The position numbers and the translations under genes are program-made. Below are positions 1 through 64,000 of a DNA stretch of 64,000 nucleotides, one piece after another; within the stretch, counting starts at the first letter, position 1, and every line of letters starts with the position of its first letter. Under the pieces are notes generated by a model. The model was not told the origin of the DNA and made no database searches. It was given only the letters and a program-made list of their open reading frames with translations. Origin of the DNA: Betaproteobacteria bacterium (GTDB taxonomy: Bacteria > Pseudomonadota > Gammaproteobacteria > Burkholderiales > Usitatibacteraceae); NCBI GenBank assembly GCA_040006575.1, contig JBDTWS010000002.1, forward strand, positions 1,380 through 65,379. Reading direction: 5' to 3'.

Positions 1-182
1 ACGGCGGGCCCGGATTCGCGCACGTGGCCGTAGGCTGTTTTGCGGCCTTCGCTAAATATGCCAAGCTCATTGAGCTTAAGAACAAAGGTTTGTGAGCCGC
101 TTGGCGCCGCCTCGCCGGATGCGCGCTGGTAAAATAGCCGATTAACGATTGATGCCGCCGAATGCGCGGCCCGGGATTTGTC

Positions 183-1253
183 ATGATCATCGTCACCGGC
201 GGCGCCGGATTTATCGGTTCTAATTTCATTCACGCCTGGCTGGCCGCAGGCCTGGGTCCAGTCGTCAACCTCGACAAGCTGACCTACGCGGGCAACCTCC
301 AGTCACTGGCGGATATCTCGCACCATCCCGACTATCGATTTGTCCACGCCGACATCGGTGATCGCACGCGCATTCACGCGCTGCTGCGGGAAGCGCGACC
401 GACCGCCATCCTCAATTTCGCTGCCGAAAGCCATGTGGATCGCTCAATTCACAGCGCCGGCGATTTCATCCAGACCAACATCGTCAGTACCTTCAACCTG
501 CTGGAGGAGGTGAGGGCGTATTGGGGAGAGCTTGCCGATAGCGAGAAGGCCGATTTTCGTTTCCTGCACGTGTCCACCGATGAGGTTTACGGCTCGCTGG
601 GTGCGGACGATGCGGCGTTCACGGAACAACACCGGTATGAGCCGAACAGCCCGTATTCAGCATCGAAGGCCGCGTCGGATCACCTGGTGCGCGCCTATCA
701 CCACACCTACCATTTGCCGGTGCTGACCACCAATTGTTCAAACAATTACGGGCCCTATCACTTCCCCGAAAAATTGATTCCGCTGGTGATCCTTAACGCG
801 CTGGCCGGCAAGCCGCTGCCGGTCTATGGCGACGGACAAAATGTACGCGACTGGCTGTATGTCAGCGATCATTGCGCGGCTATCCGCATGGTGCTGGCCG
901 GCGGAAAACCGGGTGAGACGTACAACGTGGGCGGGCGCAATGAGCGAACCAATCTTGAGGTGGTCAATGTGATTTGCACATTGCTCGATGAGCTGCAACC
1001 GCGTGTGGATGGCAAGCGTTATGCGGCGCAGATCACTTTCGTTGCCGATCGCCCGGGCCATGACCGCCGTTACGCGATCGACGCATCGCGCCTCGAGTCC
1101 GAGCTGGGCTGGCGCGCGCAGGAAAATTTCGAGAGCGGAATTCGCAAAACAGTCGAGTGGTACCTTGCCAACCCGGAATGGGTGCGGTCCGTGACGAGCG
1201 GCGATTACCGGCAGTGGATGCAGCAACAATATGGAACGAAGGCTGCGGCATGA
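183..1253 (+). CDS. rfbB: dTDP-glucose 4,6-dehydratase
   Basis: ORF 162..1253. The in-frame ATG at 183 gives [15 protein letters not shown] (Rossmann GxxGxxG). YSASKAASD supplies the SDR YxxxK motif. The ORF is RmlB-like along its whole length. Its stop overlaps the rfbA start (ATGA at 1250-1253). Confidence 0.95.
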
Positions 1254-2131
1254 AGCGCAAAGGAATCATCCTGGCTGGTGGCAGCGGCACGCGCCTGTAC
1301 CCGGTAACCCAAGTTGTTTCAAAACAACTGCTGCCGATTTACGACAAGCCGATGGTGTACTACCCGTTGTCCACCCTGATGCTCGCGGGCATACAGGACA
1401 TCCTGATCATCTCGACGCCGCACGATATGCCGCAATTCCAGGAATTGCTCGGTGATGGAAAGAAGTGGGGTCTTTCGCTTTCCTATGCGGTGCAGCCCTC
1501 GCCCGACGGACTCGCGCAGGCATTTCACATCGGCAAGGATTTTGTCGGCAACGCTGATTCAGCGCTGATACTGGGCGACAACATTTTCTATGGCCATGAC
1601 CTCTCCGTATCGCTGCAGCGTGCGCACGAAAAATCAACGGGCGCCACGGTGTTCGCCTATCCCGTCCATGATCCGGAACGCTATGGCGTCGCCGAATTCG
1701 ATGCCGCGGGCAAAGTCATTTCGCTGGAGGAAAAGCCGGCAAAGCCGAAATCGCGCTATGCGGTTACGGGCATTTATTTTTACGATAACCAGGTGTGTGA
1801 CCTCGCGCGTTCGTTGAAACCTTCCACGCGCGGCGAACTGGAAATCACCGACCTGAACCGTCTTTATCTCGAACAAGGTTCGCTGACCTGCGAGGTCATG
1901 GGACGCGGCATGGCGTGGCTGGATACCGGCACGCATGAGTCGCTGCTGGAAGCCTCGCAATACATCGCTACCATCGAGCGGCGCCAGGGCCTCAAGGTCG
2001 CGTGCCCCGAGGAAATCGCATTTCGCCAGGGTTGGATTTCAGCAGAGGACATCCAGGCGCTCGCCAAGCCCATGTTGAAAAACGGTTACGGGCAATACCT
2101 GATGCAGATGCTCGCTGAGCGCGTGTTCTAG
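1250..2131 (+). CDS. rfbA: glucose-1-phosphate thymidylyltransferase
   Basis: Internal ATG at 1250 of ORF 1157..2131 gives [18 protein letters not shown], the nucleotidyltransferase G-rich loop. Length (~293 aa) is typical of RmlA and the gene sits in an rfb operon. Confidence 0.95.
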
Positions 2132-2142
2132 GGTTACGTTGC

Positions 2143-2694
2143 ATGAATGTCATCGACACGGCGATCGCCGATGTAAAGATTCTTGAGCCCAAAGTGTTTG
2201 GCGATGAACGCGGTTTCTTTTTTGAAAGTTTCAACGAACAGAATTTTCGCAATGCAATCGGCACCGATGCTGTTTTTGTCCAGGACAATCATTCGAAGTC
2301 GGTCAAGGGCGTGTTGCGCGGCCTGCACTACCAGATCCAGCAGTCGCAGGGAAAATTGGTGAGGGTCGTCGCGGGCGAAGTGTTCGACGTGGCGGTGGAT
2401 ATTCGACGCAGTTCGCCCACATTTGGCCGGCATGTCGCCCTGCGCCTGTCGGCCGAAAACAAACGCATGCTCTGGGTTCCCGCCGGTTTTGCACACGGCT
2501 TCGTGGTGACGTCCGACAGCGCGGAATTCCTGTACAAAACCACGGACTACTACGCCCCGCAGCACGATCGCAGCCTGCTCTGGAACGACCCGGCGCTGGC
2601 CATCGACTGGCCGATCGCGGAAACAGGCACACCGCAACTCAAGCCCGCGGACATCAACGGCAAGCGGCTCGCCGAGGCTGAGCTGTTCGACTGA
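2143..2694 (+). CDS. rfbC: dTDP-4-dehydrorhamnose 3,5-epimerase
   Basis: 183 aa cupin with FGDERGFFFESF, RGLHYQ and GFAHGF motifs typical of RmlC. Confidence 0.95.
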   Translation: MNVIDTAIADVKILEPKVFGDERGFFFESFNEQNFRNAIGTDAVFVQDNHSKSVKGVLRGLHYQIQQSQGKLVRVVAGEVFDVAVDIRRSSPTFGRHVALRLSAENKRMLWVPAGFAHGFVVTSDSAEFLYKTTDYYAPQHDRSLLWNDPALAIDWPIAETGTPQLKPADINGKRLAEAELFD

Positions 2695-3614
2695 TGGGCA
2701 TTGCAGCAGACACGCCACGCATCTTGATCACGGGAGCCGATGGGCAGCTGGGTTGGGAGCTACAGCGTTCATTCGCATCGGAAGGCGAAATATTTGCCTT
2801 TGACCGTTCGGCGATGGACCTGTCATCACCCGACGCTATCCGTTCCCGTTGCCGTGAAATCCGGCCCACGCTGATCCTGAATGCGGGCGCATATACCGCC
2901 GTGGACAAGGCTGAGTCTGAGCCGGACATGGCCATGCGCATCAATGGTGAAGCGCCCGGAATACTTGCCGAAGAGGCGAACAAACTCAATGCCGTGCTGG
3001 TCCATTACTCAACCGATTATGTTTTCGACGGAACCGCAGGCTCGCCGTACCGGGAGACAGACACTACTGCACCGCAAAACGTTTACGGCCGAACCAAGCT
3101 CGCCGGTGAACAAGCCGTAAGCACAATGGCGAAGCGCTTTGCCACATTCCGCACGAGCTGGCTGTACGGAAACCGTCGTCACAATTTCATGCTCACCATG
3201 TTGCGTCTTGCGCGGGAGCGCGAAGAGCTGCGCGTGGTGGCCGATCAAACCGGTTCGCCAACCTGGGTGCGCGCTGTCGCCGAAGCGACACGAGAATGCG
3301 TGCAGTCAGGCGCGTTGCGCATTGAGCCGGGCATCTATCACCTCACTGCAAACGGCCAAACGACCTGGCACGGTTTTGCGACTGCGATCCTGGATGGGAC
3401 CGCCGGTGAGCCACGCCTCGCGCAGCGCGTGGTGGCCATCAACAGCGGTGAACTCGCGATGCCGGCCAAGCGACCGAGCTACTCGGTTTTGTCACTAAGC
3501 AAACTGGAACTTGCCCTGGGCCATGAAATGACTGACTGGCAAGAGCAACTGCGGCGGTGCATTGCGGAGAGAAAATCGATAGACTCCAGCACCGGGGCGG
3601 CTTCCGTGGCATAA
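2694..3614 (+). CDS. rfbD: dTDP-4-dehydrorhamnose reductase
   Basis: ILITGADGQLG Rossmann loop, STDYVFDG and YGRTKLAGE (YxxxK). The start overlaps the rfbC stop by 1 nt (TGATG). Confidence 0.9.
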   Translation: MGIAADTPRILITGADGQLGWELQRSFASEGEIFAFDRSAMDLSSPDAIRSRCREIRPTLILNAGAYTAVDKAESEPDMAMRINGEAPGILAEEANKLNAVLVHYSTDYVFDGTAGSPYRETDTTAPQNVYGRTKLAGEQAVSTMAKRFATFRTSWLYGNRRHNFMLTMLRLAREREELRVVADQTGSPTWVRAVAEATRECVQSGALRIEPGIYHLTANGQTTWHGFATAILDGTAGEPRLAQRVVAINSGELAMPAKRPSYSVLSLSKLELALGHEMTDWQEQLRRCIAERKSIDSSTGAASVA

Positions 3615-3870
3615 ATGGCCTGCGGGCCGCCATAGTGCTGGAGTTTGACGGAATATTTCGAGTTTGGCTGGAGAATGTTGTAGGACAATCCCCAAAGTAT
3701 CGCTTTTTGCATGCGAATGTAATTGTCGCGAACTCCTTCGCGCCTACGGGAGTCTTTAGTGGGCTCTGTGAGTTCTTATCCATCCGCAGCGCCAATCGAC
3801 CCCGGCCGCCAAGTGCGTCACTGCTATACTCGCTGTCCCGTATTTTGGCTTAATAATCAAAGGCATCGTT

Positions 3871-5646
3871 TTGCTTAACCCTGTTGAAAATCCTGTAGAC
3901 CCGATTGGCGAAAGCGCGCCGGTGCCGATGCTCAAGCTCGGCGAGACGCTCATGTCGCAAGGCAAGCTGGACATCGCCAACCTGGACCGCGCGCTGAAGG
4001 TGCAGGAGTCGGCAAGCATTGCCGGTTCAACGCACGAAAAACTGGGCTCCATCCTGACTCGCATGGGCATGATCTCGGGCCGTGACCTGGCGGAAGCATT
4101 GGCACGCCAGCGCGGCTGGACCATCGTTGAGTCCACCGAATTTCCCGAGCTGCCGATACTGGAAGAAACGGTCTCATCGCGTTTCCTGCAGGAAGCGCGC
4201 GCCATCCCGGTTACCGAAACGGAAAGTGAAGTTGTGCTGGCGATGACCGATCCGGCGGATCAATTCACCTTGCGCGCCCTGGCGGCCGCAACCCGCAAAA
4301 CCATCGTGCCGAAACTGCTTTCCTCCACCGATTTCGATGCGGTGTATGAGCGTTTGTACGGTAGCGGAAAATCATCGATGGGCCAGATCGTCGACAACAT
4401 CGCCACGCGCGATGATGAACAGGATTTTGGCGATATCGAGCAACTGAAAGACCTGGCGTCGGAAGCGCCCGTTATCCGGCTGGTAAACCTGATCATCAAT
4501 CACGCGCTGGAACGGCGCGCGTCTGATATTCATATCGAGCCGTTCGAGAACCGCCTCATCGTGCGCTACCGCATCGACGGCGTATTGCACGAAACCGAAT
4601 CGCCGCCGCGCCGCCTATCCGCGGCCGTGATTTCGCGCATCAAGATCATGGCGACGCTGGATATCGCCGAACGCCGCCTGCCGCAGGACGGACGCATCAA
4701 GCTGCGCATCCAGGGCAAGGAAATCGATTTGCGCGTTTCCACCGTGCCCACCATGCACGGTGAAAGTGTGGTGATGCGTATTCTCGACAAGGGCGGCGTG
4801 GCGCTGGATTTCCATGCGCTTGGATTCGACGAAGACAACCTTAAAGTTTTCATTTCGATCCTCGAGCAGCCGCACGGCATCCTGCTGGTGACCGGCCCGA
4901 CTGGTAGCGGTAAAACCACGACGCTGTACACGGCGCTGGATCGCCTCAACAAGCCCGACGTAAAAATTCTCACCGTCGAGGACCCGGTCGAATACCAGAT
5001 GGCCGGTATCAACCAGATCCAGGTGAAGCCGCAAATCGATCTCACCTTCGCCAACGCGCTTCGCTCCATCGTGCGGCAGGATCCCGACGTCATCATGATC
5101 GGTGAAATTCGCGATCTGGAAACGGCCCAGATTGCGGTGCAGTCCGCCCTCACGGGACATATGGTGCTGTCCACCATCCACACCAACGATGCGGCGGCGA
5201 CGATTAACCGCCTGCTCGACATGGGCGTGGAAGATTACCTGTTGACGTCGACCATCGTCGGCATCCAGGCGCAGCGGCTGGTGCGCACGCTGTGCCCACA
5301 TTGCAAGGAGGCGTATCACCCTGTCGATGAACTGGTGCAACAGCTGAACCTGAAGCGCTTTGTGCGCAAACCCCAGGCGGAATCCGGTAAACCGCTGTCG
5401 CTTTTTCATGCCAAGGGATGCGAGCACTGCGCGCATACCGGCTACTTCGGCCGCCAGTCGATCATGGAAGTTTTGCCGATGACCGATAGTTTGAGGAGCC
5501 TCATCATGCGGCACGCCACGTCGTCTGAATTGCGTTCCGCCGCCATTGCCGAGGGCATGGAGACCATGTACGAAAACGGTCTCAAGCAGGCCGTCGGCGG
5601 CATCACCACGATTGAAGAAGTCTTGCGCGTCACGCGCGAAGACTAG
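3871..5646 (+). CDS. gspE: type II secretion ATPase GspE, with N-terminal T2SSE_N/MshEN-type domain
   Basis: Walker A GPTGSGKTTTLY, Walker B-like VIMIGEIRD, His box GHMVLSTIHTND, and a tetracysteine zinc motif CPHCK...GCEHCAHTGY. The start is uncertain: TTG at 3871 or ATG at 3928 (MLKLGETLMSQGKL). Confidence 0.9.
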   Translation: MLNPVENPVDPIGESAPVPMLKLGETLMSQGKLDIANLDRALKVQESASIAGSTHEKLGSILTRMGMISGRDLAEALARQRGWTIVESTEFPELPILEETVSSRFLQEARAIPVTETESEVVLAMTDPADQFTLRALAAATRKTIVPKLLSSTDFDAVYERLYGSGKSSMGQIVDNIATRDDEQDFGDIEQLKDLASEAPVIRLVNLIINHALERRASDIHIEPFENRLIVRYRIDGVLHETESPPRRLSAAVISRIKIMATLDIAERRLPQDGRIKLRIQGKEIDLRVSTVPTMHGESVVMRILDKGGVALDFHALGFDEDNLKVFISILEQPHGILLVTGPTGSGKTTTLYTALDRLNKPDVKILTVEDPVEYQMAGINQIQVKPQIDLTFANALRSIVRQDPDVIMIGEIRDLETAQIAVQSALTGHMVLSTIHTNDAAATINRLLDMGVEDYLLTSTIVGIQAQRLVRTLCPHCKEAYHPVDELVQQLNLKRFVRKPQAESGKPLSLFHAKGCEHCAHTGYFGRQSIMEVLPMTDSLRSLIMRHATSSELRSAAIAEGMETMYENGLKQAVGGITTIEEVLRVTRED

Positions 5647-5660
5647 GCGCGGAACCCCTC

Positions 5661-6914
5661 ATGCCGATGTACCAGTACAAGGCGGTATCGCCTGCCGGTG
5701 AAATCAAGGAAGGTGTGCTCGAGGGCGTCACGCACTCAGGCGTCATTGCGCACCTGCAATCGCTGGGGCTGATACCGATTCGCGCGGCGGAAGTGGGTGT
5801 GGATGGCGTGGGCGCACCCGCTTTTTCGGCGACAGCGCCTGGAACATCGAAACCAGCATTTACGCTTGGTGGTCGAGGCAAGGTCAGCCAGGGCGATCTG
5901 CGCCTGATTACGCGCGAACTTGCCACGCTGCTGCGTGCCGGACTCGCGCTCGATCGCAGCATGGAAATCCTGATTCGCCTCTCCGAAAAGAAAAATGCCT
6001 CGGAGTTGCTGACTGAAATTCGCAATGACGTTCGCGGTGGTTCTTCGCTGTCGAAAGCGCTCGACAAGCATCGCGACGTGTTTTCACGTTTCTATATCAA
6101 CATGGTGAGAGCGGGCGAAGCGGGTGGATCGCTCGCCAATGTGCTGCTGCGGCTGGCCGACTACATGGAGAGCGCATCGGAGTTGAAAGAGAGTGTGATC
6201 TCGGCGCTGATCTATCCGGCCATCCTTTTTTTCGTGGCGGTGTCTTCCGTTCTCGTGCTGGTTATCTTTGTCGTGCCGCAGTTCAAGCAGATTTTCGATC
6301 AGTCCGGCAAAGCGCTGCCGATCGTGACGGACATGGTGCTGACGACCGGTGTGTTCCTGCGTCACAACTGGCCCATCATTCTCGCCGGTGTAGTGCTGGC
6401 TATCTGGCTGTTTGCACGTTCATTTGCAAAACCGGAAAACCGTGCGCGATGGGATGCGAGATTTTTGGGCTGGCCCGTCGCAGGCAACCTGATTGCCAAG
6501 GTGGAAATGGCGCGCTTCTCGCGTTCACTGGCGACGCTGCTGCAAAACGGCGTGCCATTGCTGACGGGGCTCGCGATTCTCAAGGACACACTGGGCAATG
6601 CGGTGTTTCGCAATGCCGTCGAAATCATCTCGCGCGATCTCAAGGAAGGCCGCGGCATGACCAAGCCGATGATGGAAGCCGGCGTTTTTCCCAAGCTGGC
6701 CGTGCAGATGATCGGCGTGGGTGAAGAAACCGGCAAGCTCGATGAAATGCTTTACCAGGTGGCGGAAGTGTATGACCGCGAAGTCGCGGCCGCCGTAAAG
6801 CGCGCTCTCGCGCTGATCGAGCCGGTGATGATCGTCGGGCTCGCGTTATTGATCGGCGGCATCATCATGTCCCTGCTGGTTGCCATGTTCGGTTTGATGG
6901 ACATACCGCTTTAA
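5661..6914 (+). CDS. gspF: type II secretion inner-membrane platform protein GspF
   Basis: 417 aa with two T2SSF-type repeats and three hydrophobic segments. It lies immediately after gspE. Confidence 0.9.
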   Translation: MPMYQYKAVSPAGEIKEGVLEGVTHSGVIAHLQSLGLIPIRAAEVGVDGVGAPAFSATAPGTSKPAFTLGGRGKVSQGDLRLITRELATLLRAGLALDRSMEILIRLSEKKNASELLTEIRNDVRGGSSLSKALDKHRDVFSRFYINMVRAGEAGGSLANVLLRLADYMESASELKESVISALIYPAILFFVAVSSVLVLVIFVVPQFKQIFDQSGKALPIVTDMVLTTGVFLRHNWPIILAGVVLAIWLFARSFAKPENRARWDARFLGWPVAGNLIAKVEMARFSRSLATLLQNGVPLLTGLAILKDTLGNAVFRNAVEIISRDLKEGRGMTKPMMEAGVFPKLAVQMIGVGEETGKLDEMLYQVAEVYDREVAAAVKRALALIEPVMIVGLALLIGGIIMSLLVAMFGLMDIPL

Positions 6915-6944
6915 TCGTTTCCTTTTTTTGCCGGAGTAATCGTC

Positions 6945-7379
6945 ATGAAAAAAACTATGCATCGCAAGGGCTCGCAGGGTTTTTCCCTGATCGAAATCAT
7001 CGTTGTCATCACCATCATCGGTCTGATCGTCGGCTGGGCTGCGACACAGATTTTTGGCAAGGGCGATATGGCGCAAGCAAGAATCGCCAAAAGCAAAATC
7101 GTCGGGATGAGTGGCCCACTGGACTTGTACAAACTCGATACTGGCAAATTTCCAAATACGAGCGATGGTTTGAAGGCGCTGATTACGGCCCCGAGCGGCG
7201 TTACCAACTGGAACGGCCCATACGTGCGCAACGCCGACGAACTGAAGGACCCATGGAAAAACGATCTCATTTATCGTTCACCGGGCGCTGACAACCGCCC
7301 TTGGGAAATCGTTTCGCTGGGCTCCGACGGCCAGGAGGGTGGCGAAGGCGCCGCCCGTGACATCAAGTCCTGGGAATAA
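6945..7379 (+). CDS. gspG: major pseudopilin GspG
   Basis: Prepilin leader ending G|FSLIEIIVVITIIGLI with Glu at +5. 144 aa with GspG-like C-terminal motifs (DPWKNDLIYRSPG, GSDGQEGG). Confidence 0.9.
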   Translation: MKKTMHRKGSQGFSLIEIIVVITIIGLIVGWAATQIFGKGDMAQARIAKSKIVGMSGPLDLYKLDTGKFPNTSDGLKALITAPSGVTNWNGPYVRNADELKDPWKNDLIYRSPGADNRPWEIVSLGSDGQEGGEGAARDIKSWE

Positions 7380-7391
7380 ATAGTCCTCTCG

Positions 7392-7862
7392 ATGCAAATC
7401 ATGCGCCAACGCGGTTTCTCCCTGCTCGAAATGGTCGTGGTGATCGTTATCATCGGCCTTTCGTACACCTTGCTGCCCAAGATGGTTTTCTCGGGCGTTT
7501 CGGGTGCGGACCTGCGTTCAAATGCGCGCGCCGTTGCGAGTGGGTTGAGGATCACACGCGATACCGCGATCAACACACGGCGCGAAGCAGTAATGTCGCT
7601 TGATCTTGAAAACCGCCAGTTCACAGTGCAAAACGACACGACCGTTCACAAGCTGCATGAACTGCTGGATGTAAAGCTCTACACCTCACAAGCTGATCTG
7701 ATCACCGACAAGATGGGCAGCATTCGCTTCTACCCGGATGGGTCCTCGAACGGGGGACGCGTGACCGTGGCCGCTGGCGGGCGCGGTTTTGAAGTGGATG
7801 TTGATTGGCTGACAGGACGCGTCACCATTAAAGATGCTGCACCCGGAGATGGCCGTGGATAG
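7392..7862 (+). CDS. gspH: minor pseudopilin GspH
   Basis: Leader MQIMRQRG|FSLLEMVVVIVIIGL with Glu+5. Size and position after gspG fit GspH. Confidence 0.75.
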   Translation: MQIMRQRGFSLLEMVVVIVIIGLSYTLLPKMVFSGVSGADLRSNARAVASGLRITRDTAINTRREAVMSLDLENRQFTVQNDTTVHKLHELLDVKLYTSQADLITDKMGSIRFYPDGSSNGGRVTVAAGGRGFEVDVDWLTGRVTIKDAAPGDGRG

Positions 7863-7883
7863 GGCGTCTCGGAGGCATTTCGC

Positions 7884-8375
7884 TTGAAGAAGCGCGTAAA
7901 CAGTGCGTCTTGGCATCGCCGCCCAGCACGGGCGGGAATTTCTGCGCGCGTGCGTGGCGCGCACGGATTCTCGTTGCTGGAAGTGCTGGTGGCGTTCACG
8001 CTTTTTTCCGTCGCGCTGGGTGTGCTGATGCAAATATTTTCCCGCGGCGTAAATGGCGCGTCGATCGCAGACCATTACGCGAAGGCAACCATGTACGCGG
8101 AATCCAAACTCGCTGCGGTGGGTCTGGAAGAAGTAATCAAGGAAGGTACAACAAGCGGAAAGTTCGATGACGAAACTTATGCCTGGCAGGTGACGGTCAA
8201 GGCGTACACCGACCCCGCTCCGCGTGACCAGCTGGCGCTGGATTTTGAGAAACAGTATTACGCACAGTTGTACGAGATCGAAGCGAAGGTCACGTTCGCC
8301 ACTGATGACAGGAAAGAACGTGTCGTAAGTTTGTCCACGCTGCAGTTCGGGCCGCGAAGCAGTAATCCATCATGA
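7884..8375 (+). CDS. gspI: minor pseudopilin GspI
   Basis: G|FSLLEVLVAFTLFSV prepilin motif. Assigned by gene order. The start is uncertain because TTG at 7884 gives a long leader. Confidence 0.7.
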   Translation: MKKRVNSASWHRRPARAGISARVRGAHGFSLLEVLVAFTLFSVALGVLMQIFSRGVNGASIADHYAKATMYAESKLAAVGLEEVIKEGTTSGKFDDETYAWQVTVKAYTDPAPRDQLALDFEKQYYAQLYEIEAKVTFATDDRKERVVSLSTLQFGPRSSNPS

Positions 8376-9088
8376 AGAACCTGTTCCGCGTCCGTCGCGA
8401 TCATTGCGTTCAAGGATTTACGCTGCTGGAACTGCTGGTCGGGCTGACGCTGCTGGGCGTCTTGCTGATCCTGATTTATTCCGCACTCAATGTCGGCTTG
8501 CGCGCGTGGGACACGGGAGAGCATCGTGCCGGTGAGGCGAGTCACCAGCGCATCGTGCAGAGTTTTTTGAGGCGCGAGCTGGGACAGGTTTTTCCGGTTC
8601 GCTGGCGCGGAATCGCGGAATCGAAAATCGCCTTTGAGGGCGCAAAAAGTGAAATCAAATTTGTTACTGCATTGAATCTCGGGGCTTCAATCAAGGAGGG
8701 CGGCCTGCAGTGGGGCCATCTGTATGTGGCTGACGATCCCGAGCAAGGTCCCGATGGCAAAAGGCGGCAGTCACTGTTCCTGAAGCGGGAGGTGTTTGAT
8801 CTTCAGGCAAAGGACTGGGGCGGGCTGGATGAAGCAAAACCGACGCGCCTGATCGCCGGTGTGAAGGAAATTGAAATCTCGTATTTTGGTTCGGAAAACG
8901 ACAACACCGATCCGAAGTGGGCAAGCGAATGGGCGTTTCCACTTCGCGTGCCGACGCTTATCAAATTCGTTGTAAAGACCGACACGGGTCGGGAAGTCCC
9001 CGACCTGGTAGTGGCGCTGAAGCTGGGTGAAGAGGCCGGCTGCTATGACAATGCTTTCCAGCGCCAGTGCGCCCCGCGGAGAGCGTGA
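8372..9088 (+). CDS. gspJ: minor pseudopilin GspJ
   Basis: QG|FTLLELLVGLTLLGVL prepilin motif. ATGA overlap with gspI. The 238-aa size fits GspJ. Confidence 0.75.
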   Translation: MKNLFRVRRDHCVQGFTLLELLVGLTLLGVLLILIYSALNVGLRAWDTGEHRAGEASHQRIVQSFLRRELGQVFPVRWRGIAESKIAFEGAKSEIKFVTALNLGASIKEGGLQWGHLYVADDPEQGPDGKRRQSLFLKREVFDLQAKDWGGLDEAKPTRLIAGVKEIEISYFGSENDNTDPKWASEWAFPLRVPTLIKFVVKTDTGREVPDLVVALKLGEEAGCYDNAFQRQCAPRRA

Positions 9089-10095
9089 TGTCGATTTCAC
9101 TGCGCCCACGCCCGCGAATGCTGCACATTGCCAAACGCCAGTCGGGCATCGCATTGATCATTGTGCTGTGGATCATGACGCTGCTGATGTTGATCGCATC
9201 TTCATTCATACAGTCCATGCGCACGGAAATTAATATTGTCGGCAACTCGGTCACGCGGGCGAAGCTGGAAGCGGTGGCCAATGCCGGCGTCCAACGCGCC
9301 ATTCTTGAAATGGTGAAACCGCCGCAAATGACCGACCGCTGGAATGTTTATGGCGTGCCGCAGGAATGGAACTTCCAGGGCCAAACGGTGAAAGTCAGCA
9401 TGCTGGATGAATCGGGCAAGATCGATATCAATGTCGGCAACGAAGGGTTGCTGCGCGGCTTGTTTCGTTCGCAAGGTCTATCTGAAGAGGAGGCGGCCGC
9501 ATTGATGGATGCGATCCTCGACTGGCGCGACCTGGATACAATCAAACGCCTGCATGGCGCCGAGGAAGAGGAATACAAGGCCGCCGGCCTCACGTACAAG
9601 CCGGCGAACGCAGCCTTCCAGTCGATCGAGGAACTGCGCCTGGTCCTGGGAATGACGCCGGCACTTTTTCAGCGCATTGCGCCACTGATAACAATTTATT
9701 CCCGCCAGCCTGGCATCAATTCCCAGATAGCCTCCCGTGAAGTGCTGCGGGCGATTCCAGGCGTTTTGGAAGAGCAGATCGATGAATACATCAAGCAACG
9801 TGAGCTGGCCCGTGCCAGCAAACTTCCTGTTCCCGCGTTCGGGCCTGCAGCGCTGTTACCCAGTTTCGGGAACGGTGTCATGAATGTAAGGGTCGAAGCC
9901 AGCAGCGAAGATGGAACGACATTCGTTCGGGAAGCGGTAGTGCTGCGCTTGCCCTTTCCCAAGCGTTCCTATACCTTCCTGCGCTGGCAGGAAGGCGCTC
10001 CCCTCGATAACTCAATCATCCCCTCTACCGCTATCCCGCCGGCAACGGCGTCCGGGATTGGCAAGGTTGCTGTCAATGACGGCAAGAGCCGGTAA
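9088..10095 (+). CDS. gspK: minor pseudopilin GspK
   Basis: RQSG|IALIIVLWIMTLLML lacks Glu+5, as expected for GspK. Large periplasmic domain of about 335 aa. ATG at 9088 overlaps the gspJ stop (TGATG); an alternative ATG lies at 9121. Confidence 0.8.
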   Translation: MSISLRPRPRMLHIAKRQSGIALIIVLWIMTLLMLIASSFIQSMRTEINIVGNSVTRAKLEAVANAGVQRAILEMVKPPQMTDRWNVYGVPQEWNFQGQTVKVSMLDESGKIDINVGNEGLLRGLFRSQGLSEEEAAALMDAILDWRDLDTIKRLHGAEEEEYKAAGLTYKPANAAFQSIEELRLVLGMTPALFQRIAPLITIYSRQPGINSQIASREVLRAIPGVLEEQIDEYIKQRELARASKLPVPAFGPAALLPSFGNGVMNVRVEASSEDGTTFVREAVVLRLPFPKRSYTFLRWQEGAPLDNSIIPSTAIPPATASGIGKVAVNDGKSR

Positions 10096-10113
10096 TCCCG
10101 CAGCCCATTTCCT

Positions 10114-11526
10114 ATGAACGATTCCATGACAGCAAGCAGTACCGTCGTCCCCGCGCCACGCACCGCACGGCTCAATGAATTCTGGCGCTGGTGGACGGGA
10201 GAATTGCGCGCACTGGTGCCCTCGCGCGTAGTTGGCTGGGTGGTCGGCGAAGTCGCTGTGACCGACGTCGTCGTCGACGATGTGTCGATCAGGCTACTTG
10301 GCGTGGAATCCGGCAAGCCCAGGGTATTTGCCGAGGTGCCGATTGCAGAAATCGCGGCGCATCCACGCTTTCGTGAAATGCGCGCGAAGGGAAATGACCA
10401 CGTCAGGGTAATTCTTTCGAGCGGGCAGGTATTGCTCAAGACCATTACGCTGCCGGCGGCGATTGAAGAGAATCTGCGCGAGGTTATGGGCTTTGAACTG
10501 GACAAGCACACGCCGTTTACGGCAAGCCAAGCCTATTACGACGTGAAATTACTGCGCCGGGACGCCCAACGTGAATCGATCGATGTGATTCTCGCTGCGG
10601 CGGCACGCGCAACGGTTGATCCATTGCTGGTCACGCTTCGCCAGGCAGGTTTGTCGGTGGATGCGATTACCGTGGCCGATATTGACGCTGGCGGTCAATC
10701 AATGGAGTTGTTGCCCGCATCGGAAAAGCCCGCGCGAAAATGGGGTCAGTTGCTAAAGCTCAATCTGGCGTTGCTGGGGTTGGCGGTGGCGCTCGGTTTG
10801 CTGGCCCTGTTGCTGCCAATCTGGCAAAAACGCGAACAAGTCATCGAGCTCAGTCCGCTGGTCGGCAAGGCCAGTGCCGAGTTTGAGATCAACCAGCGTG
10901 TGTTTGACGAGTACACGAAGCTGGCCAACGAATACAACTACATCACGGGCAAGAAAGAAAGCCAACATCCGTCGCTGGCGATCCTTGAAGAACTGACCAG
11001 GATTTCGCCCGATACGACCTTCGTGCAATCGCTGGAAATGAAGAGCAGTCCCAAGACGCGCGAGATTACGCTGACCGGTGAGGCGCAAGCGGCTTCGCGG
11101 GTGATCGAAGTTCTGGAACAATCGCCGATGTTTCAGAACGCTTCGCAGAAATCCCCTACGCGCCGCGGCAGCCTTGGCACCAACGAATGGTTCAACATAG
11201 CAACCGAACTGAAACCCAAGGCTTTGCCGGCCGCTGTCGTACAGGATGGGAAAATCCCGGAAGTCGTTCCTCCTGCGCCCGCTTTAGTAGCGCCGCCGGT
11301 GTCCGTACCCGCGCCCATTCCTGTACAAACGCCAGCGCTTCCCGTCGCACCGCAAACCATGCCCGGAAAAATGGCGCCGGCCAACGCAGCGTCGCCAGTG
11401 GGCGCACTTGACAAGCCCCAGCAACCCGCTCCGCAACCTACAGCCACGGTCACCGTACCTGCGCCCAAGCCAGCACCTGTCGACGTGCCGCCAAAAGCCG
11501 CATCCACGCCGGGGAAACAGCCATGA
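10114..11526 (+). CDS. gspL: T2SS assembly protein, GspL-position, PilM/PilN-fusion-like, with Pro-rich C-terminal tail
   Basis: Occupies the GspL position. Cytoplasmic N-domain, a single TM segment (LKLNLALLGLAVALGLLALLLPIW), a PilN-like periplasmic domain, then a ~100-aa Pro/Ala/Val tail. Confidence 0.65.
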   Translation: MNDSMTASSTVVPAPRTARLNEFWRWWTGELRALVPSRVVGWVVGEVAVTDVVVDDVSIRLLGVESGKPRVFAEVPIAEIAAHPRFREMRAKGNDHVRVILSSGQVLLKTITLPAAIEENLREVMGFELDKHTPFTASQAYYDVKLLRRDAQRESIDVILAAAARATVDPLLVTLRQAGLSVDAITVADIDAGGQSMELLPASEKPARKWGQLLKLNLALLGLAVALGLLALLLPIWQKREQVIELSPLVGKASAEFEINQRVFDEYTKLANEYNYITGKKESQHPSLAILEELTRISPDTTFVQSLEMKSSPKTREITLTGEAQAASRVIEVLEQSPMFQNASQKSPTRRGSLGTNEWFNIATELKPKALPAAVVQDGKIPEVVPPAPALVAPPVSVPAPIPVQTPALPVAPQTMPGKMAPANAASPVGALDKPQQPAPQPTATVTVPAPKPAPVDVPPKAASTPGKQP

Positions 11527-12185
11527 CCAAGACGAGCACCCGGTCGTGGATCCCCAATAACCCGCGCGATCGCCGGATCATGGCGGTGACAATTTTGGCG
11601 CTGGTTGTTGCGCTGATTGTTGCCGCGATCGTCGTCCCCGTCGTGATGCTGAATCGCCACTACGATCAAAACATTGCCAGGATGACCCGGCAATGGAAAA
11701 ACCAATCCGCGTTCAATGAGTTGCGCCCGCAAGTCACGCGCGCACTGGATCAGCTCAAATCCAGGGATGTACGAAAACTCTTTCTGAAGGGCACCACCGT
11801 TGCATTGGGCTCCGCTGAATTGCAGGATCATGTTGCGCAGGTGATCGAAGGAAATGGTGGCCGGCTCATCGCGCGCAACGTGAGTCCCCACAAGGATGAC
11901 GGCCCATATCGCTTGGTCTCAGCGAATTTTGCCTTCAACATCAGCAATGTGAATCTGCGCCGGATGATGCATGCCCTTGAGACGAGGGAACCCTATTTGT
12001 TCAATGACAATCTGATGATCCGCTCACAGATAGCCCCGGGCTATCGGTTGCCTGTCGGTGCTGTCGAACCTGATTTGTATGTGTCGATGGACGTATCAAG
12101 CGTTGCATATGTCGGCTCAGAGTCAGCGCCCGCGACGGCCGGTGTACCGGCGTCAGCAAAGCCGGTAGCAGGTGGAAAATCATGA
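11523..12185 (+). CDS. gspM: T2SS protein GspM (subtype-b-like)
   Basis: ATGA overlap with the upstream gene. N-terminal TM segment (IMAVTILALVVALIVAAIVVPVV) followed by a ~150-aa periplasmic domain. Assigned by position and architecture. Confidence 0.6.
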   Translation: MTKTSTRSWIPNNPRDRRIMAVTILALVVALIVAAIVVPVVMLNRHYDQNIARMTRQWKNQSAFNELRPQVTRALDQLKSRDVRKLFLKGTTVALGSAELQDHVAQVIEGNGGRLIARNVSPHKDDGPYRLVSANFAFNISNVNLRRMMHALETREPYLFNDNLMIRSQIAPGYRLPVGAVEPDLYVSMDVSSVAYVGSESAPATAGVPASAKPVAGGKS

Positions 12186-12970
12186 AGATGACCCCGCGCG
12201 TTTTTTGGCAACGTCACGGCTTGACCGCATTATTGATTTTGATTTCCCTTGGATGCCTAGCTGCTCTCGGACTTGAGACGGGATGGGGGCGGTCGTTGCG
12301 AACAACCTTGCCCGTTGCCAACAATTCATCGCGTGCAGGAGAAATTGTCCCGACATTGCCGCCGTTTTCATTGCAACCGCTGGAAGTCGCCTTCAAGGAA
12401 ACGGGTGAACGCCCACTGTTTACGCCGACACGCCGTCCCCAGGCGCTGGCCGCAGCGACCGTTCCCACCATGAAAAAAGGCCAATTCAAATTGAGCGGTA
12501 CGTCGGTCAGCGGTGAACTCACCGTGGCATTCCTCGTCGAACTTTCGTCGGGCAAGACCGTGCGCGTAACGAAGGGCAAGGAAATAAATGGCATTACGCT
12601 CGATACCGTCGAAGGTAATCGCGTAGTCCTGAAGCAGGGCGATGAGACCGAGGAACTGGTGCTGCGTACCGCCGCATCTCCTCCAGTAAGAACACCTCCA
12701 CCTGCCCCGCCTGGTCCCGTTCCGGCATTTTCACCTGTGCCGGGACAACCGGGCATGCAACGGCCGCCCCCCGTTGCCAGCGTAGTTCCCGTGCCACCAG
12801 GTGTGATGCCGCCTGCACCGACAGTGCCAAATCCGGGCTCGTCCCAGTTGCCAGGATTTGTCATGCCTTCCGCTGCGGCAGGTCAAGCACCAGGTGCGGC
12901 GCCGACTGTGGATCCGGCAAACGCCGCGCAGCAACGACGCAGGAGAATCCAGGCTCAACCGCAACAGTGA
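12182..12970 (+). CDS. GspC/XpsN-like secretin-interacting protein (HR/PilP-like domain, no PDZ, Pro-rich tail)
   Basis: N-terminal TM segment. A beta-rich segment FKLSGTSVSGELTVAFLVELSSGKTVRVTKGKEINGITLDTVEGNRVVLKQGDETEELVL resembles the GspC HR / PilP fold pattern. It lies between gspM and gspD, as xpsN does in Xanthomonas. Confidence 0.5.
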   Translation: MKMTPRVFWQRHGLTALLILISLGCLAALGLETGWGRSLRTTLPVANNSSRAGEIVPTLPPFSLQPLEVAFKETGERPLFTPTRRPQALAAATVPTMKKGQFKLSGTSVSGELTVAFLVELSSGKTVRVTKGKEINGITLDTVEGNRVVLKQGDETEELVLRTAASPPVRTPPPAPPGPVPAFSPVPGQPGMQRPPPVASVVPVPPGVMPPAPTVPNPGSSQLPGFVMPSAAAGQAPGAAPTVDPANAAQQRRRRIQAQPQQ

Positions 12971-13086
12971 TCCCGATAGTCGATGACTGATTGCATGAAG
13001 TGAAAGACAGAATCGCGGCCGCGTTTTAGGTTGGCAGAAGTCCACTTTATGAAATGAATGCAGTGAAACTTTTTTGAATTGAAAAC

Positions 13087-15282
13087 ATGATGCCTATCCA
13101 GACCAAACTAATTTCCGCCATGCTAGTGACGGTGGCCGCGCTCAGTGCGTGCTCAACTTTGCCAGGCGGGGGGGAACAACAGCCGCTTCCCGCACCGGGA
13201 ACCGGGACGACTGCGGCAGGACGCATCCTAGCGGGACCTGTGCCGCCATTCCCGCAGCAGTCCCAGGTCGTGCAGCCGAAAGATGCACCCACCCCAAAAA
13301 CAGGTGATGCTTTTGTTGTTCAGGGCTCTGGCAATTTCGTCAAGACGACTCCCACCGCGCCAGTACTTCCATCGGGTCCGGAGGAATTCAGCCTGAATTT
13401 TGAAGCGACCGATATTCGCGCCATCGTCCAATCGATCATGGGCGATTATTTGCGCGAAGCATTCACTATTCATCCCCTAACTACCGGAACCGGCACCATC
13501 CGGTTGTCGAAGCCGGTCTCACGAAAAGACCTTATTCCAATACTTGAAATGATGCTTCGCCAGAACGGCCAGATCATGGTGCGGGAAGAAGGGCTCTATA
13601 AAATCATGCCGGCGACGTTGGGAACGCGCGGCTCAGTAACGCCACAGGTCGGTACAACGGCGGCGCCGTTGCCGGCGGGATTTTCAGTGCAAATCGTACA
13701 GCTCAAATTTGTTGGCGCGTTGGACATGCAACGAATCCTCGCGCCGTATGTAACTGATCCGGCAGCGTCGGTGCAGATCGATCCAATAAGAAACCTGGTT
13801 ATCGTTTCCGGCACGCAGCGCGAGCTTAGGCATTTGTTCGACATCATTGATTTGTTCGATGTTGACTTCCTGTCAGGTTATTCGGTTGGGCTCTTCCAGA
13901 TGTCCACGGATGTGAAAGCGCTTAGTGCCGACCTGGACAAGATTTTTGGAACCGCCGCGCAAAGTCCGCTTGCCGGAATTGTCCGCATTATTCCGATTGA
14001 GCGCATGAATGGACTGTTGGTTGTGACCACGCAACCTAAATACCTGGAAGAGGCGAAGAAGTGGATTGAACGCCTTGACCGCGCCGGGGGAGTCTCCGGG
14101 GGGATGCGGCTGAATGTCTACGCTGTCCAGCATGGGAAGGCAGAGAAGTTGGCACAGTTGCTGAGTGAAATTTATGGCAAGCAGCAGTCTTCTACCGGGC
14201 CGACGTTGGCGCCGGGTCAGCGTCCGGCGCAGATCGGTACGACCCCGGGCACACCGTTGCCCGGCCAGAACGCCGTATCGCCGGCGCAGTCCGCTATACA
14301 GGCCCTGGTGGCGTTTGCAGGCAGCGGCGGCGCGGTTTCAAAGGACGTCCGCATCATTGCGGACAATGACAATAATGCCCTCTTGATACTGGCATCGCCG
14401 TCCGACTACGAGACGATACAAAATGCACTGCGCCAGTTGGACGTACCGCGACGCCAGGTTTCTGTTGAGGTACTTGTTGCTGAAGTTGTGTTGGATGATT
14501 CGCTGAAATTCGGTATCGAATGGTTCGTCAATGCGAGGAACAACACGGTGGGCGCGATGCGCAGCAGCATAAACGCGTTGCCTACGTTGCCCGGCCTGGC
14601 TACAACGGGAGGTGTCGCTGTTACAGATCCACGGGCACTCATCGCGCCGTCGTCCGGTTTGCAACTGATCAATCTAGGTCCCGGTGGTGACATTCGTGCC
14701 GTGCTGCAAGCGCTTGGCACGGACGGCCGCTCGAAAGTAATTTCCACGCCCAGGGTAATGGTGCTCGATAACGAAAAGGCGACGATCAATGTGGGCGACC
14801 AGATATCGGTCGACACGGGCTCATCTACAGGAACCGGCACTGGCGGAAACGTCGTCACAACGCGTCAATACCTTAGTACCGGGATTATCCTCACCGTGAC
14901 ACCTCGAATCAACGCAGGTGGCCGCGTGACACTGGATGTGAATCAGGAAGTCAGCAGCCCGATCGGCGATGGCACGAATCCAAACATTGCTACCCGCAAA
15001 GCGCAGACTGTCGTAACTGTCAGCTCGGGTGAGACTATGGTTTTGGCTGGGCTAATAAGGGATGTCAACAATACCGTTTCGTCCGGCTTGCCGTTGCTAT
15101 CCAAAATTCCTATCGTCGGCGCATTGTTCGGTTCACAAAGCTTGATCAAGCAGCGCACGGAGCTTGTCTTGCTGATCACACCAACAGTGGTAACCAGCCC
15201 TGAGGACTCGCGCGCGGTGACCGAAGAAATCCGGAAGAAGCTACCTTCACTCCAAGAGTTCCTGCCAAAACCCACAAAGTGA
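13087..15282 (+). CDS. gspD: T2SS outer-membrane secretin GspD, predicted lipoprotein (liposecretin)
   Basis: Lipobox LSAC (Cys codon at 13150), a Pro-rich linker, N-domains, and a secretin core (TPRINAGGRVTLDVNQEVSS, SGLPLLSKIPIVGALFGS). Confidence 0.9.
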   Translation: MMPIQTKLISAMLVTVAALSACSTLPGGGEQQPLPAPGTGTTAAGRILAGPVPPFPQQSQVVQPKDAPTPKTGDAFVVQGSGNFVKTTPTAPVLPSGPEEFSLNFEATDIRAIVQSIMGDYLREAFTIHPLTTGTGTIRLSKPVSRKDLIPILEMMLRQNGQIMVREEGLYKIMPATLGTRGSVTPQVGTTAAPLPAGFSVQIVQLKFVGALDMQRILAPYVTDPAASVQIDPIRNLVIVSGTQRELRHLFDIIDLFDVDFLSGYSVGLFQMSTDVKALSADLDKIFGTAAQSPLAGIVRIIPIERMNGLLVVTTQPKYLEEAKKWIERLDRAGGVSGGMRLNVYAVQHGKAEKLAQLLSEIYGKQQSSTGPTLAPGQRPAQIGTTPGTPLPGQNAVSPAQSAIQALVAFAGSGGAVSKDVRIIADNDNNALLILASPSDYETIQNALRQLDVPRRQVSVEVLVAEVVLDDSLKFGIEWFVNARNNTVGAMRSSINALPTLPGLATTGGVAVTDPRALIAPSSGLQLINLGPGGDIRAVLQALGTDGRSKVISTPRVMVLDNEKATINVGDQISVDTGSSTGTGTGGNVVTTRQYLSTGIILTVTPRINAGGRVTLDVNQEVSSPIGDGTNPNIATRKAQTVVTVSSGETMVLAGLIRDVNNTVSSGLPLLSKIPIVGALFGSQSLIKQRTELVLLITPTVVTSPEDSRAVTEEIRKKLPSLQEFLPKPTK

Positions 15283-15446
15283 TACCGTCGGTATCAATAA
15301 TGGATAACAAATGTGGTGAAAACGACACATACGCCGACTATCAAGTTTAAATTATTGACGCAAGAATAGGAATTCTCTACGCTTTGGATGTAAACTTTCA
15401 ACTTAATGCTTTACATTAACTGCTTCTTGGAAGAATTGGATTTGTT

Positions 15447-15857
15447 GTGCAATTTGCTTTTGTAATTCGGACGTTGGTCTTTGTGATTCTGGTTGTCACA
15501 GCGGGGTGCGCTAACCAGGCGCCTTCAAGTTCAGCTGCAGCTCAGACGCCGGAACAACTCGTTGCTTCGCGGGCTCAAGCGCGCTGGGACGCACTAAGGG
15601 CCGCGCAGTTTGACAAGGCATACGCATTCGTTTCACCCACTACCCGTCAAACGCTTACGATGGAAATTTATCGCGGGAGACTGGGTGGCGCCAGCTGGCT
15701 GGGGGCGCAAGTGGTGAAAGCGGTTTGCGAGCCCGAAATTTGTGATGTGTCTATCAAGTTGGAGTATTACGTTTTGCCAAATTTGAAAGACACACAGGTA
15801 GTTGAGGAAAAATGGATTTTGGACGGCGGAAACTGGTGGTTCGTCTACCGGGGCTAG
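15447..15857 (+). CDS. small lipoprotein of unknown function
   Basis: GTG start. Signal peptide with lipobox VTAG|C (Cys codon at 15507). The ~115-aa mature domain contains two further Cys. Confidence 0.6.
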   Translation: MQFAFVIRTLVFVILVVTAGCANQAPSSSAAAQTPEQLVASRAQARWDALRAAQFDKAYAFVSPTTRQTLTMEIYRGRLGGASWLGAQVVKAVCEPEICDVSIKLEYYVLPNLKDTQVVEEKWILDGGNWWFVYRG

Positions 15858-15931
15858 TCCTACAGGTGTTGGTAACAGTACGAAAATGCAGAAAGTAATA
15901 CTAAAGTAGCAATAAAAAGACACCGAGCAAA

Positions 15932-15962
15932 TTGATTGAAAAACGGTGTTGGCTGGTATAAA
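15932..15962 (+). promoter_or_regulatory. candidate sigma70 promoter for the 547-aa secreted protein gene
   Basis: TTGATT (15932-15937) and an extended -10 TGgTATAAA (15954-15962). The 19-nt spacing is non-ideal. The region is an AT-rich intergenic stretch. Visual match only. Confidence 0.25.
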
Positions 15963-16022
15963 CTTGATTTGTTGTAGCTTCTAAAGTGATCACTTTATTC
16001 TCTAAAAGGAGTAACCTAAAAA

Positions 16023-17666
16023 ATGAATACGTTTAAAATGAAGTCAATGCACGTTGCAGTGCTCGCGGGTTTGGCGGCTATCGGAGCTGCTGGAACTGCT
16101 GAAGCCGTGCACATCAATCCTGATGGCACCGGCCAGGTTTTGGTATACCCGTACTACACGGCGCGTGCTGGTCAAGCAACTTTGATCACCATCATCAACG
16201 TCCAGAACAACACCAAGATCGTTAAAGTCCGCTTCCTGGAAGGCAAGAACAGCCGCGAAGTACTTGACTTTAACTTGTTCCTCTCCCCAAGCGACGTTTG
16301 GACCGGTGCTATCGTTGGAACGACCAACGGTGCCCGTGTTGTCACCAATGACAACTCCTGCGTAACGCCTAGCGACTTGTTCGTTGAAACCCGTACCGAC
16401 GGCGCAAACCCGTTGAACGATTTCAAGAACTACACGTACACCGGCGCGTTTGTTGATTCCGCATCGTTCGCTTCGCTGGATCGTACCCGTGAAGGCTATT
16501 TCGAAGTTATCGAAATGGGCGTAGTGGATGACGACACAATCGACGGCAATCCTATCGTTGGTGCTACTGCAGTCGCTGTGACCGGATTCATCCGTCACAA
16601 CACCGCTGGCGTTCCTGCCAACTGTCGCGCTCTGGACAGCTTCGACAACTTCGCTGGCAACCCTGCAACGACGAAATTCCCGAACCAAGGGACGTCGCCT
16701 GTAAGCGTGCCGCCCGCTGGTACCCTGACACAGCCGCCGCGCGGTGGTTTGACTGGTCGCGCCAGCATTATCAGCTCGACAACTGGTTCAAACTACACGT
16801 ACAGCCCGACCGCATTTGATGCATGGTCTGTCACGCAACAGTATTCGGAATCCGGTAACCTGGCTCCGTCGATCACCGCAGTTGATTCGGGCAATGCAGC
16901 TCTGGTTGGCCCGACCAGCAACGTGTTCACCTCCGCTGGTATCGTTACAACCGTCTGGCCAATTAGCGCGGCTGGTTCGCGTGACGCTATGTCGGCAACG
17001 ATGATGCGCAACAGCGTGATCAACGAGTACATCCTTGACGCAGCTACTGCATCGCAAACCGACTGGGTTGTTACCTTCCCAACGAAGCGTGCCTATGTGT
17101 CAGTTGGTGGCGGAGCAGCTATTGCACCGTTCGCACAAAACTTCCCGAACTCGACAGCCGGCTCTTGCGATCCTTATGGCTTCTCGGTGCTGAATCGTGA
17201 AGAAGGCGTACCTGGTTCGATCACCCTGATCCCGAATCCTTCACCGCTGCCCCCGGGCGTAACGGTGGCTGGTGCAACCCTGTGTTGGGAAGCTAACGTT
17301 GTACCGTTCGCTGGTACAAGCTTGCTGTCCTCGCAGAACACCAACCCACTGATCACGTCGCTGCAACAGTTCGTGAACGGTGCAACCACCACACCGGCCA
17401 GCCTGACAACGCCGACCCTGCGCGCAACACAAGGCCCGAACGGCTTCATGTCCATGTTCTTCAACAGCGGTACGCAAGTTTTGGCCACCACCGGTGCCAC
17501 GACAACCCGTACACCGTTGGGTCAAGCTCCAGTTGCAGTTGTCAACGCTGTGTATAACGGTCTGCCAGTTATCGGCACGATGATGCATAACTACCAAAAC
17601 ACCGGTGTTGTGTCACGCTTCGGCGGTACGGTTGATCACAAGTTCACACGTAGCATCACACCGTAA
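16023..17666 (+). CDS. secreted protein of unknown family, probably very highly expressed (candidate surface-array / T2SS cargo protein)
   Basis: Sec signal peptide MNTFKMKSMHVAVLAGLAAIGAAGTAEA|VH. Consensus SD AAGGAG at 16006-16011. Codon usage and GC differ from neighbouring genes. A strong terminator follows directly. Confidence 0.85.
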   Translation: MNTFKMKSMHVAVLAGLAAIGAAGTAEAVHINPDGTGQVLVYPYYTARAGQATLITIINVQNNTKIVKVRFLEGKNSREVLDFNLFLSPSDVWTGAIVGTTNGARVVTNDNSCVTPSDLFVETRTDGANPLNDFKNYTYTGAFVDSASFASLDRTREGYFEVIEMGVVDDDTIDGNPIVGATAVAVTGFIRHNTAGVPANCRALDSFDNFAGNPATTKFPNQGTSPVSVPPAGTLTQPPRGGLTGRASIISSTTGSNYTYSPTAFDAWSVTQQYSESGNLAPSITAVDSGNAALVGPTSNVFTSAGIVTTVWPISAAGSRDAMSATMMRNSVINEYILDAATASQTDWVVTFPTKRAYVSVGGGAAIAPFAQNFPNSTAGSCDPYGFSVLNREEGVPGSITLIPNPSPLPPGVTVAGATLCWEANVVPFAGTSLLSSQNTNPLITSLQQFVNGATTTPASLTTPTLRATQGPNGFMSMFFNSGTQVLATTGATTTRTPLGQAPVAVVNAVYNGLPVIGTMMHNYQNTGVVSRFGGTVDHKFTRSITP

Positions 17667-17694
17667 TCGATTCAAATTGCCACACGCAACAAAC

Positions 17695-17723
17695 AAAAAG
17701 GGGTGCAGTTGCACCCCTTTTTG
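17695..17723 (+). terminator. rho-independent terminator
   Basis: aaaaaGGGGTGCAgtTGCACCCCtttttg: GC-rich 8-bp stem followed by a T-tract, 30 nt after the stop codon. Confidence 0.8.
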
Positions 17724-17864
17724 TCGTTTGAAGATGCAATCTGTATGCAAGAGTTTACATTCTTGGGTGGCCTCGCCTGCTAGCATCGGTTGCACTAATA
17801 AGAAAAAATATCTTCACTCTGCCGGGACCATTACGTGATTTATGTTGGACTTAAGAGGAACAAA

Positions 17865-19526
17865 ATGAATATTCAAAATTTAAAGATAGTGCTGGCATCA
17901 GCGCTACTCTCAATCTGTACTTTTAGCAGCGTGCAAGCGCAAACGGCCGTATCCATAAATGGCACAGTGTGCGCCGGCGCCACGATTGTTTTCGGTGCGG
18001 GTGGAATCAATGTGAACGCAGCCGCGAATTGCGTCGGCACGACGGGACAAGTTCCATCGATCAACAACAGCACGCCAGCGAACGCCGACCAAGGGGCCTT
18101 CTATAGCCATTCCTTCTCGGCTAACGGATCTACGCCACTTTCCTGGGCCGTTACAAGTGGCGCTCTACCTGCCGGAATGGGAATCAACGCAACAACGGGG
18201 GTCGTAAGCGGGACACCGACGACAATCCAGACATACTCATTTTCTGTAACAGCATCCAACACCTTCGGTACCAGTGCGCCGCTCTCGACGTCCATCAATG
18301 TTGTCGCCCCAAGTGGCCCGCCCGTATTTGGAAATTCTCCACCTACAACTGCCAGCATCGGCACAGCGTATAGTCATCAGTACACGGCAACCGGCGCCGC
18401 TCCCATTGCGTACTCCATAGTCTCTGGAGTTCCTCCATCTGGAATAACGTTGAGCCCCACAGGTCTGCTGGCGGGAGCGCCACTTGCAGGTGCGGTCACT
18501 TCAGCGTTTACAGTGCAAGCGTCGAATAGTGTTTCCACAACGACGCAAGCCGTCAACATCGCAATCATTGCTTTGGTGGGACCGACGATTACCAGCTTTG
18601 CACCGCCCGCGGGAACTGTGAATGCCGCCTACACGTACACATTTGCAGCGAGTGGTTCTGCACCAATTACGTGGGACAAGGCCACTGGCACATTGCCCCC
18701 TGGCTTGACGATCTCGGCAGCTGGAGTACTTAGCGGGACGCCCACGACAGCAGGTACTTACACCTTCACAGCAAGGGCCACAAATTCGGTAACAAATGCG
18801 GTGTCTGCGAACATTAGCATTACAATTTCCCCACCAATTAGCAGCGGTGGGTTCGGCTCAGCCGACATTAACGGCAACCCGATCCCAGCGCCAGTGTCAC
18901 GCGTAGCCAAAGCGATTCTGGCGCCTCACGCAGGACCTAACGGCGGTGGCGGACAAGGCGGGCTTGATGCCAATACAATCAATGCTTGGTCTGTCGATCC
19001 AACGGTATGCTCCAACGCGACACCCGGCATCAGCACACTGTGGTATCACAATGTTAGCCTGCTTGACTACGGCAGCCAATCCGCAATCGAATACTTTGAC
19101 TTCCAACCCAATCAGGCGATTACCTACGCATTTATGTCGCCACAACCCACGACAACCCAGGAAGCCGCAAACGGGCAGGTCGGACGTCTCTTTATCACGC
19201 AAGGTCCTAGCGGTACACCTGCATCTTCGTTTGTATCTGTGTCAACCTCTCCATGCGATTTTGATGTCACAAAGATCGCATCCGGAAACAAATGCTACGC
19301 AACCGGGTCAAACGAGAATGGCTTTACATTCCAGGTTACCGGCGGTGTTGGCGTTGGCACGGTGTGCAAAATGGCGCCGAACACCAAGTACTATTTGAAT
19401 ATTCGCTTCCAGGATGCGCGTCCCGCACCAACAGGAACACCAACGCTAGATGCATGTACGACGCAACTGTCGACGCGGCCGGGTTCAAGTACCTGCGGAG
19501 TATTGCTGCAAATCCAAACTTACTAA
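17865..19526 (+). CDS. secreted protein with three He_PIG (putative Ig) repeats and an unknown Cys-containing C-terminal domain
   Basis: ATG at 17865 preceded by SD AAGAGGA. Signal peptide MNIQNLKIVLASALLSICTFSSVQA|Q. The repeats carry the LPxGxxxxxxTGxxSGTPT signature. Confidence 0.8.
   Translation: MNIQNLKIVLASALLSICTFSSVQAQTAVSINGTVCAGATIVFGAGGINVNAAANCVGTTGQVPSINNSTPANADQGAFYSHSFSANGSTPLSWAVTSGALPAGMGINATTGVVSGTPTTIQTYSFSVTASNTFGTSAPLSTSINVVAPSGPPVFGNSPPTTASIGTAYSHQYTATGAAPIAYSIVSGVPPSGITLSPTGLLAGAPLAGAVTSAFTVQASNSVSTTTQAVNIAIIALVGPTITSFAPPAGTVNAAYTYTFAASGSAPITWDKATGTLPPGLTISAAGVLSGTPTTAGTYTFTARATNSVTNAVSANISITISPPISSGGFGSADINGNPIPAPVSRVAKAILAPHAGPNGGGGQGGLDANTINAWSVDPTVCSNATPGISTLWYHNVSLLDYGSQSAIEYFDFQPNQAITYAFMSPQPTTTQEAANGQVGRLFITQGPSGTPASSFVSVSTSPCDFDVTKIASGNKCYATGSNENGFTFQVTGGVGVGTVCKMAPNTKYYLNIRFQDARPAPTGTPTLDACTTQLSTRPGSSTCGVLLQIQTY
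18075..18836 (+). repeat. three tandem ~85-aa He_PIG-type Ig-like repeats (protein level)
   Basis: The repeat cores are YSHSFSANGSTPLSWAVTSGALPAGMGINATTGVVSGTPTT, YSHQYTATGAAPIAYSIVSGVPPSGITLSPTGLLAGAPL and YTYTFAASGSAPITWDKATGTLPPGLTISAAGVLSGTPTT. Confidence 0.75.
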
Positions 19527-19549
19527 TACTGCCGTAAGTTTTACAAACT

Positions 19550-19582
19550 CGCAGGCGGAATTTATTTCCGCCTGCGTTTTTT
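19550..19582 (+). terminator. rho-independent terminator
   Basis: CGCAGGCGGAAtttatTTCCGCCTGCGtttttt: 11-bp stem followed by a T6 tract. It ends 14 nt before the PPIase start codon. Confidence 0.75.
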
Positions 19583-19595
19583 CATAAAGACGTCC

Positions 19596-20537
19596 ATGAA
19601 ACTCGCAAAAAAAATTCTGTTCCTCGCATTTACCACATTGCTGCCAATTGCCGCATATTCACAGACCCCCCTTCCCAGGGACAAGGTGCTCGCATCAAAC
19701 CCGCGCGCCACAGTGACATACGCTGATTTTGAAGCGGAGATGGCTCGCATTCCGCAAAGGGATCAATACGAATTCATGATGGACAAGGATCGCATCGCGA
19801 CCCTGGTCGACAATATTCTGATCAACAAGACACTGGCAATTGAGGCTCGCGAAAACAAGCTCGAAAACAATGTGCAGGCCCAGGCTGAAATTAGCAATCA
19901 CACTGACAAGGTGCTGGCTAAATATCGCGGCCTGCAAATCCAGAACTCCGCTCCAAAGATCGATTACCTGCCACGCGCCCGCGAAATATATCTCGCTAAC
20001 CCGGAGCGATTCACGTCTGCGCCGCTATATGACGTTTGGCATGTCCTGGTCAATTTCACCGGACGGACCAAGGAGCAGGCAAAAGTTCGGGCTGATGAAC
20101 TGCGCGCCAGACTCGTCGCTGGAGAGTCTCCCGAAAAAATAGCAGCCGAGAACTCGGACGATGGCTTCGCAAAAACCGACAAGGGCAATCTCGGACCTTC
20201 CGACCTGAAGACCTATGACGTGAGATTTGCCGCGGCCGTCCGTAAGCTGAAACCAGGTGAGTTTTCCCCGGTTTTTGAATCGGAGTTTGGGTTTCATGTC
20301 GCCAAGCTCCGCGCTTACAAAGCAGCGGTAAAGCTCCCGTTTGAAACGGTAAAAGCAGCGCTTATTAATGAGGCAGAGGACCAGTATCTCAACTCCGTTT
20401 GGGAAGCGCACCTGCGAAAGATCCGGAACGATCCCAAGCTTTTTGTAGACGTCGAAGCGCTTGAACAGTTGCGCCCGAAGGTCGCGCCCGTACCATCCGC
20501 CCTGCCGTTGCCCGGCGCGTCGCCAAAATCGAAGTGA
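19596..20537 (+). CDS. periplasmic parvulin-type peptidyl-prolyl cis-trans isomerase (SurA/PpiD/EpsD-like)
   Basis: Signal peptide MKLAKKILFLAFTTLLPIAAYS. PpiC/rotamase domain (VWHVLVNF...GNLGPSDL...FESEFGFHVAKL). Confidence 0.85.
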   Translation: MKLAKKILFLAFTTLLPIAAYSQTPLPRDKVLASNPRATVTYADFEAEMARIPQRDQYEFMMDKDRIATLVDNILINKTLAIEARENKLENNVQAQAEISNHTDKVLAKYRGLQIQNSAPKIDYLPRAREIYLANPERFTSAPLYDVWHVLVNFTGRTKEQAKVRADELRARLVAGESPEKIAAENSDDGFAKTDKGNLGPSDLKTYDVRFAAAVRKLKPGEFSPVFESEFGFHVAKLRAYKAAVKLPFETVKAALINEAEDQYLNSVWEAHLRKIRNDPKLFVDVEALEQLRPKVAPVPSALPLPGASPKSK

Positions 20538-20544
20538 CCCACAA

Positions 20545-21321
20545 TTGCTCGCAAAGGGAAACTCACTGCTGCTGGCGCGCTTCACCGAGCGTGAAATCTT
20601 CACGCGCTTCGCCGGCAGCACCCTAGGGTTTCTCTGGGCGCTGCTGGGCCCTTTGCTGCTGCTCGGAATCTATTCGTTCGTATTCGGTCAGTTATTCCAG
20701 CAACGCCAAGGTGACCTGGCCACGGACAGCTACACGCTTTTCGTAGCCATTGCACTCTGGCCGTGGATGATGTTTTCCGATGGCGTGCTGCGCTGCATGC
20801 AGAGTATCCACACCAACGCAGCGTTGGTGAAGAAAGTAGCATTTCCGCACTTGCTGCTCGTCCTTGCAGCCAATAACAGCGTGTTTCTAGTCCATCTGGC
20901 CGGCTACGTCGCCGTACTGGCGGTGCTGGCTCTTGCAGGTTCCAGCATCGATCTGGCCGGCATCCCCGTCGTCCTGATGTCAATCATCACGCTATACCTT
21001 TTCTCGCTTGCGTTGGGCGCGATACTCGCCGCCATGCAAACGCTGTTGAGGGATGTTGAACAGGCTATAGCGCCCGCAATGATGATGCTCTATTACCTGA
21101 CGCCAGTTTTGTATCCGATAACTTTGATTCCGATGCAATATCGCCACTGGCTAACCTGGAATCCATTGGCATACGTCATTCAGCGCATGCGTGATGGCCT
21201 TCTATTGGGACAAGGGTTGCAAATGGGTGACTTCGGCATGCTTTTCGCCGGCGTTGTCGCAGCGATCCTGGGCGTTGCATTCTTCATCCGACTCTCACCG
21301 TACTTCGAAGATTTCCTGTAG
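20545..21321 (+). CDS. wzm: ABC-2 type polysaccharide export permease
   Basis: Six hydrophobic segments. The N-terminus RFTEREIFTRFAGSTLGFLWALLGPLL is typical of Wzm/KpsM/TagG. The start is uncertain: TTG at 20545 avoids overlap with the PPIase gene, whereas the ORF track extends to 20461. Confidence 0.8.
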   Translation: MLAKGNSLLLARFTEREIFTRFAGSTLGFLWALLGPLLLLGIYSFVFGQLFQQRQGDLATDSYTLFVAIALWPWMMFSDGVLRCMQSIHTNAALVKKVAFPHLLLVLAANNSVFLVHLAGYVAVLAVLALAGSSIDLAGIPVVLMSIITLYLFSLALGAILAAMQTLLRDVEQAIAPAMMMLYYLTPVLYPITLIPMQYRHWLTWNPLAYVIQRMRDGLLLGQGLQMGDFGMLFAGVVAAILGVAFFIRLSPYFEDFL

Positions 21322-21470
21322 CGCGAGCATCGAAGCGCCATCAAACACGCTGACGTAGCACCAGGGCTCAACGCCAGCCAACGTAGGCCCTCGTTTATAA
21401 TTGCGGCCACAGCACTACTCCCAATCCCGCCAATCCCGCCAGGGCATTTTCACTATTTCCGTTTGTTACA

Positions 21471-22691
21471 TTGTCAACCTCAACCACAGACAAACTTGTC
21501 CGGATAGTCGGCATCGGCAAGGACTATCCCATCATCCGTACCGGTTCCGGCCGGCTGCAAACGATATTTGAGCTGCTCAGCGGTCGCGCAGTCCATGAGT
21601 ACTACCGCGCGCTAAACGACGTCTCACTCACGATTGTGCGAGGAGAGTCGTGGGGCATCATCGGCGAAAACGGAGCGGGGAAATCGACGCTCATGAAAAT
21701 CATCGCGGGCGTCGTCAAGCCATCGCGAGGCACCGTCGAAGTGCGCGGTCGGATCAGCGCCTTGCTAGAACTGGGAACCGGCTTCCACCCTGAATATACC
21801 GGGCGCGACAATATATTCCTTGCCTCAGCCCTGATGGGTTGGAGCCGGGCAGAAACCAGCGCTCGCATTGAAGAAATTCTCGAGTTCGCCGATATCGGCA
21901 CGCACGTGGACCAGCCTGTGAAAACCTATTCCTCCGGGATGGTCGTGCGACTCGGATTTGCGGTCGCCACCGCGCTTACGCCGGAGCTGCTTGTTACCGA
22001 CGAAGTCCTCGCAGTGGGCGACGAATCGTTCCAGAAAAAATGCCTTCGATGGATGGAAAATTTCCGTGCGCGCGGCGGCACGCTGCTGCTGTGCTCACAC
22101 AGCATGTATCACATCCAGTCGCTTTGCCAGAACGCCATCTGGATCCATGAAGGTCGCGTTCACATGCAGGGCGAGTCTTTCGCCGTCACACAGGCATATC
22201 TCGCGTACCACGAAGCAAAGAATCGCCGAGAAGCTACTCCCGTCGCCAGCGAGCTCGCCCAAGGCTCACCCTATCCCATGCTGGAATCGGTCTGGGTGGA
22301 AGATGCCAACGTGGCGGAACGCAACATTTTTGAAATGGGTGAAAACATTTCACTGTGTGGAATTTTCACCAACCCGGATGACCAGGCCACAGTCATCATG
22401 ACTGGAATCACCCGAATGGATGGCACGCCCGTGTTCGGTACGTTTTCCAACGATGCCGGGTTTGCCGCCAATCGACTGTCGGCCGGCCGCTTTGGTTTCC
22501 GTTTAACCCTCGATGCGCAGACCCTGCTGCCGGGTGTGTACCAGCTTCGCGCGCACACGCTGGATGAACATGGTCTCCGTCTCTTCGATACGCGGGAAGT
22601 CCAGATCACGGTGAGTGGCAAGACTCGCGATCATGGCCTCGTTCGACTTTCACATCAATGGTGCCCAGGGCACGAACGCAAATCCGCATGA
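21471..22691 (+). CDS. wzt: polysaccharide export ABC ATPase with C-terminal glycan-binding-type domain
   Basis: Walker A GENGAGKSTL, signature YSSGM, Walker B LLVTDEVLAVGD. An extra ~150-aa beta-rich C-terminal domain (nt ~22233-22691) resembles Wzt_C. TTG start. Confidence 0.9.
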   Translation: MSTSTTDKLVRIVGIGKDYPIIRTGSGRLQTIFELLSGRAVHEYYRALNDVSLTIVRGESWGIIGENGAGKSTLMKIIAGVVKPSRGTVEVRGRISALLELGTGFHPEYTGRDNIFLASALMGWSRAETSARIEEILEFADIGTHVDQPVKTYSSGMVVRLGFAVATALTPELLVTDEVLAVGDESFQKKCLRWMENFRARGGTLLLCSHSMYHIQSLCQNAIWIHEGRVHMQGESFAVTQAYLAYHEAKNRREATPVASELAQGSPYPMLESVWVEDANVAERNIFEMGENISLCGIFTNPDDQATVIMTGITRMDGTPVFGTFSNDAGFAANRLSAGRFGFRLTLDAQTLLPGVYQLRAHTLDEHGLRLFDTREVQITVSGKTRDHGLVRLSHQWCPGHERKSA

Positions 22692-25600
22692 GCAGCAACC
22701 CGCTGACATTCGAACAAAAGCAACTCGCCAATGGCGCACTGGCACACCAGAATGCCGGACGCTACGCCGATGCAGCCCAGGCGTACGCGGCGCTGCTATC
22801 CCAGGTGCCACACCTGTGGCCAGCCTGTTACAACCTCGGGCTCGTATACCAGCATCTCGGCCGGCTACCCGAAGCAGCCGAAATGTACGCCCGTGCCGTA
22901 CAACTGAATCCCAATCTGGCCGAAGGCTACAACAACCTGGGAAACGTCCTCAAGTCGCTCAAGAACACGGATGCAGCCATCGAGGCCTATCGCCAGGCAC
23001 TCGCCCTTAATGCCGGGCTGTCGGAGGCCGCATATAACCTCGCGACAATGTTGCAGGCCGGCGGAGAACACCAGCAAGCCATCGACTCACTGCGACAGGC
23101 GACCGCCGTCAATCCCGCGCACGGAAATGCGTGGGATGCGCTATACCGGGGCCTCCTGGCCGGCGGGCGCACAGACGATGCGGTACTGGCATTCCTCGAA
23201 TGGGAAAAGTCGGCGGAACTGTCGCCGGAAATGGTCGTGGCGGGCCTGGCGCTATGCCGTCCGATGGGGGACACGGAACGGGAGACAAAATACGTCGAAC
23301 TCGCCCTGGCGTGGCCGTTTGCTGAATTCACGCCGGACCAGTACGCGCCGATCGTCGGCATGATCCAATACTTCGACGTCACGCGGGAATCCATCCTGCT
23401 GTGCTATCGCCGTTTCGACAGTGCCGTTAATGAACAGCATGTCCCGGTCGTGCCGTTGCTTCCGCGCCGTAGCGCGGATACTCGCTTGCGAGTGGGCTAC
23501 GTCTCAGGTGATTTCCGCCAGCATGTGATGGGACGCATGATGCTGGATGTCATCGCGCGACATGATCGCTCGCGTTTCGGCGTGCTTCTCATTTCAACTT
23601 GCGCACCGGCGCAGCACGATGCCACAACGACGCAGTTTCGCTCGATGGTCGACGGTTTTGCCGACATCAGCCACCTTGATGATTTTTCGGCCGCCAAAAT
23701 CATTGCCGAAGCAGACATCGACGTCCTGGTGGACCTGGGAGGTCAAACGAACAGCGCCCGCCCTGGCATCTACGCATACCGCCCCGCGCGATCCATCGTT
23801 ACGCACCTCGGCTATCACGGTTGCCTGGGAATGAGCTCGGTCGATTACAAATTTACCGACCGCATCGCCGATTTGCCCGATGCGGCAATTTTCCAGATCG
23901 AAAAACCCTACGCCCTTCAGTCCTGCATTTTTCCGTTTGTGCGTGTTCCACCATTGCGCCAGGCGCCCGAACTGGTGCCGGACAAAGACCTTGATGGAAA
24001 ATTTGTTTTTGCGGCGTTCCTGAATGTATTGAAACTCTCGCCGCGCTGCCTGCGCATGTGGCGGCGCGTACTGGATGCCGTGCCTGAAGCAATGCTCCTT
24101 TTTTCGCCGCTGGATGCGGCCGAGAAAAATTCAATTGCACGCGTTACCGACAGTGCCGGCATTGATGCAAACAGGATCGCCGTTCTTGAGCCAGTACGGG
24201 GCGATGCAGCACTGCGCTCACGCTATCGTATCGCCAACGCGGTGATGGATACATCGCCCTACGCTGGTGGCGACACCACACTGGCTGCGCTGGACATGGG
24301 CGTGCCGGTCGTTACGTTGGCCGGACAGCGGCAGAGCGAAAGGGTCGGCGCCAGCATTCTCGGCCACCTGAATTTGCAGGAACTGGTTGCCGCGTCCGAA
24401 GACGATTTCGTCGCACTCGCCGTGAAACTTGCACGCGACACGCAGTTCATGGAAGCGTGCCGGAAAAAAATCGCACAGGAATTCGAAACCGCACTAGCAA
24501 GGGCGGACGATCATACGCGCGCACTTGAGGCCGCCTTCATCGACATCGCGTCGCGTAGCCCGGTAACCGCATCGATGTCACTCACAGCACGACAGTTTTT
24601 CACCACGCTTCACGACGCCATGCGCCGCCAGGAAAAAGCGTCCGGCGATACTGAAAAACGTGCAATCGCGGCCGTATTTGCTGCGTTACGCGTCGAGCAA
24701 CCCGACTATCCGCCTTTGCTGCGAGCACAGGGGCAGCTCGCGCAAGACATGAGGGATCTTGCGCTGGCTTCCGACTGCCTTGGCACGCTGCTCAAGTATT
24801 TGCCGGGAGATGTCGACACACGTCTCACGCTGGCCGGATTCCTGATCGACCGGGGAAACGCAAAAGATGCACTGGACATCCTCGAGGATGCATCCACCGT
24901 GGGCAGCAATGTTCGTAGCCTGCTGCTGCAGACACGCGCATACAGCCAGTTGCGGCAATGGGAGAGTGCACTCAAATGCAGTGAACCCGCAATTGCCCTG
25001 GAACCTGCAAATACCCAGGCACTGTTCTGGCACGGCACCGTTCTCTCGCACGTTGGCGAAGTCAATGCCGCACTCACTTACCTGAACCAGGCGCTCATTC
25101 TTGCGCCATCTCATACCGACGTGGCCTCTGCGGCTTACAACGCAGGTGTCCTGCTAAGCGAATCAGGAAACCACGTCGATGCAGAAAAAGTATTCCGTCG
25201 TGCGATGGCCGCCGACCCATCGCCGCCTGTACAGCTGCGACTGCTGCAAACCCTCAACATGCAAAAGCGCCATGACGATTGGCTCGTTGAAGCGCAGCGG
25301 TTTGTCGCGGCATTTCCAGGCCTGGAATACGCGACGCTGCTGGAAAGCCGGATTGCCCGGCGCCAGGGCAACCTGAAACGCGAGGCGGAACTTCTCTATC
25401 CGCTGGCCGAGCAGGTAGCGCAGATGAAAGATGATGTGACCGCATTCGAGCTGGCTGCTGAATTATCCGGTCTCCTGCCGTTTCACGATGTTTCACCCCG
25501 CTTGTTGGACCGGTTGCAGGACAGATTTGCCAGTGCGTCAAAAGCGCTGCACCCAGCGCGCGCCGATGTAGCGAGGGCGAACACCGTCCCGGAACGCGAG

Positions 25601-26707
25601 AAGACCCGGCTGGGATATCTGGTTGACCTGAGCATTCCCTTTGCGCAAGAAACCATCGCGTCGCTCGTGCGGCTGCACGATCGTGATCTATTTACCACTG
25701 CGGTTTTCACCGTAAGCCCGCCACACGTAAAAATGATGCCGGACGCTGGAATAGAGGCAACGGACTGGGTGTCGTTGGCAGGGCTCGATGAAGATCGTTG
25801 CGCAGTCGCGATCGGGGCGCACAAAATTGACGTCTTGATTGACGCGTCCGCTTTTGGCGACTTCTCCAGGCCCGGTCTGCTGTCTCTTCGCCCGGCGCTA
25901 TTGCAAATCGCGATGCCGGCGATGGCCAGGCCTGCCGCCATCGGCGAACATGATTTCGTGCTGACGGATCGGCACTTGCAACTGGTGAGCGACAAAGCCG
26001 AATCGCTGCGCCGAAACTTGTTCGTCGAAGGGTGCGCCCTGCCAATCTCTGCACCGGCGCAGGGTGACAGCGATGCACAATCGAATTTATCGACCAGGGA
26101 ATCACTCGGCATCAAAGCGGGTGCCACGGTATTCGGCGTGCTCGCCACCGCAGAGCAACTGTCTTCCCGCTGTGTGGCGCTGTGGCAATCACTGCTCGCG
26201 CGCGCCCCAAACGCGGTGCTATTGCTGGCGCCGCCAGATACCGGGGACGTCGCGATCATGCGAAATATTCTGCGGACAGCCGGGATAGACGCAGCGCGGA
26301 TCATCTCGCACCCCTACAGCAACGGTGCAGCGACGCGAGCCCCGGGCCTGGTGGATATCATCCTCGACACGGTTCCCGGCAGTGATTATTCAAGTGTGCG
26401 GGCATCGTTGCTGGAATCCATTCCCCTTGTTACCGCGGCGGGGAAAACCATCGCAGAGCGCGTTGCACTCAGTGTCCTCACCAGCCTTGGAGAAAAATCC
26501 ACCATTGCCGAGAGTGGCCGCGAATACGTCGACATTGCGGTGGACCTCGCAACACATGCCGACAAACGAAACGCGCTGGCGTCAAGGCTGAACTCCCTGT
26601 GGTCGGCCGCATCTCAACCCGGCATGCCCTTCGCCATGGACGCTTACGTGAAGCGCATCGAAGCCGCGATCAGCCACGCGGCCAATTTGAATTCCATGCA
26701 GCAGTGA
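22688..26707 (+). CDS. two-module TPR + GT41 (OGT/SPINDLY-like) glycosyltransferase protein
   Basis: ATG at 22688 overlaps the wzt stop (ATGA). It has a TPR block, a GT41-like module (RLRVGYVSGDFRQHV; DTSPYAGGDTTLAALDMGVPVVTLAG), a second TPR block, and a second, degenerate GT41-like module. Confidence 0.8.
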   Translation: MSSNPLTFEQKQLANGALAHQNAGRYADAAQAYAALLSQVPHLWPACYNLGLVYQHLGRLPEAAEMYARAVQLNPNLAEGYNNLGNVLKSLKNTDAAIEAYRQALALNAGLSEAAYNLATMLQAGGEHQQAIDSLRQATAVNPAHGNAWDALYRGLLAGGRTDDAVLAFLEWEKSAELSPEMVVAGLALCRPMGDTERETKYVELALAWPFAEFTPDQYAPIVGMIQYFDVTRESILLCYRRFDSAVNEQHVPVVPLLPRRSADTRLRVGYVSGDFRQHVMGRMMLDVIARHDRSRFGVLLISTCAPAQHDATTTQFRSMVDGFADISHLDDFSAAKIIAEADIDVLVDLGGQTNSARPGIYAYRPARSIVTHLGYHGCLGMSSVDYKFTDRIADLPDAAIFQIEKPYALQSCIFPFVRVPPLRQAPELVPDKDLDGKFVFAAFLNVLKLSPRCLRMWRRVLDAVPEAMLLFSPLDAAEKNSIARVTDSAGIDANRIAVLEPVRGDAALRSRYRIANAVMDTSPYAGGDTTLAALDMGVPVVTLAGQRQSERVGASILGHLNLQELVAASEDDFVALAVKLARDTQFMEACRKKIAQEFETALARADDHTRALEAAFIDIASRSPVTASMSLTARQFFTTLHDAMRRQEKASGDTEKRAIAAVFAALRVEQPDYPPLLRAQGQLAQDMRDLALASDCLGTLLKYLPGDVDTRLTLAGFLIDRGNAKDALDILEDASTVGSNVRSLLLQTRAYSQLRQWESALKCSEPAIALEPANTQALFWHGTVLSHVGEVNAALTYLNQALILAPSHTDVASAAYNAGVLLSESGNHVDAEKVFRRAMAADPSPPVQLRLLQTLNMQKRHDDWLVEAQRFVAAFPGLEYATLLESRIARRQGNLKREAELLYPLAEQVAQMKDDVTAFELAAELSGLLPFHDVSPRLLDRLQDRFASASKALHPARADVARANTVPEREKTRLGYLVDLSIPFAQETIASLVRLHDRDLFTTAVFTVSPPHVKMMPDAGIEATDWVSLAGLDEDRCAVAIGAHKIDVLIDASAFGDFSRPGLLSLRPALLQIAMPAMARPAAIGEHDFVLTDRHLQLVSDKAESLRRNLFVEGCALPISAPAQGDSDAQSNLSTRESLGIKAGATVFGVLATAEQLSSRCVALWQSLLARAPNAVLLLAPPDTGDVAIMRNILRTAGIDAARIISHPYSNGAATRAPGLVDIILDTVPGSDYSSVRASLLESIPLVTAAGKTIAERVALSVLTSLGEKSTIAESGREYVDIAVDLATHADKRNALASRLNSLWSAASQPGMPFAMDAYVKRIEAAISHAANLNSMQQ

Positions 26708-26714
26708 TCCGCCC

Positions 26715-28916
26715 ATGACGCTTCAGCAGGCAGTGGCATCGCTCCAGGCCGGGAATGTCGACAACGCGTTGGCGCAGTTGACGACGCTCGCATCGCAACC
26801 CGCGGCGCCCGTGGAAACCTTCAGCTGGCTGGCTATCGCAAACGTACGTGCGCAACGATTACCGGACGCGGCACGCGCCATCCAGCGTGCTATTGCACTG
26901 GCGCCGGGCAATGCAAATTTCTACCTCACTGCCGCCAATATCCAGCAGGACCTGGGCGATCTTTCATCTGCGGTCGACTTGCTCACACAGTCGATTCGCG
27001 TAGACCCTGCCTTCGCGCAGGGTCACAACAATCTTGGCATCGTCCTCACCGATCTCGGCCGCATTGAAGAAGCAATACCGGCTTTCCGGGAAGCCATCCG
27101 GCTCAATCCTGCGTATGCGCGAGCGTACGCAAACCTGGCTGCTGCACAAGTGCGATCGCTACAGTTTGCAGACGCATTGTCATCTGCACAACGCGCCACC
27201 GAGCTGCAACCCGACTACGCACACGCACACCACCTCCTGGGCAATGCGCTGGTGATGACTGGAAATACCGCCGCTGCAGAGGCCGCGCTCAGGACCGCTA
27301 TCCGGCTGAGGCCCGACTTCGCGGAGGCTTCATTGTTGCTCGTCAAGACACTTACAAAACTGAAGCGCGCCGACGAAGCGGAGCAGGTGTGCCGACAGGC
27401 GTTGTCGCTGACGCCGGGACGGCATGATCTTTGGGCTGCACTGGGTGATATAGCGGCCGAACGCGACGACCTTGCCGAAGCGTTGGGCGCCTACCAGCGC
27501 GCGCTTGAATTGCGTCCGAATGACCTGTCCACCACGACGCGCGCCGCACTGCTGTTGCCCAACATCTACATCAATGAAGCGCACGTCGATGCATGCCGTG
27601 ACCGCATCACCCAAGGCATTGCGCACCTTCACGCCAACGTGGAGGCGCTGACCAAATCGTTTCAGCCGCAGCGCTTCGGCGACGCTATCGCGAATAGTTT
27701 CCTGCTGGCCTACCAGGGACGTGACGACAAGCTGTTGCAACGCGACTACGCCGACTTTGTAGCCAAGGTCGCGGCCCATGCGTTGCCCATGGAAAGTCGG
27801 GCGTCGTTGCACAGCGCCACACAGCGCGCACCTCGCATCCGCATCGGGTTCTGCAGCCGTTTTTTCTATCGCAGCACAGCGGGAAATTACTTCGCCAGCT
27901 GGATCACCGACCTTGATCGCAGCATCTTCGAAATTTTCCTGTATCACTCGCATATTGTTGACGACGATCTCACACGCCGCTTGCGCGGTGCGTCCGACCA
28001 TTTTTTCCAGGCCGAGGAAAATTTTTCCGTGTTGCTGGGGCAGATCCGCAACGACGAACTCGATATCCTGGTCTATCCCGAGATCGGCATGGACAGGACG
28101 GTTTACCTGCTGTCGAGCATGCGACTGGCGCCGGTACAAGTGTGCGGCTGGGGCCATCCCGTGACGCCGGGCCACCGCGCCATCGATTACTATTTTTCCT
28201 GCGAAGCCATGGAGCCGGCGGGTGCGCAGGCACATTACAACGAACAGTTGCGACTGCTGCCCGGCATCGGTACGCGCTATGAGCGCCCGCAGATTTCGCC
28301 GGAAGCATCAGCCAAGACGCGGGCCGATTACCAGCTGCCCGAAGATGCCACGCTGTACCTTTTTCCCCAGTCATTGTTCAAGGTACATCCGGCCAATGAC
28401 CGCCTGCTGGTCACGGCAATTGCCAACGATCCGCGCGGCGTGCTGGTGATGTTCGCCGGGCAGAACGCTGCCGTCACGCAAAAATTCGTCACGCGACTTT
28501 CAGCCGCCTTCGCCGAGTTGGGCCTTGCGGCTCAGGGCCGCGTGAAAATCCTGCCCGGCGTGGGGCACGATGATTACAAACGCATCAACCAGCTGTGCGA
28601 TCTCATGCTGGATACGCTGCACTGGTCAGGCGGCAATACTTCGCTGGATGCGCTTGCAATGGGCCTGCCCATCGTGACGCTGCCGGGTGCTTATATGCGC
28701 GGGCGCCAGACCATGGCGATGCTTAAGCTGATGGGCATCGAAGAACTGATTGCGCAGTCGCCGGAAGAATACCTGGCCATCGCGCTCCGCCTGGGAACTG
28801 ACCGGGAATATCACAATGATATTTCGCGGCGCATCCTGCAGCGTGCTGATCGAATATTCGATGACCCCGAACCCCCGCAAGCGTTGGGCCGGTTACTCGC
28901 TGAACTGCTGCGTTAG
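26715..28916 (+). CDS. TPR + GT41 (OGT/SPINDLY-like) glycosyltransferase
   Basis: ~8 TPRs followed by a GT41-like domain. The stretch MLDTLHWSGGNTSLDALAMGLPIVTLPGAYMRGRQTMAMLKLMGIEELIAQSPEEYLAIALRLGTDREY aligns by eye to the C-terminal catalytic lobe of human OGT. Confidence 0.8.
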   Translation: MTLQQAVASLQAGNVDNALAQLTTLASQPAAPVETFSWLAIANVRAQRLPDAARAIQRAIALAPGNANFYLTAANIQQDLGDLSSAVDLLTQSIRVDPAFAQGHNNLGIVLTDLGRIEEAIPAFREAIRLNPAYARAYANLAAAQVRSLQFADALSSAQRATELQPDYAHAHHLLGNALVMTGNTAAAEAALRTAIRLRPDFAEASLLLVKTLTKLKRADEAEQVCRQALSLTPGRHDLWAALGDIAAERDDLAEALGAYQRALELRPNDLSTTTRAALLLPNIYINEAHVDACRDRITQGIAHLHANVEALTKSFQPQRFGDAIANSFLLAYQGRDDKLLQRDYADFVAKVAAHALPMESRASLHSATQRAPRIRIGFCSRFFYRSTAGNYFASWITDLDRSIFEIFLYHSHIVDDDLTRRLRGASDHFFQAEENFSVLLGQIRNDELDILVYPEIGMDRTVYLLSSMRLAPVQVCGWGHPVTPGHRAIDYYFSCEAMEPAGAQAHYNEQLRLLPGIGTRYERPQISPEASAKTRADYQLPEDATLYLFPQSLFKVHPANDRLLVTAIANDPRGVLVMFAGQNAAVTQKFVTRLSAAFAELGLAAQGRVKILPGVGHDDYKRINQLCDLMLDTLHWSGGNTSLDALAMGLPIVTLPGAYMRGRQTMAMLKLMGIEELIAQSPEEYLAIALRLGTDREYHNDISRRILQRADRIFDDPEPPQALGRLLAELLR

Positions 28917-28920
28917 AAAA

Positions 28921-30078
28921 TTATTTTCGCAATTGCGCGAGGTAAAATTCTTTCAGCAGGCCGTACAGGCGCTCCGCAGAAAACCGGGCTTCAATGCGTT
29001 GGCGCGCCGCTGCCCCCATGTCCTTGGCACGCTGCGGATTCTCCAGCAGGGCTTGCATCGCGTTGACCAGTTCGTCCACCGCGCCCGCAGCGAATAGCAC
29101 GCCGGTCTTGCCGTCCTCGATGGAATCCACCAGTCCCACAATGCGTGAGCCGATAGCAGGAACGCCGGATGCCGCGGCATCGATCACGATCGAACCGAAT
29201 CCTTCACGGAAACTGGGCAGGCACAACACGTCGGTGACCGCGAGATACGCTTCATGGTCTACCACGCGCTCGACCTCGATCACACGTTCGAAAAGCTGTG
29301 GCGAACGCGCTTTCAACGCCAACAATTCGCCTGCGGACTCGTCGGGGCCGACGAACAACAGTCGCGCCCGCGGATGTGATGCGGCCAGTGGTGCAAACGC
29401 CCGCACCATGTCGAGTGCACCCTTATCGCGGCTCTTGCGCGCGATAAAAGCAAAAACAAAATCTTGTTCACCAAGCCCAAATTTCTTGCGCAGGCGTTCG
29501 ACCACCAATGGGTCACGTGGAAAAGAAAATCGCGTCAAGTCCACGCCCGACAGCGAACCCTCGCCGAGGACAGGCAGGGCTTTCGCGTCATGTGCGAAAC
29601 CGTGCTCAAGGAGAAATTCGGATTGCGACCGGCTGTCGGTCAGGCAGACGCTGTTCAGCGCATTGATCAACCTGTCGAGCCCATAAAGCAGGAAGCCGCC
29701 GACGGGATGCTGGTTGACCCAGGTCTGCCCCGTAAATGTGTGCATGCGGACGGGCACCCTGGCGGCAAAGCCGGCGAAGGCAGCGAGCAAACCCGCCTTG
29801 GGCATGATCGAATGAACAACATCGGGCCGGTTCTTTTGAAAAAAGCGATATAACGCCCACAGTGACGACACATCCGCGAGCGGGCTGAACTTGCGGTTCA
29901 GGTTGATATCCACCCACTGCACGCCGGGATAGTTTTCACGATTGGTCGAAACATCCTGGCCGATAACGGTCACCTCAAAATCATCGGTCATGCGCAGCAG
30001 CGTGTTGTGAAGATGCCACGGCACCACATAGGAGGCGGTGACCACGCGAACGATCTGGGGTTTGCGATTATTCTCCAC
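28921..30078 (-). CDS. glycosyltransferase family 4 (GT-B)
   Basis: C-terminal EGFGSIVIDAAASGVPAIGS (E-x7-E-type GT4 motif). The likely GTG start at 30078 overlaps the upstream epimerase stop. The ORF track extension to 30204 would overlap that gene. Confidence 0.85.
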   Translation of the reverse strand: MENNRKPQIVRVVTASYVVPWHLHNTLLRMTDDFEVTVIGQDVSTNRENYPGVQWVDINLNRKFSPLADVSSLWALYRFFQKNRPDVVHSIMPKAGLLAAFAGFAARVPVRMHTFTGQTWVNQHPVGGFLLYGLDRLINALNSVCLTDSRSQSEFLLEHGFAHDAKALPVLGEGSLSGVDLTRFSFPRDPLVVERLRKKFGLGEQDFVFAFIARKSRDKGALDMVRAFAPLAASHPRARLLFVGPDESAGELLALKARSPQLFERVIEVERVVDHEAYLAVTDVLCLPSFREGFGSIVIDAAASGVPAIGSRIVGLVDSIEDGKTGVLFAAGAVDELVNAMQALLENPQRAKDMGAAARQRIEARFSAERLYGLLKEFYLAQLRK

Positions 30079-31057
30079 GGGACAATCCAGTGCGCCATTG
30101 ATGTACGAGTTCAGCGATGCCGTTCTCCATGCTGGTCCTGTTCTTGAAGCCCAGCTCTGTTTCGATCCTGCCTGTGCGGTAGATCGTTGGATCAGTGAGC
30201 GCATCGATACGCGACGCAGTCAGCGGAAATCCTGGAACGATACCGCCCAACAGTGCCGCAAGCCGGGCCAACGACTCCGGAACGGTGACACGTGGCGGCG
30301 CCTTCTCCAATGCGCCGGAAATGATGCCGACGAAATCACGCAATCTTCGGAAGTCCGAGACGATATAGGCCTTCGCGTTGCCGGGCAGGTTTGCTGTTCC
30401 GCAATGCGCCAGCGCGTCCACTACATTGTCGACGTGCACGTAGTTCGCGACGGCGTCTTTCGCATTGCCTTTTGAGCCGATAAAAAAGAACATTCCCCTG
30501 TCGATCATCCGGATCAGCTGGAACAGAGACTGATTGGACATGTCTGTGCCGTACACATTTGAGGGGCGCACGATAACGCATGACAGGTTGTGCCGCCCGG
30601 CAAAATCGACAACTTGCCGGTCCGCCGCTTCCTTGGAAATTTCATATGCATTTTCAGGATGTACCGTCGTTTCCTCAGTGACTTCAAAAGACGTTTGCGT
30701 GTCCTGTCCGTTACGTGCGCGACGCCCATACACGCCAGTGCTGCTCAACTGAACCCAGCGCCCAACGTTGCCCTGTGCAGCCGCGAGCAAATTTTCCGTA
30801 CCGCGCAGATTGGTGTCGTGCATTTTTTTTTCATCACGCAACTCTGCGGCGCAGTGATACACGATGTCTGCACCTTCGACGAACTCGCGAAGTGACACCG
30901 AGGGCAACGCGAGGTCGCCGGTAAATGTGCGGATACCCGGCGCGCTGGCGGTCGGCTGGCCGCGCGAGAGTACACGAACCGTATCTCCCCTGTTGACGTG
31001 ATGGGCAAGCAGGCGTTTGCCGATAAATCCCGTGCCACCGGTTACGGCGACGATCAC
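30068..31057 (-). CDS. NAD-dependent epimerase/dehydratase (extended SDR)
   Basis: MIVAVTGGTGFIGKRL Rossmann loop; YEISK (YxxxK). Confidence 0.85.
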   Translation of the reverse strand: MIVAVTGGTGFIGKRLLAHHVNRGDTVRVLSRGQPTASAPGIRTFTGDLALPSVSLREFVEGADIVYHCAAELRDEKKMHDTNLRGTENLLAAAQGNVGRWVQLSSTGVYGRRARNGQDTQTSFEVTEETTVHPENAYEISKEAADRQVVDFAGRHNLSCVIVRPSNVYGTDMSNQSLFQLIRMIDRGMFFFIGSKGNAKDAVANYVHVDNVVDALAHCGTANLPGNAKAYIVSDFRRLRDFVGIISGALEKAPPRVTVPESLARLAALLGGIVPGFPLTASRIDALTDPTIYRTGRIETELGFKNRTSMENGIAELVHQWRTGLSRGE

Positions 31058-31098
31058 GATTTCAATCCGGTGTTTATTACGCGGCTACGCATGAACGC

Positions 31099-32049
31099 TC
31101 AATAGCGATTCAGCAGGATCAACATGCGCTGCGCAAAATCATCCAGCGGTTTCTGGCGCCAGACTTTGCCGCTCATCGCCAGCGACAGGCGTTGCCTGAA
31201 CGCCGATCGAGCGCCTGTGAATTTCTCGACCAGCCTGCGCGGTGCGACGGGCATGCGATCACGAAACGTTTCAAGGAAAGTGATTGCCTGATCGCTTTGC
31301 CAATGCAGCCCGGGCCCGCGCCCTGAAAACCGCCGCAGTTTACGGGCCCACGCGTGCGAGCCCGCTGCGTCCGCGCCGAAGGCATTGCTGCCGTGTTGGC
31401 GGTATTGGATGGTGGGCTGTTCGTCGTACAAAACGCTGCCGAAACACGACACCACCGCATAGCACCACCAGTCATGAATCAGCACGCGCGCGGGAAGATT
31501 TGTCGCCACCAGTTCAGACGCCGCGCGATTGAGCATGATCGTACAACCGACCGCAATATTCTCGACCAGTGCATTGCCGAATCCTGTCTTGCCGGGCAGG
31601 GGCGTGAGTCCCAGCGGATTCAGGTCGGCATCCACCAGTGCGAGCCGGCTGCAGTACATGACGGGTGCTTCGACCGTGGAAGATGAGAGCACCGCGACCG
31701 CGCGCGCTATTTTGTCCGGCGACCAGATATCGTCCTGATCGCAAAACGCGATGTAGCCGGCGCTGTCCGCAACGGCTAGGCGAAGTAATTCGAGGAAGCT
31801 GCGAGCCGCACCCAGGTTGGGTCCGCTCGCGAGGATTTCGATGCGGCCGGCCGCTCGCGCCTTTTCAAGAATCTCCGCAGTGCCGTCGGATGATCCATCG
31901 TCACGCACCAGGATTCGCGCGGGTGCATGGGTCTGCGCATACAGCGAATCGAGCTGTGCCTGCAGAAAATCCTCGCCATTGAACGTCGACAGCAGAACCG
32001 TCACGTCGTCGACAGGGGCTTCAGTGGCGAGGGGCCGGCGTGTGTTCAT
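31099..32049 (-). CDS. glycosyltransferase family 2
   Basis: VTVLLSTFNGEDFL, VRDDGSSDGT and a CDQDD motif: GT-A DxD architecture, rhamnosyltransferase-like. Confidence 0.85.
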   Translation of the reverse strand: MNTRRPLATEAPVDDVTVLLSTFNGEDFLQAQLDSLYAQTHAPARILVRDDGSSDGTAEILEKARAAGRIEILASGPNLGAARSFLELLRLAVADSAGYIAFCDQDDIWSPDKIARAVAVLSSSTVEAPVMYCSRLALVDADLNPLGLTPLPGKTGFGNALVENIAVGCTIMLNRAASELVATNLPARVLIHDWWCYAVVSCFGSVLYDEQPTIQYRQHGSNAFGADAAGSHAWARKLRRFSGRGPGLHWQSDQAITFLETFRDRMPVAPRRLVEKFTGARSAFRQRLSLAMSGKVWRQKPLDDFAQRMLILLNRY

Positions 32050-32328
32050 TTCGCTTTTTCAGGCAGGGTTTTCCGGACGTGCGCGGCAGCGGCGGCAACG
32101 CGCACCGTGACGCGCACCGTGACCATTACGCGCGAGGATAGCATGGGGGTTTCGCCTGTATTGAACGTGCGCCAGACAGTAACCCGCTTGCTGAAAACTC
32201 AATAATTTTAGTCTAAACTCTAGCGCTGGCGCACTTTGCAGGTCACAAATGCCCGGAAAGGTGCGCCAATGCTAGACTTTGAGTTTCGATTTTGGCGACC
32301 AGTCACATTTTGCCGATAGCGAGAACGG

Positions 32329-33177
32329 CTACGGATGCGGCGCGTTTTCCCCGACCAGTCGTTTCAGGTAACGAACCGCATGATTGCCGCCGATTCGCCG
32401 GTCGAGCGCAGCAAGGACGACGAGCGCCAGGTCGTGCGACGCAAGCACATCGTGTGCGAGCACCGCGTATTTCCGCAGCTTGGTCACATCGAGACTATCC
32501 AGTTGCATCCAGTCGCGCACATAAAACGCGTCCGACCAGAGCATCTGCCGTACGCCCTGGTTGACGTCGTTGTTCAGGATGAGCGGCTTGAACGCGCGGC
32601 CGCCAAAACCGTTAAAGGTATGGAATTGGAATTGCCGCCCGCGCAGGAACGTATCAACATCGGCAAACAGCGGCTGCCCTTCATACATCTGCACGAATTC
32701 AACTTCGGTCTCTATCAGCAGAGTGCCGGAAAGTGCGCGCAGCGCATTGCGGAATATCGACAGCTCGGCGCCCTGCACATCGATCTTGATGTAATCGACG
32801 TCGGTGATGTCGGCAATGTCGTCGAGGCGAACCGTATTGACCGGATGTTCGGCGACCGGAGTCATCAGTTCGGCAAGGTTCTGGAATTTTGACAGCAGCG
32901 GCATGTTGGGTTTGTAGAGCGAACCCGTCAGCACCCAGTTGGTTTCGTGGAAAGTGCCGGCCTGGCCATCGCCCACCCAATACGGAAAGAAGCGGTGGGG
33001 TTCGCCGTAACGCCGGTTGAGTTTTTCGCACTCTGTGGCGTTGGGTTCAAAGCCGATGATGCGCGCCCGGCCTGCATCCACCAGCGATTGATAGGATGGG
33101 CGCTCATCCAGCGCCGCGCCAATATCGACGATATTGATCTGAAATGGTTCGGGAAAAAACTCAAGCAAACTCCACAT
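32329..33177 (-). CDS. FkbM-family SAM-dependent methyltransferase
   Basis: INIVDIGAAL...IIGFEPNATECEKL...IDYIKIDVQGAEL, the pattern typical of the FkbM family. Confidence 0.8.
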   Translation of the reverse strand: MWSLLEFFPEPFQINIVDIGAALDERPSYQSLVDAGRARIIGFEPNATECEKLNRRYGEPHRFFPYWVGDGQAGTFHETNWVLTGSLYKPNMPLLSKFQNLAELMTPVAEHPVNTVRLDDIADITDVDYIKIDVQGAELSIFRNALRALSGTLLIETEVEFVQMYEGQPLFADVDTFLRGRQFQFHTFNGFGGRAFKPLILNNDVNQGVRQMLWSDAFYVRDWMQLDSLDVTKLRKYAVLAHDVLASHDLALVVLAALDRRIGGNHAVRYLKRLVGENAPHP

Positions 33178-33283
33178 CGGTCTCGCCTCGACAGACTAAT
33201 AATTCATGAGCGGTGATGTTGTGAGCAACACATGAACCTGTGGCCGCAATGACTTCGCTTGCCCGTGGCCTGCACGCCGGCGA

Positions 33284-35029
33284 TCACGCCCCCGCAAACT
33301 GCATCCGCTGCAACACCGAATACGTGCCGTTCCGCGCCAGCAGCTCGGCGTGCGAACCGATCTCCGCGATGCGGCCATTCTCCATCACCACAATGCGATC
33401 CGCGTTTTCGATGGTGGACAGGCGATGCGCCACGACCAGTGTGGTGCGCCCCTTCATCAAGGTGTCCAGCGCACTTTGCACCGCACGTTCCGATTCGCTG
33501 TCCAGCGCAGACGTCGCTTCATCGAGCAGCAGGATCGGCGCGTCCTTGAAAATGGCGCGCGCGATGGCCAGGCGCTGGCGCTGGCCGCCGGAAAGACGCG
33601 AGCCGTTGTCGCCGATATTGGTATCAAATCCATCGGGCAGGGCGTTGATGAAATCGATGCAGTGCGCGGCTTCGGCGGCGCGGCGGATTTTGTCCTTGTC
33701 GGCTGCCGCATCTGCGCTCACGCCGTAGGCAATATTGGCTGCGACCGAATCATTGAACAGCACCACATCCTGGCTCACCAGCGCGATCTGCCGCCGCAGG
33801 TCGGTCAGTTTGATATCCGCCAGCGCGTGCCCGTCCAGCGTAATGCCGCCGGCAGTGGGCGTGAAGAAGCGCGGCAGCAGATTGATAAGGCTGGTCTTCC
33901 CACCCCCTGATGGGCCGACCAGTGCGACAGTCTCACCGGGTGAAATGGTCAACGTGACGTCGTGCAATGCGGGTGCGGTCTGGTTTTCGTATTGCAGGCC
34001 CACGCCGCTGAAATCGATGCGCCCCTGTGCGCGATCGAGTGAAATGCTGCCGGTGTCCACTTCAGTCTGCGTGTCGATCAGGGCGAACACGCTCTCTGCT
34101 GAAGCCAGTCCCTTTTGAATCTGCTCACCCACACCGGTGAGGCCCTTCAATTGCGGAATAAGGCCCGCCGCCGCGACGATGTAGGTGATGAAGTCCGGCA
34201 GTTCAAGGCCCGTGCCCAGTGTGCGGCTCGCGGCGAGATACACAATCGAGGCGATGGCGATCGACACCACCAGGTGCGTGAACGGCGTGCCCGCAGCCGC
34301 AGCCGCGCCGTGCTTCACGTTCAGGCTGCGAATCCGGTTGGCGGCCGCATCGAAGCGCTTCGCTTCATACGCTTCACCGCCGAACACCTTGATCACCTTG
34401 TGGCCGCGAATCGATTCTTCCAGCACGCTGGTGATGGCGCCCTGTGCCACCTGCGCCTCACGGCTGATCTTGCGCAGGCGGCGATTGAACGCGCCGATGA
34501 TGAGCGCCAGTATCGGCACCGCGGCGAAAATAATCAGCGTCAGTTTCCAGCTGATCACAAACATCCACACCAGCGCGCCGACCAGCGTCACGCTGCCGCG
34601 CACCAGCGCGGTCAGGGTGTTGGTGGTCGCCTCAAGAATGCCCAGCACGTCGTAGGTCACTTTCGACATCAGCGCCCCGGTCGAGGTGCCGCTGAAAAAC
34701 GGTTCCGGCAGGCGGATGACGCGCTGGAACATGCGGCTGCGCAAATCCATGATGACGCGATTTCCCACCCACTGCATGCCGTAACCCGACGCAAAATTGG
34801 ATATGCCCGTGATCATGAAAATTACCACAATGCCGAACGAGGCAATGAGCGCATATTGCGACTGGCCCTGTGCGAACAGCATGTCCAGCAGCCAGTTCAG
34901 GAATGGCAGGAACAGCGCCTGTGCCGCACCGCCGACCATCATCGCGAACACCGCCCCCGCAAATACCAGGCGATAGGGTTTCACATGCGTCAGCATGCGG
35001 GCGTACAGCGCGCGATTAGTGGCGTTCAT
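33284..35029 (-). CDS. msbA: lipid A export ATP-binding/permease protein
   Basis: Six-TM domain plus NBD with GPSGGGKTSL, LSGGQRQRLAIARA and ILLLDEATSALD. The ATG at 35029 (MNATNRALYARML) is preferred over the ORF-track start at 35107. Confidence 0.9.
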   Translation of the reverse strand: MNATNRALYARMLTHVKPYRLVFAGAVFAMMVGGAAQALFLPFLNWLLDMLFAQGQSQYALIASFGIVVIFMITGISNFASGYGMQWVGNRVIMDLRSRMFQRVIRLPEPFFSGTSTGALMSKVTYDVLGILEATTNTLTALVRGSVTLVGALVWMFVISWKLTLIIFAAVPILALIIGAFNRRLRKISREAQVAQGAITSVLEESIRGHKVIKVFGGEAYEAKRFDAAANRIRSLNVKHGAAAAAGTPFTHLVVSIAIASIVYLAASRTLGTGLELPDFITYIVAAAGLIPQLKGLTGVGEQIQKGLASAESVFALIDTQTEVDTGSISLDRAQGRIDFSGVGLQYENQTAPALHDVTLTISPGETVALVGPSGGGKTSLINLLPRFFTPTAGGITLDGHALADIKLTDLRRQIALVSQDVVLFNDSVAANIAYGVSADAAADKDKIRRAAEAAHCIDFINALPDGFDTNIGDNGSRLSGGQRQRLAIARAIFKDAPILLLDEATSALDSESERAVQSALDTLMKGRTTLVVAHRLSTIENADRIVVMENGRIAEIGSHAELLARNGTYSVLQRMQFAGA

Positions 35030-36218
35030 GGTGCAATGATATGACGTGATGACCCGGCTGGGAGAAAGCGATATCTTCCGGACGCGGGTTGTCAGACAGC
35101 AGGACATTCACCGCGTCGAGCACCAGTCCTACGCCGAGCTTGTCCAGGCAATCGCTGCGGCTGTTGATATGGCGCTCGCAACCTTCAAGCATGCACGGCA
35201 CGCAATCGCCAGGCCCCTGCAACAGGATCACATTGCCGCGCCGGCCACTGCCGCGCCGCGCCCAAGGGCTGGTGAGTGAAGTCCAACCGTGCGGCCATGG
35301 CCCCCACTTCACCGGGTTTGACGGGCCGAACAACGTCACGACCGGCACGCCGGTAGCTGCCGCAATATGCGTGACGGCGGTGTCGGGTCCCACATACAGC
35401 TTCGACAGGCGAATGATTTCGGCGGTCTCCGCCAGCGATAGCGTGCCGGCCATGTTCAGCACACCCGCGGGCAACTTTGCTGCGATTTCATTTGCATATG
35501 AGACTTCAGCAGGATCTGCGCTGCCGGTCAGCACAATCTGCGATCCGCGCGCCATCAATGCATTGCCCAGCGCAATCCACGCATCCTGTGGCCACATCTT
35601 GTAGCGAAATTTGGGGTAGGGGTGCAGCACCGCGAAAGGTGCGTCCTGAAATCCGTCAAGGCGATTCCTGAGGGCGCCGAGATGATAGGGGCTGATCGAA
35701 GGTGGCACTACTTCAGTCACCGGCGCAATGCCGAGCGCCTCGGCGAGGCGCAATCCGGTGGTGACGGTATGGGTATCGAGGTCATCAAATACCAGCGCCT
35801 CGCTCAACAGCAATTTCTTGAAGCGCTCCTGCAACGTAGGTTTCGTCGCGCTCTTACGCTTTGGTGGCGCGCCCAGATAGCCGATGCGATAGCGGCCCGC
35901 CACCCAGCCGTAAATGCGCGCGCGGTCGGTGGGGATGGGCGCCACGGCGAGGTCGTATTGCCGCCACAGCCGGCGAAACAGCCGCAACTTTTCAGCGAAG
36001 CTGTCGCTGCGCGGCACGGTAATAATTTCCGCGATATCCGCATTGCCTTCGATGGCGCCCTCGGTGCCCTGGAAAACCAGCACGTCGATGCGCGTTTCCG
36101 GCCAGGCGCGTTTCATCGATCGCACCAGCGGTGTCGTCAGCAGCACGTCACCAATGCGTTGCGGGCACGAGACCAGCACGCGCGCAGGAGCGTTTCCGGC
36201 AAAGCGCGGCGATTTCAT
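35016..36218 (-). CDS. glycosyltransferase family 9 (LPS heptosyltransferase-like)
   Basis: RVLVSCPQRIGDVLLTTPLVRSMKRAWPETRIDVLV is the GT9 N-terminal signature. ATG at 36218 overlaps the upstream gene's stop (ATGA). The longer ORF-track N-terminus is probably spurious. Confidence 0.85.
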   Translation of the reverse strand: MKSPRFAGNAPARVLVSCPQRIGDVLLTTPLVRSMKRAWPETRIDVLVFQGTEGAIEGNADIAEIITVPRSDSFAEKLRLFRRLWRQYDLAVAPIPTDRARIYGWVAGRYRIGYLGAPPKRKSATKPTLQERFKKLLLSEALVFDDLDTHTVTTGLRLAEALGIAPVTEVVPPSISPYHLGALRNRLDGFQDAPFAVLHPYPKFRYKMWPQDAWIALGNALMARGSQIVLTGSADPAEVSYANEIAAKLPAGVLNMAGTLSLAETAEIIRLSKLYVGPDTAVTHIAAATGVPVVTLFGPSNPVKWGPWPHGWTSLTSPWARRGSGRRGNVILLQGPGDCVPCMLEGCERHINSRSDCLDKLGVGLVLDAVNVLLSDNPRPEDIAFSQPGHHVISLHHERH

Positions 36219-37225
36219 TGCCGGGTTTCCGACGTGATGCCGAATGCGTGCACGATTTGCCTGTCGAACTCGAGCTGTTCGCGCGAAATGATGTCGCGGT
36301 AGTGATCGAACTCCGCAGAGCAGTGATCGAAGTCTTCGATCAACCGTTGCACCTGCCGGCCGAATTTTTCTACGAACGCCGCATCGTTGGTATCGAACTT
36401 GTAGGCCGCGGGAATCGGCACATCGATGTCGTTTCCGGCCGAACCATTCAGCCCGGTGATCACGCAACAGCCGTGTATCGCCGCTTCACGCGGCAGGCGA
36501 TCCTTGCCCGGATGATGTCCGAAATCCATATACATTTTTGAGCCCAGGAAAATATCGGCAAGCTGTTCGCGGTTGTAGCCGGCCAGGGGCATGAAATCCC
36601 AGTCCGGAAATGCCGCGATCAACTGCTGGGTAATTTTCTTTCCCTTGTGCGGATTGAACAGGATGCGATTGCTGCGCACGGCCATGGCGCGTTTGCCACG
36701 GACTTCCTGCAGATACGCGGGGGTGGTGTAGACCGGAATCGCGTCCGACAACAGCACACCGTCGATGCCGTTGCCGGCCAGGAATTTCATCGCGTAATCG
36801 CTTTGTGCAAAATTTTTCAGGTGCTTCAACGCCTGCACGCCGCCCCACGGCCTCAGGCCCTTCAGTGTGTATTTGAAATAGCGGATCTTGTCGCGCCACG
36901 GATGGCCGTATCGCACGCAGGTGAAATTGTTGACCGACATCCACCAGATCGCTGCCACGGCGTGCCGAACTTTCAGGGCATAGGTGGTCACGATTTCAGG
37001 GAAAACAATCAGCTCCCCGGCGACATCGCGATACGGGACGACGGGCGCATGGTATTTGCGATACGGCACGGCCGTGTCGAACGTGCGGTCAAACGGGAAA
37101 TACACCACCGCGGCCGGCTGGCCCAGGCGAACCAGGTCCGCCACCAGCTGGTGAATCGCTTCGGGACCGGCGGTCATCGCGTTGCCCGGGCACGCCACCA
37201 AAACGGTTTTGTAGTGACCGGCCAT
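36215..37225 (-). CDS. uncharacterised protein, possibly a divergent GT-B glycosyltransferase
   Basis: First gene of the minus-strand LPS operon. The C-terminal GKDRLPREAAIHGCCVITG resembles the GT-B nucleotide-sugar binding loop. I recognise no family confidently. AGGA lies 9-10 nt before the ATG at 37225. Confidence 0.5.
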   Translation of the reverse strand: MAGHYKTVLVACPGNAMTAGPEAIHQLVADLVRLGQPAAVVYFPFDRTFDTAVPYRKYHAPVVPYRDVAGELIVFPEIVTTYALKVRHAVAAIWWMSVNNFTCVRYGHPWRDKIRYFKYTLKGLRPWGGVQALKHLKNFAQSDYAMKFLAGNGIDGVLLSDAIPVYTTPAYLQEVRGKRAMAVRSNRILFNPHKGKKITQQLIAAFPDWDFMPLAGYNREQLADIFLGSKMYMDFGHHPGKDRLPREAAIHGCCVITGLNGSAGNDIDVPIPAAYKFDTNDAAFVEKFGRQVQRLIEDFDHCSAEFDHYRDIISREQLEFDRQIVHAFGITSETRQ

Positions 37226-37342
37226 CTGCATTTTCCTGTACGGCTCCGGTAGCTTCGGCTCCAGGATTGGAGAAGGGATGAGAGTATTGCGGCGGGAGAG
37301 GCAAATAATACTAAAATCCTGCTAAACAATGGATAAATAATC

Positions 37343-38695
37343 GTGGCCTTGCTGACTCGTTTTTTCGACGGTTTCGTCGATCCCAAGGCCCTCTCGTTCG
37401 GCTTGCCGGCGAAGCCGGTGGTATCAGGCAAGCGGCTGGCGGAAACGCCGCTGGAATGGGCCGTGCTGCTGGCGCTGCTGATGGCCCCGGTGGTATATCT
37501 CAGCGTCCGGCACGGCATCCACGCCTGTCTTTACCTGCTCGTCGCGCTGGCCGCATATCAATTCGTTAAATATCCGGACTTGTATCGGCGCGACATGTCG
37601 GAGCCCTGGGTCGGTCCGCTGATGCTGGCGTTTGCAGGATTGTTCCTGGCGACGGCTATCACCCAGATCGCCGGGCAAAATTTCCATCTCGCCTCATTTG
37701 ACAGTCCGTCCAAGATCCTGCTGGGCGGCGCGGTGTTCTTGTTCCTGCGCCGGCGCAGTATTTCCTTTGTCCGCACGCTCGAATGGAGTCTCCCCGCCGG
37801 GCTGTTGCTGACGCGCATGATCATCTGGCTGTATCCCGGTGCGATCGCCAACTGGGACGGGATCCGCTATGCGACCAGTTTTGTCGACCCCAATTCGCTG
37901 GGCAGCCAGAGCCTGATCCTGACCATGCTGTGCCTGTTTTCGATCGGCCTTTTCGGCAAGGAACGCCCTTTGCTGCTGTTACTGAAAATTGCCGGCGTGG
38001 TGGTGGGGTTGGAGATCGCAATCCATGCCGGGTCGCGCGGCGCCTGGATGGCGATGCCGCCCATGTTGGTGTTGTGGGTGGTGCTGTATTTCTGCCGCAC
38101 GAAAGAAACCGGCTTCGCGCGCTACTTTGTTCCACTCAGCCTGTTCACCATTGCGATCCTGGGCATGTCGCTGGGGTATGACGCGATAGGCACCAGCCGC
38201 GGCACCAGCGCCTTTGAGGCGCTGTGCGACTGGGCCACCGGCCGCAACCTGGAAGGGCCGGTGGGACTGCGCCTGTCGATCTGGAAAATCTCATTTGCAC
38301 TCGCGCAGGACAGCCCGTGGATCGGTTATGGCAAGACCAACTTCAGCCTGCTGCTGGCCAACTATCCCGAGAACATCCCGGCGCTTCGCAGTGCGATCGA
38401 CACACTTTCATTTGCGGGACCGCACAGCGATATCCTCGCCAAGCAACTGTCGATGGGCCTGATTGGACTGTTCGCCTATTTCGCCACCTTGCTGGTACCT
38501 GCCCTTTATTTTTGGCGCCATCGCCGCGATGCAGATGTGGACCGCCATGTCGCCGCCCACCTGGGAATGTATTTTGTCGCCGGCATTTTTGTCTGCGGCT
38601 TGTCCAATGAAATGTTGTCCCTCAAGTACCTGTGTTCGTTCTTCGCGCTGATGGTGGCCGGCCTCGCGGCCGACGTGGCGCGGCGCGGAAGGTAG
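37343..38695 (+). CDS. O-antigen ligase family (Wzy_C domain) membrane protein
   Basis: About 10-12 hydrophobic segments. The periplasmic loop HAGSRGAWMAMPP is typical of the WaaL/O-antigen ligase family. GTG start. Confidence 0.8.
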   Translation: MALLTRFFDGFVDPKALSFGLPAKPVVSGKRLAETPLEWAVLLALLMAPVVYLSVRHGIHACLYLLVALAAYQFVKYPDLYRRDMSEPWVGPLMLAFAGLFLATAITQIAGQNFHLASFDSPSKILLGGAVFLFLRRRSISFVRTLEWSLPAGLLLTRMIIWLYPGAIANWDGIRYATSFVDPNSLGSQSLILTMLCLFSIGLFGKERPLLLLLKIAGVVVGLEIAIHAGSRGAWMAMPPMLVLWVVLYFCRTKETGFARYFVPLSLFTIAILGMSLGYDAIGTSRGTSAFEALCDWATGRNLEGPVGLRLSIWKISFALAQDSPWIGYGKTNFSLLLANYPENIPALRSAIDTLSFAGPHSDILAKQLSMGLIGLFAYFATLLVPALYFWRHRRDADVDRHVAAHLGMYFVAGIFVCGLSNEMLSLKYLCSFFALMVAGLAADVARRGR

Positions 38696-38727
38696 CGCTG
38701 ATGTTGCCCCAACGGTAAAGTAGCCCC

Positions 38728-39552
38728 ATGTCCACACCCTCCTATTCGATTACCTTCGCCTGCTACAACGCGGTCAAATACACACGTATGTGCGTCGACA
38801 GCATGCTGAAACATGGCACGCGGCTGGATCGGCTTATCGTCGTGGACAACGGCTCCAGCGACGACACGCGCGCCTACCTGCAATCGCTGCCGGTAGGCGA
38901 GCGTATTTTCAACAAGCAGAACCTGGGCTGCGGCGTGGCATGGAACCAGGGTGTGCTGGCGCAGCAGGCCGAGTGGTCGATCATCATGAACAACGACGTG
39001 CTGGTCTCGCCAGGGTGGGTCGAATCGCTGATCGAGACGGCGCAGCGCAAACAGCTAAAAATCATTTCGCCGTCGTTGATCGAAGGCCCGCTCGACTACG
39101 ATTTCGAGGAATTCGCGCCGCGTGCCGCCGCCACCATGCACGATGTACTGCGCATCGGCAATCCGCATGCGGTCTGCCTCGCGGTTCACGAATCGGTATG
39201 GGCCGAGATCGGCTACTTCCAGCCCACGCCGAAGCTGTGGGGTTTTGAAGACACGATGTTTTTTCACGCCGCGAAAAAAGCCGGCATCCCCATGGCGCTC
39301 ACCGGCGCCAGCTGGCTGCATCATTTCGGTTCCATCACGCAATCGGAAATGAAACGCGAGCGCGGGCTGACCGAAAAACAGGCGCTGGGCGATCGCTACA
39401 ATTATCGCCAGTTGCACCAGGGTTGGCTTGAACGAAAATTGCAGAAGCGCCAGAAAGTGGCCAACCTCAAGGCGTGGCGCAACAGCGAACTGGACAAGTA
39501 CGGCATGACACTGCATGGCATCCGAGAGAACGGGCAATTCAAATGGTTGTGA
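38728..39552 (+). CDS. glycosyltransferase family 2
   Basis: SITFACYN, VVDNGSSDDT, NLGCGVAWNQG, NNDV and FEDTMFF motifs. Confidence 0.85.
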   Translation: MSTPSYSITFACYNAVKYTRMCVDSMLKHGTRLDRLIVVDNGSSDDTRAYLQSLPVGERIFNKQNLGCGVAWNQGVLAQQAEWSIIMNNDVLVSPGWVESLIETAQRKQLKIISPSLIEGPLDYDFEEFAPRAAATMHDVLRIGNPHAVCLAVHESVWAEIGYFQPTPKLWGFEDTMFFHAAKKAGIPMALTGASWLHHFGSITQSEMKRERGLTEKQALGDRYNYRQLHQGWLERKLQKRQKVANLKAWRNSELDKYGMTLHGIRENGQFKWL

Positions 39553-39667
39553 ACTGTTCCCAGCTGCCATCAACTTCCTGATCCCGCATCCAGCCGCAAA
39601 TTGCTACAGTCGCCGTTCCGCTTTCCCGTTATTCTCTCGCAGGCTCAATTTCCCCCCGGAGTTTTCC

Positions 39668-42600
39668 ATGAAATATCACGCCGCCTTGATGGGCGCTTTG
39701 TTGGGCGCAGCAATGATGGGTCACGCACAAACCGCGGGCACGCCGGTGCAACCCGGTTATTTCCGACAGCCCGCCATCAACGCGAACAACATCGTATTTG
39801 TTGCCGAGGGCGACCTGTGGCGCACGGGTGTCAGCGGTGGAACTGCCCAGCGGCTGACGAGCAACTTCGCCGCCGAATCCAATCCGGCGATTTCTCCCGA
39901 TGGAACGCAGCTCGCCTTCACCGGCCGCTATGAAGGACCGGCCGAGGTGTATGTCATGCCACTGTCCGGAGGCACGCCAAAGCGGCTTACGTTCGACGGT
40001 GATACCGCCCTCGTACAAGGGTGGACACAGGACGGCCGCGTGCTCTACAACTCGCCGCGCCAATCGGGCAAGCCTGACCTGCGCCTGTACACCATTCATC
40101 CCGCGACACGCGAGGTCAAACCGGTGCCGCTCAGCGAAGCCGCGGAGGGCTGTTACACCGGCACGTCGCTGTACTTCACGCGGCGGGGCGCGATCTCCGA
40201 CAACGTCAAGGGATACAAAGGCGGCCTCGCGCAGAGCATCTGGAAATTCGATGAGGGCAGGGAAGCAGTGCCGTTGACGAAGTCGCACGGCGGCACCAGC
40301 CGGCAGCCGATGTGCGCGGCGGGAAGGATTTATTTCCTCAGCGATCGCGACGGCACGATGAATATCTGGTCGTTGAATAATGCGGGCGCGGACCTGCAGC
40401 AACACACCGCACACCGCGATTTCGACATTCGCGGCGCATCCATTTCCCCCGATGGAAAGATTGCGTATCAGCGTGGCGCGGATTTGTATTTGTTCGATAC
40501 CACCGCCACCGCTGACAAACGCGACGCTTTGATCACCATTAACCTGCAATCGGATTTCGAACAACTGCGCACGCGCTGGGTGAAAACGCCGTGGGACTTT
40601 GTCACGGCCGTCGAAGTCTCGCCCAACGGCGACCGCGTGGTGCTCACCGCGCGCGGACAGGCATTCGTGGCGCCGGTCGGCGTGGGACGCCGCGTTGAAG
40701 CGACGCGCGTTTCAGATGTGCGCATTCGCAGCGCCGCGTTTTCGGCGGACGGCAAATCCATTCTCGCGTTTGGTGACCGTAGCGGTGAGATGGAGTTGTG
40801 GCGCTATCCCGCCAACGGTGTCGGTGAAGGAAAACAGCTGACCAAAAACGCGACGGTTTTGCGCCAGCGCTTCTGGCCCTCGCCTGATGGAAAGTGGATC
40901 GCGCATGTGGACAAGGACCGTCGCCTGTATCTGCTCAATCCTGCCAATGGCGAGGAGCGTGAAATCGACCGCGCCGCGTTCGGCCTGCATGATGACGTTC
41001 AGTGGTCTTCGGACAGCCGTTGGATCGTGCTGGAAAAAGGCACGCGCAGTGGCTTCCAGAGCCTTACGTTGATGGATGTCGCGGGGCGTAACAAGACGGC
41101 GCTCACCAGTGAGCGCTATCACGCACACGATGCGGCCTTCAGCCCCGACGGAAAATGGCTCTATTTCATGAGCGACCGGCATTTGCAAAGCGTGGTCGGC
41201 AGCCCGTGGGGGCCGCGTAATCCGGAACCGTTCTTTGACCGGCAGACAAAGATCTATGCGCTGGCGCTGGACACCGCTGCGCGCTGGCCGTTCCTGCCGA
41301 AGGATGAATTGCAACGGGCCGACCCGGAGAAGAAACCGGATACCGTGAAGACGATTGAAGTCGAAAAGAAAACGGTCCCCGAGAAAAAACCGGCAACCGA
41401 CAAAAAGCCTGAGCAGGCACAGCCACCAAAGCCAGCGGAGCCGGGTGAACCGGTTCACCCGAAAGGCGACAGCGTGACGGAAGCTACCGCCGACGTAAAG
41501 TCCGATTCAAAACCCGGCAGCGGATCGCCGGGTGCGGCGCCCGCTTCGGCCACCGCCGTCAATATCCGGCTTGAGGGACTCACCACGCGTCTCTACGAAG
41601 TACCCGTCCCGCCCGGCAATTACAACCAGCTCACCACGGACGGCAAACGCCTGTATTTCCTCGTGGCCGATTCAACTTCGGATCAAAAGAAATCGCTGCG
41701 CTCGGTAGCCATCGAGGCGCCGAATCCTGCGCCGCCGGCAATTGACTTGTTTTTCGACGATGTGCGTTCCTACCAGCTGAGCCAGGATCGCAAGAAGATC
41801 CTGATCCGCAGGGCCAATGACCTGTGGGTATTCGACGCCGGCAAATCTCCGCCGCCGCCAGCCGACCAGGGCAAATTCGCGGTGAACCTGCGCGACTGGA
41901 CTTTTCCGGTGGATCCCCGCGAGGAATGGAAACAGATGTTCGTCGATGCATGGCGCATGCATCGCGATTATTTCTACGACAAGAACATGCAGGGCGCGGA
42001 CTGGAAAAAAGTGCGCAGCCATTACGAGCCGCTGGTGGCGCGTGTGACCGAGCGCTCCGAGCTGAATGATGTGTTAGGTCAGATGACTGCCGAGGCCGCT
42101 GCGCTGCACAGCCAGGTGGGTGCGTCCGACGTGCGCAAAGGCGCGGACGCCATCGATGTGGCCGGACTGGCGGCTGATATGGTGATGACCGACACCGGGT
42201 TCCGCGTGACGCGTCTCTACCAGGGCGATCCGGAATTGCTCGACGAGCGCGGTCCGCTGGCAAAGAGCGAAGTTGCCATCGTTCCCGGCGAGACCATCAC
42301 TGCGGTGAACGGCGTGCCGGCAAAATCGGCGCGCGCCATCGGCGAGCTGTTGCGCAACCAGGTGGGCAAACAGGTTTTGCTGGCGGTGACGTCGGCGAAC
42401 GGCCGTAGCCGTGACGTGATCGTCACGCCGGTCACCACCCGCCGCGACCGCGAGCTGCGCTACCTGGCATGGGAGCGCGACCGGCAGGCCATGGTCGACA
42501 AGGGGGGCAACAATCGCATCGGCTATGTGCATCTGCAGGCGATGGGCGCCACCGACATCGCGCGCTGGGCGCGTGAGTTTTACCCGGTGATCCAGCGCGA

Positions 42601-43129
42601 CGGCCTCATCATCGACCTGCGAAACAATCGCGGCGGCAACATCGATTCCTGGATCATCGAAAAACTCCAGCGCCGCACATGGCAGTTCTGGCAATCGCGC
42701 GATACGGATGAGCCGTTCACCAACCAGCAGGCGGTGTTCCGCGGCCACACGGTGGCGCTGATCGATGCCAACACGTATTCCGATGGCGAGACCATGGCGC
42801 AGGGGCTGCGGAGGCTGGGTATCGCACCACTGATCGGCATGACCACGGCCGGGGCGGGGATCTGGCTTTCCGACCAGAACACGTTGCGCGATAACGGGAT
42901 CGCGCGCGTCGCGGAATTCGGCTCGTTTGTCGATGACGGGAAAGAGCGCGCGTGGATCACGGAAGGTATCGGCGTGGCGCCGGATATGGAAGTCGACAAT
43001 CTCCCGCACGCGACTTTCAACGGCGGCGACGCGCAGCTGGAGGCGGCGATTCGCTATCTGTCGGAAAAGATCGCGAAAGAGCCGGTGAGAGCGCCGGTGG
43101 TGCCGGCGTTTCCGGTGAGAAAGAAGTAA
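39668..43129 (+). CDS. tricorn-protease-like periplasmic S41 peptidase (beta-propellers + PDZ + S41)
   Basis: ATG at 39668 gives the signal peptide MKYHAALMGALLGAAMMGHAQT. Repeated PD40/TolB-like segments (SPDG..., FSPDGKW). C-terminal IIDLRNNRGGNID and IDANTYSDGE form the S41 core. Confidence 0.85.
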   Translation: MKYHAALMGALLGAAMMGHAQTAGTPVQPGYFRQPAINANNIVFVAEGDLWRTGVSGGTAQRLTSNFAAESNPAISPDGTQLAFTGRYEGPAEVYVMPLSGGTPKRLTFDGDTALVQGWTQDGRVLYNSPRQSGKPDLRLYTIHPATREVKPVPLSEAAEGCYTGTSLYFTRRGAISDNVKGYKGGLAQSIWKFDEGREAVPLTKSHGGTSRQPMCAAGRIYFLSDRDGTMNIWSLNNAGADLQQHTAHRDFDIRGASISPDGKIAYQRGADLYLFDTTATADKRDALITINLQSDFEQLRTRWVKTPWDFVTAVEVSPNGDRVVLTARGQAFVAPVGVGRRVEATRVSDVRIRSAAFSADGKSILAFGDRSGEMELWRYPANGVGEGKQLTKNATVLRQRFWPSPDGKWIAHVDKDRRLYLLNPANGEEREIDRAAFGLHDDVQWSSDSRWIVLEKGTRSGFQSLTLMDVAGRNKTALTSERYHAHDAAFSPDGKWLYFMSDRHLQSVVGSPWGPRNPEPFFDRQTKIYALALDTAARWPFLPKDELQRADPEKKPDTVKTIEVEKKTVPEKKPATDKKPEQAQPPKPAEPGEPVHPKGDSVTEATADVKSDSKPGSGSPGAAPASATAVNIRLEGLTTRLYEVPVPPGNYNQLTTDGKRLYFLVADSTSDQKKSLRSVAIEAPNPAPPAIDLFFDDVRSYQLSQDRKKILIRRANDLWVFDAGKSPPPPADQGKFAVNLRDWTFPVDPREEWKQMFVDAWRMHRDYFYDKNMQGADWKKVRSHYEPLVARVTERSELNDVLGQMTAEAAALHSQVGASDVRKGADAIDVAGLAADMVMTDTGFRVTRLYQGDPELLDERGPLAKSEVAIVPGETITAVNGVPAKSARAIGELLRNQVGKQVLLAVTSANGRSRDVIVTPVTTRRDRELRYLAWERDRQAMVDKGGNNRIGYVHLQAMGATDIARWAREFYPVIQRDGLIIDLRNNRGGNIDSWIIEKLQRRTWQFWQSRDTDEPFTNQQAVFRGHTVALIDANTYSDGETMAQGLRRLGIAPLIGMTTAGAGIWLSDQNTLRDNGIARVAEFGSFVDDGKERAWITEGIGVAPDMEVDNLPHATFNGGDAQLEAAIRYLSEKIAKEPVRAPVVPAFPVRKK

Positions 43130-43409
43130 AAGTCCAGCATTGGTGCGGCTTTCGGGCCAAAAGTGGCTGAAAAGGCGCCCCAATGCTGGAGTTTGATGCG
43201 TGAAGAAGGATGCGCCCCATGCCGGGTGGAACAGGTTTCTGTATTTCGCGGCTGTTGGTTTGCGGTGGGTCGCGCTTTCGAGATGCCCGTCTTATCTATG
43301 AATTCCATCCGTACATGGGTAATAAATTACGCGGTTCTATCTTACCCAAGACGGCAACATGGCAACGTGCCGAAGCCCTCTCCAACCTGTGCCTACGACC
43401 CCACCCTGA

Positions 43410-43610
43410 TTGCCGTGGGTGAGGCGATTCGCGCTGCGCAAGAAGTTGAGCTTGTCGCAGGAAGGCCTGGCGGCGGAAGCGAAACGGGACCGAGCCTATG
43501 TTTCCGGCATCGAGCGCGGTGAACACAACGTCGCTGTGATAAATCTCAGCAAACTTGCCATAGCCTTGAACATGAGCCTGCAGGACTTGATGCGGCTGGC
43601 GAAGATCTGA
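43410..43610 (+). CDS. XRE-family helix-turn-helix protein (short; possibly N-terminally disrupted)
   Basis: LSLSQEGLAAEAKRDRAYVSGIERGEHNVAVINLSKLAIALNMSLQDLM matches the HTH_3 consensus pattern. TTG start. See the finding on a possible frameshift. Confidence 0.5.
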   Translation: MPWVRRFALRKKLSLSQEGLAAEAKRDRAYVSGIERGEHNVAVINLSKLAIALNMSLQDLMRLAKI

Positions 43611-43673
43611 CCCGCAGCACCGCCTGCTGCCTGTGAGCAGCAGCGTCAAGCCGGTGCAGAAGCCATGCGGCGA

Positions 43674-44333
43674 CTATCGGGATCGCGGAAACAGCAGCGC
43701 AAATAATTCGCGGACGCGCGGCGACAGATTCTCGGGGTCGGGAACGAGCAATTCCTCGTCGGGCACCAGCACCTTGGCATAGAGCGCCTCGTACACACGC
43801 TTGATCACACCTTCACCGACAATCTCCCGGTCGTAGCCCGGGGTCACGCCGACCAGCTGATAACCGGCGCGCTCGAGAGCCAGCTGCATGTGCGGCGTCT
43901 TCAAAGTCGCCAGGTTGTAGATGAACCCCGCACCGATATGACGGCCGATGGCCTCGCCCAGCTCCATGGCGCGCACGGCGAGACGCGCATTGCGATGTGC
44001 TGGCGCGATCATGCCGATTTTTCCATAGAGCGAGAGCGCATCCGGCTCACGCTCCCATGAGCCGAATCCCACCAGTTCATCGCCATGGCGAATGATGATG
44101 GCGAGCACGTTCTTCCCGTCTTCCGATGCCGCGTCCGTTTCGTCGAAGCTCACCTGCGTTTCATAGTAGGTTTCGCGGAGGAAACAACTCGCGACGCCCA
44201 CACCGACGGCGGGAAACCAGGATCGTATCGCGGCAATGGCTTCGGGTATTTCTTGGCGTTGCAGTCGCTGCCAGCGATACCCGTCCGGCAACGGCATCAT
44301 CGCTTGCAATTTGTCTGTGTCTGGCCATCTCAT
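43674..44333 (-). CDS. GNAT-family N-acetyltransferase (putative)
   Basis: Acetyl-CoA-binding-like segment HRNARLAVRAMELGEAIGRHIGAGFIY followed by ALERAGYQLVG. The family-level call is weak. Confidence 0.5.
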   Translation of the reverse strand: MRWPDTDKLQAMMPLPDGYRWQRLQRQEIPEAIAAIRSWFPAVGVGVASCFLRETYYETQVSFDETDAASEDGKNVLAIIIRHGDELVGFGSWEREPDALSLYGKIGMIAPAHRNARLAVRAMELGEAIGRHIGAGFIYNLATLKTPHMQLALERAGYQLVGVTPGYDREIVGEGVIKRVYEALYAKVLVPDEELLVPDPENLSPRVRELFALLFPRSR

Positions 44334-44511
44334 GGCGGTCTCCTGGCTGGGGTTGGTTGATCGGTAGGGCCTGTGCGCGGCAATGTAGCCCGCAGCACCT
44401 TACCGATGCCTTACGTTTCCCAGGTGACGCGACAGGAAATCACTTACGATGCGATGGCGGAGCCGTTGGCGAGTACCCCAATCGAGAATGCATGTGGCGC
44501 GATGCCGGTCG

Positions 44512-45312
44512 TTACAAGTGATTCCTCACCCAGCGTTTCCACTCATCAAACAACGCCGGATGCCGCGCGGCAATGACCGATTTCGACCAGTCGCCTGTGC
44601 CATCGCTGCGCCAGTAATCATCGTGGTGCAACGTGGCGATGCGGCCACCCGATTCCTCCAGGATCAACGCGCCCGCCGCGTAATCCCAAGGCTGTTCGCC
44701 CGCGTGCAGGAACGCGTCCACGCGACCGCACGCCATGTGGCACCACTGCAAGACCGACGCGCCGCTCATGGTGATTTTTCGGCCCGGCTTGTTTTCAAAT
44801 AACGCCACACCCAGCCGGCCCAGCCGCTTGAATCGCCCTACCTCGATCAATGCTTCGGACAAATGTTTGGTCGCCGATTGCTTGATGCGCTTGCCGTCAA
44901 GGCAGGCGCCGCCATGGCGCACGGCGTGGAAAACTTCGCCCGTGTTGGGATCAAGCACCACACCGAATACGCTCATGCGCTTATGCATCAGCGCGACAGA
45001 AATGCCGAAATAACGTTTGCCATTGGCGAAATTGGCGGTGCCGTCCAGCGGGTCCACACACCAGCACCACTCGGCCTCGCGCCAGATGCGGCGCTGTTCC
45101 GCTTCGGGCATTTCCTCGCCCAGCACCGGGCAATCGTAGAGTTTCGGCAGCGCAGCGGCCAGCACGGCTTCGACCGCGCGATCGGCTTCAGTCACGATCG
45201 AGCCATCGTGTTTTTTCTCGGCGTGTACGTGCTTGAAACGCGGCATCAGTTCTTTCGCCGCGACCTCGCGCATCAGCGTGATCACGGCCAGGATGATGGT
45301 GGCCCACTGCAT
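44512..45312 (-). CDS. inositol monophosphatase family protein (SuhB/CysQ-like)
   Basis: GEEMPE, VDPLDGTANF and WDYAAGALILEESGG motifs. ATG at 45312 gives a ~266-aa protein, as for SuhB. Alternative starts at 45378 and 45525 are less likely. Confidence 0.85.
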   Translation of the reverse strand: MQWATIILAVITLMREVAAKELMPRFKHVHAEKKHDGSIVTEADRAVEAVLAAALPKLYDCPVLGEEMPEAEQRRIWREAEWCWCVDPLDGTANFANGKRYFGISVALMHKRMSVFGVVLDPNTGEVFHAVRHGGACLDGKRIKQSATKHLSEALIEVGRFKRLGRLGVALFENKPGRKITMSGASVLQWCHMACGRVDAFLHAGEQPWDYAAGALILEESGGRIATLHHDDYWRSDGTGDWSKSVIAARHPALFDEWKRWVRNHL

Positions 45313-45533
45313 ATCGACATGCGCGGACGGCTCGTACAGGACGCAATTTTCAGGAGAGGCGGAATCGACAAGAGACATGAGGAGGGCGCTGGATTGCGCG
45401 AGTGTGCGCGACGGCGGCGCCGCTATAATACTCCTCCCTGAGACGAGGATTCCCGGCTTTTGTTCCTGCGCACCGGGCAATTCCGAGCCTTGACCGATCC
45501 CGCACATCGCTTTTCTCCACGCCAATATCGCCT

Positions 45534-46286
45534 GTGATTACGCCGCGTTTTTTCCATTCGCACACTTTGCCGCGGCCTGCCGCTGCGGGTGCGGATTTGC
45601 GCGTAGAGATCGAACTGAATGAAGAAATCGCCCGGCACCTGCAGGTGTTGCGCCTCGCGGCGGGCGAACAGATTGCCCTGTTCGACGGGCAGGGCGGCGA
45701 ATGGGCCGCATCCATTTCCGCGATAGGCAAACGCAATGCAACCGTGCAGTTACTGGCGTTCGATGCGGTAGAGCGTGAATCGCCCTTGTCCATCATGCTG
45801 GTGCAGGCATTGGCCACCAGTGACAAGATGGATTTCATTGTGCAGAAAGCGGTCGAGCTGGGTGTGACGAGCATTCAACCGCTCGCCACTGAGCGCGCCA
45901 CCCTGAAGCTCACCGGTGAACGCGAACAAAAGCGCATGGCGCACTGGCAGGCGGTCGCGCAGTCGGCGTGCGAACAGTGCGGGCGCAATCGTGTGCCGGT
46001 GGTGGCGGGATTGATGTCCCTTGAGGCGTGGCTGGCCACGCCGGCCAACAGCCTGCGCCTGATGCTTCATCCCGACGCAGACATTTCATTGACGCAGGCG
46101 GTAGCGCCGCAACAGGCGCTGTCGCTGGTCGTCGGACCCGAGGGTGGATTCTCGCCCAGGGAAATTGCATTGGCGGCGCAGCATGGTGTCCAGACGGCAC
46201 GTTTTGGGTCACGAGTATTGCGAACCGAAACCGCCGCACTCGCGGCCCTCGCAGCGCTGAACGCCCTGCATGGCGACCTTGGGTAA
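45534..46286 (+). CDS. rsmE: 16S rRNA (uracil1498-N3)-methyltransferase
   Basis: GTG start with MITPRFFH. PUA-like N-domain. SPOUT C-terminal motifs LVVGPEGGFSPREI and LGSRVLRTETAALAAL. Confidence 0.85.
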   Translation: MITPRFFHSHTLPRPAAAGADLRVEIELNEEIARHLQVLRLAAGEQIALFDGQGGEWAASISAIGKRNATVQLLAFDAVERESPLSIMLVQALATSDKMDFIVQKAVELGVTSIQPLATERATLKLTGEREQKRMAHWQAVAQSACEQCGRNRVPVVAGLMSLEAWLATPANSLRLMLHPDADISLTQAVAPQQALSLVVGPEGGFSPREIALAAQHGVQTARFGSRVLRTETAALAALAALNALHGDLG

Positions 46287-46400
46287 CGGCGAAGGTAAAA
46301 AACGCTTTTCCGCGTCGATGCCGTAAAATCCGCGTTTAGCATTTCAATGGCGCCGAAGCTACGAGGCGCCGCCACGCTAGCAGGAGAATACAAAACCTCA

Positions 46401-47735
46401 ATGGCCAAGAACGACGTCAAGAAACTCGAAGTATTCGTGAAATGGTTTCGCAGCGCGACGCCCTTCATTCATGAATTCGGCGGACGCACCATCGTCATTG
46501 CGTTTGGTGGCGAAGTGCTGTCGGACGGCGAACTCATGCAGCTCGCTCACGATATCAATGTGCTGGTCAGCCTCGAGATCCGCGTGGTGCTGGTGCACGG
46601 CACGCGCCCGCAGATTGAAGAGCAGCTGAAACAGCATGGTGTGGATTCGAAGGTGATCGACGGCAAGCGCGTGACCGACGACGCAACGCTCAAGTGTGTG
46701 AAAGAGGCCAACGGCATCGTCCGCGTCGAGATCGAGGCGACGCTGTCCACCGAGCTCGCCAATTCACCGATGGCGAACGCAGATATCCGCGTTTCATCCG
46801 GAAATTTCATCACCGCCAAGCCGTTCGGCGTGCGCGACGGCGTCGATTACATGCACACGGGCCAGGTGCGAAAGGTCGATGTCGAGGGCATCAACCGCCG
46901 GCTGGACGACGATGAAGTGGTGCTGATTTCGCCCATCGGCTTTTCGCCGACCGGCGATATTTTCAACTGCACGCTGGAAGATGTGGCGACGTCTGTGGCC
47001 GTTGCGCTCAAGGCCGAAAAACTGATTTTCCTCACGGAAACGCTGGGCGCCACGGACAACAAGGCAAAGCTCCTGACCGAACTGACCGCCCTGCAGGCGC
47101 AGGAAGCGCTGGGCTCGATTCGTTTTGGCGGGCAGACCGAAGACATTCGCCTGTTCCTGCCCTGCGCCATCCGCGCGGTACGCGAAGGTGTGAGCCGCGC
47201 CCACCTCATCAGCCGCCATGTCGACGGCGCGCTGCTGATGGAATTGTTCACCCATCACGGTATCGGCACGATGGTGGTGCTGGAATCGCCGGACCAGTTG
47301 CGCGATGCGAAACTGGGCGATATCGATGGCATCCTTGCCATCATCGACCCGCTGGTCGCGCAGGGAATCCTGGTCAAGCGCGATCGCGCCCTGATCGAAA
47401 AGGAAATCGACCGTTTCGTTGTACTGGAACAGGACGAGGAAATCATCGGTTGCGCGGCGCTTTATCCCTTCCCCAGCGACAAGGCGGTGGAGCTGGCGTG
47501 CCTGGCGGTCAATCCGTTTTATCGCGACGGCGGCCGAGGCGAGCGCATCCTCGCCTTCGCTGAAAAGCGCGCCAAGGAAAAGGGCTTCAAGACCTTGTTT
47601 GTGCTGTCCACGCAAACGACCCAGTGGTTCGTTGAGCGCGGATTTGTCGAGAGCGATGTTTCGAAGTTGCCTGCGGAAAAACAGGCCTTATATAACTATT
47701 CGCGGCGTTCGAAAATCTATTCGAAAGCGATTTAA
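46401..47735 (+). CDS. argA: amino-acid N-acetyltransferase (N-acetylglutamate synthase)
   Basis: Amino-acid-kinase fold N-domain (FVKWFRSATPFIHEFGGRTIVIAFGGE) plus a C-terminal GNAT domain (IGCAALYPF...LACLAVNPFYRDGGRGERIL). About 444 aa from the ATG at 46401. Confidence 0.9.
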   Translation: MAKNDVKKLEVFVKWFRSATPFIHEFGGRTIVIAFGGEVLSDGELMQLAHDINVLVSLEIRVVLVHGTRPQIEEQLKQHGVDSKVIDGKRVTDDATLKCVKEANGIVRVEIEATLSTELANSPMANADIRVSSGNFITAKPFGVRDGVDYMHTGQVRKVDVEGINRRLDDDEVVLISPIGFSPTGDIFNCTLEDVATSVAVALKAEKLIFLTETLGATDNKAKLLTELTALQAQEALGSIRFGGQTEDIRLFLPCAIRAVREGVSRAHLISRHVDGALLMELFTHHGIGTMVVLESPDQLRDAKLGDIDGILAIIDPLVAQGILVKRDRALIEKEIDRFVVLEQDEEIIGCAALYPFPSDKAVELACLAVNPFYRDGGRGERILAFAEKRAKEKGFKTLFVLSTQTTQWFVERGFVESDVSKLPAEKQALYNYSRRSKIYSKAI

Positions 47736-47783
47736 ACACCGTATCCGCCGCAATCGCGGCCGTACTGTAAATGGAGTTTCAAC

Positions 47784-48059
47784 ATGGCAAGAATGATCAA
47801 TTGCGTCAAACTCAAGACCGAGGCCGAAGGCCTGGATTTCCCGCCGTATCCCGGCCCCATCGGCAAGCAGCTTTACGAGCAGGTATCCAAGCAGGCGTGG
47901 AAAGAGTGGCTGGAACACCAGAAACGGCTGGTCAATGAAAACCGCCTGAACCTGGCCGACCAGAAGGCGCGCAAGTACCTGGAAGAGCAGATGATGCGGC
48001 ATTTCTTCGGTGAGGGCGCCGACCAGGCACAGGGTTTTGTGCCGCCGCCACCGGCATAA
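47784..48059 (+). CDS. yggX: Fe(2+)-trafficking / oxidative damage protection protein
   Basis: 91 aa. [24 protein letters not shown]...[18 protein letters not shown] is a full-length YggX pattern. Confidence 0.9.
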
Positions 48060-48074
48060 TTTCGCTGGTCATGC

Positions 48075-48108
48075 AATAAAAAGCCGCTGGGAACCAGCGG
48101 CTTTTTTA
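48075..48108. terminator. bidirectional rho-independent terminator between yggX (+) and phoU (-)
   Basis: aataaaAAGCCGCTGGgaaCCAGCGGCTTttttt: 10-bp stem flanked by an A-tract and a T-tract. Confidence 0.75.
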
Positions 48109-48119
48109 CGTGCTGAACA

Positions 48120-48830
48120 CTAGTCCAGCGACGACGTTTCGCGCTCGAATTCCTCGGCCGTGATGTGGCGCACGTCCTTGCCTTTGACAAGGTAGACCAC
48201 ATACTCGGACATGTTTTTCGCATGGTCACCAATGCGTTCAATGGCCTTGGCGACAAACAATATTTCGATGGCGGCCGAAATGGTGCGCGGATCTTCCATC
48301 ATGAACGTCACCAGCTGCCGCAGCACACCGCGGAATTGTTCATCAACAATCTGGTCCTGCTTCACAACCTTGGCCGCGGCCGCGATATCGAGGCGGGCGA
48401 AAGCATCAAGCGCAGTCTTGAGCATATCCAGCGCCACCGTGCTCGCGTAGCGCACTTCCGAAAAACGCGTCGACAGGCGGCGGTCGTGCTCGTGAATGAG
48501 CTTGGCCATGCGCGCGATTTTCTGCGCTTCGTCGCCGATGCGTTCCAGATCGGTAATGGTTTTGATGATGGCCATGACCATGCGCAAATCACTGGCGGCC
48601 GGCTGGCGCCGGGCGATGATGTGCACGCAGTCTTCGTCGATACCCACTTCAAGCGCATTGACACGGTGATCGTCCGCGATCACCTGGTCGGCCAGGTCCA
48701 TGTCGCCGGCCGCCAGCGCGTCCATGGCCCGGCTGATCTGCTGCTCCACCAGGCCGCCCATCTGCAGCACGCGTGAGCGCACCGCTTCTAGTTCGGCATC
48801 AAATTTTTTGGAAATATGTTCGTTGGCCAT
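48120..48830 (-). CDS. phoU: phosphate signaling complex protein PhoU
   Basis: 236 aa with two PhoU repeats. E(R/I)IGD motifs occur twice (DLERIGDEAQKI, AIERIGDHAKNM). Confidence 0.9.
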   Translation of the reverse strand: MANEHISKKFDAELEAVRSRVLQMGGLVEQQISRAMDALAAGDMDLADQVIADDHRVNALEVGIDEDCVHIIARRQPAASDLRMVMAIIKTITDLERIGDEAQKIARMAKLIHEHDRRLSTRFSEVRYASTVALDMLKTALDAFARLDIAAAAKVVKQDQIVDEQFRGVLRQLVTFMMEDPRTISAAIEILFVAKAIERIGDHAKNMSEYVVYLVKGKDVRHITAEEFERETSSLD

Positions 48831-48910
48831 GGCGCTTTTCGATCGTCCGGGCTAAGCCCAATACTGGAATTGTACGAGTGTAAGGACGCCTTGTGACAGG
48901 AATGTGACTG

Positions 48911-49582
48911 CTATGCCGGCAGTTTGCGCACGCCTTCGGGCGAGGCCAGCAGCGCAACATCGGCGGCGCGGTGGGCAAACAGGCCATTTGTCACCACACC
49001 GGTGATCTGGTTGATGGCTGTTTCCAGCGCAACCGGATCGGTGATGTGCAGGCCGCGAACATCGAGGATCCAGTTGCCGTTGTCGGTCACCACGCTTTTG
49101 CCGTCCCGCACCCGCCACTCGGGATGGCCGCCCAGCGCCACCAGCCGGCGGGCTACATAGCTGCGCGCCATGGGAATGACTTCGACCGGCAGTGGGAAGT
49201 TGCCCAGCACGTCGACCAGCTTGGATTGATCGGCAATGCACACGAATTTGTCCGATGCGGCAGCCACGATCTTTTCACGGGTCAGTGCAGCGCCTCCGCC
49301 CTTGATCATATGCATCTGCGCGTTGATCTCGTCGGCGCCATCGACATATACGGATAAAGTGCCGGCATCATTCAATTCCAGCACGTCGATGCCGGCTTCC
49401 CGCAGCAATGTCGAGCTCGCTTCCGAGCTCGACACCGCACCCTTGATGCGGCCGGCAATTTTCGCCAGTTCGGCGATGAAAAAATTCACCGTCGATCCCG
49501 TGCCTACACCGATGATTGTGTCATCGGGTACGTAGGCGATGGCGGCCCTGGCGGCGGCCTGTTTCAAAGCATTCTGGTCCAT
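48911..49582 (-). CDS. rpiA: ribose-5-phosphate isomerase A
   Basis: [20 protein letters not shown] and [13 protein letters not shown] motifs; 223 aa. Confidence 0.9.
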
Positions 49583-49667
49583 GGGCGTGTCATTCGGGGC
49601 AAGGCAAAAAGAATAGCGGAATTCCTGCTACATTTCCTCTCGAACAGGTCCATAACCGGGAATAAAT

Positions 49668-51179
49668 GTGAAGCATGATTATTTGAAGCGCATCCTGAGC
49701 GCTCACGTGTATGACGTGGCCATCGAGAGTCCGCTGGGACGCAGCGCCGGCATGTCCGAATTGCTGGGCAATGAAATCCTGCTGAAACGGGAAGACCTGC
49801 AGCCGGTGTTCTCATTCAAGCTGCGTGGCGCGTATAACAAGATGGCGCATTTGACGGCCGCCGAATTGAAGCGCGGCGTGATTTGCGCCTCGGCCGGCAA
49901 TCATGCCCAGGGCGTCGCCCTGGCCGCGCAAAAGCTGGGCTGCAAGGCCACCGTCGTCATGCCTGTCACCACACCGGCCATCAAGGTGCTGGCAGTGCAG
50001 CGGCGTGGCGCGGAAGTATTGCTGCATGGCGACAGTTACCACGAGGCAGGCCTGTACGCGAAAACGTTGTCAGCCAGGAAAAAGCTCACCTACGTTCATC
50101 CTTACGATGATCCGCTGGTCATCGCGGGACAGGGCACCATCGGCATGGAGATCCTGCGGCAGTTCCAGCATCCCATCGACGCGATTTTTGTGCCGATTGG
50201 CGGAGGTGGATTGATTGCCGGGATTGCGGCCTATGTGAAGGCGCTCTCGCCCAAAACAAAAATCATCGGCGTCGAGCCGGAAGATTCGAACGCAATGTAT
50301 CAATCGCTGAAAGCTAACAAACGCGTCACGCTTTCGCATGTAAACCTGTTCGCCGACGGTGTTGCCGTCAAGCAGGTCGGCGTTGAAACGTTCAGGCTGG
50401 CGAAGCAGCTGGTGGATGAGGTGGTGCTGGTTGATACCGATGAAATATGCGCGGCCATCAAGGATATTTACCAGGACACACGCTCGATCATGGAGCCTTC
50501 AGGCGCGCTGGCGCTGGCAGGGATCAAGCGTTATGTCGAGCGCGAAAAATGCAAGGGCAAGACGTTCGTCGCCATCTGCTGCGGTGCGAACATGAATTTT
50601 GATCGCCTGCGGTTCGTCGCCGAACGCGCACAGGTGGGTGAGCACCACGAAGCCCTGCTGGCGGCCACTGTGCCCGAAACGCGCGGTAGTTTCCGTAAAT
50701 TTTGCGAGCTGCTGGGGCCGCGCAGCGTGACGGAATTCAATTACCGAATTGCTGATGCAAAACAGGCGCATCTTTTCGTCGGGGTGTCGGTGAGTGGGCG
50801 GGACGAAGCGAAGAAACTGGTCACGCATTTCAGCCGCCGCGGCTTCAAGACAGTGGACCTCACCGACAATGAAATGGCCAAGTTGCACGTGCGTCATCTC
50901 GTCGGCGGCCGTTCTCCCCTCGCGAAGGATGAACGCATCTACCGCTTCGAATTCCCCGAGCGTCCCGGCGCACTGATGAATTTCCTGACCAGCATGAGTC
51001 CCAACTGGAACATCACCTTGTTCCACTATCGTAATCATGGTGCGGACGTCGGCAGGATCCTGGTTGGTCTGCAGGTGCCGAAGAATGAGCGCGCTGGTTT
51101 TGGTAGGTTCCTGAAGACGTTGGGGTACCAATACGTCGATGAAACGGATAATCCTGCGTACCAGCTTTTCCTGGGCTGA
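49668..51179 (+). CDS. ilvA: biosynthetic threonine ammonia-lyase (threonine dehydratase)
   Basis: GTG start. PLP site LQPVFSFKLRGAYN. SAGNHAQGVA. Two C-terminal ACT-like regulatory repeats. 503 aa. Confidence 0.92.
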   Translation: MKHDYLKRILSAHVYDVAIESPLGRSAGMSELLGNEILLKREDLQPVFSFKLRGAYNKMAHLTAAELKRGVICASAGNHAQGVALAAQKLGCKATVVMPVTTPAIKVLAVQRRGAEVLLHGDSYHEAGLYAKTLSARKKLTYVHPYDDPLVIAGQGTIGMEILRQFQHPIDAIFVPIGGGGLIAGIAAYVKALSPKTKIIGVEPEDSNAMYQSLKANKRVTLSHVNLFADGVAVKQVGVETFRLAKQLVDEVVLVDTDEICAAIKDIYQDTRSIMEPSGALALAGIKRYVEREKCKGKTFVAICCGANMNFDRLRFVAERAQVGEHHEALLAATVPETRGSFRKFCELLGPRSVTEFNYRIADAKQAHLFVGVSVSGRDEAKKLVTHFSRRGFKTVDLTDNEMAKLHVRHLVGGRSPLAKDERIYRFEFPERPGALMNFLTSMSPNWNITLFHYRNHGADVGRILVGLQVPKNERAGFGRFLKTLGYQYVDETDNPAYQLFLG

Positions 51180-51227
51180 TGCCGCAGGAAATTTCGCGCC
51201 TGCGTTTGGCCGTCAAGGAAAGTCGAT

Positions 51228-54227
51228 TTGGAGTTGCGTTTGGAGCCGAAAAGAAATGAGGCCTGCCCTTGTGGCAGCGGAAAGCGGTACAAGCATTGTT
51301 GTGGACTTGAAGCGTCCACTGCATCTGTGCTTGTGCAAAATCCCGCGCCGGCCGCCGCGCCGCATAGCGCCCCGGCTGGCGATGCACCGACGGCCGTCGA
51401 AAAAGACCAGGCTATTGCCCTGTTCAACGCCGGGCGCCATGCAGAATTGGAGAGCCGGGCGCGCGCCCTGGTCGAGCGATACCCGGTGTCCGGCTGGGCC
51501 TGGAAAGTGCTGGGGATTTCGCTTCAGCTGCAGGGCAAGGATACGTTGGCCGCGTTGCAGAAAACCGTCGAATTCCTGCCGGACGATGCCGGCGCGCATG
51601 CCATGTTGGGAGCTACCCTTGTCGACCGGGGTCAATTCGAGAGTGCTGCGACAAGCTGCCGCCGCGCGCTGACGCTTGATCCGGATTACGCAGAGGCACA
51701 CGGTAACCTGGGCGTTGCGTTGCACGGCATGGGGCAATTCGAAAAGGCCGTGGCAAGCTGTCGTCGCGCACTGGCGATCGATCCCGATTTTGTCCAGGCA
51801 CATGGCGCGATGGGGGCGTCCCTCCAATCCCTGGGGCGGTTCGAAGACGCAGTCGCCAGCTATCGCCGGGCGGTGGAGCTGAACGCGGATTTCGCCCCCA
51901 CGCATTGCAACCTGGGTGCGGGCCTTATCGACTTGAAGCAGTTCGAAGAGGCGGCGGCGAGTTGCCGTCGGGCACTGGCAATTGATCCGGCGTATATCGA
52001 AGCGCACTGTAACCTCGGCATCGCGTTGCAAGGACTGGGGCAATTTGATGCCGCTGTGGAAAGCTGTCGCCGGGCGCTGGCCATCAATCCCGATTATGCC
52101 GAGGCGCACAACAGCCTGGCCACTGCCCTGCAAGCACTCGGCCATCTCGATGAAGCGCTGGTGAGCTATCAGCGGGCGTTGGTCCTCAGGCCCCAGTACG
52201 CTGAGGCGCATAACAACATGGGCAACGTGTTGCGAGATCTCCGGCAAATGACTGAAGCGGTAACGAGCTATCGGCACGCGCTGGCAATCAATCCTCATTT
52301 TGCCGAGGCGCACAATAATCTCGGTGTTGCCCTCCAAGTCCTCGAGCAACTCGATGAGTCGGCGGCCTGCTTCAGGCGGGCCCTGGCCATTAAACCCCGT
52401 TACGCCGAGGCGTACAGCAACCTCGGCAGTACGCTGCAAGACCTCGGGCTATTGGATGAGGCCGTGGCATGTTGCCGCCAGGCGCTTGCGATCAATCCTG
52501 GGCTCGCCGGCGCGCACAATAACCTGGGCAATGCGCTGAGGGACCAGCGGCAATTTGACGCCGCGATCGAAAGCTATCGCAAGGCATTGGCCATTAATCC
52601 GGATTTTGCCGAGGCGCATTACAACCTGGGCATTGCGCTGCGAGACTGCGAGCAATTTGATGACGCGGTGGCAAGCCTTCGCCGGGCCCTTGAGATCAAT
52701 CCCGATTTCGGGGAAGCGCACAGCAGCCTGGGATCGATATACGGAAGCATGGGCAAGATGAGTGAGGCCCGTGCCAGTTATGCAAAAGCACAGGCATTGG
52801 GCTTTGAAAGCGCCTGGGTACTGGATGCGCTGATGTTGCCCCCCATCATGGGCACAAAGGCGGAAATGCTGGAAAGCCGTGCGGCATTTGAACGCAATCT
52901 GGAACAGCTGATGAGGAAGGCTGTGCCCCAGCGCAACCCGTTTCGGAACGTAGCGCTTACCAACTTTTACCTGGCCTACCATGCCTTGAATGACCGGGAT
53001 CTGCAAATCGAGGTAGCGAAATACTATGAGCAGGCATGCCCGTCGTTGCTATATACCGCACCCCACTGTCTTCGGCCGAAGGTCCGTGCCGGGCAAAAGA
53101 TCCGTGTCGGCTTCTTTTCCAAATATTTGTATGAACATTCCGTTTCGCTTTGCTATAGCGAAATTGTCGAGTCACTTTCGTCGAACGATCAATTTGACGT
53201 GACGTTGATTTCCGATCGTCCTGCCGATGAAAAAACCTATTCGAAATTCGCCGGCAGGCGCGTGCAGGTGCCGCACAATATTGATCGCGCCAGGGAGCTG
53301 ATTGCCGCGCAGGAGCTGGACATCCTCGTATACCTTGATATCGGCATGGAACCCCTGAGTTATTTCCTGGCGTTCGCGAGATTGGCGCGCGTGCAGTGCG
53401 TTCTCAGTGGCCATCCGGTGACGACGGGCATCACCAACGTGGACTACTTCCTGTCGAATGACCCGATGGAACCGCCCGGCGCGGAGGCCCATTACAGCGA
53501 GAAATTGGGCAAGTTGCCGAAGCCGCTGTTTTATCTTGCGCGACCGGCCATACCTGCCAGGCTCAAGACGCGGACAGAACTCGGATTGCCTGAGGGACAG
53601 CACCTTTATATGTGCCCGATGCGGCTGCAGAAAATGCATCCGGATTTCGATGAGGCGATCACACGGATTTTGCAGATCGATGACACGGGCGTCGTCGTGT
53701 TGTTTGAAGACGTTGAACTGAAATTTGGCAAGAAGCTGCTTCTCCAGCGCTTTGAAAAGACCGTACCCGCAGATGTTCGCGAGCGCGTCGTATTCCTGCC
53801 ATGGTTAAAAAACCAAACCGATTTCATGAGCGCCATTGCGGCAGCCGACGTCATCCTGGATCCCTTCCACTTCGGTATCGGCTCAACGGCGATGACCACC
53901 ATCGCAATAGGTACGCCCATGGTGACGAAGGCCGGAGAATTCATGCGCGGGCGGGTGGGCATGTGGCTGTGCGAATTGATGGAGCTGCCTGAATGCATTA
54001 CCCACGATACCGAGGCCTACGCACAAAAGGCCGTGCAGCTTGCCGGCAATCCGGCGCTGCGGGAAAGCGTCGTCGCGAAGATGCGCAAGAACAGTCATCG
54101 CTTGTATGAAAACCTTCAACCTGTCGATGATTTTGCGAACTTCCTGCGTTCGGTGGCAGGGGAATCGACTAATCAGGCAGCGCATCACGTTACGCCACAT
54201 TCATCTTTGAGTCGCGCGCAGCATTGA
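51228..54227 (+). CDS. SEC-C zinc motif + ~14 TPR + GT41 (OGT/SPINDLY-like) glycosyltransferase
   Basis: N-terminal ACPCGSGKRYKHCCG (SecA C-terminal type SEC-C motif, nt 51261-51305). A TPR array. The C-terminal domain is paralogous to the GT41 domain of ORF 26715 (RVQCVLSGHPVTTGITNVDYFLSNDPMEPPGAEAHYSEKL). TTG start, exact codon uncertain. Confidence 0.8.
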   Translation: MELRLEPKRNEACPCGSGKRYKHCCGLEASTASVLVQNPAPAAAPHSAPAGDAPTAVEKDQAIALFNAGRHAELESRARALVERYPVSGWAWKVLGISLQLQGKDTLAALQKTVEFLPDDAGAHAMLGATLVDRGQFESAATSCRRALTLDPDYAEAHGNLGVALHGMGQFEKAVASCRRALAIDPDFVQAHGAMGASLQSLGRFEDAVASYRRAVELNADFAPTHCNLGAGLIDLKQFEEAAASCRRALAIDPAYIEAHCNLGIALQGLGQFDAAVESCRRALAINPDYAEAHNSLATALQALGHLDEALVSYQRALVLRPQYAEAHNNMGNVLRDLRQMTEAVTSYRHALAINPHFAEAHNNLGVALQVLEQLDESAACFRRALAIKPRYAEAYSNLGSTLQDLGLLDEAVACCRQALAINPGLAGAHNNLGNALRDQRQFDAAIESYRKALAINPDFAEAHYNLGIALRDCEQFDDAVASLRRALEINPDFGEAHSSLGSIYGSMGKMSEARASYAKAQALGFESAWVLDALMLPPIMGTKAEMLESRAAFERNLEQLMRKAVPQRNPFRNVALTNFYLAYHALNDRDLQIEVAKYYEQACPSLLYTAPHCLRPKVRAGQKIRVGFFSKYLYEHSVSLCYSEIVESLSSNDQFDVTLISDRPADEKTYSKFAGRRVQVPHNIDRARELIAAQELDILVYLDIGMEPLSYFLAFARLARVQCVLSGHPVTTGITNVDYFLSNDPMEPPGAEAHYSEKLGKLPKPLFYLARPAIPARLKTRTELGLPEGQHLYMCPMRLQKMHPDFDEAITRILQIDDTGVVVLFEDVELKFGKKLLLQRFEKTVPADVRERVVFLPWLKNQTDFMSAIAAADVILDPFHFGIGSTAMTTIAIGTPMVTKAGEFMRGRVGMWLCELMELPECITHDTEAYAQKAVQLAGNPALRESVVAKMRKNSHRLYENLQPVDDFANFLRSVAGESTNQAAHHVTPHSSLSRAQH
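51594..52817 (+). repeat. 12 uninterrupted tandem 34-aa (102-bp) TPR units
   Basis: Units begin AH(x)NLG and end ...CRRALAI(D/N)P(D)(F/Y)AE. The periodicity is visible at DNA level (recurrent gcgctggc.atc.atcc.ga.t). Two looser TPRs lie upstream, from about 51408. Confidence 0.85.
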
Positions 54228-54306
54228 TCCACTAATTGGAGTGAACGCCGTTTGAAGAACCGTGCCCGCAGGAAAACAGAAAACAGACAGGCCCACCAGC
54301 AAAGCC

Positions 54307-55428
54307 ATGACCGCACCCCGCGATAAGCCACCTATCTATGTGACACAGCCGCAACTTCCCCCGCTGGAAGAATTTGTCCCCTATCTGGCGAAAATCTGGG
54401 ACAGCAAGATCCTGACCAACTGCGGTCCGTTTCATGAGCAGCTGGAGACGGCGTTGTGCGAATACCTGGGGGTCAAGCAGATCTCCCTGTTTACCAATGG
54501 CACGATTGCGCTGGTCACTGCACTGCAAGCCTTGCGGATCACCGGCGAAGTCATTACTACGCCGTATTCGTTTGTAGCGACGGCGCATTCGCTGCTGTGG
54601 AATGGCATCAAGCCGGTGTTTGTGGACATTGATCCCATCACACTTAATCTCGATCCGGACAAGATCGAGGCCGCCATTACACCGCAAACCACCGCCATCA
54701 TGCCGGTGCATTGCTATGGGAAACCCTGCGATACGTCACGTATTCAAGCCATTGCCGACAAGCACGGGCTAAAAGTGATTTACGATGCGGCGCATGCTTT
54801 TGGCGTTAAGGACTCTGGTGGAAGTGTGCTCAATGACGGCGACCTTTCCGTGCTGAGTTTTCACGCGACCAAGCCGTTCAACACGTTTGAGGGCGGAGCC
54901 ATCGTATCCCCGGATGCTGAAACCAAACAGCATATCGACCACCTGAAAAACTTCGGATTCGTCGATGAAGTGACGGTCGTGGACCCCGGTATCAATGGCA
55001 AGATGAGTGAGATCAATGCCGCGTTCGGTCTGTTGCAATTGAAGGGTATCGATGCCGCCCTTGAAGCGCGCAAAGTCATTGACGCGCGTTATCGGCAACA
55101 CTTTGTCGCGGCAAAGGGCATTCAATGCCTCGCCGAGCCCGCAGGTATCCAGGCCAACTACGCTTACTTTCCGATCCTGGTGCAGCCGGCCCATCCGCTC
55201 AGCCGCGATGGCTTGTATGAAAAATTGCGCGCCCACGGAATTTATTCGCGGCGTTATTTCTATCCCTTGATCAGCGATTTTCCGATGTATAGCGCGATGC
55301 CGTCGGCAGCACATGCCAACTTGCCCGTGGCAAGGAAGGTGGCGAGTGAGGTGATTTGCCTGCCGATATATCCGGCGCTGTCGATTGAACAGGTCGACTT
55401 CATTGCCGAACTCATCGTTTCGCCATGA
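54307..55428 (+). CDS. DegT/DnrJ/EryC1/StrS-family NDP-sugar aminotransferase
   Basis: PLP-dependent fold. LSFHATKPF contains the Schiff-base Lys. DAAHAFG. WecE/FdtB-like overall. The ATG at 54307 is preferred over the ORF-track start at 54262. Confidence 0.88.
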   Translation: MTAPRDKPPIYVTQPQLPPLEEFVPYLAKIWDSKILTNCGPFHEQLETALCEYLGVKQISLFTNGTIALVTALQALRITGEVITTPYSFVATAHSLLWNGIKPVFVDIDPITLNLDPDKIEAAITPQTTAIMPVHCYGKPCDTSRIQAIADKHGLKVIYDAAHAFGVKDSGGSVLNDGDLSVLSFHATKPFNTFEGGAIVSPDAETKQHIDHLKNFGFVDEVTVVDPGINGKMSEINAAFGLLQLKGIDAALEARKVIDARYRQHFVAAKGIQCLAEPAGIQANYAYFPILVQPAHPLSRDGLYEKLRAHGIYSRRYFYPLISDFPMYSAMPSAAHANLPVARKVASEVICLPIYPALSIEQVDFIAELIVSP

Positions 55429-56186
55429 AACGTGTTGCCATCATGCAGCCGTATTTCTTCCCGTATATCGGCTATTTCCAGCTGATCGCCGCAGTGGATC
55501 TGTTCATCGTGTACGACAATATCAAGTACACCAAGAAGGGCTGGATTAATCGCAACCGCATGCTGCAGGGCGGCAGGGATGTGATGTTCTCGCTGCCGCT
55601 GAAAAGCGATTCGGACTCCCTGGATGTAGGCGAACGGGAGCTGGCGAAGGATTTCAAACGTGACAAATTGTTGAACCAGATTACCGAGGCGTACCGGCAC
55701 GCACCCTATTTTTCCGAAACGTTTTTCCTGGTTGAGGAAATCGTTAAGCATGACGACGCGAACCTTTTTGGGTATTTGCATCATTCCATTGCCAGGACCT
55801 GTGAACACCTGGGAGTCTTGACGGAGATAAAAATTTCTTCCGGTATCGCCATCGACCATGCGCTGAAGAACCAGGAAAAGGTGCTCGCCCTGTGCGCGGC
55901 TGTCGGCGCGACTGACTATGTCAATGCTATCGGTGGCATGGAACTCTATGCGGATGACGCCTTCCAGAAAAGGGGAATCGAGTTGAAATTCCTGCGTTCG
56001 CACCCGTTCGAGTATGTGCAGCTCGGCGACACGTTTGTTCCGTGGTTGTCTATCATCGACGTGATGATGTTCAACCCGGTTGAGGCCATCAAAACTTACC
56101 TCGGCTCGGGTTACGAATTGATTGCGGGCGGACAGATGCCCGCTAAGATGCCGGATTCACAATTGATGTCGGGTTTGCACCTGTAA
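55425..56186 (+). CDS. WbqC-family protein
   Basis: MKRVAIMQPYFFPYIGYFQLIAAVDLFIVYDNIKYTKKGWINRN is the characteristic WbqC-like N-terminus. ATGA overlap with the aminotransferase gene. Confidence 0.75.
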   Translation: MKRVAIMQPYFFPYIGYFQLIAAVDLFIVYDNIKYTKKGWINRNRMLQGGRDVMFSLPLKSDSDSLDVGERELAKDFKRDKLLNQITEAYRHAPYFSETFFLVEEIVKHDDANLFGYLHHSIARTCEHLGVLTEIKISSGIAIDHALKNQEKVLALCAAVGATDYVNAIGGMELYADDAFQKRGIELKFLRSHPFEYVQLGDTFVPWLSIIDVMMFNPVEAIKTYLGSGYELIAGGQMPAKMPDSQLMSGLHL

Positions 56187-56927
56187 ATGATTTTTCAGGA
56201 GAACGCTGTGGGCAATAAGGAAATTGAACACCTGGAATCAATTAGTGCCTTTTATGAAAAAGGCGACTACATGGATGAGCTGATGATTGATCGGGAAATC
56301 GACATAATCAAGCGATATGCAACCGCCGGCAAAAGCGCGCTGGAAGTGGGGTGTGGCAGCGGTTCCTCCACCGAAAAGCTGTGCGGGCTGTTCGAAGATA
56401 TTGAGGTCATCGAGCCGTCAAGGAAGAACATTGCCTTGCTGAAGGGGAGAGTGCCGGGCGTCGTTTGCCATGAGGCGCTGCTGGAGGATTTTTCGCCTTC
56501 CCGGAAATTCGACTTCATTTTTTTCCTGAACGTCATTGAGCACGTGGAGGATCCGGTTGCATCCCTCAAGATCCTCGCCGGCCTGGTCAAGCACGAGGGG
56601 CTGATCTTTATTTCGGGTCCAAATTGCATGTCCCTGAATCGACGTGCTGGGTACAAGATGGGTCTGTTGGAAGACTACGAAAAAATGGCGCCAAAGGACA
56701 TTGAGGTCGGCCATCGCCGGCTTTATACGGTGGCGATGTTGCAGGATCATTGCGATCAGGCGGGATTGAGGGTGCTCGACATGAAGGGGATGTACCTGAA
56801 ACCGCTTTCGGAAAAGCAGATGATTGCCCTGGGTGATGAAGCCGTGCGAGCCTTTTATGCGATCGGGGAGGACATCCCGGAATATTGCGCAAGCCTCCTC
56901 GCGGTAGCGACCCGTAAATACTATTGA
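56187..56927 (+). CDS. class I SAM-dependent methyltransferase
   Basis: SAM motif I ALEVGCGSGSST. FFLNVIEHVEDP. Paralogous to ORF 59521..60273. Confidence 0.8.
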   Translation: MIFQENAVGNKEIEHLESISAFYEKGDYMDELMIDREIDIIKRYATAGKSALEVGCGSGSSTEKLCGLFEDIEVIEPSRKNIALLKGRVPGVVCHEALLEDFSPSRKFDFIFFLNVIEHVEDPVASLKILAGLVKHEGLIFISGPNCMSLNRRAGYKMGLLEDYEKMAPKDIEVGHRRLYTVAMLQDHCDQAGLRVLDMKGMYLKPLSEKQMIALGDEAVRAFYAIGEDIPEYCASLLAVATRKYY

Positions 56928-56990
56928 TTGCCCGGAGGGTTTCCAGAGCCAAGTATTGGCGGGCGGCAATTTCAAGAATGGTGGGTAAAC

Positions 56991-57953
56991 GTGTTTCGAT
57001 GGAAAAAACAGGGGCTGGTCTTCAAGCCCCAGGCAATTGAAGGCAGGCCTTGGCTAAGGGAGTTTGCGCAAGCGCCTTCGGTATTGATCTTCGATGATTT
57101 TGTGCGGGTCTATTTTTCCTGCAGGCCGGCGCCGGATGCGCGCGGGCAATATACAAGTTATTCCGCCTACGTCGATTTGAACCGGCGCAATCTGTTTGAG
57201 ATCGTAAATATTGCCAAAGCGCCCATCCTGGAATTGGGCGAACTGGGAACGTTCGACGAGTTTGGAACCTACCCGGTATCGGTGATCAGGAATGGCGTCG
57301 ATGTACTCGCCTACTATGGCGGCTGGACAAGGTGCGAATCGATTCCCTTTACCGTATCCATCGGCGCTGCGGTCAGTCGCGACAATGGTGAGAGCTTCAC
57401 GAAGCTCGGGCGCGGGCCGCTTTTGACGTGCAACATCGATGATCCGTTTGTACTCAGCGGACCCAAAATCAGGCGATTCAATGATCAGTGGTGCCTGTGG
57501 TATGTCGCCGGGACGGCGTGGCTGGAAAATGACGGCAAGCCGGAAGCGGTCTACAAGATTCGCATGGCAACTTCAGACGACGGCCTTAACTGGGCAAGAA
57601 GCGGCAAAAATCTGGTTGAGAACAAATTGGAGGAAAACGAATGCCAGGCGAGTCCGGACGTCTTCTTCCACAACAATAAATACCACATGTTTTTTTGCTA
57701 CAAGTACTGCCTCGATTTCAGGAATAACGACCGGGGCTATCGTATTGGCTATGCCGTTTCCGACGACATGGTGAACTGGATTCGGGACGACACAAAAGCG
57801 GGTATCGATATCTCGCCGGAGGGATGGGATGATCAATCCATCTCCTATCCACATGTGTTTGCGCTGGATGGTGACATTTACATGTTCTATTTAGGAAATG
57901 CGGTTGGCCGATATGGATTTGGGCTCGCGCAACTGGAAGGTCATCTTTCATGA
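56991..57953 (+). CDS. uncharacterised protein, predicted beta-propeller glycosidase/phosphorylase-like fold (paralog 1)
   Basis: The GTG at 56991 aligns its N-terminus (FRWKKQGLVF) with the paralog's MKWKKLGKIF. There are repeated W/D/G-rich blade-like segments (WCLWYVAG, YHMFFCY, IYMFYLGN). The fold call rests on pattern only. Confidence 0.5.
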   Translation: MFRWKKQGLVFKPQAIEGRPWLREFAQAPSVLIFDDFVRVYFSCRPAPDARGQYTSYSAYVDLNRRNLFEIVNIAKAPILELGELGTFDEFGTYPVSVIRNGVDVLAYYGGWTRCESIPFTVSIGAAVSRDNGESFTKLGRGPLLTCNIDDPFVLSGPKIRRFNDQWCLWYVAGTAWLENDGKPEAVYKIRMATSDDGLNWARSGKNLVENKLEENECQASPDVFFHNNKYHMFFCYKYCLDFRNNDRGYRIGYAVSDDMVNWIRDDTKAGIDISPEGWDDQSISYPHVFALDGDIYMFYLGNAVGRYGFGLAQLEGHLS

Positions 57954-57972
57954 TCCTGGTCCCGACACCGCT

Positions 57973-58926
57973 ATGAAATGGAAGAAACTGGGAAAGATAT
58001 TCGACCCGACGGAACATCGCCTGTCGAACAACTGCAAGGAATTCGCCCAATCACCCCAGGCATTGGTATTTGACGACTTCGTCCGTATCTATTTCTCAAC
58101 GCGGGAAAGGGATGCGATGGGGAAATACCTGAGTCATATTTCATTTGTCGATATGGACAAAGACTTCAGGACAGTGATCAGGGTATCGACGGAGACGGTC
58201 ATCAGCCTGGGTGCGTTGGGCAGCTTTGACGAACACGGCATATTTCCGATGAACGTCTGCAAGGTCAATGACAAGGTACTTGCCTACACCACGGGCTGGA
58301 ATAGAAGGGCATCGGTGTCCACCGATGCCGCAATCGGCTTGGCCATCAGCGATGACGACGGCGTGACGTTTCGCAAGGTCGGCAAAGGGCCGGTATTGAC
58401 GCCTTCACTGAATGAACCTTTCCTGGTCGGCGACGCGTTCGTTGCCGTATACGGCGGCACGTATCACATGTGGTATGTCTTCGGCACGAAGTGGGCGCGC
58501 CAGTCACCGGAGGGCGTACCCGAGAGAGTCTATAAAATTGCCCACGCCACTTCCGGCGATGGCATCTCCTGGATCAAGGAGGGCCGGCTGTTGATCACCG
58601 ATAAACTGGATGCCGACGAGTGCCAGGCGCTTCCCACGGTGACGTTTGTAGATGGCCGTTATCACATGTTTTTTTGTTATCGGCATGCGACAGACTTCAG
58701 AAAAAACCGGGACAGGGGGTATCGAATCGGCTACGCCGTTTCCGAAGACCTGGTGAGCTGGACTCGGGACGATGACAACGTCGGGATCGATGTGACGGAC
58801 GGCAGTTGGGATTCGGACATGTTGTGCTACCCGCATGTTTTTCAAATGGATGGCGGCGTGTATTTGCTGTACAACGGAAACGAGTTTGGCCGCCATGGTT
58901 TCGGCCTGGCGAAGCTGGAAAATTAG
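57973..58926 (+). CDS. uncharacterised protein, predicted beta-propeller glycosidase/phosphorylase-like fold (paralog 2)
   Basis: ATG at 57973. Collinear with the preceding gene over its whole length, for example EFAQSPQALVFDDFVRIYFS versus EFAQAPSVLIFDDFVRVYFS, and RGYRIGYAVSEDLVSWTRDD versus RGYRIGYAVSDDMVNWIRDD. Confidence 0.5.
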   Translation: MKWKKLGKIFDPTEHRLSNNCKEFAQSPQALVFDDFVRIYFSTRERDAMGKYLSHISFVDMDKDFRTVIRVSTETVISLGALGSFDEHGIFPMNVCKVNDKVLAYTTGWNRRASVSTDAAIGLAISDDDGVTFRKVGKGPVLTPSLNEPFLVGDAFVAVYGGTYHMWYVFGTKWARQSPEGVPERVYKIAHATSGDGISWIKEGRLLITDKLDADECQALPTVTFVDGRYHMFFCYRHATDFRKNRDRGYRIGYAVSEDLVSWTRDDDNVGIDVTDGSWDSDMLCYPHVFQMDGGVYLLYNGNEFGRHGFGLAKLEN

Positions 58927-58954
58927 CCGCGCGCATATATCGGGAGACAGCCAA

Positions 58955-59515
58955 ATGAATATCAGGGGAAAAGTGCTGACGTTAAGGGCCATTGAGGAAC
59001 GTGACCTTGCGTTGTTGCACAAATGGGCAAACGATCCCGTGACCCAGGACGGAATTGGTGAATTGCACTTTCCGAGCTCCATGGATTTCCATAGTGCGTG
59101 GTTCCAGAATTTGAAACAGGACCGGCTGAACCAGCGGTTTGTGGTCGACGTGCCGGAGGTGGGGATCATCGGCATTTCCAGTATCGTCAATATTGATTGG
59201 CGCAATAGCCATGCCTGGCATGGCTTGGTGCTGGGTGAGGCCCAGCATCGAGGCAAAGGCTATGGCGTAGACGCGATCATGGCGACGATGCGATACGCCT
59301 TTGAAGAAATGAATCTTGAGCGGCTTGACGGGTCGATGATCGAATATAACGAACAGTCGATCGCTACCTACTGCGGAAAAAAACTGGGTTGGAAAGAGGA
59401 GGGGCGAAAGAAGAATTACTTCTTCAGGAAGGGCCGGTACTGGGACCAGGTCATTGTGGGTATTACCAAACAGGATTACCTCAATTTGGTAAAAGAAACG
59501 AAGTACTGGGCATAG
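58955..59515 (+). CDS. GNAT-family N-acetyltransferase (RimJ/RimL/PseH-like)
   Basis: ATG at 58955. LRAIEERDLALLHKWANDP; HRGKGYGVDAIMATMRYAFEEMNLERL (acetyl-CoA motif A). Confidence 0.8.
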   Translation: MNIRGKVLTLRAIEERDLALLHKWANDPVTQDGIGELHFPSSMDFHSAWFQNLKQDRLNQRFVVDVPEVGIIGISSIVNIDWRNSHAWHGLVLGEAQHRGKGYGVDAIMATMRYAFEEMNLERLDGSMIEYNEQSIATYCGKKLGWKEEGRKKNYFFRKGRYWDQVIVGITKQDYLNLVKETKYWA

Positions 59516-59520
59516 CGACG

Positions 59521-60273
59521 ATGGAGACGATGAAATCACCACCCGACAATCATCAGGAGTCGTCGGCCGCCGCCCAACCAAGGTATGCATACGCCTTTGA
59601 TATCGACGTGATGCACCCTTTCATGCTGCGATCGTTCGAGCCGTTCTTTAACAAGGGCAGCCTGCTTGAACTTGGCAGTCACAAGGGCGATTTCACCCGG
59701 CGATTTCTGTCCCGTTTCGATGATGTGACCTGCGTCGAAGCGTCGGAACCCGCACTGGCAGAGGCGAAGCAGGCGCTGGGAAACAAAGTGACGTTGATCC
59801 ATTCGACGTTTGAGACGGTCACGCTTCCCCGACGCTACGACAACATTATCCTGACCCACGTATTGGAACACCTGGACGACCCGGTGCTGGTGCTGAAGCG
59901 CATAAACGATGAGTGGCTGACGGACAACGGCAGGCTCTTCCTGGTTTGTCCGAATGCAAACGCGCCATCGCGGCAGATCGCCGTGAAAATGGGACTGATA
60001 TCCCACAATGAAGCGGTCACGCCGGCGGAGGCCGAACATGGTCACCACGTCACCTACACATCGCACACGCTTGAACGCGACGCCGTTGCCGCAGGATTGC
60101 GTGTAGTCCATCGATCAGGAGTCTTTTTCAAGGCATTGGCAAATTTCCAATGGGATCGCCTGCTCGCCACGGATATTATTTCAAAAGAGTATCTGGACGG
60201 TTGCTACCAACTTGGGCTGGCGTATCCCGACTTGTGCGCCAGCATTTTCCTGGTATGCGAGAAGGGCGAATGA
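59521..60273 (+). CDS. class I SAM-dependent methyltransferase
   Basis: ATG at 59521. LLELGSHKGDFT (degenerate motif I). ILTHVLEHLDDP. Paralog of 56187..56927. Confidence 0.8.
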   Translation: METMKSPPDNHQESSAAAQPRYAYAFDIDVMHPFMLRSFEPFFNKGSLLELGSHKGDFTRRFLSRFDDVTCVEASEPALAEAKQALGNKVTLIHSTFETVTLPRRYDNIILTHVLEHLDDPVLVLKRINDEWLTDNGRLFLVCPNANAPSRQIAVKMGLISHNEAVTPAEAEHGHHVTYTSHTLERDAVAAGLRVVHRSGVFFKALANFQWDRLLATDIISKEYLDGCYQLGLAYPDLCASIFLVCEKGE

Positions 60274-61413
60274 GTGGCGACTGACACTGGCAACATGAGT
60301 CATCGCGAACAGCTGGGTAGTGCCGAACGGCCCATCCTGATTTTCCCCGGTGGCATGCCGCGTTCGCTTGAATACTTGCAAAAGTGCCTGCGTGACGAGC
60401 AGGCTGTCATTGGCGCATCGTCGCTCGACTACGATGTATCGCGGGAGCAATACCCCCAATGGCTCTATCTCCCGTATATCACCCAGCACGACTTCAATGA
60501 CGCGTTAAAGCAACGCATCCAGGAGTTCAACATCGGCGGCATTTTTTCACCCAATCCGGTGGTCTGGAACTACCTGAGCCAGATACTGAATGAGCTGGCC
60601 CCCGGGGTTGTACTGGTCAACGACTCCCCGGTGAATACCGAGCTGGCCGGATATCGCACGGCGCGCGAACGCGCGCGCGTGTTGCTTGAAAATCCCATTC
60701 CATTGGCGTCTGCAGTCGAGTGCAAGGCGTCCGTATCCGCCATCGAACTTGCTGCCTTGTTCCGGCACACGGCAACGATACCGGGCATGTGCGACGACGA
60801 AAAACTCAACGCCTTGTGCGAAATCGCCCGCTTTTGCCCGCCCGGTGACATAGTGGAAATCGGCAGCTGGTGGGGGAAATCAGCGTTCGTGTTTTCACGA
60901 TTGGCACATTGCTACGACATCGGAAAGTTGTTGTGCGTTGATCCGTGGTCAAACGAGCATTTGGTCCAGCATGACGACAAGGGTCTCGTCGATGGCGGAT
61001 CCGCGCAGGTAGATGCAAGCGAAGCGCTGCTTGTTTTTGAAATGAACCTGCTTCCCTATAATTTGAATCATGTGAATTACTTGCGCATGCCGTCGACAGA
61101 GGGGGCGAATTACTATCGTGAGAACCAGGTTGTCACCACACCATCATTTGGGACGACGAATTATCGCGGCCAGGTCGCGATACTGCACGTCGACGGCAAT
61201 CACAGCTACGCCGCCGCGAAAGGCGACGTTAGCGCGTGGAGCGCCTTTGTTATCGATGGCGGCTGGATAATTGTTGACGACTATCTTTGGCCGTATGGCG
61301 ATGGTCCGCAACGGACTGGCGATGAATTCATCGCTGACAATTTCGAGAGAATTGATGTTGCGTTTGTGATGGGTGGCGCGCTGTTCATTCAGCTGTCATC
61401 TCGCCTCGTCTAG
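60274..61413 (+). CDS. fusion protein: N-terminal domain of unknown function + Methyltransf_24-like class I methyltransferase
   Basis: The C-terminal half contains DIVEIGSWWGKSAFV ... LHVDGNHSYAAAKGDVSAWSAFVIDGGWIIVDDY, typical of the O-methyltransferase/CmcI-like family. GTG at 60274 directly follows the previous stop; an alternative ATG lies at 60295. Confidence 0.65.
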   Translation: MATDTGNMSHREQLGSAERPILIFPGGMPRSLEYLQKCLRDEQAVIGASSLDYDVSREQYPQWLYLPYITQHDFNDALKQRIQEFNIGGIFSPNPVVWNYLSQILNELAPGVVLVNDSPVNTELAGYRTARERARVLLENPIPLASAVECKASVSAIELAALFRHTATIPGMCDDEKLNALCEIARFCPPGDIVEIGSWWGKSAFVFSRLAHCYDIGKLLCVDPWSNEHLVQHDDKGLVDGGSAQVDASEALLVFEMNLLPYNLNHVNYLRMPSTEGANYYRENQVVTTPSFGTTNYRGQVAILHVDGNHSYAAAKGDVSAWSAFVIDGGWIIVDDYLWPYGDGPQRTGDEFIADNFERIDVAFVMGGALFIQLSSRLV

Positions 61414-61680
61414 GGGCCGAATGGGCGCCGCGTCGTCGTATCGTGTAGCCCGCGAGACCTGACTTTTAGTGTCCCGGGTATATTTCGCCATCGACCAATC
61501 GGCGAATAACAGCCAACTCATTCCGCGTTATGCATTTTATTTCCGGTAAGTCATGCGTAAGCGCGTGATCGTTACGCTGACGACCAGTTAGCCCACCGCC
61601 AAGGCCGCAACATGAAGGGTAGCGGCCGAAAGTGCCGGCAGCTCTGGCGCAGGCCAGTGCTGAAAACCCGAACAGAATTG

Positions 61681-64000
61681 ATGAAGACCATGAAATTTCT
61701 TCGCGAGTGTTTTGTGTCCTGCCTGGTGCTTTCGTCCGGCCAAATATTTGCGCAGGCCGGTGTCGCCGATCCACTAAGTTTGCCGACGCCGCGGCCCGCA
61801 TCAAAGGGGGCGTACCAATGGGGAATCGAAATGCTCAAATTCGATCGTGCACGGGCGTTGACCAAGGGTCGCGCGCACATCTCGATCGTGGACACAGGCT
61901 ACGTCGACCACCCCGAGTTGCAACCCGGGCTTGATGGAAACCTGCGGCTGCATATTTCTCAACCGCTATCCGAAGCTCCTTCGCCGCCGCCAAATTATCA
62001 CGCGACCATGGTCGCGAGCGTTATGGCGGCACGTGGATTTGACGGGAAAGGTATCTCCGGTGGCTGTCCATATTGTTCGCTTTCGCTCCACAACCTGGTC
62101 GACAGCCCGGCCTATTTCGCCCCCATCCGCGCAGGCGCCTCCGTAATCAATTTCAGCGTCGGCTATGGCGGCAATGCCACCGATGAACCACTGTCCTGCA
62201 ATGTGCCTGGACAGGTATTTGGTTGTGATGCGATGGCCCGTGCGGCGGAACGTGAAATTGTCATGGTCGCCATTGCACAAAATCAGGCGAACTATGGCGC
62301 CGCGCCGACCAGCAACCGCGTTCCTTTCCCGGCAAATTATCCCAGCGTCATCGCGGTGGGGGGACTTGAACCGGACGGATCATTCTGGACGCACGGCTAC
62401 GAATTGACTGGTAACGCGGGCTCCAACTGGGGGCCAAAAATCCGCCTGGTGGCACCGGCGAAAGACGTGCTGGTCGCACAGAAGTCCAATACATATCTTT
62501 ACGGCATTACCAGCCTGCGCTGTGGCGACCGCGTCGATTCGACGCTGGGTGAAGCGGTCTCGCTGCCAGCCGCCTATGCCGGCTATGGCGACTGTACCGG
62601 CACCTCGTTTTCTGCACCCTTTGTCAGTGCTTTGGCCGGCTTGATCCGCTCAGCCAATCCGTTGCTAAGCGCGGTGGAAGTGCGCGAAATAATGTACCAG
62701 ACAGCCACCCAACCGGTGCTGGGTCCGACAGGCTCGGGCCTGGTCTTCTATATTCCCAATGCCGAGAGCGCGGTACAGGCGGCCCTGGGCGGCACCGCCA
62801 CCAACCGCGTTACGCCGATGTTCACGCTGTACAGCACGCCCAGCCAGGAACATCTCTACACAAGCAGTCCACAAACCGCGTTGGCCGCGATCGCCGGTGA
62901 GTTCAAGTTGCAGAGCCAGGCATCGGCGGCCGTCTACCAGAGTTTCGGCAACGCCATTCCCGACTATGCGCTATTGACCGGGAAGCTGTGCGACACCAAC
63001 GGCGCCAATTGCAACCAGCCGGTGGCGCGTTCATTTTTCAATGTGTTCACAACGGAGAACAGCCCCGTTGGCGGCACAGCGCTGGCGCCTCTCTATCGAA
63101 TGAGCCAAGTGTGCCTGGCGGGTGCAGCAGGCTGCAAGACAGTGCGCGCATTCGCCTACGCGACAGATCGCACACAAGTCCAGGCATTGGAAGCAAAGGG
63201 CTATGTGGTCGATGGTGTTGAAGGCTTTGTCTATTCCGGCAGCGCTGCCAAGCCTGCCAATAGTTTGAGTCTCTGTTCGGCATTTGATCCGGCACGCGTC
63301 GATACCATTCTTTATGCGTCACCCACCTGTACGCAATCGCAACTCGTCAATGCCAATGGCGAATCGACCGGCGGCACTTACCAGTCGAACACGCTGATCG
63401 GCTATGTCCCGGCGGCTGGGGCAATCGCCAGCGTCAACTACACAGATCTTTGGTTCAATGCGGCTGAATCCGGCTGGGGGATCCACATCACCCAGCACGG
63501 ACAGCAATTGTTTGGCGCCTGGTTCACCTACGATGAACAGGGCAACCAATTGTTCCTGACGATCTCCGGCTGCAACATCCAGGCCTTTGACGGTACGACC
63601 TGTTCAGGCGACCTGTATCGCACCACCGGCCCATCGTACAAGGCGCCGCAGTTTGATCCCGCCGCCGTGGGCGTCACCAAAATCGGATCGGCCACGCTGA
63701 CCTTTACCGGCCAGGACACGGCGAACTTCAACTATCGAATCGGCAATACCAACATTACCAAATCTATCCAGCGCCAGCCTTACGGCAGCACATTGCGGTC
63801 GGCGTTTCCGAGTGATCTCTCGGATCATTTCTTTAAATCCGATGCTGCGGGCTGGGGCGTGGCGATTGCGCAGCATGGCACCAAGCTATTTGCGGTGATC
63901 TATCACTACGATATCGACGGCAAACCGATGTTCATCACGCTGCCGGACAGCCAGGCCGCAGGCGATGTCACTTCGGGCAAGCTCTATCGCACGCGTTCAA
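61681..64000 (+). CDS. secreted subtilisin-like serine protease (peptidase S8) with long C-terminal extension; 3' end lies beyond the window
   Basis: Not in the supplied ORF track because it has no in-window stop. My own translation from ATG 61681 is open to nt 64000. Signal peptide MKTMKFLRECFVSCLVLSSGQIFAQA. Catalytic triad contexts are HISIVDTGY (Asp codon 61891), NYHATMVAS (His codon 61999) and GTSFSAPFVSALAG (Ser codon 62605). Confidence 0.85.
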   Translation, partial: MKTMKFLRECFVSCLVLSSGQIFAQAGVADPLSLPTPRPASKGAYQWGIEMLKFDRARALTKGRAHISIVDTGYVDHPELQPGLDGNLRLHISQPLSEAPSPPPNYHATMVASVMAARGFDGKGISGGCPYCSLSLHNLVDSPAYFAPIRAGASVINFSVGYGGNATDEPLSCNVPGQVFGCDAMARAAEREIVMVAIAQNQANYGAAPTSNRVPFPANYPSVIAVGGLEPDGSFWTHGYELTGNAGSNWGPKIRLVAPAKDVLVAQKSNTYLYGITSLRCGDRVDSTLGEAVSLPAAYAGYGDCTGTSFSAPFVSALAGLIRSANPLLSAVEVREIMYQTATQPVLGPTGSGLVFYIPNAESAVQAALGGTATNRVTPMFTLYSTPSQEHLYTSSPQTALAAIAGEFKLQSQASAAVYQSFGNAIPDYALLTGKLCDTNGANCNQPVARSFFNVFTTENSPVGGTALAPLYRMSQVCLAGAAGCKTVRAFAYATDRTQVQALEAKGYVVDGVEGFVYSGSAAKPANSLSLCSAFDPARVDTILYASPTCTQSQLVNANGESTGGTYQSNTLIGYVPAAGAIASVNYTDLWFNAAESGWGIHITQHGQQLFGAWFTYDEQGNQLFLTISGCNIQAFDGTTCSGDLYRTTGPSYKAPQFDPAAVGVTKIGSATLTFTGQDTANFNYRIGNTNITKSIQRQPYGSTLRSAFPSDLSDHFFKSDAAGWGVAIAQHGTKLFAVIYHYDIDGKPMFITLPDSQAAGDVTSGKLYRTRS

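Follow-up and report, generated by a model that had tools for sequence, protein, structure and literature searches.

Superhelices of tetratricopeptide repeats (TPRs) followed by a GT-B catalytic domain of family GT41 are the common plan of the OGT/SPINDLY enzymes, i.e. human OGT (13.5 repeats), XcOGT (2JLB/2VSN) and Arabidopsis SPY, which use UDP-GlcNAc or GDP-fucose as donors. Bacteria, too, have OGT-like enzymes in abundance, very few of which have been characterised. A cyanobacterial one, the cytoplasmic TPR-GT41 enzyme Ogt/OgtA, modifies the subunit of an exported filament and is needed for glycosylation of PilA (PMC9306852); it uses UDP-GlcNAc and has no dedicated sugar operon. HMW1C and ApNGT share the GT41 fold without TPRs, are N-linking and use UDP-hexose, and HMW1C reportedly glycosylates the adhesin HMW1 in the cytoplasm before its Sec-dependent export (PMC3012730). 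In Caulobacter FlmG, a soluble enzyme with sugar-biosynthesis genes alongside, the TPR domain binds flagellins and the GT-B domain glycosylates them (PMC7591256), with pseudaminic acid as the donor.

The export machinery has its own small recognition module, the metal-binding domain (MBD or SEC-C motif) at the C-terminus of SecA, which is held on a flexible linker and binds SecB and ribosomes. The non-SecA protein YecA/AscA has a near-identical MBD, on which its binding to SecB (KD about 150 nM) and to 70S ribosomes depends (bioRxiv 10.1101/2020.07.21.215244), and many methionine aminopeptidases also carry a SecA-like MBD (10.1101/613315). A SEC-C motif and TPRs occur together in mycobacterial Rv0613c/MSMEG_1285, which binds HBHA, a surface protein that depends on it for exposure on the cell surface (PMC6032435), but Rv0613c/MSMEG_1285 has no glycosyltransferase domain and its remainder is unrelated to the protein described below.

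Here we analyse a 64-kb stretch of betaproteobacterial DNA (the window) with a gene that joins the two, i.e. a SecA-like MBD and an OGT-like glycosyltransferase. HMW1C/ApNGT and the cyanobacterial enzyme have no MBD, none has been described for FlmG, and compared with OGT/SPINDLY the window protein adds one at its N-terminus on a disordered tether. The preliminary description knew of no SEC-C–GT41 system, and our literature search likewise found no paper describing one.

Reading frame and domain architecture

The gene (51228..54227, forward strand) encodes 999 amino acids from a TTG start. TTG is the only type of start codon upstream of the SEC-C motif (at 51228, 51234 and 51240), and the deposited NCBI product P0001 (874 aa) begins at Met126 and leaves the motif out. 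That the MBD is an untranslated relic and Met126 the true start nevertheless seems hardly credible to us. A Shine-Dalgarno-like AAGGA (51215..51219, forward strand) lies 8 nt before the TTG, the in-frame stop of ilvA is 16 codons 5' of it with no further start codon in between, residues 1–124 are 69–72% identical to those of the homologs P0121 and P0122, and the SEC-C motif differs from that of locus L001 by four synonymous changes and one conservative change. Because of this spacing, stop position, N-terminal identity and synonymous bias, the long form including the MBD is supported. Moreover, many homologs have an ATG a few codons 5' of the motif, the metal ligands are invariant, and a start at Met126 would remove about 2.5 TPRs that are modelled with high confidence. 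Automated annotation can thus strip a protein of an informative domain. The 999-residue protein has no signal peptide, and none of its segments reaches transmembrane-like hydrophobicity (maximum KD19 1.43).

The MBD comprises residues 9–26 (51252..51305, forward strand; PF02810 scores 34.4 bits in the Pfam search, where 20.4 bits is the cut-off). Residues 12–26 read exactly ACPCGSGKRYKHCCG, as the preliminary description had it when it recognized a SEC-C motif there. In the PDB, the top match of the N-terminus is chain I of 1OZB (E=1.6e-7), the zinc peptide of Haemophilus influenzae SecA in complex with SecB (RNEACPCGSGKRYKHCCG), and 16 of 18 residues are alike. By likeness to SecA, C13, C15, C24 and C25 are the predicted metal ligands, and Ser17 and Tyr21 are the counterparts of the conserved SecA Ser and Tyr, i.e. 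the ligand set CxCx8C[CH] as well as the conserved Ser and aromatic residue are present; the R-N, G-S-G-K and Y-K flanks of the CxCx8CC site are essentially identical to those of SecA and YecA/AscA. In 26 homologs with 34–83% identity, N10, C13, C15, G16, S17, K22, C24 and C25 are invariant, while position 21 is Phe or His in some of them. These comparisons confirm a genuine SecA-type MBD, rather than a chance motif or a degenerate Cys cluster. It differs from the C-terminal one of SecA/YecA in being located at the extreme N-terminus, with the flexible linker on its other side, and in being attached to a glycosyltransferase.

A Pro/Ala-rich and apparently flexible linker follows (residues 27–55; 51306..51392, forward strand), with pLDDT below 50 at residues 26–50. 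Homologs have linkers of 12–41 residues (median 25) without sequence conservation. For the next part of the protein (residues 56–525; 51393..52802, forward strand), Pfam finds 11 TPR_1 stretches, and the full-length AlphaFold model shows 28 helices across residues 56–523 with pLDDT mostly above 90. This corresponds to 14 TPRs, the number claimed in the preliminary description. Twelve of the 14 are in perfect 34-residue register, most have the OGT-type Asn of the xNLG motif, and the best natural PDB match of the region is the TPR region of human OGT (E=7e-74).

The catalytic domain (residues 526–984; 52803..54179, forward strand) had been called GT41-like, which several comparisons bear out. 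Glyco_transf_41 (PF13844; gathering cut-off 25 bits) matches residues 779–955 with 49 bits, though only over profile positions 356–527, i.e. the C-lobe. Alignment with XcOGT gives E=4e-15, with SPINDLY, human OGT and HMW1C-like NGTs also matching; the catalytic domain is 17–22% identical to those of the OGT/SPINDLY enzymes. The best 50 Foldseek matches of the domain are all GT41 (XcOGT, E=4.5e-19, TMq 0.67–0.70; ApNGT (8J30), TMq 0.72), and the full-length model (pLDDT 88.4) has full-length SPY (E=9e-37) and human OGT (E=1e-36) as its top fold matches. Thus, OGT/SPINDLY is closest in sequence and fold, whereas the NCBIfam NGTferase model reaches only 59.6 bits against an equivalog cut-off of 1000. 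His637 and Lys802 align with His218 and Lys388 of XcOGT and are invariant in the 26 homologs. The segment aligned with the H-T-T sugar-nucleotide motif of OGT, however, reads G-I-G-S-T instead of the A-H-T-T of XcOGT, and therefore donor and chemistry may differ from those of OGT. The subfamily is large, with 5,148 representatives at 50% identity and E of 1e-30 or better.

In betaproteobacteria, the fusion of SEC-C motif and GT41 domain is real and recurrent, as judged from sequence comparison across loci: 14 of 31 close loci keep the MBD. The preliminary description had made conservation of the Cys motif and the taxonomic spread of the fusion matters for checking. The ligands do not vary in the 26 homologs compared above, and the entire domain is missing from 17 of the 31 close loci and from every one of the 50 remote loci. 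Since so many close orthologs do without it, the MBD is dispensable for the family and its role, whatever that is, not essential. Other GT41 subfamilies carry it too, as do TPR-sulfotransferases.

The operon and its predicted sugar

The gene had been proposed to head an operon for an amino sugar, and this holds: conserved genes follow it on the same strand across loci. In the window these encode a DegT/DesI-like PLP aminotransferase (54262..55428; TIGR04427, 290 bits, which is under the equivalog cut-off), a WbqC-family protein (55425..56186; PF08889, 222 bits), a SAM-dependent methyltransferase (56187..56927), two paralogous beta-propeller proteins with weak matches to GH43/GH32/GH130-like families (56928–57953 and 57898–58926), a GNAT N-acetyltransferase with a weak PseH-like match (58835..59515) and two further methyltransferases (59389–60273 and, Methyltransf_24/TylF-like, 60274–61413). 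DegT adjoins the glycosyltransferase gene in 27 loci (66–87% identity), WbqC is linked to it in 23 and the beta-propeller pair in 20. The N-acyl enzymes differ by locus, with GNAT in the window, a formyltransferase in L018 and an SDR plus an AMP-ligase in L004, L026 and L033.

The DegT/DesI-like enzyme is predicted to aminate a dTDP-4-keto-6-deoxyhexose at C4. Its substrate dTDP-4-keto-6-deoxyglucose is probably supplied by rmlA and rmlB, which together with rmlC and rmlD lie in the same window (rmlB, rmlA, rmlC, rmlD; 162..3614, forward strand), although we infer their link to the operon. The donor would then carry an N-acylated, methylated 4-amino-4,6-dideoxyhexose, i.e. a dTDP-type amino-deoxyhexose in place of the UDP-GlcNAc or GDP-fucose of OGT/SPINDLY. 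The operon contains no Pse or Leg synthase, and its PseC and PseH matches are under their cut-offs.

Genomic neighbourhoods and possible acceptors

In three lineages, the orthologous operon is found within a fliE-fliC-fliD locus. In L018 the order is GT-DegT-WbqC-...-fliE-fliC-fliD, in L004/L015 the operon ends at fliE, and in L012 TPR-GT genes separate fliE from fliD-flaG-fliC; the genes of L018 and L004/L015 bear the MBD. The GT domains of these flagellin-locus orthologs are 54–60% identical to that of the window gene. By tblastn, none of fliC, fliD and fliE is present in the 64-kb window.

Our preferred explanation, which in our judgement has an even chance of being right, is that the product of the window gene is a soluble O-glycosyltransferase for proteins that works in the cytoplasm, is akin to OGT, SPINDLY and FlmG, modifies an exported surface protein and has the MBD as an accessory tether. 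The 14-TPR superhelix would capture the acceptor protein, and the GT41 domain would transfer the sugar made by the downstream operon, all prior to export. Because the orthologous operon abuts fliE-fliC-fliD in other loci, flagellin ranks first among the possible acceptors, and a T2SS-secreted protein is the main alternative; as the window has no flagellar gene, this assignment is by orthology only. The likeness to FlmG is one of architecture and, in the orthologs, of locus; the window differs by its lack of flagellar genes and its predicted donor. Burkholderia cenocepacia FlmQ is reportedly a predicted flagellin glycosyltransferase, and the flagellin glycan of this species is also a 4-amino-4,6-dideoxyhexose derivative.

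A second type of neighbourhood, found in at least four lineages, is a T2SS. Within 10 kb of the MBD-bearing orthologs in L002, L003, L021 and L022 there are a GspD secretin and a Ser/Thr/Ala-rich protein with a signal peptide, and in Rhodoferax (L003, L022) an MBD-GT41 island is located beside the same type of T2SS at the place that cargo, Wzm/Wzt and TPR-GT41 genes occupy in the window. In a neighbour-joining tree, flagellar and T2SS contexts are interspersed, and the window gene has its nearest informative relative in L002, which adjoins a T2SS. These loci speak for the idea of the preliminary description that the enzyme could use its MBD to dock on SecB, SecA or the ribosome, so that Sec preproteins would be glycosylated in the cytoplasm before export. 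In the form weighed here, the glycosylation would be O-linked, and the preproteins could be T2SS cargo, pseudopilins or, for instance, an S-layer-like protein. The match to the SecA peptide crystallized with SecB, the affinity of the YecA/AscA MBD for SecB, the HMW1C/HMW1 precedent and the modification of a pilin by cyanobacterial Ogt are in line with it. By analogy with YecA/AscA the idea is plausible, yet it is weakened by the MBD-bearing orthologs L018 and L004, which sit with the same operon in flagellin loci, because flagellin is not a Sec substrate. Furthermore, the T2SS-adjacent relative L034 and possibly also L010 have no MBD, and the T2SS of the window is about 36 kb away from the gene, behind LPS-core and housekeeping genes, and has MBD-less TPR-GT41 genes of its own, which adjoin Wzm/Wzt. 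The secreted proteins next to the T2SS show no mutual homology and thus provide no conserved candidate substrate. All five T2SS-linked loci have the MBD (hypergeometric p about 0.01), but this association is not significant because they collapse to about three lineages. Finally, SEC-C motifs can serve roles unrelated to Sec, as in YchJ (PMC13377102). On balance, we regard glycosylation ahead of Sec export by this route as unlikely.

The third neighbourhood concerns polysaccharides. In L021, Wzm/Wzt directly follow the GT, DegT and WbqC genes; two TPR-GT41 genes come after Wzm/Wzt in a cluster conserved in the window, L085 and L087; and GT4, GT2, GT9, MsbA-like and Wzy_C/WaaL-like genes are found near the window locus. 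As 4-amino-4,6-dideoxyhexoses are common O-antigen sugars, the enzyme might not be a protein glycosyltransferase at all but add its sugar to a lipid-linked polysaccharide in an ABC-transporter pathway, for example to cap an O-antigen or S-layer-anchoring glycan. The TPRs would then serve as a scaffold or ruler, and the MBD, which is basic, would anchor the enzyme to a membrane or to a partner. Several points tell against this, however. The TPR array is of the OGT type with its Asn ladder, protein glycosylation accounts better for the flagellin-locus orthologs, and to our knowledge all characterised GT41 members act on protein, as classified in CAZy. In addition, most operon loci lack an ABC-2 transporter at a distance of up to 10 kb; tblastn gave wzt-like matches in three loci, with 40% identity only in L021, and a wzm match in one. 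A glycan acceptor thus retains a small chance owing to Wzm/Wzt beside the L021 operon and beside the other TPR-GT41 genes of the window, but seems improbable.

Possible roles of the metal-binding domain

Within the explanation that we prefer, the MBD on its disordered tether of 12–41 residues would be an accessory of particular lineages. Its most plausible function would be to dock the enzyme on a partner in the cell, more likely the ribosome than SecB, allowing the enzyme to meet its substrate early; the presence of the MBD in flagellin-locus orthologs favours a partner that is not specific to Sec. Whatever the acceptor, the MBD could also be regulatory, i.e. a metal- or redox-sensitive switch, a dimerization module or an autoinhibitory element that tunes glycosyltransferase activity. 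The C-terminal SEC-C motif of YchJ acts as a redox switch, with a Cys-Cys pair that reportedly senses ROS and drives dimerization (PMC13377102), and C24 and C25 of the window protein form such a pair at the fourth ligand position; in vivo, iron is bound by SecA-like MBDs in addition to zinc, and SecA is autoinhibited by its tail (10.1101/613315). Against this, the non-ligand residues R9, N10, G16, S17, K19 and K22 are as conserved as in SecA, which suggests a conserved binding surface, i.e. more than a metal site alone. We regard a regulatory role as improbable.

A broader proposal takes into account that other GT41 subfamilies and TPR-sulfotransferases have the MBD as well. It could be a portable module that docks these enzymes on the ribosome or SecB, with flagellin, pilins, T2SS cargo and other export substrates being O-glycosylated co-translationally or while still unfolded. 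We consider this unlikely, but if true, it would give bacteria an equivalent of the ribosome-associated modification of nascent chains, and cytoplasmic glycosylation would be coupled to secretion in a new way. Irrespective of the target protein and MBD function, which we infer, a genuine SecA-type MBD on OGT-like enzymes provides a testable handle on how cytoplasmic glycosyltransferases find export-bound proteins and on what SecA-like MBDs do outside SecA. Cultured carriers of the gene are Roseateles toxinivorans DSM 16998 and Albitalea terrae S-16.

The N-terminal metal-binding domain

The focal open reading frame (51228..54227, forward strand) encodes 999 amino acids, and the SEC-C sequence ascribed to its residues 12-26 in the preliminary description, ACPCGSGKRYKHCCG, was recovered exactly. 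The corresponding NCBI record (P0001, 874 amino acids, titled 'MAG: tetratricopeptide repeat protein [Betaproteobacteria bacterium]'), which is 100% identical, starts at Met126 and does not contain the motif; this start drops 51228-51602, i.e. the SecA-like metal-binding domain (MBD) and about 2.5 tetratricopeptide repeats (TPRs). We take the long form, with its TTG start and the MBD, to be correct because several observations converge on it. The only possible starts 5' of the motif are TTG codons at 51228, 51234 and 51240, with the ilvA stop in frame 16 codons 5' of the first of these, no further start codon in between and a Shine-Dalgarno sequence (AAGGA) 8 nt 5' of 51228. Residues 1-124 share 69-72% identity with the homologous proteins P0121 and P0122, many homologs have an ATG start a few codons 5' of the same motif, and the motif codons differ from those of the related locus L001 by four synonymous changes and a single conservative one. 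Finally, the TPRs that a start at Met126 would remove are of high confidence in the AlphaFold2 model. That the long form is an artefact is thus highly improbable. A promoter and terminator scan of 50900-62000 gave a site count no higher than in shuffled sequence.

The MBD (residues 9-26) is recognised by Pfam SEC-C (PF02810), scoring 34.4 bits where 20.4 are required. Among PDB entries, the N-terminus is most similar to 1OZB chain I (matched against RNEACPCGSGKRYKHCCG, E=1.6e-7), the zinc-binding peptide of H. influenzae SecA in a crystal with SecB; the C-terminal motif of YchJ ranks second, ahead of NMR structures of the E. coli SecA MBD. Across 26 aligned MBD-bearing homologs with 34-83% identity, the cysteines C13, C15, C24 and C25, on whose conservation in orthologs the preliminary description had staked its proposal, are invariant; so are N10, G16, S17 and K22, with R9 and K19 nearly so. 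From the 1OZB match and the invariant residues other than the ligands, the motif is, judged by its sequence, a SecA-type MBD with a conserved serine and basic surface residues, and more than a cysteine cluster. It is followed in the homologs by a non-conserved linker of 12-41 residues (median 25) rich in P, A, G, S, T and Q, and residues 26-50 of the focal protein are of low confidence and apparently disordered in the AlphaFold2 model. The tail of SecA likewise consists of a flexible linker and an MBD, which the focal protein, however, carries at its opposite end.

The glycosyltransferase and its sugar operon

Besides SEC-C, Pfam finds many TPR matches in the focal protein as well as Glyco_transf_41 (PF13844; residues 779-955), the latter at 49 bits with a cut-off of 25. 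The AlphaFold2 model of the whole protein, computed with 26 homologs (mean pLDDT 88.4), places 28 helices, corresponding to 14 TPRs, in residues 56-523, followed by a two-lobe Rossmann-type domain and an apparently disordered, low-confidence end (residues 985-999); the best matches of this model are full-length SPY and human OGT (E about 1e-36). Twelve of the TPRs are in exact 34-residue register, most with Asn at the xNLG position, and the best natural match of the array is the TPR domain of human OGT (E=7e-74), with SPINDLY next. For the C-terminal domain, a match to XcOGT spans both lobes (E=4e-15), and further matches are SPINDLY, human OGT, Thermobaculum OGT and HMW1C-like NGTs; the top 50 Foldseek matches of a model of the catalytic domain only (pLDDT 71.8) are all GT41 structures. 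His637 and Lys802, which align with His218 and Lys388 of XcOGT, are invariant in the 26-homolog alignment. Profile, predicted fold and key residues together support membership in GT41. The H-T-T segment of OGT reads G-S-T in the alignment of the focal protein with XcOGT, and the donor may be a nucleotide sugar other than UDP-GlcNAc. Neither a signal peptide nor a hydrophobic segment was found in the protein (maximum KD19 1.43).

Eight tightly packed genes on the same strand follow the focal gene: a DegT/DesI-like aminotransferase, WbqC, a methyltransferase, two paralogous beta-propeller proteins, a GNAT and two further methyltransferases. Since the rmlB, rmlA, rmlC and rmlD genes that open the window can supply dTDP-4-keto-6-deoxyglucose, the product of these operon enzymes is most likely an N-acetylated, methylated dTDP-4-amino-4,6-dideoxyhexose. 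Next to related glycosyltransferase genes, DegT is conserved in 27 loci, WbqC in 23, the propeller pair in 20 and a TylF-like methyltransferase in 14; the N-acyl enzymes vary, with a formyltransferase in L018 and a hexapeptide transferase, an SDR and an AMP-ligase in L004, L026, L031 and L033. Clustering of all neighbouring open reading frames from 31 loci found only sugar-tailoring enzymes to be conserved, and no acceptor protein. The propeller pair of the window (56928-58926), which adjoins DegT and WbqC in those 20 loci, shows weak GH43-related, GH32N and GH130-like matches; a literature search for 'WbqC' found no account of its function.

Distribution of the fusion and its possible acceptor

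How widely the fusion occurs, which the preliminary description had left to a survey, can now be stated. The MBD is found at the N-terminus of 21 of the 120 best full-length homologs, two of which are MBD-TPR-sulfotransferases (P0060 and P0092) and two tandem doubles (P0052 and P0111), in which an MBD opens each TPR-GT41 unit; these doubles, of the canonical MBD-GT41 type, are located among housekeeping genes. A profile search with the GT domain reached 31,317 cluster representatives (50% identity) at E <= 0.001 and 5,148 at <= 1e-30, and the MBD starts 19 of its best 150 matches. With one genome scanned for each species, 239 relatives emerged, and 80 loci were fetched: 14 of the 31 distinct close loci (GT-domain identity of at least about 42%) have the MBD, all labelled Betaproteobacteria or Burkholderiales and including the isolates Albitalea terrae S-16 and Roseateles toxinivorans DSM 16998 as well as a frameshifted copy (L005), whereas it occurs in none of 50 more distant loci from Alpha-, Gamma- and Deltaproteobacteria, Nitrospirota, Planctomycetota and Cyanobacteria. 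The MBD is also patchy on a neighbour-joining (NJ) tree of the GT domain. Given this distribution, it is a recurrent, lineage-restricted accessory outside the core of the family.

The closest relative from a genome, L005 (705-3501; 77% GT-domain identity), encodes the MBD in a reading frame other than that of the rest of the gene. Comparison with P0122 attributes its apparent absence to a frameshift, and L005, rejected as a true MBD-less locus, is a pseudogene with a frameshift or else reflects an error of assembly. In L007, L021, L033 and L088, neighbouring genes encode additional MBD-TPR-GT41 proteins of other GT41 subfamilies; those at L007 11527-13392, L021 6932-8743 (reverse strand) and L088 18141-20120 are canonical GT41 paralogs encoded side by side. 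At L004, a dense toxin-antitoxin array (800-7700; five BrnT/BrnA, MazE/PemK, HicB and HigB) lies directly 5' of the MBD-GT41 gene.

Two kinds of neighbourhood are found repeatedly around these genes. The first is flagellar. In L018 (Rhodoferax), the MBD-bearing glycosyltransferase gene is followed by DegT, WbqC, a formyltransferase, two propeller genes, two methyltransferases and then fliE, fliC and fliD; L004/L015 have the same operon with fliE as the last gene at the contig end, and in L012 (Sideroxydans, no MBD) TPR-GT genes are located between fliE and fliD-flaG-fliC; flagellin glycosylation islands classically occupy such a position. In the second, GspD of a type II secretion system (T2SS) is encoded no more than 10 kb away in L002, L003/L023, L021 and L022, each of which has the MBD, and the secretin gene is followed by one for a signal-peptide protein rich in Ser, Thr and Ala or for a BNR-like lipoprotein; L021 has, in addition, genes for Wzm/Wzt and for sulfation directly 3'. 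In L034, which lacks the MBD, GspE, GspG and such a Ser/Thr/Ala-rich or BNR-like protein are encoded 5' of two tandem glycosyltransferases. The ffh gene (SRP54; L034 7641-9032) found directly 5' of this tandem, and a few kb from the glycosyltransferase gene in L006, L008 and L024, is probably there by coincidence.

Flagellar and T2SS-linked loci do not form separate clades, being interspersed on the NJ tree, which accordingly assigns no acceptor to the window gene. All five T2SS-linked loci bear the MBD, yet that the domain tracks this context was rejected as unproven, since these loci cluster in the phylogeny and a T2SS-linked relative without the MBD exists. Among the secreted proteins encoded beside the T2SS in the window, L002, L021, L003 and L022, only the L003/L022 pair showed homology, and these proteins therefore offer no conserved candidate substrate. 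As a rough judgement, flagellin is a serious candidate for the acceptor in the window, with a little under an even chance; a T2SS-related or other Sec substrate is doubtful, and a glycan is quite unlikely, as is something else altogether. A cytoplasmic protein O-glycosyltransferase of the OGT/FlmG kind, which would use the sugar of its own operon, is the reading favoured by the GT41 fold and residues, by TPRs of the OGT type, by the close linkage of the operon and by the orthologs at flagellin loci. In FlmG, it is the TPR domain that binds flagellin (PMC7591256).

What the MBD may contribute can be approached from its counterparts. YecA/AscA binds SecB (KD about 150 nM) and 70S ribosomes through a nearly identical MBD (10.1101/2020.07.21.215244), many methionine aminopeptidases bear a SecA-like MBD (10.1101/613315), and in YchJ the SEC-C motif can act as a redox or dimerisation switch (PMC13377102). 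The preliminary description had proposed docking on SecB, SecA or the ribosome, with glycosylation of preproteins before Sec export; because flagellin loci are among those with MBD-bearing orthologs, the ribosome or another general partner would be a better fit than SecB or SecA specifically. The protein itself belongs to a known kind, the GT41 TPR glycosyltransferases, of which the addition of SEC-C is a variant, and public Pfam annotations already pair PF02810 with PF13844 on such proteins. A literature search on SEC-C with TPR or glycosyltransferase found no paper on this architecture or its function, in line with the preliminary description, which was not aware of a described SEC-C-GT41 system. 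Closest is a mycobacterial SEC-C and TPR protein required for surface exposure of HBHA (PMC6032435). The finding would gain in interest if the MBD turned out to link glycosylation with translation or with export.

Secretion and surface-glycan genes in the window

Just 3' of the operon, a gene for a secreted subtilisin-like S8 protease (61681-64000; signal peptide, D/H/S triad) starts and then exits the window; it is not conserved beside the operon in L001, and an Rfam scan of 61300-64000, a stretch that is the start of this gene, found no match. Upstream, the focal gene is preceded by housekeeping genes (suhB-like, rsmE-like, argA-like, phoU, rpiA and ilvA) and, between these and a series of LPS-type genes (GT4, epimerase, GT2, FkbM, MsbA-like, GT9, Wzy_C, GT2), by the gene for a large tricorn-like S41 protease with PD40 beta-propellers, PDZ and Peptidase_S41 domains (39515-43129).

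A complete T2SS is encoded at 3871-15282. Its ATPase GspE (3871-5646) has an N-terminal MshEN-type c-di-GMP-binding domain (NF053729, residues 22-80), which suggests c-di-GMP control of this T2SS. Two Ser/Thr-rich proteins with signal peptides follow (16023-17666 and 17835-19526), and then a PpiC isomerase, Wzm/Wzt and two MBD-less TPR-GT41 proteins (22658-28916). The first of the Ser/Thr-rich proteins (547 amino acids, 20% Ser + Thr) is secreted and encoded directly 3' of gspD in every case examined; it has at least 3,978 homologs, and those listed are all named 'hypothetical protein' and are all devoid of Pfam domains. The whole order, i.e. the T2SS from gspE to gspD, a signal-peptide protein of 510-547 amino acids without a Pfam domain, an He_PIG protein, PpiC, Wzm/Wzt and two MBD-less TPR-GT41 proteins, is shared by the window (3871-28916) with two other genomes (L085 1-21533 and L087 1-21626), and this supra-operon may constitute a dedicated T2SS for glycosylated or S-layer-like cargo together with its glycan.

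Follow-up and report, generated by a model that had tools for sequence, protein, structure and literature searches.

When a compact set of sugar-tailoring genes lies directly behind the gene of a soluble glycosyltransferase, the question arises as to which molecule receives the finished sugar. We examined such a locus in a 64,000-nucleotide stretch of DNA (hereafter the window), in which eight co-directional open reading frames (54307-61413, forward strand) follow the gene of a SEC-C/TPR/GT41 protein, here called GT41a (51228..54227, +). The reading that we favour, with a probability of about 0.5, is that these eight genes are a mobile cassette for making a donor sugar, present here in its long form, and that GT41a transfers the resulting decorated amino sugar to a protein.

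Gene content and base composition

With the best-supported start codons, the eight cassette genes are separated by -4, 0, 63, 19, 28, 5 and 21 nt, which reproduces the intervals of -4 to +63 nt reported in a first-pass annotation made from the sequence alone; Pfam profile searches agreed with all of the gene families listed there. The annotation had also remarked on the lack of a dehydratase, flippase, polymerase or membrane glycosyltransferase, and indeed none is present among the eight genes. All nine reading frames, GT41a included, are intact, and no transmembrane segment was predicted in any of the nine proteins; Pfam searches and the transmembrane check likewise revealed no flippase or polymerase, no wzm/wzt and no membrane-associated initiating or elongating transferase within 51228-61413.

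The GC content of the cassette is 53.6%, compared with 59.2% genome-wide (SD 1.6% in 7.1-kb segments, among which it falls in the lowest 0.8%), a smaller difference than the 52% against low-to-mid 60s initially counted by hand. Since the GC3 values of the eight genes (0.62-0.70) lie inside the genome distribution (0.68 +/- 0.075), the deviation resides in codon positions 1 and 2, that is, in amino-acid composition, and base composition thus offers no evidence of recent acquisition.

A predicted route to a decorated amino sugar

From these genes we infer a series of chemical steps that would begin with dTDP-4-keto-6-deoxyglucose made by RfbA and RfbB, which are encoded elsewhere. The likely suppliers are the products of an rfbB-rfbA pair at the start of the window (162..2131, +; GDP_Man_Dehyd/Epimerase and NTP_transferase matches). 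The first cassette gene (54307..55428, +; DegT_DnrJ_EryC1, 335 bits) encodes a VioA/DesI-like PLP aminotransferase whose best PDB match is DesI (2po3, 1e-66), with the next match 69 bits behind, and which is 66% identical in nucleotide sequence to annotated E. coli vioA over 674 nt; its score on the NCBIfam DesI equivalog model, 290, is below the cut-off of 650. This enzyme, by its sequence a 4-aminotransferase of the kind found in viosamine-type islands, would aminate C4 and so convert dTDP-4-keto-6-deoxy-D-glucose to dTDP-4-amino-4,6-dideoxy-D-glucose. Both this assignment and some 20 other loci in which rfbB and/or rfbA neighbour the cassette bear out the earlier suggestion that rfbA/rfbB furnish the keto-sugar precursor.

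The second gene (55425..56186, +) encodes a WbqC-family protein (PF08889, 222 bits against a curated cut-off of 21.3, with 217 of the 218 model positions covered) for which the sequence search returned no PDB match. Its predicted structure (pLDDT 91) matches the fold of BshC (4wbd; Z 14.4 over 225 of 253 residues at rmsd 3.3 A; Foldseek E 1.4e-3, probability 0.96) far beyond the usual background of Z 7-8, and further matches are class I LysRS (Z 12.2), GluRS (Z 8-9) and MshC (Z 7.1). Because the fold is like that of BshC and the class I aminoacyl-tRNA synthetases, we propose that WbqC is an ATP-dependent amino acid:amino-sugar ligase, which would join an amino acid to the C4 amine. BshC and MshC, the cysteine:glucosamine-derivative ligases of bacillithiol and mycothiol synthesis, have the class I aminoacyl-tRNA synthetase Rossmann core in common with WbqC and place an amino acid onto the amine of an amino sugar, an activity that for WbqC is predicted only from the fold; BshC is twice as large as WbqC, and the two are 11% identical in sequence. 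The family was presumably named, according to its Pfam entry, from the O-antigen cluster of E. coli O121 and Shigella dysenteriae 7. This O-antigen carries an N-acetyl-glycine substituent (PMC7685785). As in the cassette, vioA-type chemistry is combined there with a WbqC gene, and the N-acetylglycyl-Qui4N of these strains is exactly the product to be expected from a ligase and a GNAT. Unlike GT41a and the cassette, theirs is a Wzx/Wzy O-antigen cluster, which to our knowledge contains neither a propeller pair nor a GT41 gene.

The GNAT N-acetyltransferase (58955..59515, +; Acetyltransf_3, 57 bits) is of the RimJ/RimL/SpeG type; it matches the NCBIfam PseH and SpeG models below their cut-offs and SpeG structures at 7e-14, and we propose that it acetylates the free amine which the newly added aminoacyl group would bring. 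A short form of the cassette carries an Acetyltransf_1-type GNAT (~152 aa) in the same slot. MT1 (56187..56927, +), a NodS/UbiG-like class I SAM methyltransferase (Methyltransf_23, 60 bits; NodS, 30 bits, cut-off 24), is restricted to the long form and accompanies the Acetyltransf_3-type GNAT in 17 of 18 loci, while MT2 (59521..60273, +; Methyltransf_23, 59 bits), also of class I, follows the GNAT in nearly all loci and is part of the invariant core; the two would methylate the sugar. The last gene encodes MT24 (60295..61413, +; Methyltransf_24, 58 bits), a two-domain protein in which a metal-dependent sugar O-methyltransferase domain is preceded by an N-terminal domain of ~140 aa that has no Pfam match and is Rossmann-like at about residues 14-130. 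The best fold matches of its predicted structure (pLDDT 90) are MeT1 (6g7d, Z 22.3), SpnH (Z 20.0) and CalS11; in this respect MT24 resembles enzymes that O-methylate sugars already attached, and it may act after the transfer.

BP1 (56991..57953, +) and BP2 (57973..58926, +) are five-bladed-propeller-like paralogs with 46% identity whose genes are nearly always adjacent across loci. Their matches to GH32N-, GH43- and GH130-type models are weak: with 15.5 bits on PF04041 (cut-off 26) they fall short of GH130 membership, the NCBIfam beta-1,2-mannobiose phosphorylase model gives 39-46 bits against 450, and the match to PDB 7fip (2e-5) is limited to 90 residues. BP1 has more than 7000 homologues, the best 120 of which are 70-88% identical. 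The two proteins are predicted to form a heterodimer (ipSAE 0.92, best control 0.00), which might act on the sugar phosphate or sugar nucleotide in a further reaction; as with WbqC, the putative function is read only from fold likeness and a structure-prediction score. GT41a had been described as the sole recognisable glycosyltransferase of the unit; it is recognisable as such, but the likeness of the propellers to GH130/GH32-type phosphorylase models leaves room for BP1 and BP2 as conceivable glycosyl-transfer enzymes.

The GT41a transferase and the distribution of the cassette

The gene of GT41a ends 79 nt upstream of the cassette on the same strand, with a TTG codon in the stretch 51228-51240 as its probable start. 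Its product combines a SEC-C motif (34 bits), about 11 TPRs and a Glyco_transf_41 domain (PF13844, 49 bits, cut-off 25), so that a soluble transferase with protein-binding repeats, in the form of a TPR array and a GT-B domain, is encoded in the unit. The nearest solved structures are XcOGT (3e-15, full-length alignment), SPINDLY, human OGT and NGT/HMW1C, and every relative of the catalytic domain with a solved structure (OGT, SPINDLY, NGT) is a protein glycosyltransferase. These enzymes belong to the same Pfam family and share the arrangement of TPRs and catalytic domain, but they are distant from GT41a (E about 1e-15) and do not have its additional N-terminal SEC-C zinc finger. In the alignment with XcOGT the K-x-x-P lysine and the first histidine are matched, whereas the His-Thr-Thr phosphate motif, the 'HTT' of OGT, reads Gly-Ser-Thr; the roles of the lysine, the histidine and the phosphate-binding HTT are those that we take to hold from OGT structures. 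The likely donor of GT41a is a dTDP-sugar, in contrast to the UDP-GlcNAc, GDP-Fuc or UDP-Glc of the solved GT41 enzymes, and we know of no GT41 enzyme with demonstrated use of a dTDP-sugar. GT41a is the most divergent among about ten GT41 genes of the genome, and its SEC-C motif is kept in the orthologs of two other genomes (G009 and G172). The altered HTT motif, the donors known for GT41 enzymes and the number of GT41 genes in the genome count against the favoured reading.

The core of the cassette, DegT-WbqC-BP1-BP2-GNAT-MT2, is conserved across phyla, and the BP1 proteins of 80 loci come from more than 10 phyla, with 63-88% identity. A GT2 gene lies downstream of the cassette in 32 of these loci and a TPR-GT41/HMW1C gene flanks it in 12, but the two were never found together (0/80); MT24, present in 12 of the 80, accompanies GT41 in eight cases and GT2 in none. 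Of 400 genomes sampled from the order, 28 have GT41a-type genes and 39 have propeller genes, and the 14 with both exceed the 2.7 expected by chance; within 11 of these 14, the GT41a-type and propeller genes lie within 13 kb. Here as in the other genome comparisons, the counts overstate independence because the genomes compared are relatives. The mutual exclusion of GT41 and GT2 and the co-localisation of GT41a-type with propeller genes make GT41a the likely transferase of the cassette, as the first-pass annotation had supposed. The comparison among relatives that it had recommended showed GT41a and the cassette together in three of six genomes of the genus that were examined for both (G000, G009 and G005) and neither in the other three (G014, G019 and G023). 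It is this patchy presence, together with differing insertion sites, that shows the widespread cassette to be mobile; the earlier idea of horizontal acquisition is upheld to that extent, but not by GC content, which lends no support to a recent arrival.

Candidate acceptors and known glycosylation systems

Flagellin, FliD or FlgL genes adjoin seven of the 12 GT41-type loci but only one of the 68 others, and in G057 a 62%-identical ortholog of GT41a is encoded beside fliD-fliC-fliC. This association makes a protein acceptor plausible for the GT41-type locus, and flagellin is very probably what is glycosylated in related Beta- and Gammaproteobacteria. The proposal of a protein acceptor therefore stands for loci of this type, but it does not extend to the cassette per se, which is not specific to protein glycosylation because it also occurs in polysaccharide loci with wzx, GT2 and GT4 genes or with wzm/wzt; occurrence in ordinary O-antigen clusters had been named beforehand as an observation that would tell against the proposal.

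Several known systems combine related chemistry with transfer to flagellin. The viosamine island of Pseudomonas syringae pv. tabaci contains vioA, vioB, vioR, vioS, acp, vioM and vioT together with fgt1/fgt2 (PMC3927599, PMC4622738). Like the cassette, it encodes a VioA-type aminotransferase and a methyltransferase, and it yields an N-acylated, methylated dTDP-viosamine whose transfer to a protein takes place in the cytoplasm, as the genes suggest for the present locus. Acylation there depends on fatty-acid-type enzymes (VioR/VioS/ACP) and the acyltransferase VioB, whereas here WbqC, the two propellers and the GNAT take their place; moreover, the transferase here is a TPR-GT41 protein. A flagellin glycosylation gene of Burkholderia cenocepacia encodes FlmQ (BCAL0111; PMC4462625). 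Compared by description, FlmQ is, like GT41a, a betaproteobacterial soluble transferase encoded beside sugar genes, and it places a viosamine derivative on flagellin, with acyl chemistry that differs from that proposed here. Work by Hanuszkiewicz and colleagues from 2014 reportedly gives its glycan as Qui4N(3-hydroxybutanoyl) and describes its domain make-up. In Caulobacter, FlmG is a modular soluble flagellin O-glycosyltransferase whose N-terminal TPRs bind the acceptor and whose C-terminal GT-B domain transfers the sugar (PMC7591256). By description, its layout is a precedent for that of GT41a, from which it differs in the donor, CMP-pseudaminic acid, and in having no SEC-C motif.

The present locus departs from viosamine-type flagellin glycosylation islands, and from the seven GT41-type loci mentioned above, in that it is not flanked by flagellar genes: in this 96%-complete genome, PF00669 and PF01514 had no match, the flagellin, FliD and FlgL seeds had no phmmer match, and neither flagellin nor FliF was found; nor was flagellin found in G009. 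The acceptor in this genome would therefore be another, non-flagellin protein. In the favoured pathway GT41a would act in the cytoplasm, using its TPRs to recognise a protein and attaching the finished sugar to Ser/Thr (or Asn) residues, and MT24 would then O-methylate the attached sugar. A broader and rather doubtful extension is that, wherever flagellar genes are not found, SEC-C-tagged TPR-GT41 proteins use aminoacylated, methylated viosamine to glycosylate non-flagellar proteins while these are in the cytoplasm; the SecA-type zinc finger may draw GT41a to ribosomes, to SecB or to the membrane, and secretory proteins would thereby be modified before export. Candidate acceptors under this extension are the Thr/Ser-rich secreted proteins and the pilus or type II secretion-like system encoded in the window. 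If correct, this would be a new general route of protein glycosylation, with the WbqC ligase and the propeller heterodimer as two of its enzyme types.

The wider window invites a different view, which we consider unlikely, namely that the cassette sugar becomes part of a lipid-linked glycan: GT41a would add it in the cytoplasm as a cap or side branch to an O-polysaccharide exported by wzm/wzt, 30 kb upstream, with the remaining TPR-GT41 proteins serving as chain builders. Besides the rfb genes, the window holds wzm/wzt, two further TPR-GT41 genes, GT2, GT4 and GT9 genes and an O-antigen-ligase-like gene; the transporter and transferase genes of polysaccharide type lie 15-30 kb upstream of GT41a and the cassette. 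As the two other TPR-GT41 genes follow wzm-wzt in a tight operon (wzm-wzt-GT41b-GT41c, 20.4-28.9 kb; its Wzt has a weak match to the cap-binding domain Wzt_C), an exported glycan might be what GT41-type enzymes assemble here; other genomes have GT41b-type paralogs next to the cassette, and wzm/wzt stand directly upstream of it in some 10 loci from other phyla. Against this, wzm/wzt and wzx do not occur within 10 kb of any of the 12 GT41-type loci whereas seven have flagellar genes, the characterised GT41 relatives that we found all act on proteins, and the wzm/wzt operon and the cassette here are 30 kb apart with housekeeping genes between them.

It is likewise improbable, in our judgement, that the adjacency is merely the legacy of a former flagellin glycosylation island, with GT41a and the cassette now uncoupled, such that unrelated transferases elsewhere use the sugar or GT41a uses another donor. 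The exceptions to co-occurrence speak for such uncoupling: G126, of the same genus, has retained the whole cassette but has neither a nearby glycosyltransferase nor a gene of GT41a type, and in G407 GT41a-type genes occur without a propeller gene; that flagellar genes were not found here fits as well. The order of GT41a and cassette is nevertheless retained in G009, the gap here is just 79 nt, and the GT41-associated MT24 has been kept. Between G000 and G009, moreover, GT41a and seven cassette genes have dN/dS values of 0.06-0.16 at dS ~1 (0.16 for GT41a), indicating purifying selection and, probably, a function that persists without flagella. These values, the nine intact reading frames and a GC3 adapted to the host genome render it highly improbable that the locus is in decay and now functionless, which the failure to find the usual acceptor, flagellin, might otherwise suggest.

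Gene content, base composition and mobility of the cassette

The cassette consists of eight ORFs on the + strand (54307-61413), separated by -4, 0, 63, 19, 28, 5 and 21 nt when gaps are computed with the start codons best backed by upstream context and homologues. By Pfam and NCBIfam profiles the first gene encodes an aminotransferase (DegT/DnrJ/EryC1), the second a member of the WbqC family and the third a class I methyltransferase (MT1). The last three encode a GNAT of the Acetyltransf_3 type, another class I methyltransferase (MT2) and a 372-aa protein (MT24) whose C-terminal half is a Methyltransf_24 domain. The two paralogs between MT1 and the GNAT, BP1 and BP2 (~320 aa), weakly match GH32N, GH43 and GH130-type five-bladed propellers. 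The gene content and tight packing (-4 to +63 nt) described in the first-pass annotation are thereby confirmed. None of the eight proteins contains transmembrane segments. The preceding gene, GT41a (51228-54227), is a frame of 999 codons that ends 79 nt upstream of the cassette and encodes an N-terminal SEC-C motif, about 11 TPRs and a GT41 catalytic domain; rfbB and rfbA lie at the start of the window. A promoter and terminator scan found nothing above chance within the block, and no RNA runs carrying it are listed among public runs. One study's rhizosphere metagenome runs contain the DNA and may be the source sample.

The cassette had also been described as GC-poor, which was taken to suggest horizontal acquisition. 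Its GC content does deviate (53.6% against 59.2% for the 4.0-Mb genome, within the lowest 0.8% of 7.1-kb windows), but the figures first given were wrong and GC3 is ordinary (0.62-0.70 against a genomic 0.68 +/- 0.075). The dip thus stems from the amino-acid make-up of highly conserved proteins rather than from foreign codon usage, and recent horizontal transfer inferred from GC alone was rejected. The block is nevertheless mobile, though its codon usage here is ameliorated: it is patchy within the genus (3 of 24 genomes in one draw), the phoU-rpiA-ilvA neighbourhood is retained in three relatives while the genes after ilvA vary, and the congeneric genome G126 carries all eight genes at a different site, between the rpsP-rimM-trmD-rplS operon and ffh.

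Distribution of the cassette and its delivery genes

BP1 has more than 7000 homologues, of which the best 120 are 70-88% identical, and with one genome taken per species it is found at 63-86% identity in Proteobacteria, Bacteroidota, Clostridia, Chloroflexota, Nitrospirota, Verrucomicrobiota, Patescibacteria and others. By this measure the cassette ranks with the most widely distributed sugar-tailoring modules that are uncharacterised. When the proteins of the window were mapped onto 80 BP1-carrying loci, an almost invariant core, DegT-WbqC-BP1-BP2-GNAT-MT2, emerged, to which the long form present in the window adds MT1 and MT24, with a GNAT of the Acetyltransf_3 type. Several variants were observed. 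Five long-form cassettes carry a 3-hydroxyacyl-CoA dehydrogenase gene between WbqC and MT1 (L002:8339-9193, L015:8228-9082 and three other loci), a possible sign of a hydroxyacyl version of the decoration. GNAT and MT2 form a single fusion protein in Sterolibacterium and in G057, a genome of another family (L117:11923-13134 and L121:13751-14953), consistent with successive action on the same intermediate. In Polynucleobacter (L004:11065-12018) BP2 is split into ORFs of 167 and 143 aa and BP1 is intact.

The genes accompanying the core fall into different arrangements. A GT2 gene follows MT2 in 32 of the 80 loci, wzm/wzt occur in 11 and Wzx-type flippases in 7; a GT41 or HMW1C catalytic domain is encoded in 12, all from Beta- or Gammaproteobacteria, and none of the 80 loci combines GT41 with GT2 or wzm/wzt. 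MT24 occurs in 12 loci, eight with GT41 and none with GT2. The GT41 type is a distinct arrangement, and it is tied to the cassette. Among 400 genomes sampled evenly across the order, 28 carry close relatives of the GT41a catalytic domain and 39 carry propeller genes; 14 genomes hold both (2.7 expected), at most 13 kb apart in 11 of them. Six congeneric genomes checked for both comprise three with both and three with neither; G126, with the cassette alone, and G407, with GT41a alone, break the pairing. We propose that GT2 and TPR-GT41 genes are interchangeable delivery modules. The cassette had initially been read as fitting direct sugar transfer to protein rather than polysaccharide assembly. 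Judged by the criterion set out with that reading, the cassette as such is no general marker of protein glycosylation, since polysaccharide-type loci with wzx, wzm/wzt or GT2 exist, for example in Mariprofundus and Polynucleobacter. In Thalassomonas haliotis (L003:371-8383) two features precede the cassette, an N-glycosyltransferase gene of HMW1C type and a pilus operon resembling chaperone-usher systems (DUF4402, PapD_N and a large SdrD_B protein); this arrangement may represent a second kind of non-flagellar protein target.

Predicted chemistry of the donor sugar

DesI is the nearest match to the aminotransferase (1e-66), with perosamine synthases and 3-aminotransferases far behind, and the aminotransferase gene is 66% identical at the nucleotide level to an annotated E. 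coli vioA; that match is restricted to the vioA part and sits in an O116-type cluster with no WbqC gene. As rfbB and/or rfbA also stand beside the cassette in about 20 loci, the substrate would be dTDP-4-keto-6-deoxyglucose, which a VioA-like aminotransferase would convert to dTDP-viosamine as the first product.

For WbqC, sequence searches returned no relative in the PDB and a literature search found no functional study. Its predicted model (pLDDT 91) superposes on BshC with Z 14.4 over 225 of 253 residues, followed by the cores of class I lysyl-, glutamyl-, arginyl- and cysteinyl-tRNA synthetases and by MshC. BshC and MshC both aminoacylate an amino sugar on its amine, and on the strength of this shared fold we propose that WbqC is a ligase that aminoacylates the C4 amine. 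The cassette GNAT belongs to the RimJ/RimL/SpeG kind, a type that acetylates free amines, and would cap the new alpha-amine left by the WbqC step. The N-acetyl-aminoacyl sugar predicted from these two steps matches substituents of this kind known on O-antigen sugars, such as the N-acetylglycine of E. coli O121 (PMC7685785).

BP1 and BP2 are nearly always paired across loci and share invariant motifs rich in Arg, His, Asp and Glu. Structure prediction places them in a pseudo-symmetric heterodimer with an ipSAE of 0.92, against 0.00 for the best control. Of 80 solved complexes 58 attain that mark, as do 2 of 110 mismatched pairs. At least 98% of contacts are common to the three runs, with a partner pLDDT of at least 93. 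Part of this pass may be attributable to solved GH130 oligomers. We propose that the two propellers act together as a heterodimer.

The C-terminal domain of MT24 superposes best on MeT1 (Z 22.3), SpnH (Z 20.0) and CalS11, which are O-methyltransferases acting on sugars already attached to an acceptor, so that MT24 is a candidate post-transfer sugar O-methyltransferase. For its N-terminal domain a protein-atlas search gave no usable match, and in a fold search with the whole model the matches were filled by the methyltransferase domain. The window thus yields four proposals, namely the WbqC ligase, the propeller heterodimer, the post-transfer O-methyltransferase and the interchange of GT2 and TPR-GT41.

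GT41-type loci and their probable acceptors

Flagellin genes adjoin the block in 7 of the 12 GT41-type loci and in 1 of the 68 others. The seven comprise Janthinobacterium (three tandem copies), two Sulfuritalea, Noviherbaspirillum, one Nitrosomonadales genome and two Gammaproteobacteria, one of the latter lying inside a fliD-fliS-fleQ-fliF cluster. In G057 a 62%-identical GT41a ortholog stands back to back with the cassette beside fliD-fliC-fliC, and the G034 ortholog has a flagellin gene 2 kb away. The GT41a catalytic domain has only protein glycosyltransferases among its solved relatives, and the layout of TPRs plus a GT-B domain has a precedent in FlmG, a flagellin O-glycosyltransferase (PMC7591256). 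Given this adjacency, the protein-glycosyltransferase relatives and the FlmG precedent, GT41-type loci are best read as flagellin glycosylation islands. The earlier interpretation is thus partly supported: direct transfer to protein finds backing for the GT41 type, and the cassette as such is not specific to protein glycosylation. The system resembles known islands for viosamine-type glycosylation of protein (flagellin), with a widespread uncharacterised cassette at its base. Should GT41 enzymes indeed use a dTDP-amino sugar to modify proteins, the OGT family would have a wider donor range and many betaproteobacterial 'O-GlcNAc transferase' annotations would be explained.

In the window's own genome the acceptor appears to be different. 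Searches for flagellin, FliF, FliD and FlgL found none in its 96%-complete assembly, none in the congeneric G009 and G172, which hold the closest GT41a orthologs, and none in the further carriers G371 and G217. Between the window's genome and G009, dN/dS is 0.06-0.16 for GT41a and seven cassette genes, which indicates that these genes are in use. We therefore concluded that the acceptor here is something other than flagellin; this version of the system, in a genome with no detected flagellar genes, points to another glycoprotein target. The system also includes three enzymes of uncharacterised chemistry. The downstream S8 protease was considered as acceptor or partner and rejected, as its G009 ortholog does not adjoin the cassette and G126, G005 and G407 lack it.

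The SEC-C zinc-finger motif is present in GT41a of the same-genus carriers that have no detected flagellar genes, absent from the flagellin-adjacent orthologs of G057, Sulfuritalea, Noviherbaspirillum and Janthinobacterium, and present in one flagellin-linked locus (L093). In the window (51228-51310) it is included only with a TTG start (51228, 51234 or 51240); the public gene call, of 874 aa, omits it. Conservation of the motif among orthologs argues for the longer form. In G009 (L014:693-3507) the closest ortholog is in two pieces, one of 184 aa with SEC-C and TPRs and one of 718 aa, owing either to a frameshift or to an assembly error in this metagenome-assembled genome.

The main competing explanation, that the GT41-type enzymes of this organism build or cap an exported glycan, draws on a wzm-wzt-GT41b-GT41c operon 30 kb upstream of the cassette, in which GT41b and GT41c are further TPR-GT41 genes and Wzt has a weak cap-binding domain, on GT41b paralogs that flank the cassette in other genomes, and on TPR-GT41 genes beside a type II secretion-like secretin in the window, G172 and L118. 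A literature search for GT41 in O-antigen or ABC-transporter systems found nothing relevant. We regard this explanation as improbable, though worth keeping in view. Just as doubtful is a purely historical adjacency of GT41a and cassette. A dead remnant is unlikely, considering the low dN/dS. Protein glycosylation is retained as the preferred reading.

The upstream region has features of its own. The genes between 3871 and 28916 all share one strand. They include a set resembling type II secretion and type IV pilus systems (ATPase, platform, pseudopilins, PilM/N-like proteins, T2SSM_b and secretin) and genes for two secreted proteins rich in Thr, Ser and Gly; these are 547 and 563 aa long, and one of them carries He_PIG Ig domains. 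The two secreted proteins (16023-19526) and the pseudopilins (6.9-9.1 kb) are candidate acceptors for GT41a. A PPIase and wzm-wzt are also encoded, as are two GT41 proteins, one of 1349 aa with a pair of catalytic domains and the other a TPR-GT41 of 733 aa. Homologous secretins are adjoined by TPR-GT41 genes in G172 (L119) and at L118, and the secretion system and the GT41 enzymes may be functionally linked. The lowest GC of the window is found here, at 15001-16000 (47.4%), just upstream of the two secreted-protein genes, and at 19001-20000 (50.6%), which covers their end. Further downstream, 39515-43129 encodes a protease of tricorn type, 1204 aa long and made up of PD40 propellers, Tricorn C1 and PDZ domains and an S41 peptidase, beside O-antigen-ligase-like and GT2 genes.
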